NCBI GenBank assembly: GCA_002269645.1
Contig: NIVC01000230.1
Coordinates: 496,001-560,000 of the forward strand
DNA from: Macrostomum lignano
Lineage: Eukaryota
Reading direction: 5' to 3'
Length of the DNA: 64,000 nt
The notes beneath the pieces were generated by a model. That model worked only from the letters and a program-made list of their open reading frames with translations. It did not search any database and was not told where the DNA came from. Position numbers and translations under genes: made by a program. Below, one piece after another: positions 1 through 64,000 of this stretch (position 1 is its first letter; every line of letters begins with the position of its first letter).

Positions 1-28
1 TCAAGCTTTATTTCTTTAAAACTTACAG

Positions 29-124
29 TTGACAGCTACCGAATGGCTCCATCGGTTGATGCCGACCCTGACTTGGACTTGGATGGTTGGTACCGACGGT
101 ACTGGCCATCCGACAGCGAGCTCG
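29..124 (+). CDS. Putative internal coding exon of an unidentified + strand gene entering from the left (DSYRMAPSVDADPDLDLDGWYRRYWPSDSELG)
   Basis: Acceptor ttacag at 23-28 and donor G|GTAGGT at 125. Phase 1 at both ends, joining in frame to the exon at 671. No recognisable domain. Confidence 0.35.
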
Positions 125-429
125 GTAGGTAGTCATGTGAACTGTAATTCTGGCCCGAGCACTGATGCAGCTCGAATGTTTTATACACCTGCGATAAAAT
201 TTTCAGACTCCGATGCTGGCTTCGAGCGGGATGACACTCGATTATCCATGATCACAGCGGTTTTCGATGCCACAATGCAGATTATTCCAAATAGCAGGCC
301 AGGTTGTTCATCTTTTATCACCATTCAACCATAAGCATTTGCCAGTGACCAATAGGTAGTCACCAAGGGCGTAGGTAGACTCTCTCTTCCCCCCCCCAAT
401 ATTGGCTGAAAAAATATAGATATGGCGCT

Positions 430-560
430 CTGTCCCACTAACTGGGACCCCCTCAGACTAACTGGCGCCCCCCTCGGACTAACTGGTACCCCTCAGACTA
501 GATGGCGCCCCTCAAATGAAATGGCGCCCCCTAGCGCCATTTCTCCATTTTAAGCGCCAT
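430..560. repeat. Degenerate ~21-22 bp tandem repeat (ccctcagactaactggcgccc), possibly a MITE interior
   Basis: Four to five imperfect copies visible. Preceded by agggcgtagg at ~367, which resembles the MITE end at 61596. Confidence 0.45.
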
Positions 561-670
561 TTCAAGGAGCCTTAGACAGAAAAAATGAAACATGAGACAC
601 TGCCAAAGCTCGTCAAGATGAAGCATTGACGCTCAAGTTATTTTAAATCCACTGCTCAATGCAGTTTCAG

Positions 671-897
671 CAATGAGCCGTGTCAATGCGACAGTCGTTG
701 CGAGTCCCGAGACGAACCCAGCCGCAGGCGCCTCAGGGACCGCTGAGCCGCAGCAAGAGATGCAGGAGCAAGGAGCCAGAATCAGAGGCCGAGACCTGGG
801 CAGGCACGTTAGAGAGAAACATAACGCAGGTAGAGGGCAACGAGAGCAGAAACTCGAAAGTTTGTTACAGAAGCTGCCTCCGTTGACAAAAAGGTAA
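671..897 (+). CDS. Putative coding exon (AMSRVNATVVASPETNPAAG...KLESLLQKLPPLTKR), same unidentified gene
   Basis: Acceptor gtttcag at 664-670, open frame to TAA 895-897, alternative donor AG|GTAAC at 894. Phase-compatible with exon 29-124. Confidence 0.35.
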
Positions 898-1169
898 CTA
901 CATCCAACATGAGGACAAAACGAAACTAAAAGATGACAAAATTAATGTAGTAGTTATTCGAATGCGTCATTTTAACTTCTCTTGATTCCCCCTAATATTT
1001 TACCATTTCTCTCCCCTTGGCCTCCCTCAACATGTTCTGATGTTTCTTACTCTTGACAATCATTTAAATACCTCCACTCCCATTTTCCTAATTTTTATGC
1101 TGGCACTTCACTTACATTTCCTTTTGATGCTCTTGCCATGACTCACAAAGAGGGTCAGCGATAGAGAGG

Positions 1170-1591
1170 TAGGGGAGAGGGGCAGTGGAGAGGGGCAGGG
1201 GAGAGGGGCAGGGGAGAGGGGCAGGGGAGAGGGGCAGGGGGAGAGGGGCAAGGGAAAGGGGCAGGGGGAGGGGTAGGGGAAAGGGGCAGGGGAGAGGGGC
1301 AGGGGAAAGGGGCAGGGGAGAGGGGCAGGGGAGAGGGGCAGGGGGAGAGGGGCAGGGGAGAGGGGCAGGGGAGAGGGGCAGGGGGAGAGGGGCAAGGGAA
1401 AGGGGCAGGGGGAGAGGGGCAGGGGAAAGGGGCAGGGGAGAGGGGCAGGGGAAAGGGGCAGGGGAGAGGGGCAGGGGGAAAGGGGCAGGGGGAAAGGGGC
1501 AGGGGAAAGGGGCAGGGGGAGAGGGGCAGGGGAAAGGGCAGGGGAGAGGGCAGGGGAGAGTGGCAGGGAGAGAGGAGCAGGGAAAGAGGGC
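1170..1591 (+). repeat. G-rich 13-14 bp minisatellite (GGGGAGAGGGGCA)n, predicted G-quadruplex
   Basis: About 30 copies with G4/G5 runs separated by 1-3 nt loops. Confidence 0.9.
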
Positions 1592-1795
1592 ATAATTCCA
1601 ATTTATGGAGTGATTAAGACAGGCCTAGAAGAAGAAGACAGAAGTTCTACGCTTATGCTCGTTTATGCTCGTATTTACGTTAGAATTAGTTGATAGGCAG
1701 CGCTTTCACTGAACTTTAATTTGGATGTTACTTAATCGGCGAGCTGACAAAATCAGTAGCTACGAGATTAGTTTGAAGAACAAACAAAATTTACT

Positions 1796-1805
1796 TTTAT
1801 TTATT
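1796..1805 (-). terminator. Candidate polyadenylation signals (two overlapping AATAAA) of the giant MAM/LDLa gene
   Basis: tttatttatt on + strand, ~520 nt downstream of the predicted stop at 2324. Confidence 0.4.
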
Positions 1806-2323
1806 GTTTTTGGTATTGAAAGAGTAGCGAAGTGATGAACAAAATCGAAGTAGGAATGTTGTCGGACAACAGGGCACTAAGAACATATTGTTTTAAATAA
1901 AGTTTCAAAGTTAAGGAATTTAAACATTCGATCTTCAAGCTTGACTAGCAGTAATGCTTTTCGTTTATACTAGTAACCTTTCACGTTTCACATTCCATAG
2001 TTTGTTTTTCTACAAGATTTTTAAAGGTTAACTTGTTACTTTTAAACTACTTTCGAATAGATATTGAATGTATTCATTATAGGTACGTTCACTTAAAGCA
2101 TAAAGTGCACTGTTGTCCAAGAGTTGACTTCATTTTGTTTTAACAAATTATACAATGGCATGGCATAATCAGAACTGAAATAACGAGTTTGGAGAAATGA
2201 GAAGTACGCGTATATGTAAAACATGAAGCATCTGATGTTTCTGCTAAAGCATGAAAGCACATCAAGTTATTTTAACACACGTTCTGTGCAGGTGTCAGTC
2301 AGGTATCAGGTTCATTCAGAATC

Positions 2324-39172
<36,849 letters not shown>

Positions 39173-39769
39173 GTCGCCAAACTGACTCAATGCAATTTGA
39201 AAATTCCAAAAGGATTTTGGAAAACAAAACAATTTAATTCGGGTTTTAAAAAGCGCTTTGCTTTCAAAACTGTGAAGAATAACCTCAAGCATGATTTTAT
39301 AGAAACAGAAAACAGAAAAAAGTAAAAGTTTTCGGCTGGCACTGAAGAGATAACAGAAGTGGCAAGCAGCGATCATGAGACCACCTGCTGGGCTGCCCGC
39401 TGTTGATAAGACCTCTGCACCAGCTGCAGAAACCCTGGCACTCACCTGATAAAAGCCCTCCAATTTTTTATTAATCATAAGCCCAGGTATCAGAAGGCAT
39501 TTTGGATTTTCTTTAAAACACCAACGTTGAACGAGGGTTCACAAACGAGTCGCATGAACTCCAGATTATAAAAATTGTACAGCTTGTCTGTTTGATAATT
39601 ATTAATAAGAATTTATTCAACTGAAACAGGATTCAAAGTTAAATTGGATTTTAAGTTCGGATTCATAAAATGAGACTGAAATAAGCAGAAATATTCTACT
39701 GCAAGTAGACGCATTAAAACAAAGTTTATTTTGGCAGACAACTGCTAAGCAAAATAGTTTAGAATTATC

Positions 39770-41345
39770 AATAAACAGTATAGCACCACTAATAAACAGT
39801 TTAGCGTCATCAATAAACAATTCAGTTCCACCAATAAACAATTCAGCTCCACCAATAAACAATTTAGCTCCACTTAATAAACAGTTTAGCTCCACCAATA
39901 AACAATTCAGCTCCACCAATAAACAATTTAGCTCCACTAATAAACAGTTTAGCTCCACCAATAAACAATTTAGCTCGACCAATAAACAATTTAGCTCCAC
40001 TAATAAACAGTTTAGCTCCACCAATAAACAATTTAGCTCGACCAATAAACAGCTTAGCTCCACCAATAAACATTTTAGCGCCATCAATAAACAGTTTAAC
40101 TCCATTAATAAACAGTTTTGCATCATGGATAAACAGTTTATTTCTTATCAATAAGCAGGTTGCCTCTATAAATAAACAATTTTTCTCTATCAATAAACAG
40201 TTTAGCTCCACCAATAAACTGTTAAGCTCCATCAATAAACAGTTTAGCGCCATCAATAAACAGTTTATCGCCATCAATATACAGTTTAGCGTCATCAATA
40301 AACAGTTTAGCGCCATCAATATACAGTTTAGCGTCATCAATAAACAGTTTAGCGCCATCAATATACAGTTTAGCGTCATCAATAAACAGTTAAGCGCCAT
40401 CAATAAACAGTTTAGCGTCATCAATAAACAGTTTAGCGTCATCAATAAACAGTTAAGCGCCATCAATAAACAGTTTAGCGCCATCAATAAACAGTTTAGC
40501 GTCATCAATAAACAGTTTAGCGCCATCAATAAACAGTTTAGCGTCATCAATAAACAGTTAAGCGTCATCAATAAACAGTTTAGCGCCATCAATAAACAGT
40601 TTAGCGTCATCAATAAACAGTTAAGCGCCATCAATAAACAGTTTAGCGTCATCAATAAACAGTTTAGCGCCATCAATAAACAGTTTAGCGTCATCAATAA
40701 ACAGTTAAGCGCCATCAATAAACAGTTTAGCGTCATCAATAAACAGTTAAGCGCCATCAATAAACAGTTGAGCGCCATCAATAAACAGTTTAGCGTCATC
40801 AATAAACAGTTTAGCGTCATCAATAAACAGTTTAGCGCCATCAATAAACAGTTAAGCGCCATCAATAAACAGTTTAGCGCCATCAATAAACAGTTTAGCG
40901 TCATCAATAAACAGTTTAGCGCCATCAATAAACAGTTTAGCGCCATCAATAAACAGTTTAGCGCCATCAATAAACAGTTTAGCGCCATCAATAAACAGTT
41001 TAGCGCCATCAATAAACAGTTTAGCGTCATCAATAAACAGTTTAGCGCCATCAATAAACAGTTTAGCGCCATCAATAAACAGTTTAGCGCCATCAATAAA
41101 CAGTTAAGCGCCATCAATAAACAGTTAAGCGCCATCAATAAACAGTTTAGCGTCATCAATAAACAGTTTAGCGCCATCAATAAACAGTTTAGCGTCATCA
41201 ATAAACAGTTTAGCGCCATCAATAAACAGTTTAGCGTCATCAATAAACAGTTTAGCGTCATCAATAAACAGTTTAGCGCCATCAATAAACAGTTTAGCGT
41301 CATCAATAAACAGTTAAGCGCCATCAATAAACAGTTTAGCGCCAT
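39770..41345. repeat. 21-bp minisatellite (atcaataaacagtttagcgcc)
   Basis: About 75 copies; source of the spurious MALNCLL ORF. Confidence 0.97.
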
Positions 41346-41951
41346 CCATGCCCAGATGCTCCGTTGAGCGCCATGATCGATTCTGGAACAAAATTGCAAG
41401 CATTTCAGCTGCGTGCACATTGCTCATCACCCCAGGGTAAACAGCGGACTTATCCGGGTAATTATGGCATATTAGACTCATATTTGCCAACAGACTTTGC
41501 ACTATATTGGCAAATCAAGTTAGCAGTCGCACAGGCACAGATGGCTTAGCAGATGCCAAGCAAGAGATAGCTGAAAGCTTGTGGCTGCTAATTCTTTGAG
41601 AACCTATTTGTGGGGAGGCTGGTATGCCCGAGAGTCAAGTGCCCTGGACCAGCGGCTTAACACATTTACGTGGGGCGGGAGTGTAACGAACTAACGAAAT
41701 AAAAAAGCACGCGTGAGGGGGGCACTCGAATTCTCGATTTTATTTATCCACCTGCCTCTCGTGCCCGGCTTAACACCCTCGCGCTGAGATTCGCACCTCA
41801 CGCGTCGAATTTCGGTTCGGAAAGTCTCGCTCACGTGGCCCTCCAAAAATGGCTTTCCATTTCTTCAGAGTCTGGAATCTTTTTCATTTATTTAAATTTA
41901 AGCACTATCTTTTGTCAGACCTCGTCTCAAGGCAATTTATGTCCCTTAACC

Positions 41952-42350
41952 TCTCTCTCTGTCTCTCTCCCTGTCTCTCTCCCTGTCTCTCTCCCTGTCT
42001 CTCTCCCTGTCTCTCTCCCTGTCTCTCTCCCTGTCTCTCTCCCTGTCTCTCTCTCTGTCTCTCTCCCTGTCTCTCTCCCTGTCTCTCTCCCTGTCTCTCT
42101 CCCTGTCTCTCTCCCTGTCTCTCTCCCTGTCTCTCTCCCTGTCTCTCTCTCTGTCTCTCTCCCTGTCTCTCTCCCTGTCTCTCTCCCTGTCTCTCTCCCT
42201 GTCTCTCTCCCTGTCTCTCTCCCTGTCTCGCTCCCTGTCTCTCTCCCTGTCTCTCTCCCTGTCTCGCTCCCTGTCTCTCTCCCTGTCTCGCTCCCTGTCT
42301 CTCTCCCTGTCTCTCTCCCTGTCTCTCTCCCTGTCTCTCTCCCTGTCTCT
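41952..42350. repeat. 12-bp minisatellite (ctgtctctctcc)
   Basis: About 33 copies. Confidence 0.97.
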
Positions 42351-43261
42351 CTTTTTCTATCACAATATATCAACTGACTTGTGCGCAATAAAAATCTGAT
42401 GCCCAAATTTCTAAGACAAATTCAAAGACCAGCATGATTCATTTTTCGCCTACAGGGTCGCGAGGGCCACCAGATGGAAGACCATCCGGGTTTTTGATCG
42501 GCTCCCATCGCCTCCTTTCCTCCTCTTATCCCCATCGAGGGGAATTTGACACCGGAGGGCGATCCTGGACCCGCCCAGCGCTAGCCGCATCCCGATTTTG
42601 AGAACCTGAGGCGGTGTGGAAGCCAAGTCAAGCGTCTCCTCGGTAGGGGGGGGGGGTCCGAAGCCCTCATCCAGCACCCCCGCCCGCGGGGAGGAGGAGG
42701 GGGCGGACGAAGACACGCGCGGGTTCCCCGTATTGAGGAAGAAGCCCGAGATCTTCGATATCGCGGTTCTCGAGGAGGCTGAGCGTTAGTGGCGCTCTGA
42801 GATGAGGCATGAAGGCCCATGGCAGAGTAATATTGTAGTGACGCAATGGCTGCAACTCAAGCGGAATAACTGCCCATGGCTGAGCTAAAATCCCCCTGTT
42901 ATTACAGGCTTAGAGACCCGCGGCTGCCAGGCCTGTGTGCGCTCACTGCGATACCCCCTGGCTTGCCCCCATCTGCTTTTTTCTCCTTTTTTCTAAGTAA
43001 ATCAAAGCAGAAGTTTATTCTCTATTCTACGAAATCGTAAAGATTTCTCAAACAGTGCGGACTGGAAGCCGAGCCTGTGTTCACCTAGAATTGATTACAG
43101 GTTGCGCTGGGAAGCACTGAAATATATCTCTGATGCCTATAAACGAGTATCTATATTGTGACGCGGTTCATGTTCATATTTCCAATATTTGTCTGCTTTG
43201 ATTGCATCTTTAATGCTTTGTCTCTTTAACCTTTTGCGGCATGCCTTCCCTCCTCATATTC

Positions 43262-43905
43262 TCTCCCTGTCTCTGTTGCCTCTCATCCTCTCTCAACATC
43301 TCCAGTCTCCTCTCCCTGTCTCTGTTGCCTCTCATCCTCTCTCAACATCTCCAGTCTCCTCTCCCTGTCTCTGTTGCCTCTCATCCTCTCTCAACATCTC
43401 CAGTCTCCTCTCCCTGTCTCTGTTGCCTCTCATCCTCTCTCAACATCTCCAGTCTCCTCTCCCTGTCTCTGTTGCCTCTCATCCTCTCTCAACATCTCCA
43501 GTCTCCTCTCCCCATCTCCTCTCCCCATCTCCTCTCCCCATCTCCTCATTTCTCCCCATCTCTCCCTATCTCCAACCATCTCCCATCTCCCATCTCTCCC
43601 CATCTCTCCCCATCTCTCCCCATCTCTAACCATCTCCCATCTCCCATCTCTCCCCATCTCTAACCATCTCCCATCTCCCATCTCTCCCCATCTCTAACCA
43701 TCTCCTCTCGCCATCTCTAACCATCTCCCATCTCCCCATCTCTCCCCATCTCTCCCCATCTCTCGCCATCTCTAACCATCTCCCATCTCCCCATCTCTCC
43801 CCATATCTAACCATCTCCCCATCTCTCCCCATATCTAACCATCTCCCCATCTCTCCCCATATCTAACCATCTCCCATCTCCCCATCTCTCCCCATCTCTG
43901 CCATA
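43262..43905. repeat. 49-bp tandem repeat (~5 copies) grading into a degenerate (CCCCATCTCT)n tract
   Basis: Period 49 between tctgttgcct at 43321 and 43370; pyrimidine-rich + strand. Confidence 0.9.
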
Positions 43906-44639
43906 CCTCAAGCCCCACATATTGTTAAACATGAAATCAAAATCCTGCTTCAGCAGTCACCTGACCTGAGCCAACCAATTTCTCCATGCATGAAACAAAT
44001 GCATTAACCATTTAGCAACCAAAATTAGCGACCTTATCAACAATGAATTTCGACAATTATCACCGACATTACGCATGCGATGTAGAAAATCACACAATTT
44101 CATAATTCGCATCTGCACCGTATGTGGAATTTCTTAGCGCCAGAAAATTGCTTCGCAGATTAAAAAAAAACTGAAAGATTTCTAGTAATTTTCTTAAAGT
44201 GAATGCAGTTCGATTTCACAGAATTTGGTTGCTATGCTCAATATAGGAAACTCGGCAGATGGTTTTCATGCTTCGCGCCAAAATTGGCCAAAATGCAACT
44301 CTCGGAAAATCATCCAGCTGTGATGTCGATTTAACTTCTGTCGAAAGAATTTTAATAATTGCTTTATTACTATAGGGATAGGGACACTCGCTGAGCTTGA
44401 TAGTGCTCATATGCTATTAGTGCAAGCTGTTGGCGAGAAAAGGCAGAGTGCAATGAGGATATTTAATGACTTCATAATCATAAGGGGATATGAAAGTTTT
44501 GCAAGATGCTTAAGCATGCTTACATGTATATAAAATAATAGCATATGACGACAAACGATATTTAATTTGGGAGCCTCTATCAACGAATTAAAGAATTAGG
44601 CCTTGGAAAATGATAAGATAAGAAAGATGAGCAGGTAGG

Positions 44640-45360
44640 AGATTCACAGATAAACAGGTAAGAAATAGCAGGTAGGAAAAGTAAAAGATAAGAACAGGTA
44701 TGGGATAAGATCAGGTAGGGAGATAAGAACAGGTAGGGAAAAAGGAACAGGTAGGAGATAAGAACAGGTAGGAGATAAGAACAGGTAGGGAAATAAGAAC
44801 AGGTAGGAGATAAGAACAGGTAGGAGATAAGAACAGGCAAGCGATAGGACAGGTAAGAGATAAAGACAGGTAAGCGACAGGACAGGTAAGAGATAAGGAC
44901 AGGTAAGAGATAAGGACAGGTAAGCGACAGGACAGGTAACAGATAAGGACAGGTAAGAGATAAAGACAGGTAAGAGATAAGGACAGGCAAGCGATAAGGA
45001 CAGGTAAGCGACAGGAGAGGTAAGAGATAAGGACAGGTAAGAGATAAGGACAGGTAAGAGATAAGGACAGGTAAGAGATAAGGACAGGTAAGAGATAAGG
45101 ACAGGTAAGAGATAAGGACAGGTAAGAGATAAGGACAGGTAAGAGATAAGGACAGGTAAGAGATAAGGACAGGTAAGAGATAAGGACAGGTAAGAGATAA
45201 AGACAGGTAAGAGATAAGGACAGGTAAGAGATAAGGACAGGTAAGAGATAAGGACAGGTAAGAGATAAGGACAGGTAAGAGATAAGGACAGGTAAGAGAT
45301 AAGGACAGGTAAGAGATAAGGACAGGTAAGCGATAAGGACAGGTAAGAGATAAAGACAGG
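44640..45360. repeat. 17-bp minisatellite (caggtaagagataagga)
   Basis: About 40 copies. Confidence 0.96.
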
Positions 45361-46261
45361 TATTGAGAAATAAATCAATATTAAATCCCTAAAGACGAAT
45401 CCTGGAAATAAAGAAAACGGCTTTTTCATTTCGCAGATATTTCCCGATGCAAAGAATAGCCCCTTAAACACGTTCGCTCCAGCATATATCAAGGTGAGAT
45501 TAGATCGACTTGTACAGCTGGTATATACAGTCTTGCTCATGTTGATTGATTTATACCTGATAAGGTAATTAATGAGCCTATATATCCGAAAATATGGAAG
45601 CATAGAATTTGAGAATTAAGATTCGAATTTCGAGTTTGTCTTAACAAAAGCCCGTATATAAAACAGCCTTGGGATGCGTGGAGGGATCCGCAGTTTAGGG
45701 TGTGCGATGAAGATCTACAGGCATCCACGTGCGCAATAGTAAAGAAAAAAGCGGACTGAAAAGAGCCGAGAAGAATTGATGCGGCAACACTTTAACCTGC
45801 ATGCTTTCTGAGAAGCATCATGCTCCGTCTTCTTTTTCAAAGGAAGCGACTTCGATCGAAGGAAGCGACAAGACAAATTGAGCTAATACGGGGGGTTGGA
45901 AGCCTAAGGATTTTCCAAGAATCAACCTGCATGTCTGAGAGGCATTCAATTAAGACTTGACGTGTGGGCGCGGCACGCGTGTCACGCCTTTATAGAATTA
46001 GAGTCACAAAATTGAGTTTAAATAATATACCTGCATGCAGCTAGGATGGTGCCTGTCGAAATTTCCAGTTTTTTTTATCAATGCCTATACGCACGTTATA
46101 AGCTGAGCACGAGCAGGTGTTTTGTAGGAGTCTTGATCCTTATCTACGGGGAAGACAGCTGCGAGGTGCAAGGCGCATCACTTTAACCTCCGAAAGGGTA
46201 AAAAGCTAGGTTGTCAGAAAGAGGCTCAGATCAATATCAAAGGTTTAAGGATATATCAGAA

Positions 46262-46575
46262 CTATATGGTATATCTGGGATTGCTATGAGATTTTTGAGA
46301 TCCTCAGGGATTGCTATGGGATATCTGGGATCGTCAGGGATTGCTATGGGATATCAGCTGGGGATTGCTATGAGATTTTTGAGATCCTCGGGGATTGCTA
46401 TGGGATATCTTGGAGCGTCAGGAATTGCTATGGGATATCTGGGATCATCAGGGATTGCTATGGGATAACTGGGATCGTCAGGGATTGCTATGGGATTTCA
46501 GCTGGGGATCGTCAAGGATTGCTATGGGACATCAGGGATCTTCAGGGTTTGCTATGGCATATCTGAGGATCGTGG
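46262..46575. repeat. Degenerate ~30-bp repeat (gggatcgtcagggattgctatgggatatct)
   Basis: About 10 imperfect copies. Confidence 0.85.
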
Positions 46576-47001
46576 GAGATTCGTTTGATATTCATCTGAG
46601 GATGTTCAGGGATTGGTAGGGGATTGGGATCTTCTCTAATCAGGAATAGTTTGGGTATCAAAAATCAAAATCCAATATCTGGGAATCTGCAGGGATTCGC
46701 TAAGGGTATTATCGGGTCAAAAACTTTTCAACGATCTATCTATCAACCATCCATTGCATCTCATTGATGAACACTTAACCTTAGCTTAGAATATAGGAGT
46801 AGTGCCCGCATTATTTAACAACCGTTTTTACCCTGATGTACAAAATAATCACTTTTTATTAATTATTCACTAACTGTACACTCAAGTCAATTAACTTACA
46901 ATTAAAAAATGGTCTTGGCAGACACGCGCGCCACGCACGCGACAGCCCTAACTCCACTCCACTCATCGCAAGCACATTATCGTGCCCCACCCCCGGCTCT
47001 G

Positions 47002-47145
47002 ATTGGCTGGCTGAGGGTGGAGGCGTTGGTTGAACAAGCTGACCGTTTTTTGGGGTGGTGGGTGTGCCAGTGTGGGCACGACGGGGGTCCGATGCGAGAA
47101 AAGTCCTCCTGGAGGGGGTTTGTGCGAAGGGGTGATTTTCATTGG
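47002..47145 (+). promoter_or_regulatory. GC-rich putative promoter of the RhoGAP with two inverted CCAAT boxes
   Basis: ATTGG at 47002 and 47141, in a CpG-rich island 200-350 bp upstream of the ATG. Confidence 0.35.
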
Positions 47146-47346
47146 GCCGGCGGGGCCTGGGGGGTGGTTTGCCAGTTCCACCAGGGCTTAAAACCAGGCC
47201 CGCACGCGACCAACTGACTGACAACTGACCCCCCACTGATAAAGTCAAACAGCAGTCTTATAAACTACTACATATTATTATAGAAGCTTTTAATTCTGCT
47301 CTTAGAATTTTTAATCCGACGGTTATTCGTTCAACAAGCCCACACA

Positions 47347-48780
47347 ATGTGCAGCCGCATTGCTGGAGATCGTCCGCTTGGCATTCGCGTCTCGCCAAGC
47401 TCCGTTAGAAGCATTGCTTCTAGTAGCAATAGCAGCAATTTTTCATCTGCCAGCAAGCTGACTGCTCTATTGTTTCCAAGGCGCCTTCAGCGAAGAAGTA
47501 GCGGCGGCTGCGAAGTCTCGTCATCCGATGGCGGCGGTAGTTGCAGCAATAGTAGCGGCTTCCATTTCGGCAGGGCGCTGCGTGACCAGCCGCAGACAGT
47601 CGTGGCCGGAGTGGGCCCGGTGCCAAGCCTGCTGGCCGCCAGCTGCCGCTTCCTGTCCTCGGAGGCGGCGCAGTCAGCCGAGGGCCTGTTCCGGGTGGAG
47701 GGCGCCCGGCCGCGGCTGCTGCTGCTGCGCGCCAGGCTGGACGTCGACCGGAGCTGCGACATCCCGGGTGACACGCCGCCGCAGGACGTTTGTTCCACGT
47801 TGAAGGCCTGGCTAAGGCAGCTGCCGCGCCCGCTGCTGCCGGCTGCAACCGCTGAGGCTTTGGCCGGCGCTGCAACGACGGCTGGCGAAGACCGCAACGG
47901 CGACGCTCAGCAGCGACTGTCGGCCCTCAGGGCGGTGGCGGCGGCGAATCTCGGCGGCGACGGCGGCTGCCGGGCCAGAGCGCTGCGCCTGCTGTGCCTG
48001 CTGCTGCACCGGCTGGCCGCTGCTGGTTTCCATGGCAACCGGATGGACTCGGCCAGTCTGGCCACCTGCCTCGGGCCCTGCCTGTACGGCGCAGCGACTG
48101 CCGACTCTGCCGAGACCGCCGCTCGTCTCAACCGCGGCGTCGCCCTCCTCATCCGTTCCGCCCCGGACATCCCGGATGCAGCTGCCGCCGTCGACGATGA
48201 CAGTCCAGTCCCTGATCCAACGCCGATCAAGTCCTTGCAGCCTCAGCAGCACCGAAGGCGAAGTACCGGCAGCGGCGGCGGCAGCGGCGGCTTCCGAGCT
48301 GCGGTCAGTCGCGTCGTCTCCCGCCTCAGCCGCAGTCGCAGCCGCGGTCGCAGCCGCAGCCCGTCAGGAGGATGCAGTCCCGCTGAGGATGCAGTCAGCT
48401 CGGCAGTCGTCGCCGAAGTCGCGGCCGCTTGTCTTCGACGTCGTCGTCATCACCGACTCAGCGCCGGCGGCGGCGGCATTCAATCGACAGTTCTCGACGG
48501 CGTCCGTTCGAAATGCGCCCGACGTCGGAGCAGCTTCGCCAGCTCGCCGCATCCGGACTTTCGGCGGCCGAGGCGACCGCTGCCGACACCGACGCCGCCG
48601 CCGCCACCGCCGCCGCCTCCAGCGATGGTGCCGCTGCTATCTTCGGCAGCCACGATGTCGCTGTCCGCTTCGGCATCGACAGCCTCGTTGTGGCAGCAGC
48701 CATCGAGGAGAACAGTGCGAGCCTCCGGTCCGGTGAAGGCCGTCCGATTGGGCTGTCCGAAAGTGGCCGAACTCAATTGA
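47347..48780 (+). CDS. ARHGAP11A: Intronless Rho GTPase-activating protein, ARHGAP11A-like, 477 aa
   Basis: FG..L...P..V...G.VPS.L...C, EGLFR (arginine finger), PPQDVCSTLKAWLRQLPRPLLP and NRMDSASLATCLGPCL align by eye with the ARHGAP11 GAP domain. AATAAA at 49084. Confidence 0.85.
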   Translation: MCSRIAGDRPLGIRVSPSSVRSIASSSNSSNFSSASKLTALLFPRRLQRRSSGGCEVSSSDGGGSCSNSSGFHFGRALRDQPQTVVAGVGPVPSLLAASCRFLSSEAAQSAEGLFRVEGARPRLLLLRARLDVDRSCDIPGDTPPQDVCSTLKAWLRQLPRPLLPAATAEALAGAATTAGEDRNGDAQQRLSALRAVAAANLGGDGGCRARALRLLCLLLHRLAAAGFHGNRMDSASLATCLGPCLYGAATADSAETAARLNRGVALLIRSAPDIPDAAAAVDDDSPVPDPTPIKSLQPQQHRRRSTGSGGGSGGFRAAVSRVVSRLSRSRSRGRSRSPSGGCSPAEDAVSSAVVAEVAAACLRRRRHHRLSAGGGGIQSTVLDGVRSKCARRRSSFASSPHPDFRRPRRPLPTPTPPPPPPPPPAMVPLLSSAATMSLSASASTASLWQQPSRRTVRASGPVKAVRLGCPKVAELN

Positions 48781-49660
48781 GAAGTTTTAATAACTAACAA
48801 ATTTTGGCTTAATATTTTAATATTCCCATTCTTTTTACACATGAGAGCCGAAAACATCTGCAGATCTAGCATTGACTAGATGGAGAAGTGTCTTGTAGCA
48901 GCAGCAAGTGTCTTGTGTAAATTGTTTCTTGCTTGCGCCATCTGCAATTTCGAATATCCTCTGTCTGCTCTCAAGCTCAAATTTTCTTCTTCATTATTCA
49001 TGCTGTTCCTGTTGTTCTTGTACAGATATGAGATGTATTTAATTGAATTGCTTGGAGATAAATTTGTATACCTGTTTGTATGTAATAAAATTTTATAAAT
49101 AAAATTTATTTCAATGCGTTTTATTGTTGATATTGTTCATCATAAAATTTCATTCATAAAAAACTTCTTCACAGTTTTTGCTTACTTTATCAAGGATAAA
49201 GAAAGACAGAACTACCAAAACGCTACTTATAGTAGAACGTAGAGCTTTGGAAGTAAAATTTTGGCAAAACAAAGTTGTTGACTTAGAGTTGTTTACCGAG
49301 ATTTGTTTCGATAACACTTGTTTATTATAGAAAAGTTTTCACCAACTTGGTTGTTGGAAGCACTCGAGTACGAGTAATAGTGGTTTGAATAAGCATGCAT
49401 GTAAAAGTAAAACAGTAATTTCATAAAATTAGAAACAACGCACTTAAAAAACAGACCGTAAACTTGCTGCCGCTGCACAAAGTAAAAAGTAAAAAAGCAA
49501 AGGAAAGTAAAAATTAGATAAATAAAGGTTCTAGATATTAGGGATTCACTGGGTGCGCTTTCTTCTGAACGTGCTAGAATTAGTTCTACGAGACAGGTGG
49601 GTAAGGTGGTCCTAAGAGAGTTAGATGGTTCCAGGTTAGCTGAAGTGTTTACATGGTTTC

Positions 49661-51112
49661 TAGAGTGTTTCCATGAGTACTAGAGTGTTTCCATGAGTAC
49701 TAGAGTGTTTCCATGAGTACTAGAGTGTTTCCATGAGTGCTAGAGTGTTTCCATGAGTACTAGAGTGTTTCCATGAGTACTAGAGTGTTTCCATGAGTAC
49801 TAGAGTGTTTCCATGAGTACTAGAGTGTTTCCATGAGTACTAGAGTGTTTCCATGAGTACTAGAGTGTTTCCATGAGTACTAGAGTGTTTCCATGAGTGC
49901 TAGAGTGTTTCCATGAGTACTAGAGTGTTTCCATGAGTGCTAGAGTGTTTCCATGAGTACTAGAGTGTTTCCATGAGTACTAGAGTGTTTCCATGAGTAC
50001 TAGAGTGTTTCCATGAGTACTAGAGTGTTTCCATGAGTACTAGAGTGTTTCCATGAGTACTAGAGTGTTTCCATGAGTACTAGAGTGTTTCCATGAGTAC
50101 TAGAGTGTTTCCATGAGTACTAGAGTGTTTCCATGAGTACTAGAGTGTTTCCATGAGTACTAGAGTGTTTCCATGAGTACTAGAGTGTTTCCATGAGTAC
50201 TAGAGTGTTTCCATGAGTACTAGAGTGTTTCCATGAGTACTAGAGTGTTTCCATGAGTACTAGAGTGTTTCCATGAGTACTAGAGTGTTTCCATGAGTAC
50301 TAGAGTGTTTCCATGAGTACTAGAGTGTTTCCATGAGTACTAGAGTGTTTCCATGAGTACTAGAGTGTTTCCATGAGTACTAGAGTGTTTCCATGAGTAC
50401 TAGAGTGTTTCCATGAGTACTAGAGTGTTTCCATGAGTACTAGAGTGTTTCCATGAGTACTAGAGTGTTTCCATGAGTACTAGAGTGTTTCCATGAGTAC
50501 TAGAGTGTTTCCATGAGTACTAGAGTGTTTCCATGAGTACTAGAGTGTTTCCATGAGTACTAGAGTGTTTCCATGAGTACTAGAGTGTTTCCATGAGTAC
50601 TAGAGTGTTTCCATGAGTACTAGAGTGTTTCCATGAGTACTAGAGTGTTTCCAAGGATTCTAAAATGTTTTCATGAGTACTAGAGTGTTTCCATTAGCAC
50701 TCCTAGAGTGTTTCTGTGAGTACTAGAGTGTTTCCATGAGTACTCCTAGAGTGTTTCCATGAGTACTAGAGTGTTTCCATGAGTACTCCTAGAGTGTTTC
50801 CATGAGTACTAGAGTGTTTCCATGAGTACTAGAGTGTTTCCATGAGTACTAGAGTGTTTTCATGAGTACTAGAGTGGTTCCAAGAATTCTAAAATGTTTT
50901 CATGAGTACTAGAGTGTTTCCATTAGCACTCCTAGAGTGTTTCTGTGAGTACTAGAGTGTTTCCATGAGTACTCCTAGAGTGTTTCCATGAGTACTAGAG
51001 TGTTTCCATGAGTACTCCTAGAGTGTTTCCATGAGTACTAGAGTGTTTCCATGAGTACTAGAGTGTTTCCATGAGTACTAGAGTGTTTTCATGAGTACTA
51101 GAGTGGTTCCAA
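49661..51112. repeat. 20-bp satellite (tagagtgtttccatgagtac) with a 229-bp higher-order duplication at its right end
   Basis: About 50 near-identical units, then two copies of a variant block starting at 50651 and 50880. Confidence 0.97.
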
Positions 51113-51384
51113 GAGCGTTTCTATGCATGCTATATATTTTTTTGGTGTAGTTTAACGGTTTAAAGTGTGATAGGGTGTTCAACTGATGTCAGGATGTTAC
51201 AGATGGTATACCTGGTCAGGGATTTTGGAGCAGAGTTATGGAGGTTTGAGTTAGGGCGATCTATGCAGAAATAAATTTTCTCGCTTGCCAATCAATAGTA
51301 ATCAGTCTTGCAGACAAATTAAGTGTTATAGTTAGTTATGATGGTTAAATTGTGTTCATCCAAGTCAGAAGCAGTACGTCACTG

Positions 51385-53524
51385 TTATACTGTGTTATAC
51401 TGAACTTGCAGCACTGAGAAGCAGGCATCCAACTTATTCCGTTCTTTCTCCAGTTCTTCAGCATGTCTGTCCAGTTCAAGATAGGTGCTACAGTTTCCTT
51501 TCAGTTGGTTTTTGATATCTTCAACTGAGCTGGCAGTTGGCCAGGAATGATTCCGGTGATCTACGATCTGTGTGGCTGCATGAGACACGGTAGCTCCCGT
51601 TCTGTCAGACAGCTGGTCAGAGTACTTCTCCAATGTCTCCGCTAGTTTGCCATGCACATTCGGCAGATGGGTATTGTAAGTTCTCAGGCAGCCGATGAAG
51701 CTGTCTAGATTGCTTTTCAGTTCTTCTACTGGGCTGAAATAATAATATTTTTCGCAAAATAAGCGAGATTTAAAATGAAAGCTACTAGCAATCAAGCGCG
51801 TATTACACAATAGGCAGGTGTGGCACCGTCAGGTAACCGACAGGTGTGATACTAGACTGCATTCACAAATGACACTTGTGACACAGGGTTGCATGCACTC
51901 AAAAAATGGAAACATTTTATCACCGATATGCGCCGAAGTAGGAAAAACAATTTGTCGATAAGTATTGAAAATGTACCACTTACAAGAGCACAGAATATGC
52001 ACAGAACACTCAATCACGCATTTCAAGCAATTTCTTGCACAAGAGTTGCATTCTGCACTAGTTAATCTCATTGTGAAGAAAAACTAAGTAGGCCGAACGG
52101 CACTTTGCAAGTTTTTTTGCAATATCGTATACGCTACTATTACTGAGTTGTCCGGTCTAAAAATTCAAAAAAGATATCTAATTTTCCCTTTGTTTTGTTT
52201 TGTTTTTAGGCTTATTTTCTGTGCTAGTTCCGCTAAATGAAATGCTATAGCTTTTTTTGTTAAAGTCCACCCAGGCTCTCTATTTAAAAATAAAAGAGAA
52301 CTGGGAGTTTTTCATAAATTTCTATACATTTAATTCATACTACTGAGAAGGTTCGCTAGATAAGTAGGCTGTGCGAAGTTTAATTCTTTTTGTAGTAGGA
52401 ACCATTATTGGACATTCTGTGTATATTCTGCAGTAAGAACGACAACAGAGTAAATACGCTCGCATGAATGTCGGATGAGGTGAAATAGACTAGTCATCAG
52501 CAAATCTGTGATCGGAGGCAACCTGCACCTATAAAAGTGGACGCATTGGATACATCGCAAGACTTTACAAACGCCAATATTGTGAGCTACATGTATTACA
52601 ATGAAGCCTTACCGTCCCTGGGTTAGCAGCCTCGTTGCAGTCGAATGAAGATTCGCTGAAGAAGCTGCTATATTATTCTCAACGCGCTGTATGGCTCTAG
52701 CGTCCGAAGTTTCTAGGCGGCTGGATTCTATCAGACGTTGGGCCACTTCGCGACACTGCTGAGTCTCGTTTTTCTCTTAAGTGAGTGCCTCCGACACGTG
52801 CAGTTTAATGTTGGTGATGTCATTGCCTAGCTCAGATGAGTGGTGTTCCAAACTTCCGGCTGCCATCAAGCGGGTCACCGTGCCATCAGTATCGTTCAGC
52901 ATCTGAATCCGTCTGATCTTGCGATCCAGATCGGTCCTTAGATCAGTCAGTTCTCCGATGAGATAATCCAAAACGGCTCCGCTTTTTTTGATGCGGTTAA
53001 GATGATTGTGCAAACTTGTAACAGAGAAATGTTCATTCTGGTCTGCCAATGTATCGGGATGTGATTGAAGCCGAGTTCGAATTGTGATGCATTTGTCCAG
53101 CAGATGTAACTGAATAGCATTTAATTTTCCCAGGGACAATCTGAACGTGTGGAGTGCTTCAATAGCCAGGTCAAGCTGACTACGCAGCTCATCGAATGCA
53201 TCGATTCTAAAACATCCTTTGTTCTGACGGCAGTACCAGAATACTGTCGACTAAATTCATCGAGCTCAGAGGAATAGCAAATTCCTCGATCTTTTTGGAC
53301 CAGTGTCGTACGTTAGACCACTCGTCATTCGCTTGGCGTCGTTCTTGAGTGGTTAAACCAGGAGATCTAGACAGAATATAGGCGACAGACTCACACAGTT
53401 GGGTCTCTTGCTCCACCAGTCCATAAACATCAGAGAGCTTTTTGAAAAGCTGCAAGCTAATCCGGCTAGCATCAGACTCAGCAGCGGCTACCAGCTGAGC
53501 TGGAGTGTCCACCTCGGATGCCAT
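51385..53524 (-). pseudogene. Two-exon (or more) coiled-coil/helical-bundle protein gene, weakly BAR-like; one frameshift and one in-frame TAA
   Basis: ORF 53207-53524 shifts at ATGTTTTAGA into the frame of ORF 52777-53139. The frame continues past TAA (52777) for 55 codons to donor CG|GTAAGG (52612), which joins acceptor atttcag at 51734 in phase into ORF 51385-51810. TATATAAG at 53669-53676 (minus). Confidence 0.55.
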
Positions 53525-54792
53525 TGCTTTGCTTTTAGAAATACTTGCTTAAGCTATACAGGTTTCTTCACAAAATGACATACAACAAAGTTAACTGTTA
53601 GCTATAGCTACAAGTAATAGGAATTACGAGTTTTTTGTATGTGACAATCAAAACAATAATTTCTATTGCTTATATAGATTGCTTAGTTAAATAAGGAACA
53701 AAATACTTGTACGTTCGAGTTAGCTACACACGAAACAAGTGTATTGCATATGTACGTTTTTCACAGCAGTCATTATTTCACGAACTTATTTCTCGCTAAT
53801 GCAAAGTAAAAGGAGGTGAATAGATATTACTGTACAAGCATAAAAGGCGGGAGTGCAGTCACGTGATGAAATGCGTACTTACATATAGGGGTTAACTGTT
53901 CATGGGGATCGAAACAACTATGGAACAATGGCCAAAACTAATAGTACTCTTTAGCTTCTTGAGGTTAGCTACAACTGCTTCTACATGTATTCAAGAGACT
54001 ATATTTCAGGAAAGTTTTATATTTTCTCTATGTACACTATATAGTGGCATGGCTAGCGTAAACAGGGTTCGGCAATAGCAGTCAGCACAAAGAAAGAAGA
54101 GGCCAAGCACTTTACTTTTAGTGGCGCCAAAAAGAATTTCAGGATTAAACGCACCATGTATCGCATAGTGTGCATAGTGTACAGTGTTCTATATAAGATC
54201 ATCAGTACAATACATCATGAGACACTGGTACAACATACTTCACTCGTTGATATGGAGTGACCTTCCCCTAAGTGAAGAAAATTTTACTGAAAATTGTACA
54301 TGTAGATCTACGCTTTAGCTGTGCAACAAGAAACGGAACAGCCAGAAAATTCTGATGGCCTGTCCGTGGAAAAACCGCGCTTACTAGGAACTTGCCACAA
54401 CTGCGAGTAAGAATTGACATTAATGCATTACATATTATAGCCCATTTCATACTTTATTTTGAGTTCAGCTGTTGAATGATATTAAAATGTATCGATCCAG
54501 TGATAGAGTGATCGATGTATCGATTTGAAATGAGTTAACAACAGCTATACCAGCCCACAGCACAACAACAGCAGTACTTTAAGGATTCTCTTATATACAA
54601 GATTCCATTATCTGTCCCCTTCAACCATATGAAAGAAACCAGTTTAAGGCAGAGAAAAAGCCAAAATTTTTCACTTGAGGGGCTCCAGCACCAGACACCA
54701 TTGCAGTTTAAAAAAAATTTCGAGTTGTTTTTGCATTTCATCTTAAGCGTATAGCTGGTACTGTTACAATTCAAGTGCAGTCTGTATGCAAA

Positions 54793-54878
54793 GGAAACTC
54801 CGTGAAATTTCCACGAAAAATCCGTGAAAAACCCAGAAATTTATTTATTTTGTGATTTAGTAGTGCGTCCTATAAAAG
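54793..54878 (+). promoter_or_regulatory. Promoter of the LRAT/PLAAT-like gene: cluster of CC(G/A)(T/C)G(G/A)AAA-type motifs plus TATA box
   Basis: ggaaactccgtgaaatttccacgaaaaatccgtgaaaa at 54793-54830; TATAAAAG at 54871. Confidence 0.55.
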
Positions 54879-54941
54879 TTTCTTTACTAATCTTGTTTTC
54901 TCTTGTTGCGCTCGTTGCTTTTGCCACAGACCGTAGAAAAA

Positions 54942-55541
54942 ATGTGCGTCGGATTCACAAACGGATATACTGACTACAAACCATGCAACTACGAAGAGGC
55001 GCTGAAAAATTTAAAACCAGGATCCAGTGTAAGTTTCAACAGAGGCAGTGTATATCACTTCGCAATTTACATAGGAATGGAAGATAAACCAGACGGTACA
55101 AGCTTTCCTGCTATCTGGCATTACTACGGTCCTGTTGATAACATGAGAATTCGAATAGACGACTTTCGCGACGTTATTCAAGGCTGCACTATACGCGTTT
55201 ATCGCTGCAACTGTTCCGAATCAAAAAGGTCTGATGTCATACGAAGATGTAAGAGTAGACTCGGAGAAGGCGGCTACAATGCAGTGTCGAACAATTGTGA
55301 GCACATTGTCCGCTGGGCTATAAATGGTGAAAGCGTCAGCTTTCAATCGCGCGCTACATTTATTCCGGTCACAATGCCATTTCAACTGGTTCGCCTATCT
55401 TTTGGGTCTCTATTTGGGGGAGGTTCCTCTGGATCTTCGTCAAGCTCTGGATCCTCTGGATCTTCGTCACGCTCTGGATCTTCTGGATCTTCGTCACGCT
55501 CTGGATCCTCTGGATCTTCGTCAAGCTGTGTATGCTCTTGA
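54942..55541 (+). CDS. LRAT/PLAAT (HRASLS, NlpC/P60 permuted) family acyltransferase/phospholipase with Ser-Gly tail and C-terminal CVCS, 199 aa
   Basis: KPG, YHFAIYIG (His), IWHY (His), SRLGEGGYNAVSNNCEHIVRW (catalytic Cys at 55296). First ATG at 54942; the track ORF starts earlier at a TTG. Confidence 0.9.
   Translation: MCVGFTNGYTDYKPCNYEEALKNLKPGSSVSFNRGSVYHFAIYIGMEDKPDGTSFPAIWHYYGPVDNMRIRIDDFRDVIQGCTIRVYRCNCSESKRSDVIRRCKSRLGEGGYNAVSNNCEHIVRWAINGESVSFQSRATFIPVTMPFQLVRLSFGSLFGGGSSGSSSSSGSSGSSSRSGSSGSSSRSGSSGSSSSCVCS
55425..55526 (+). repeat. Coding 27-bp repeat producing the (SGSSGSSSR/S)n linker
   Basis: Three to four copies of tctggatcttcgtcaagctctggatcc. Confidence 0.85.
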
Positions 55542-55919
55542 TGATCTGTTCAAGCCTGGAGTAAAGGAATCTAAGAAGAGCACAGTTTGCACCAAATTAA
55601 AAACAAGTCTTTTATCTCTTGCTCATTAAATATTTACATTTACGCTATATTTTCTTAATTTCTACTTTCAGTAGAGCATATCGAACATTGTTGTTTTTGC
55701 CTATGAAATTTTTTTCCCGAATTTATTATTCATCGATATTTTCCACGAATACAATATAATATTATATGTACATATGCCGTTGTGCAGTAGCTAGTTGTAA
55801 AGTTTTTCCTCTCTATTGTCTTTACCCGCTTCGTCTTATAACTCCAAGAGCTTGGTCGGTGCTGTTTCAAATTTTACTGTCATCATGGTGCTCCCAGACT
55901 TCGCAACAGCTAACCCCCA

Positions 55920-56072
55920 GTTACAACAGCTCTGCCGCAAAAATTACAGCAGAAGGGAACTGATGGGGGTTGTTTTGCTACGTTATTTGCATATCAAATA
56001 GGCCGTCAAAGTCTCTCCAGACATGAACCCCATCGAGAATGTCTGAGACTTCGTAAAATGGAGAGTTCAGAA
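55920..56072 (+). mobile_element. Decayed Tc1/mariner transposase fragment
   Basis: Reads (W)PSKS-PDMNPIENV*DFVKWRVQ, matching the conserved WP..SPDLNPIEN.W DDE motif, with indels and a TGG>TGA stop. Confidence 0.55.
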
Positions 56073-56915
56073 GGGAGCATCGCAGAATTGCCCTATAAGA
56101 CTTAATAGTTCATCACCGGCTGTTGATTAGGATGCCACTGCGAGTGATTACACTTTTGCATGCTCACAGTTGCTGCATTAAAATAGAAATTGAATAGAAA
56201 GAAAACTTAAAATAGCATTACAAGATAATTTCTATTCTAACTACGCAAGTTTCTCTTATAATACGGCTATTATTAATCAGTATTCATTAATATTTTATTT
56301 ACATATAGAAAGACATTTCACCTTTTAAATTGAAATAGTTTCTTTGCGAAAGTACGCATCTGATTTTCATTACTAAACCAATTCATGGTTGAAAATGTGA
56401 AGTGAGTTTCTCGAACCGTAATTTTTGTTAAAATAAACTTGACATGGGTACGTAGTAGCGACTAATAAACACATTTTAGAAAGTTAATCTGAAGCTATAA
56501 AAACCGGTTTGTAAGCTTTTTATTGATTCTTCGTTGTTGTTTCTCACTGTTTATGATGACGAGTATAATATAACAGTAATAATAACAAATTAATCTGCGA
56601 CACAGATAGACATTTAGCAAGGCTTGGTAAAAGCTTCTCAAAGGAGGCATGCAGAAAAAGCCTTAGACGATATACAAGCAATGTCCAAAGCAGCAGATTC
56701 TACAGAGACGTTCCACATGCTTGGTATTCAGAGTCGGCTTCAGCTGCTCTGATAATTGCTTTTATTATTTTGCACAACTAAAGACAGCTACTTTACAGTC
56801 TCAGAGAATATTTGCTCCAATAAATAAAATATGGATTTAGGAGCATAGTCGCTGTGTACTTTCGTTAATTTAGTCTGAACTTTCTGCGTGCTCGCTACGT
56901 ATATGATATAGCCAG

Positions 56916-57299
56916 TCAGCACCGCAGTCGCAAAATCTGTTCAATGACACCGTGAAAAACCCAGCAAATGGTCACGATAACTTTGAAGACCTGCCAGATG
57001 CAGCAGAAAAGGCAGCAGCAGACCTGACGGGCTGTCAGCTTTTCATCTGATGATTCTTCTGGTTGCAGTGGTTCCTGCTGCAGTTGCTGCTCCTGCGGTT
57101 GCTGCTCTTCCGGATGTTGCTTGTGCGGTTGCTGCTCCTGTGGTTGCTGCTCCTGCGGTTGCTGCTCCTGTGGTTGCTGCTCCTGTGGTTGCTGCTCCTG
57201 TGGTTGCTGCTCCTGTGGTTGCTGCTCCAGCGGTTGCTGCTCCTGCGGTTGCTGCTCCATCTCAGACCAAGTACATAGAGTTTTCTCACCAATTGACAT
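56916..57299 (-). CDS. Small Gln/Pro/Glu-repeat protein with Cys-rich hydrophobic C-terminus (CYSTM-like), ~127 aa
   Basis: (EQQPQ)n from a 15-bp repeat, then VCCCLFCCIWQVFKVIVTICWVFHGVIEQILRLRC*. The track ATG at 57404 overlaps a TATAAA, so a downstream ATG (57299 or 57260) is more likely. Confidence 0.6.
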   Translation of the reverse strand: MSIGEKTLCTWSEMEQQPQEQQPLEQQPQEQQPQEQQPQEQQPQEQQPQEQQPQEQQPHKQHPEEQQPQEQQLQQEPLQPEESSDEKLTARQVCCCLFCCIWQVFKVIVTICWVFHGVIEQILRLRC

Positions 57300-57835
57300 T
57301 GTGGAGCCTCTGTTCTTAGTCGAATAATTTTCAGCTAAATTTGAGCCCGATCTTTCGAGAAAGTTGACAACTTTGCTAATTTTTTCCACAAAAATAGCTG
57401 GCATTTATAGCGACAAGAATTGCAGACTTGTGTCAAAAAAGTCTCTTAATAAAAGATCTTCGTGAAGCAAAAACAGCAAAAGTCTTCCTGATATGCATGA
57501 AAATGTTTAATCCTAAATGTTGGAGAGACAGCTAATTGCGTCTGTTGTCTGCTGTTACTAATTGTCTACAAAGGACCTTGCATATATGATTTCTTCAGTT
57601 AGAACTTATGGGGTGCACATGTCTTGCCGATTTTGTCAAAGATCTTCTTCGATTTCTTCACGCAAACATAAAAGCATTCTTCTGCATCAGAACAGTTTGT
57701 TGAGTCTTTCTACTGCCGAATAGACGCGAACAACTAGAGTAAAAGTTAAATGAGGCGAAGTTTCTATCGCTTTACGAAATCTTTCAGCGGACTTATGTCG
57801 CCTTAAACGGATTTTTTTCAACTTATCTCAAGGGG

Positions 57836-58945
57836 ATGTCGAATGAAAGGGGACACCACTTTCGTTTTTATGGTCATACCTGCCTTTTGCCTGACAATCT
57901 CGGTGTATTCTCGCGCCGCCCTTCGCTTTCAGGTCGCCTCCGCTCCGGAGACGGGCCGCCCAAGAAGGCGGTCTCCGCCGGTCTGCTCTGCCGCCTCGCC
58001 CTCGCAGACAGCTTGTGGAAATCCCACAGCAGCCAATTCAAGGCCTGGCGTGCGTTATGTGATCAGGTGGGCATCGGTCCGATCACAGCCAGCGAGAGCG
58101 ACCTGTGCCAGTACGTCGTCCACCTGGTGCAATCACGGATCAGCGCCTCCTCAGCCCTGTGGTCCTACATCAATGCCGTCTCGGTGCTCCACCAGCTGGC
58201 CGGCTCGCCAGACCCAGCTCGAGGGGCGGCACGGCTGCAGTTCCTTTTGAGCGGCGCTCGGCGCTTCCTGGGGCTTCAGACCAAACAGGCGACGGCGCTC
58301 GAGCCTGCTCACCTGCGGCGGCTTGCGGGCGACCCTGTGCCCCGAACCTGTGGTCTGCATTCTGCGCCGCCTTGCTGGTGGCCTGGTGGGGGCTGATCCG
58401 AGTTGGCGACCTGCTGCCGGACTCTGGAGCTGCCGAGCTGCGCTCTAGCCATCTGTGCTATTCCGGCTCTGGGCTGGTGCCCTGTCGGTGCGGTGTTGCG
58501 CCACCTGCGCCAGAATCGCATCGGCGCCACAGTCCCGTTGTTCTCCTACCTCGTGGGCTCGCTTAGGCAGCGTTTGAAGCAGATGAGGGACCTCGCTTCT
58601 GCGGCAGGCACTGCGTAACTGCGGTTTCAACCCGTCCGCCTTCTCCAGCCACAGCCTGCGGTGCGGTCGGGCCAGCTTTGCCCTGCAGGCGGGGGTGGCC
58701 GCCTTGCCTGATATCATGGCCCTGGATGGCTGGCGCTCTGACTGTGTAAAGCGCTACTTCAGTGACGGTGTTTCTGTGGCTCGCAAATCTCGGGCGGTTG
58801 GTCAGATGCTGCTTTCCCTTTAATGCTTCGTTGCGCTGTTGCCGCCTCTTGCTCGCCAAACGCAGCTTTGTTTGCCTCTTTGCCTGTTTATCCTCATGGT
58901 TTAATTGAGCGAACACATTCACAGTTTAGACCGGATGAAGAGCAT
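57836..58945 (+). mobile_element. Decayed tyrosine-recombinase-encoding element (Ngaro/DIRS-type YR, alternatively Crypton), truncated
   Basis: N-terminal SAM-like region (FKAWRALC...DLCQYVVHL...SYINAVSVLH), then catalytic LIRVGDLL (R, 58399), SHSLRCG (HxxR, 58650), DGWRSD and KRY (Tyr), stop at 58821. At least three frameshifts; GC-rich relative to flanks; no RT visible. Confidence 0.8.
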
Positions 58946-59583
58946 CGCTTGCTCGAGTTTTTCGAGATTTGCAATCACAGTTCGAGATGGGGCTTTAACC
59001 GAATTTTAAGAGACTCAATATACTTGGCAGCGCATGCCCAATTGTCCTCACCGTCACACACTCCAACCGCTGTGATGATTCACACACATGTGCTGCTGAT
59101 TAGTGCGCTGTCACCGAAACATTATTGTTCACTGTGAAACTCGAGATTGTTACGGCAGCGGTGAAGAGACGATTTCTGCTTGCAGCTGAAAGATTTACTT
59201 TTGTTCATTTCGATCTCACTATTGCTAGTAAGAGGGCTGAAAAAATTATCGGCATTCTTTTCATACGCACGGGTTTCCAGTTATTGTTTGTCACCATGGC
59301 AGAAGCACTACATCGGTTCACTGTACAGCCAGTGTCAATCACCAAGGCGTCTGGTAACAGACCGACGATACTAATATAAGTTAGCCGCGAAACCTTTCTA
59401 TCTCGGGGGAAACTGAGAATTTAGTTATTTATGACATAGCTACGAGCGGAACTAGCATCTTGCTACTAATAGCAGGACCTAAAAGTTTCCATACGTTATT
59501 GTAGCTTCCATTGTAGCTTTCTAAATTTCCAGTAAATGATAAGTAATTACAAGTATTAATGACATCTGTCCATCGCTACATAC

Positions 59584-59764
59584 CACACCCTCAATTACCC
59601 CAGCTAATGCTGGCACCCATTTTACAGCTGGGTTAACTGTAAAGCAATGCAGAGAGAGTTAACTGTCTTGCTCATGAACACAAATAGTTCCCAGTGGGTC
59701 GAGAATCGAACCCGCGACCTTCAAGTCGTGAGTTCGAAGCTCTAACCACTGAGATACAACCCCA
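59584..59764 (-). mobile_element. tRNA-derived SINE with CORE-like domain, copy 2
   Basis: Minus strand: A-box-like tatctcagtggttagagc and B-box GGTTCGATTCT, then gtgttcatgagcaagacagttaac...ctgtaaaatggg resembling the MIR CORE consensus. Homologous to 30747-30912. Confidence 0.78.
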
Positions 59765-60676
59765 AACGTAGAAGCTGGTACATCCGCACTTTCTATAAAT
59801 AACAAATATTCCTATTTAAGTCAAATAAATTTTCTCCCCTTTTCTTCGAACTTCCTTAACAAAATATTTCTACACATGAACTGCGTATTATGTATAGTTT
59901 AACTATTTGCTATATTAGTCTACTCAGCAAAATTGAAAATTCGCCACTCCGCCACTCTATGTGCCAGATAGCAATTTCTCCTGGACTATTCTGAACTAAA
60001 CGATGCGAGAAAACTGAGAGGTAGCTTTAATCCGTCCAACCCAGCTCCCAAATCGAAAAATTTCCAAGCTCTTTGTGGTTATCAATTTATTTTCTACTAT
60101 AAAATAGTCGGATTGCGAAACATCGTATTAAAAAATGATAATATAAAAAATTGACAAGTACAATTTGAAAGTTTCCACCCAAAACCAGTTCGCGAGGACT
60201 GAGATATGAGAGTGGTAGCTTTAATCCAACTCTTAGCCATTACTCTCAACTCTCTCCTCACCACCCTATGCCAGTGCAACTCGCATCATCACCCACAGTT
60301 GAGACGGGATCAGCAAGCGTGGTTGTGAATTGCGTCATTTGGAGAAAGTTTGGGAAAATTTGACTACTCGTTTCGAGGTGGACGCATTAACATGCTGCTT
60401 AGTTTGTATCAGACTGAAACATGCATTACTTTAATATTTTAAGTTTTGCTTCGAAATAAAGTATGGCAAGTTATTTATAGGAGCTATAACGCATTAAAAC
60501 TTTGTTATTGTGGAGAACTACTTTTGAGTAAAATTAAATGATGGAAGCAAGTTCTTACTTTCCTAAAAAGTATTCATTTAAATGGTAAATGGTAAATTGT
60601 TTTTCTAAAATACAAAGACTTATAAAAGTCTGAAAAGAAAGCAACGACTACGTCGACTAGCAAATTAAAATTGAAA

Positions 60677-60937
60677 TCAATTGCTACAATCTTTAAAAAT
60701 ATCTAGAAAGAACTGGCAGCACTCCATACAGCACATACAGAAGATCAAACAGTCGCAGGCATTTTCCCTTGCGTCACTGCGTTTATTGTCCGTACCAGCA
60801 CGGGTGATGTCTGTTGGAACTTCTGGCTCCTGCTCAAGCTGGCAGTGCTCCATGCAGCTACTCGTACTCACGTTGCTGCCCCCACCAGTACCAGCAGGGA
60901 CAATGTCTGTTGGAGCTTTGACTGTTGAATCCTGCAT
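60677..60937 (-). CDS. Small hydrophilic protein with Cys-rich C-terminal module (CYSTM-like), 86 aa
   Basis: Internal duplication (APTDIVPAGT / VPTDITRAGT), tail ACDCLIFCMCCMECCQFFLDIFKDCSN*; TATAAAA on minus at ~61040-61046. Confidence 0.55.
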   Translation of the reverse strand: MQDSTVKAPTDIVPAGTGGGSNVSTSSCMEHCQLEQEPEVPTDITRAGTDNKRSDARENACDCLIFCMCCMECCQFFLDIFKDCSN

Positions 60938-61595
60938 CGGCAGTGCGTTGGAATTGCGTTGGTTATCACTTCTCTGACCTGCTGGATGGTTGCTACTGTC
61001 TCTGTCTGACGCTTGTTTTCGTTCACTTTTTGCTTAGTATTTTATATTCCTCTCATTGAATAATTATTGCACGTTGACAAGCATATTGGTATTTTTAGCA
61101 GTGACGCAAGAGACATAAAGTGACATAAAGTTGTACTTAATGGGGACCGTAGCCTAGAGCGCTCTTACTTGCCAGCGGCACATGCATTAATTTGGGGGCT
61201 AAATTGGAATTTCGGCTTGGCTCTGCTCGTGCAATTAACGCTCTTTAAGGCCAACCCAAGGCTCCATGAAGCTTGTACATGGCTTATGCTAAATAAAGTT
61301 AGGGCCGCTGTACACTCCTGTGTGAGTGTGTGCCTGCGCAGTGGAGTCGGCGGAATGTGTGCAGTAATGCCTCTCGCCGGTTGTGCGACAATGTCGCTTA
61401 AAGTGCGCCTGGGTGCACGCAGCCCTCTGAATCTAGTTGACGATGAGAAGGATTGACTTATTTGATTGGAGTTTTAATTGCTGTATAGGGCAGAAGTGTA
61501 AAGTGAATTCAACTCATTTCTTGGACTATATCGTGTTTGTTTCCCTGCATCTCGGATTTATCTGAACTTTCCTCTACTCGGAATCTACTGACTGT

Positions 61596-62185
61596 CAGGG
61601 GCGTCGCCACCGGGGGGACAGGGGGGACATGTCCCCCCTGTAAGAGATATGGAGGGACATGCCAATGCTTTGTCCCCCCCCCAACCACACCCCACCTGCG
61701 GCGCCAAAATGAGTGCCTGCGGCGCTAAAATGAGTGTCTGCGGCGCCAAAATAAGTGTCTGCGGCGCCAAAATGAGTGCCCGCGGCGTCAAAATGAGTGC
61801 CTGCGGCGCTAAAATGAGTGTCTGCGGCGCCAAAATAAGTGTCTGCGGCGCCAAAATGAGTGCCCGCGGCGTCAAAATGAGTGCCTGCGGCGCCAAAATG
61901 AGTGCCTGCGGCGCCAAAATGAGTGCCTGCGGCGCTAAAATGAGTGCCTGCGGCGCTAAAATGAGTGCCTGCGGCGCCAAAATGAGTGCCTGCGGCGTCA
62001 AAATGAGTGCCTGCGGCGCCAAAATGAGTGCTTGCGGCACCAATTAAATGAGTGCCTGCGGCGCCAAAATGAGCGCTGGCAACTCTGATTCTGAATAATG
62101 TACATGTAGGAATTTAGTCATGCACATGTACATGGAGAATTCTTGGCTTTGTCCCCCCACCATAAAATCCCTGGCGTTGCCTCTG
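61596..62185. mobile_element. Non-autonomous hAT-type MITE carrying a 21-bp minisatellite
   Basis: Imperfect 14-bp TIRs (caggggcgtcgcca / tggcgttgcctctg), perfect 8-bp TSD ctgactgt at 61588-61595 and 62186-62193. Confidence 0.85.
61695..62075. repeat. 21-bp minisatellite (gagtgcctgcggcgccaaaat) inside the MITE
   Basis: About 18 copies. Confidence 0.95.
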
Positions 62186-63019
62186 CTGACTGTGTTTTTA
62201 CTTATTAGGATTTTACTAAATGGGATGTTACTGACAGTGATTTTACTATACGGGAATTTAATAAATCGGGTTTTACTGACTGGGACTTATTGATAATGGT
62301 CTCATTTTACTGGCCCAGTTGGAATCAAAGTCAGAATTAAATATATTGCTGTCTTATCGGCCTCTGGTTGCATTTTAAACTTGAGAATCAGCCTAAGACA
62401 CGACACATTCTTGCTTCAATGGAAATTCGGAAGCTCAAAAGGTGGAATGTATACAAGCCAGTCAATTCAGTGCTAAAATATTCAAAACTTTTCCTGTCTC
62501 TATGAAGCTATGCCAGTAAAAGCAACTTTTCTCGGACCTCGGCCACTTATGAAACGCGAGAGAATCCGGAACAAAATGGTGCCTGGCAGAGTCTTCCTGA
62601 AGATTTTTTGTGGCGCCTCATTTTGGGTCTCTGCCTTGCTGCGTGCTCGCAGAAGACAAACTTGTTACAGACAGAGCTTCCGCATTGTCAGCAGTTCATC
62701 TGGGCTGCCTTTCGTTCTGTGAGGGCCAATCCTGCAGTCCGAGGCCCGAAACTGACTGCCAGAGGGTGGTGCTGTTCCAGGCGCTGGTGGAGACCACTCA
62801 GACCCGGATGCTGACGGACTCGTTCGAGATAGACGAAATAGATTCGAAATAGACGTCCTGTAGTTTCTTAGAGCTTGAAAACTGAAAAATATAGGTCAAG
62901 TAAACTAAATCCAAAAACGATATACAACTAGACATATATACTTCGTCCACCATAAAATCGCAAACATAACTGTACTTAATAGTACTGTACTGTACTTTAC
63001 TGCATCTCGGAAGACATCT

Positions 63020-63114
63020 GGGAAAACTCCGCGGAAAAGCCGTGGAGTTTCCGCGGTATTTCCATGGCATTACCTTAGCTCCATGTTCCTACATCAATAA
63101 TCTGAATATATAAG
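63020..63114 (+). promoter_or_regulatory. Promoter of the APOL-like gene: CC(G/A)(C/T)GG motif cluster with AAA/TTT flanks plus TATA box
   Basis: gggaaaactccgcggaaaagccgtggagtttccgcggtatttccatgg at 63020-63067; TATATAAG at ~63107; acceptor ttccattgcag at 63337 just before the ATG. Confidence 0.55.
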
Positions 63115-63346
63115 TCTGAATGACTTCGGCTGCATAGCACATACTTTGGCATCATTCACAGCTATATTTACACACCCTAATTCAGGTTTTCAAGTCTTCG
63201 AAATACCGGTATAGCTGAGTAAGTGTTCATAACTAATTCAACTGGCTGCTTTAATTTAGCAACTTTTTTATTTTCCTATAAACTCGTTTCTATAATGCAA
63301 TTAAGAACGTTTTTTCAATGTAAATTTTCCATTGCAGTTTTGAGAA

Positions 63347-64000
63347 ATGGCTCAAGGAGAAAATGATTCCCCGTACAACGGTATCCTTGAGTGGCTAATT
63401 CCAGCCACCCAAAATGCTAAATTGATAGCTTCAGATTCAAGCAAATTTGCTTGTGAACTGCGTTGTACGGAAAGAAGCGCAAAAAACGAGCTGCTTTCTC
63501 TCTCAGATTGCAGCCCTTACAGCGTGGACTTTAGTAAATGCAGGTTTCTCGACTCGATGGACGGTGCGAAATCTTCTGGAGATGAGCTGAAAAGTAAATG
63601 CGATGCACTCTGTAAAGAATGGAAAAAATTTGCCGATGATTACGCTAAATCAAGCAAAGAGAAAAATGAATTAAGGTCCGCCGAATTAGACAAGCTGTTG
63701 GAAGATATGAATAAACTTTTGGAAAAATGTGCCGCTTGCAGACAGCAATATTCTGCGACTCAAGAGAAATTAAACACCGCCATCAATGACTGCTCCCTCT
63801 TAGTTGAAGAGCTATCAACGGAAGCGGACTGCAAGAGAAAAGAGGAATCTGCCAGAAAACTTAAAGGCTACGTTGCAGCACTCGTTAGCTTTGGTGCAGC
63901 TGTGGCGACTGGTGGCGCGGCTACTCCTGTAGCGATGTTCGCCGCTGGAAGCCTGACAACAGTCTCCTTCGGCACTGCTGCTTGGACCATGGTTACGTCC
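63347..64000 (+). CDS. Partial ORF (218 codons, runs off the window): Cys-containing coiled coil followed by a Gly/Ala-rich hydrophobic hairpin; apolipoprotein-L-like / alpha-pore-former-like
   Basis: Hand translation MAQGENDSPYNGILEWLIP...ELDKLLEDMNKLLEKCAACRQQ...RKLKGYVAALVSFGAAVATGGAATPVAMFAAGSLTTVSFGTAAWTMVTS with no stop. Absent from the ORF track because it is incomplete. Confidence 0.75.
   Translation, partial: MAQGENDSPYNGILEWLIPATQNAKLIASDSSKFACELRCTERSAKNELLSLSDCSPYSVDFSKCRFLDSMDGAKSSGDELKSKCDALCKEWKKFADDYAKSSKEKNELRSAELDKLLEDMNKLLEKCAACRQQYSATQEKLNTAINDCSLLVEELSTEADCKRKEESARKLKGYVAALVSFGAAVATGGAATPVAMFAAGSLTTVSFGTAAWTMVTS

Follow-up and report, generated by a model that had tools for sequence, protein, structure and literature searches.

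A divergent Cys-tail/helical-hairpin gene pair and a solitary PLAAT-family gene in a repeat-rich region of the Macrostomum lignano genome

The window analysed here (64,000 nucleotides) corresponds to positions 496001-560000 of Macrostomum lignano scaffold NIVC01000230.1. The original prediction described five small open reading frames between 51385 and 64000, all of which were found in place, and took them for a single module. The conserved unit is instead a divergent pair composed of a Cys-tail mini-protein gene and a helical-hairpin (HH) gene, and a tandem array of such divergently transcribed pairs has its first unit in the window. In the paralogous loci fetched, the five-gene linkage was seen in none and only this pair recurred. 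The reading that we favor, with a probability of about 0.45, combines the tandemly arrayed pair with a singleton LRAT/PLAAT-family gene and two lineage-specific extras, namely a Gln-repeat Cys-tail gene (CYS1) and a disrupted coiled-coil ORF, the products having putative membrane roles. Just as tentatively, we take the region for a part of the M. lignano genome that is poor in genes and rich in repeats, not for one five-gene module.

Six Cys-tail(−)/HH(+) pairs were identified in four loci, with partners separated by 1.5-8 kb. Within the window, CYS2 (60677..60937, minus strand; 86 aa, annotated in GenBank, its Cys-rich tail being CDCLIFCMCCMECCQFFLDIF) is transcribed divergently from its partner HH-A (63347..64000, plus strand), of which the first 218 codons lie within the window. 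Locus L004, on the same scaffold, in which positions 1-4350 are 100% identical to window positions 59651-64000, carries the whole of HH-A as an intact single coding exon of 325 aa (L004 3697-4674), ending at window-equivalent position 64324. Two diverged subtypes of the pair, CYS2/HH-A and CYS3/HH-B, lie side by side. HH-A and HH-B are 58% identical, and CYS2 shows a distant relationship to the CYS3 genes, which encode 89 aa (tblastn E = 4e-4; ∼22-37% identical). The HH paralogs P0001-P0004 share 55-84% identity with the window protein. The pairing could have been inherited through segmental duplication; at L006, the locus of a remote HH relative, a Cys-tail neighbor was not found.

The fast evolution originally proposed for the region was borne out for the helical family, in which dN/dS between paralogs ranged from 0.6 to 1.35, the highest value being that of HH-A against its counterpart in locus L001. 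The corresponding value was 0.15 for CYS3 and 0.63 for CYS2, the latter from a codon alignment with its 93% identical L001 counterpart. Two HH copies are frameshifted (L001 16878-17751 and L002 1593-2502), and P0002 is a copy with the hairpin deleted. Values of dN/dS near 1, together with frameshifted and hairpin-deleted copies, also fit decay of redundant copies.

HH proteins are ∼300 aa long. Their predicted layout has, between helices 3 and 4, a Gly/Ala-rich hairpin of moderate hydrophobicity, and it ends in a charged C-terminal coiled coil. Six cysteines are invariant across the aligned Macrostomum paralogs, and HH-A retains both these and the hairpin. The AF2 model of HH-A (pLDDT 80.6, pTM 0.71) contains four long helices; the Gly/Ala-rich segment (residues 174-210) is unstructured, with a hairpin pLDDT below 50, and the hairpin hydropathy of 1.44 falls under the usual transmembrane threshold. 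The best whole-length Foldseek matches were ClyA monomers (1qoy, TM 0.53; 4pho_B, TM 0.55/0.58), with AhlB also among the best when the first HH model was used, although long helical bundles match one another easily in fold searches. A structure search for ClyA-like proteins, as had been proposed, returned a weak resemblance to the ClyA monomer without a significant E-value (none at E ≤ 1e-3; ClyA-type matches at 0.06-0.14), and no sequence profile linked HH to ClyA, Hbl/Nhe or ApoL. In a PDB sequence search, Hbl L1 matched at E = 0.043 at best.

As modeled, HH would share with the ClyA-family α-pore-forming toxins (Escherichia coli ClyA/HlyE, AhlB and Hbl/Nhe) an elongated bundle of ∼300 aa with a tip hairpin between the third and fourth long helices, and the position of the ClyA β-tongue corresponds to that of the HH hairpin. 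By contrast, HH is cytosolic and eukaryotic, has six conserved cysteines and shows no sequence or profile similarity to this family, and its last helix forms a single long coiled coil, whereas that of the ClyA family folds back. Apolipoprotein L (APOL) proteins are made of helical domains with a hydrophobic hairpin, likewise helical and presumed to enter membranes, and have a coiled-coil/leucine-zipper region at the C terminus; the family is fast-evolving and tandemly duplicated. HH is similar in general design and in both evolutionary traits, but the APOL-like label originally given to HH-A is not supported: PF05461 was matched neither by the window protein nor by 11 family members in any scan, permissive E-values included, and neither the sequence nor the fold comparisons with the PDB returned an APOL chain. 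Remote HH relatives of the same layout amounted to only 9 matches in 1.84e9 proteins, and the family is nearly absent beyond Macrostomum-like sequences. Two of the HH relatives end in CVCSVL and CVCAIL, both CaaX boxes.

Like the tail-anchored, cysteine-rich CYSTM modules (PF12734), the Cys-tail proteins of the window are small, with a polar or repeat-rich N terminus and a C-terminal Cys-rich hydrophobic segment. Hydropathy reached at least 1.6 across residues 69-72 of CYS2 and residues 100-116 of CYS1. These segments differ from CYSTM in holding charged residues, and PF12734 was not matched at E ≤ 10; of the CYSTM-like assignment, the cysteine-rich hydrophobic tails remain and the family membership does not. 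The only weak Pfam match among these proteins, with the Cys-rich domain of MDFI, stayed below the cut-off (E = 0.0013). In the mechanism that we propose, the Cys-packed tail of the 86-89-aa partner would be S-acylated and anchor the protein to a membrane, where it might mark the target or restrain HH. HH itself would be amphitropic, stored as a soluble bundle with its hairpin shielded. By analogy with ClyA-type and APOL-type proteins, the hairpin would then enter the membrane and HH would oligomerise, permeabilising or reshaping it.

The PLAAT-like gene (54942..55541, plus strand) is a single exon encoding 199 aa, and its label was upheld. Residues 23-131 match the Pfam LRAT domain (PF04970) with E = 3.2e-13 and 50.5 bits against a cut-off of 24.3, and the closest solved structures are PLAAT4/RARRES3 chains (phmmer E = 0.003-0.006). 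In the alignment with PLAAT4, YHFAIYIG corresponds to HWALYIG and NNCEHIV to RNCEHFV, so that the His and catalytic Cys (NCEH) motifs of the PLAAT/HRASLS phospholipase A-acyltransferases are kept, whereas the second His of the triad aligns to Asp. Identity to PLAAT4 is only ∼20-25%, and close homologs are lacking altogether; the single homolog found was weak (E = 2e-4), and no copy of the gene was present in the paralogous loci fetched. It resembles the PLAAT family in being a small cytosolic protein that carries a membrane-targeting element at its C terminus, but in place of the C-terminal transmembrane helix of PLAATs it has a linker rich in Ser and Gly, for which a 27-nt tandem repeat codes, and a terminal CVCS of the CaaX type. 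No transmembrane segment was detected (19-residue hydropathy maximum, 1.24). With its catalytic motifs intact, the enzyme probably acts on membrane phospholipids, and a prenyl group at its C terminus would tether it to the membrane in place of the transmembrane helix of vertebrate PLAATs.

The two remaining ORFs have no copies in the paralogous loci fetched. CYS1 (56916..57299, minus strand; 127 aa) consists of QQPQE repeated ∼12 times, encoded by a 15-nt tandem repeat of 12.1 copies, followed by the Cys-rich hydrophobic tail VCCCLFCCIWQVFKVIVTICWVF. The coiled-coil ORFs (51385..53524, minus strand) yield ∼406 aa when the exons 53524→52613 and 51733→51388 are joined across a GT-AG, phase-consistent intron (52612→51734) read from the sequence, with the stop codon at 51387-51385. 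An intact gene is not supported here: a three-frame map requires a +1 frameshift at ∼53210-53250, and an in-frame TAA occupies 52779-52777. The product is an orphan, with zero homologs among 5.8e9 proteins, no PDB match, no relation to the HH profile and a 19-residue hydropathy maximum of 0.83. The coiled-coil ORFs are probably a pseudogene or a very young gene.

Across the region, detectable homologs exist for only two of the five genes. As read from the sequences, none of the five products carries a signal peptide, and most have membrane-linked features (a CaaX box, a hydrophobic hairpin or tails rich in Cys), so the description of the products as mostly membrane-acting or membrane-anchored agrees with what can be read from their sequences: most look cytosolic and membrane-associated. 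The description of the genes as TATA-driven and intron-poor was likewise confirmed. Correctly oriented TATA motifs occur 64-240 nt upstream of the ATG in four genes: TATATAAG at 53669..53676 (minus strand), 145 nt upstream of the coiled-coil ATG; TATAAAAG at 54871..54878 (plus), 64 nt upstream of that of the PLAAT-like gene; TATAAATG at 57402..57409 (minus), ∼100 nt upstream of the CYS1 ATG at 57299; and TATATAAG again at 63107..63114 (plus) for HH-A. TATAAAAT lies upstream of the fifth gene, CYS2. Of the 25 TATAWAWR matches in the window, 14 fall inside this 12.6-kb region. Apart from the coiled-coil intron, the one other intron read from the sequence lies in the 5′-UTR of HH-A (63219-63337, GTAAGT...TTGCAG), a layout also seen upstream of the HH-B paralog; the genome mean is 4.9 introns per gene (PMC5730564).

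Similar 11-bp repeat arrays are located 40-90 nt upstream of the TATA boxes of the PLAAT-like gene (GGAAACTCCGTG, AAATTTCCACG, AAAAATCCGTG and AAAAACCCAG; 54792..54840, plus strand) and of HH-A (GGAAAACTCCGCG, GAAAAGCCGTG, GAGTTTCCGCG and GTATTTCCATG; 63021..63070, plus strand). Paralogs in L001 and L002 carry the HH-type array in their promoters as well, and the coiled-coil promoter has a related motif, YCGTGAAAW; no motif common to all five promoters was found. Because the pattern was derived after the data had been seen, it is treated as a lead. The arrays, the well-placed TATA boxes, the membrane-association features of products lacking signal peptides and the fast evolution of HH would suit a co-regulated, inducible island in which all five genes act in cell-autonomous defence against the membranes of intracellular or engulfed microbes. 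Silent inducible genes would also be expected to lack baseline transcript models, and in the GenBank annotation, which was built on transcript evidence (PMC5730564), only CYS2 has a gene model between 51385 and 64000; the PLAAT-like gene, CYS1, the window's HH-A and the coiled-coil ORFs have none, whereas models exist for HH-B, CYS3 and P0001-P0003. An absent model is equally compatible with non-function, however, and with a broken orphan among the five genes, no ApoL or CYSTM family match, a post hoc promoter motif and linkage limited to the pair, we consider such an island unlikely. It is similarly improbable that much of the region is non-functional, with the coiled-coil ORFs, CYS1, the window HH-A and perhaps the PLAAT-like gene being duplicates in decay, or ORFs that are young or arose by chance, in a gap rich in transposable elements. 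The four missing models, the twice-broken coiled-coil frame, the minisatellites underlying CYS1 and the PLAAT-like tail, the dN/dS of 1.35 for HH-A and the surrounding relics and satellites point that way, but a properly positioned TATA box precedes every ORF, the LRAT domain is complete and well over its cut-off with catalytic motifs kept, and HH-A retains 325 codons, its cysteines and its hairpin.

Other readings concern HH and its partner. HH could be a structural, membrane-shaping protein of ordinary cell biology with a wedge hairpin, akin to BAR/IMD proteins or to plant DUF677/AT14A (UPF0496, PF05055). Several members gave sub-threshold Pfam IMD matches (best E = 3.9e-5, 23.7 bits against a cut-off of 26.2), and P0003 scored 29.1 bits against DUF677, exactly the gathering cut-off (E = 6e-7), with residues 97-305 collinear with profile positions 105-322 of 336, covering the hairpin and flanking helices. 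This match may be driven by coiled-coil and Gly/Ala hairpin composition, and the other paralogs, including P0004 and the window copy, fell below the cut-off or had no match. In plants, DUF677 proteins are characterised as stress-related and bound to membranes (PMC13471261). An F-BAR domain was among the top Foldseek matches, but TM values to BAR domains were low (∼0.3, against 0.5-0.58 for ClyA), dN/dS near 1 and copy turnover are unusual in a housekeeping scaffold, and the family is nearly absent outside Macrostomum-like sequences; we give this reading little credence. Even less probable is that the pairs are selfish, toxin-antidote-like elements spreading by duplication in a hermaphrodite genome, HH being the poison and the tethered mini-protein its neutraliser. 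Tight divergent linkage kept through an old duplication (HH-A/HH-B, CYS2/CYS3), many and partly degenerate copies, lineage restriction and an HH with dN/dS near 1 beside a constrained CYS3 would all be consistent with it, but the copy number may simply reflect a neopolyploid genome rich in duplications (PMC5730564).

Repeats and relics surround these genes, where four transposable-element relics had been reported, and they could be verified only in part. A GC-rich block with broken, overlapping ORFs in several frames (57836..58822, plus strand, within a span of about 57.8-59.1 kb; GC 0.51 versus ∼0.40 in the flanks) contains a recombinase-like motif, HSLRCGR...VKRYF, recognized by eye. The block is probably what remains of a mobile element of the tyrosine-recombinase type but is a candidate only, because Pfam gave no match in the block. 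A DDE_3 trace at ∼56000 was weak (Pfam E = 0.059). Two other repeats are present: a SINE-like dispersed short repeat (59584..59750), without a tRNA or Rfam match, that has a second, 78% identical copy at 30747-30906 and also occurs at L001 148-311, and a 21-nt satellite of 17.9 copies (61695..62073) inside the divergent CYS2/HH-A intergenic region.

All five ORFs of the original prediction, which had proposed a co-regulated defence island, were found at the claimed place: the coiled-coil ORFs, a PLAAT-like gene, two genes for small proteins with a cysteine-rich tail (CYS1 and CYS2, formerly CYSTM-like) and the gene for a helical-hairpin (HH) protein of subtype A (HH-A, formerly APOL-like). As stated, these genes are intron-poor, and given that the average Macrostomum lignano gene has 4.9 introns (PMC5730564), the set is atypical for the genome. 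As an observation, the prediction was largely right. Of its interpretation, one enzyme family stood, as did the view of the genes as membrane-associated and fast-evolving; the APOL and CYSTM assignments and the five-gene module were wrong or unproven.

The most defensible new point is a recurrent gene pair. Six divergent pairs, each consisting of a Cys-tail gene (−) and an HH gene (+), were observed in four loci. Locus L004 (NIVC01000230.1:555651-576526) overlaps the window with 100% identity over window positions 59651-64000. Past the window end, it carries the 89-aa Cys-tail gene CYS3 (−) at locus positions 8256-8525 and then an HH gene of subtype B (HH-B; protein P0004; +) at 10001-10876, with a gene for an 83-aa single-pass membrane protein (−; 13125-13376) and a C2H2 zinc-finger gene (14363-19331) further on. 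This order of CYS3, HH-B, 83-aa gene and zinc-finger gene is repeated in three further loci on NIVC01000555.1; L002 and L003 have it. Two old subtypes lie side by side, HH-A and HH-B being 58% identical. The PLAAT-like gene, CYS1 and the coiled-coil ORFs were absent from the paralogous loci compared, in which the near-identical copy L001 is covered from NIVC01000555.1 position 155640 onward. With three of its five genes uncopied in these loci, the proposed module was not supported as a unit; what recurs is the Cys-tail/HH pair.

HH-A, whose start is at 63347 (+), consists in the scaffold of one intact coding exon for 325 aa, with a 5′-UTR intron at 63219-63337. Close relatives of the protein were found only in M. 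lignano, a free-living flatworm, and among 1.84 billion representative proteins a profile search found only nine. The remote relatives agree with HH-A in layout and carry a Cys-x3-Tyr that is nearly invariant. Two of them, P0005 and P0006, end in CVCSVL and CVCAIL, respectively; these are CaaX boxes and point to action on the cytosolic side of a membrane. P0006 is a 1171-aa chimera with an aminotransferase-like region at its start, probably as the result of a gene-model fusion.

A confident AlphaFold (AF2) model (pLDDT 80.6, pTM 0.71) was built from an 11-sequence alignment. It contains helices at residues 10-50, 57-101, 110-176 and 217-292 and a Gly/Ala-rich segment of low confidence at 174-210. 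The position of this Gly/Ala/Val/Thr-rich stretch of ∼35-45 residues between helices 3 and 4 is kept in 11 of 11 relatives. The hydropathy of the hairpin, 1.44, would fit a conditionally inserting hairpin rather than a permanent transmembrane helix. The best full-length Foldseek matches were soluble ClyA monomers (1qoy, TM 0.53; 4pho_B, TM 0.55/0.58), with E-values of 0.06-0.14 and no match at E ≤ 1e-3; the first HH model also matched AhlB, a component of a tripartite toxin. In ClyA, a β-tongue between the central long helices occupies the tip, and the hydrophobic hairpin of HH is placed where ClyA carries this element. No HlyE/Hbl/Nhe family was among the Pfam matches listed for HH, and a profile search of the PDB gave no link to them either, with Hbl L1 at E = 0.043 only.

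The assignment of this gene to the APOL family was rejected. ApoL (PF05461) was absent among the Pfam matches listed for the window HH protein and 11 relatives, and profile and fold searches of the PDB with HH gave no APOL chain. The likeness is one of architecture alone (helical domains, a hydrophobic hairpin and a C-terminal coiled coil), a resemblance and not membership. Against plant DUF677/AT14A (PF05055), the paralog P0003 scored 29.1 bits, equal to the cut-off, and P0004 scored 15.7 bits; PF05055 was not among the matches listed for the paralog P0001 or the window HH protein. By analogy, the HH protein can be likened to the ClyA/APOL type as a candidate membrane inserter.

The Cys-tail proteins carry six to eight Cys within their last 26-40 residues, and a hydropathy of at least 1.6 is reached in CYS1, CYS2 and CYS3. 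CYS1 (56916-57299, −) encodes 127 aa, with twelve QQPQE repeats and then a tail that is strongly hydrophobic and Cys-rich; the repeats correspond to an in-frame 15-nt minisatellite of 12 copies (57078-57258). Neither a homolog nor a gene model was found for CYS1, and an exact protein look-up gave no match. CYS2 (60677-60937, −; 86 aa) is annotated in GenBank, is 93% identical to its counterpart in L001 and is distantly akin to, and barely alignable with, the CYS3 family. With the full CYS1 and CYS2 proteins or their tails, Pfam gave no match to CYSTM (PF12734) at E ≤ 10. On this HMM test, membership of the CYSTM family, as claimed for both genes, was rejected; the likeness lies in the small protein with a C-terminal Cys-rich hydrophobic segment.

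Both sides of the pair were compared by dN/dS. Values of 0.6-1.35 among the HH paralogs bear out the proposed fast evolution, and values of 0.15 (constrained) and 0.63 (intermediate) were obtained for CYS3 and CYS2, respectively. Two HH copies are frameshifted. In P0002 (L001 10001-10828), the NIVC01000555.1 copy of HH-A, an in-frame deletion removes most of the hydrophobic hairpin; its open frame and gene model are retained despite this loss.

The enzyme assignment was borne out. The PLAAT-like gene (54942-55541, +) encodes 199 aa and matched Pfam LRAT (PF04970) at 50.5 bits (cut-off 24.3; E = 3.2e-13) over profile positions 2-119 of 120. Its NNCEHIV, with the catalytic Cys, aligned with RNCEHFV of human PLAAT4, and its H-box YHFAIYIG aligned with HWALYIG. 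For the second His of the triad, phmmer placed "VIH" of PLAAT4 opposite "MED" in a loop whose alignment is uncertain; another His lies farther along the protein, in AIWHYYG. The gene is a real LRAT-family member, whose putative activity would be that of a phospholipase A1/2 or an acyltransferase. A search without the Ser-rich tail returned essentially no homologs (one match, E = 2e-4); the gene has no model, and an exact protein look-up gave no match.

PLAAT1-5 possess a hydrophobic C-terminal transmembrane anchor. This tail of the vertebrate proteins is absent from the window's PLAAT-like protein, in which the maximum 19-residue hydropathy is 1.24 and no transmembrane segment is present. Instead, the C terminus consists of a Ser/Gly repeat linker, encoded by an in-frame 27-nt minisatellite of 4.4 copies (55425-55542), and then CVCS, which in our own reading has the form of a CaaX-type prenylation box. 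This ending resembles those of P0005 and P0006. The lengths of the 27-nt minisatellite and of the 15-nt one in CYS1 are likely to vary between individuals. Divergent from the PLAAT-like gene is a 79-aa ORF ending in KYCCCCAVGWYSCC (54535-54774, −), an arrangement that mimics the Cys-tail/effector layout; a homolog search found none for this ORF, and it was set aside as probably due to chance.

A TATA box had been claimed for each gene, and this was confirmed. The window contains 25 matches to TATAWAWR against 12.95 ± 4.5 expected, an over-representation, and 14 of the 25 fall inside positions 51385-64000. For four genes, a correctly oriented TATAWAWR lies 65-240 nt 5′ of the proposed start (53669 −, 54871 +, 57402 − and 63107 +); the fifth has TATAAAAT at ∼61041. 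The PLAAT-like and HH-A genes, which are unrelated, each have an array of an 11-bp repeat with the consensus GAAAWNTCCGYG 40-90 nt 5′ of their TATA box; the two arrays (54792-54840 and 63021-63070) are similar to each other. A related motif, YCGTGAAAW, is present in the coiled-coil promoter (53775-53783); it occurs four times in the 64-kb window, each time within 53775-56958 and three times in a promoter. The 11-bp/YCGTGAAAW motif may represent a shared transcription-factor site, a lead from a pattern noticed post hoc. No k-mer of at least 10 nt was common to all eight promoters compared.

The coiled-coil ORFs (51388-53524, −; joined translation 406 aa) include one convincing phase-consistent GT-AG intron (52612→51734). 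Their frame requires a frameshift near 53210-53250 and contains an in-frame TAA at 52779-52777. Rescue by splicing was rejected, since in our own reading the frame-restoring GT...AG pairs define introns of 13-22 nt only. No homolog of the joined translation was found among 5.8 billion proteins or in the PDB. The translation lacks a hydrophobic segment, and kinship with HH was rejected (hhalign probability 1%). We regard these ORFs as a probable pseudogene or very young ORF.

The Mlig_3_7 annotation rests on transcript evidence (PMC5730564). Given that HH-B, CYS2, CYS3 and P0001-P0003 carry such transcript-based models, the HH/Cys-tail family is transcribed. The texts and supplements of the papers searched contained no expression data for these genes, and the gene identifiers Mlig013564, Mlig013860 and Mlig004740 did not occur in them. 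For the window HH-A gene, the PLAAT-like gene, CYS1 and the coiled-coil ORFs, the annotation has no gene model, a lack compatible with silent, inducible genes and also with non-function. Should the genes be duplicates in decay, the locus would be an ordinary case of the birth and death of genes in a genome that is neopolyploid and rich in repeats.

The Cys-tail/HH pairs could conceivably have a pore-former/partner or toxin-antidote role. In its full form, this reading would comprise flatworm helical membrane-inserting proteins of ClyA topology, each genetically coupled to a lipid-anchored Cys-rich mini-protein that targets or neutralizes it: an animal two-component pore-former/partner system. 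Such a system would be either an effector of cell-autonomous immunity that acts with a prenylated PLAAT-type lipase or a toxin-antidote element. We put the probability of this full reading at roughly one in eight. Should HH proteins insert in membranes, they would form an uncharacterized animal family with the build of bacterial ClyA-type toxins or vertebrate APOL proteins and with a dedicated partner gene. They would also offer a model for eukaryotic safekeeping of a latent membrane-damaging protein, tractable because transgenesis and RNAi are available in M. lignano. A PLAAT-type enzyme in which a CaaX box replaces the transmembrane anchor would mean that membrane targeting was solved independently within the family.

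With a GC content of ∼0.40, the region is more AT-rich than the remaining window. Rfam and tRNA scans of it gave no match. Transposable-element relics had been described amid the genes. Repeats do occur there, and a part of them was identified: a dispersed repeat with one copy at 59584-59750 and another elsewhere in the window, a 21-nt satellite (61695-62073), a faint Pfam trace of DDE_3 near 56000 and a GC-rich block (57.8-59.1 kb) with broken ORFs and, in our own reading, a tyrosine-recombinase motif. The TE-like ORFs, including those of the GC-rich block, gave no significant match to Pfam. Directly adjoining the region is a 20-nt satellite, AGTGTTTCCATGAGTACTAG, of 72.7 copies (49644-51115), and other long tandem arrays, which look coding, are found at 39617-41420 and 41835-42406. 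A 477-aa GC-rich single-exon ORF (47347-48780, +) contains a RhoGAP domain (E = 6e-18). Positions 1-36000 (−) are occupied by a giant gene with tandem MAM domains and LDL-receptor class A (LDLa) modules; its exon ORFs reach 3064 aa, and its introns contain (GTCT)n-type microsatellites.
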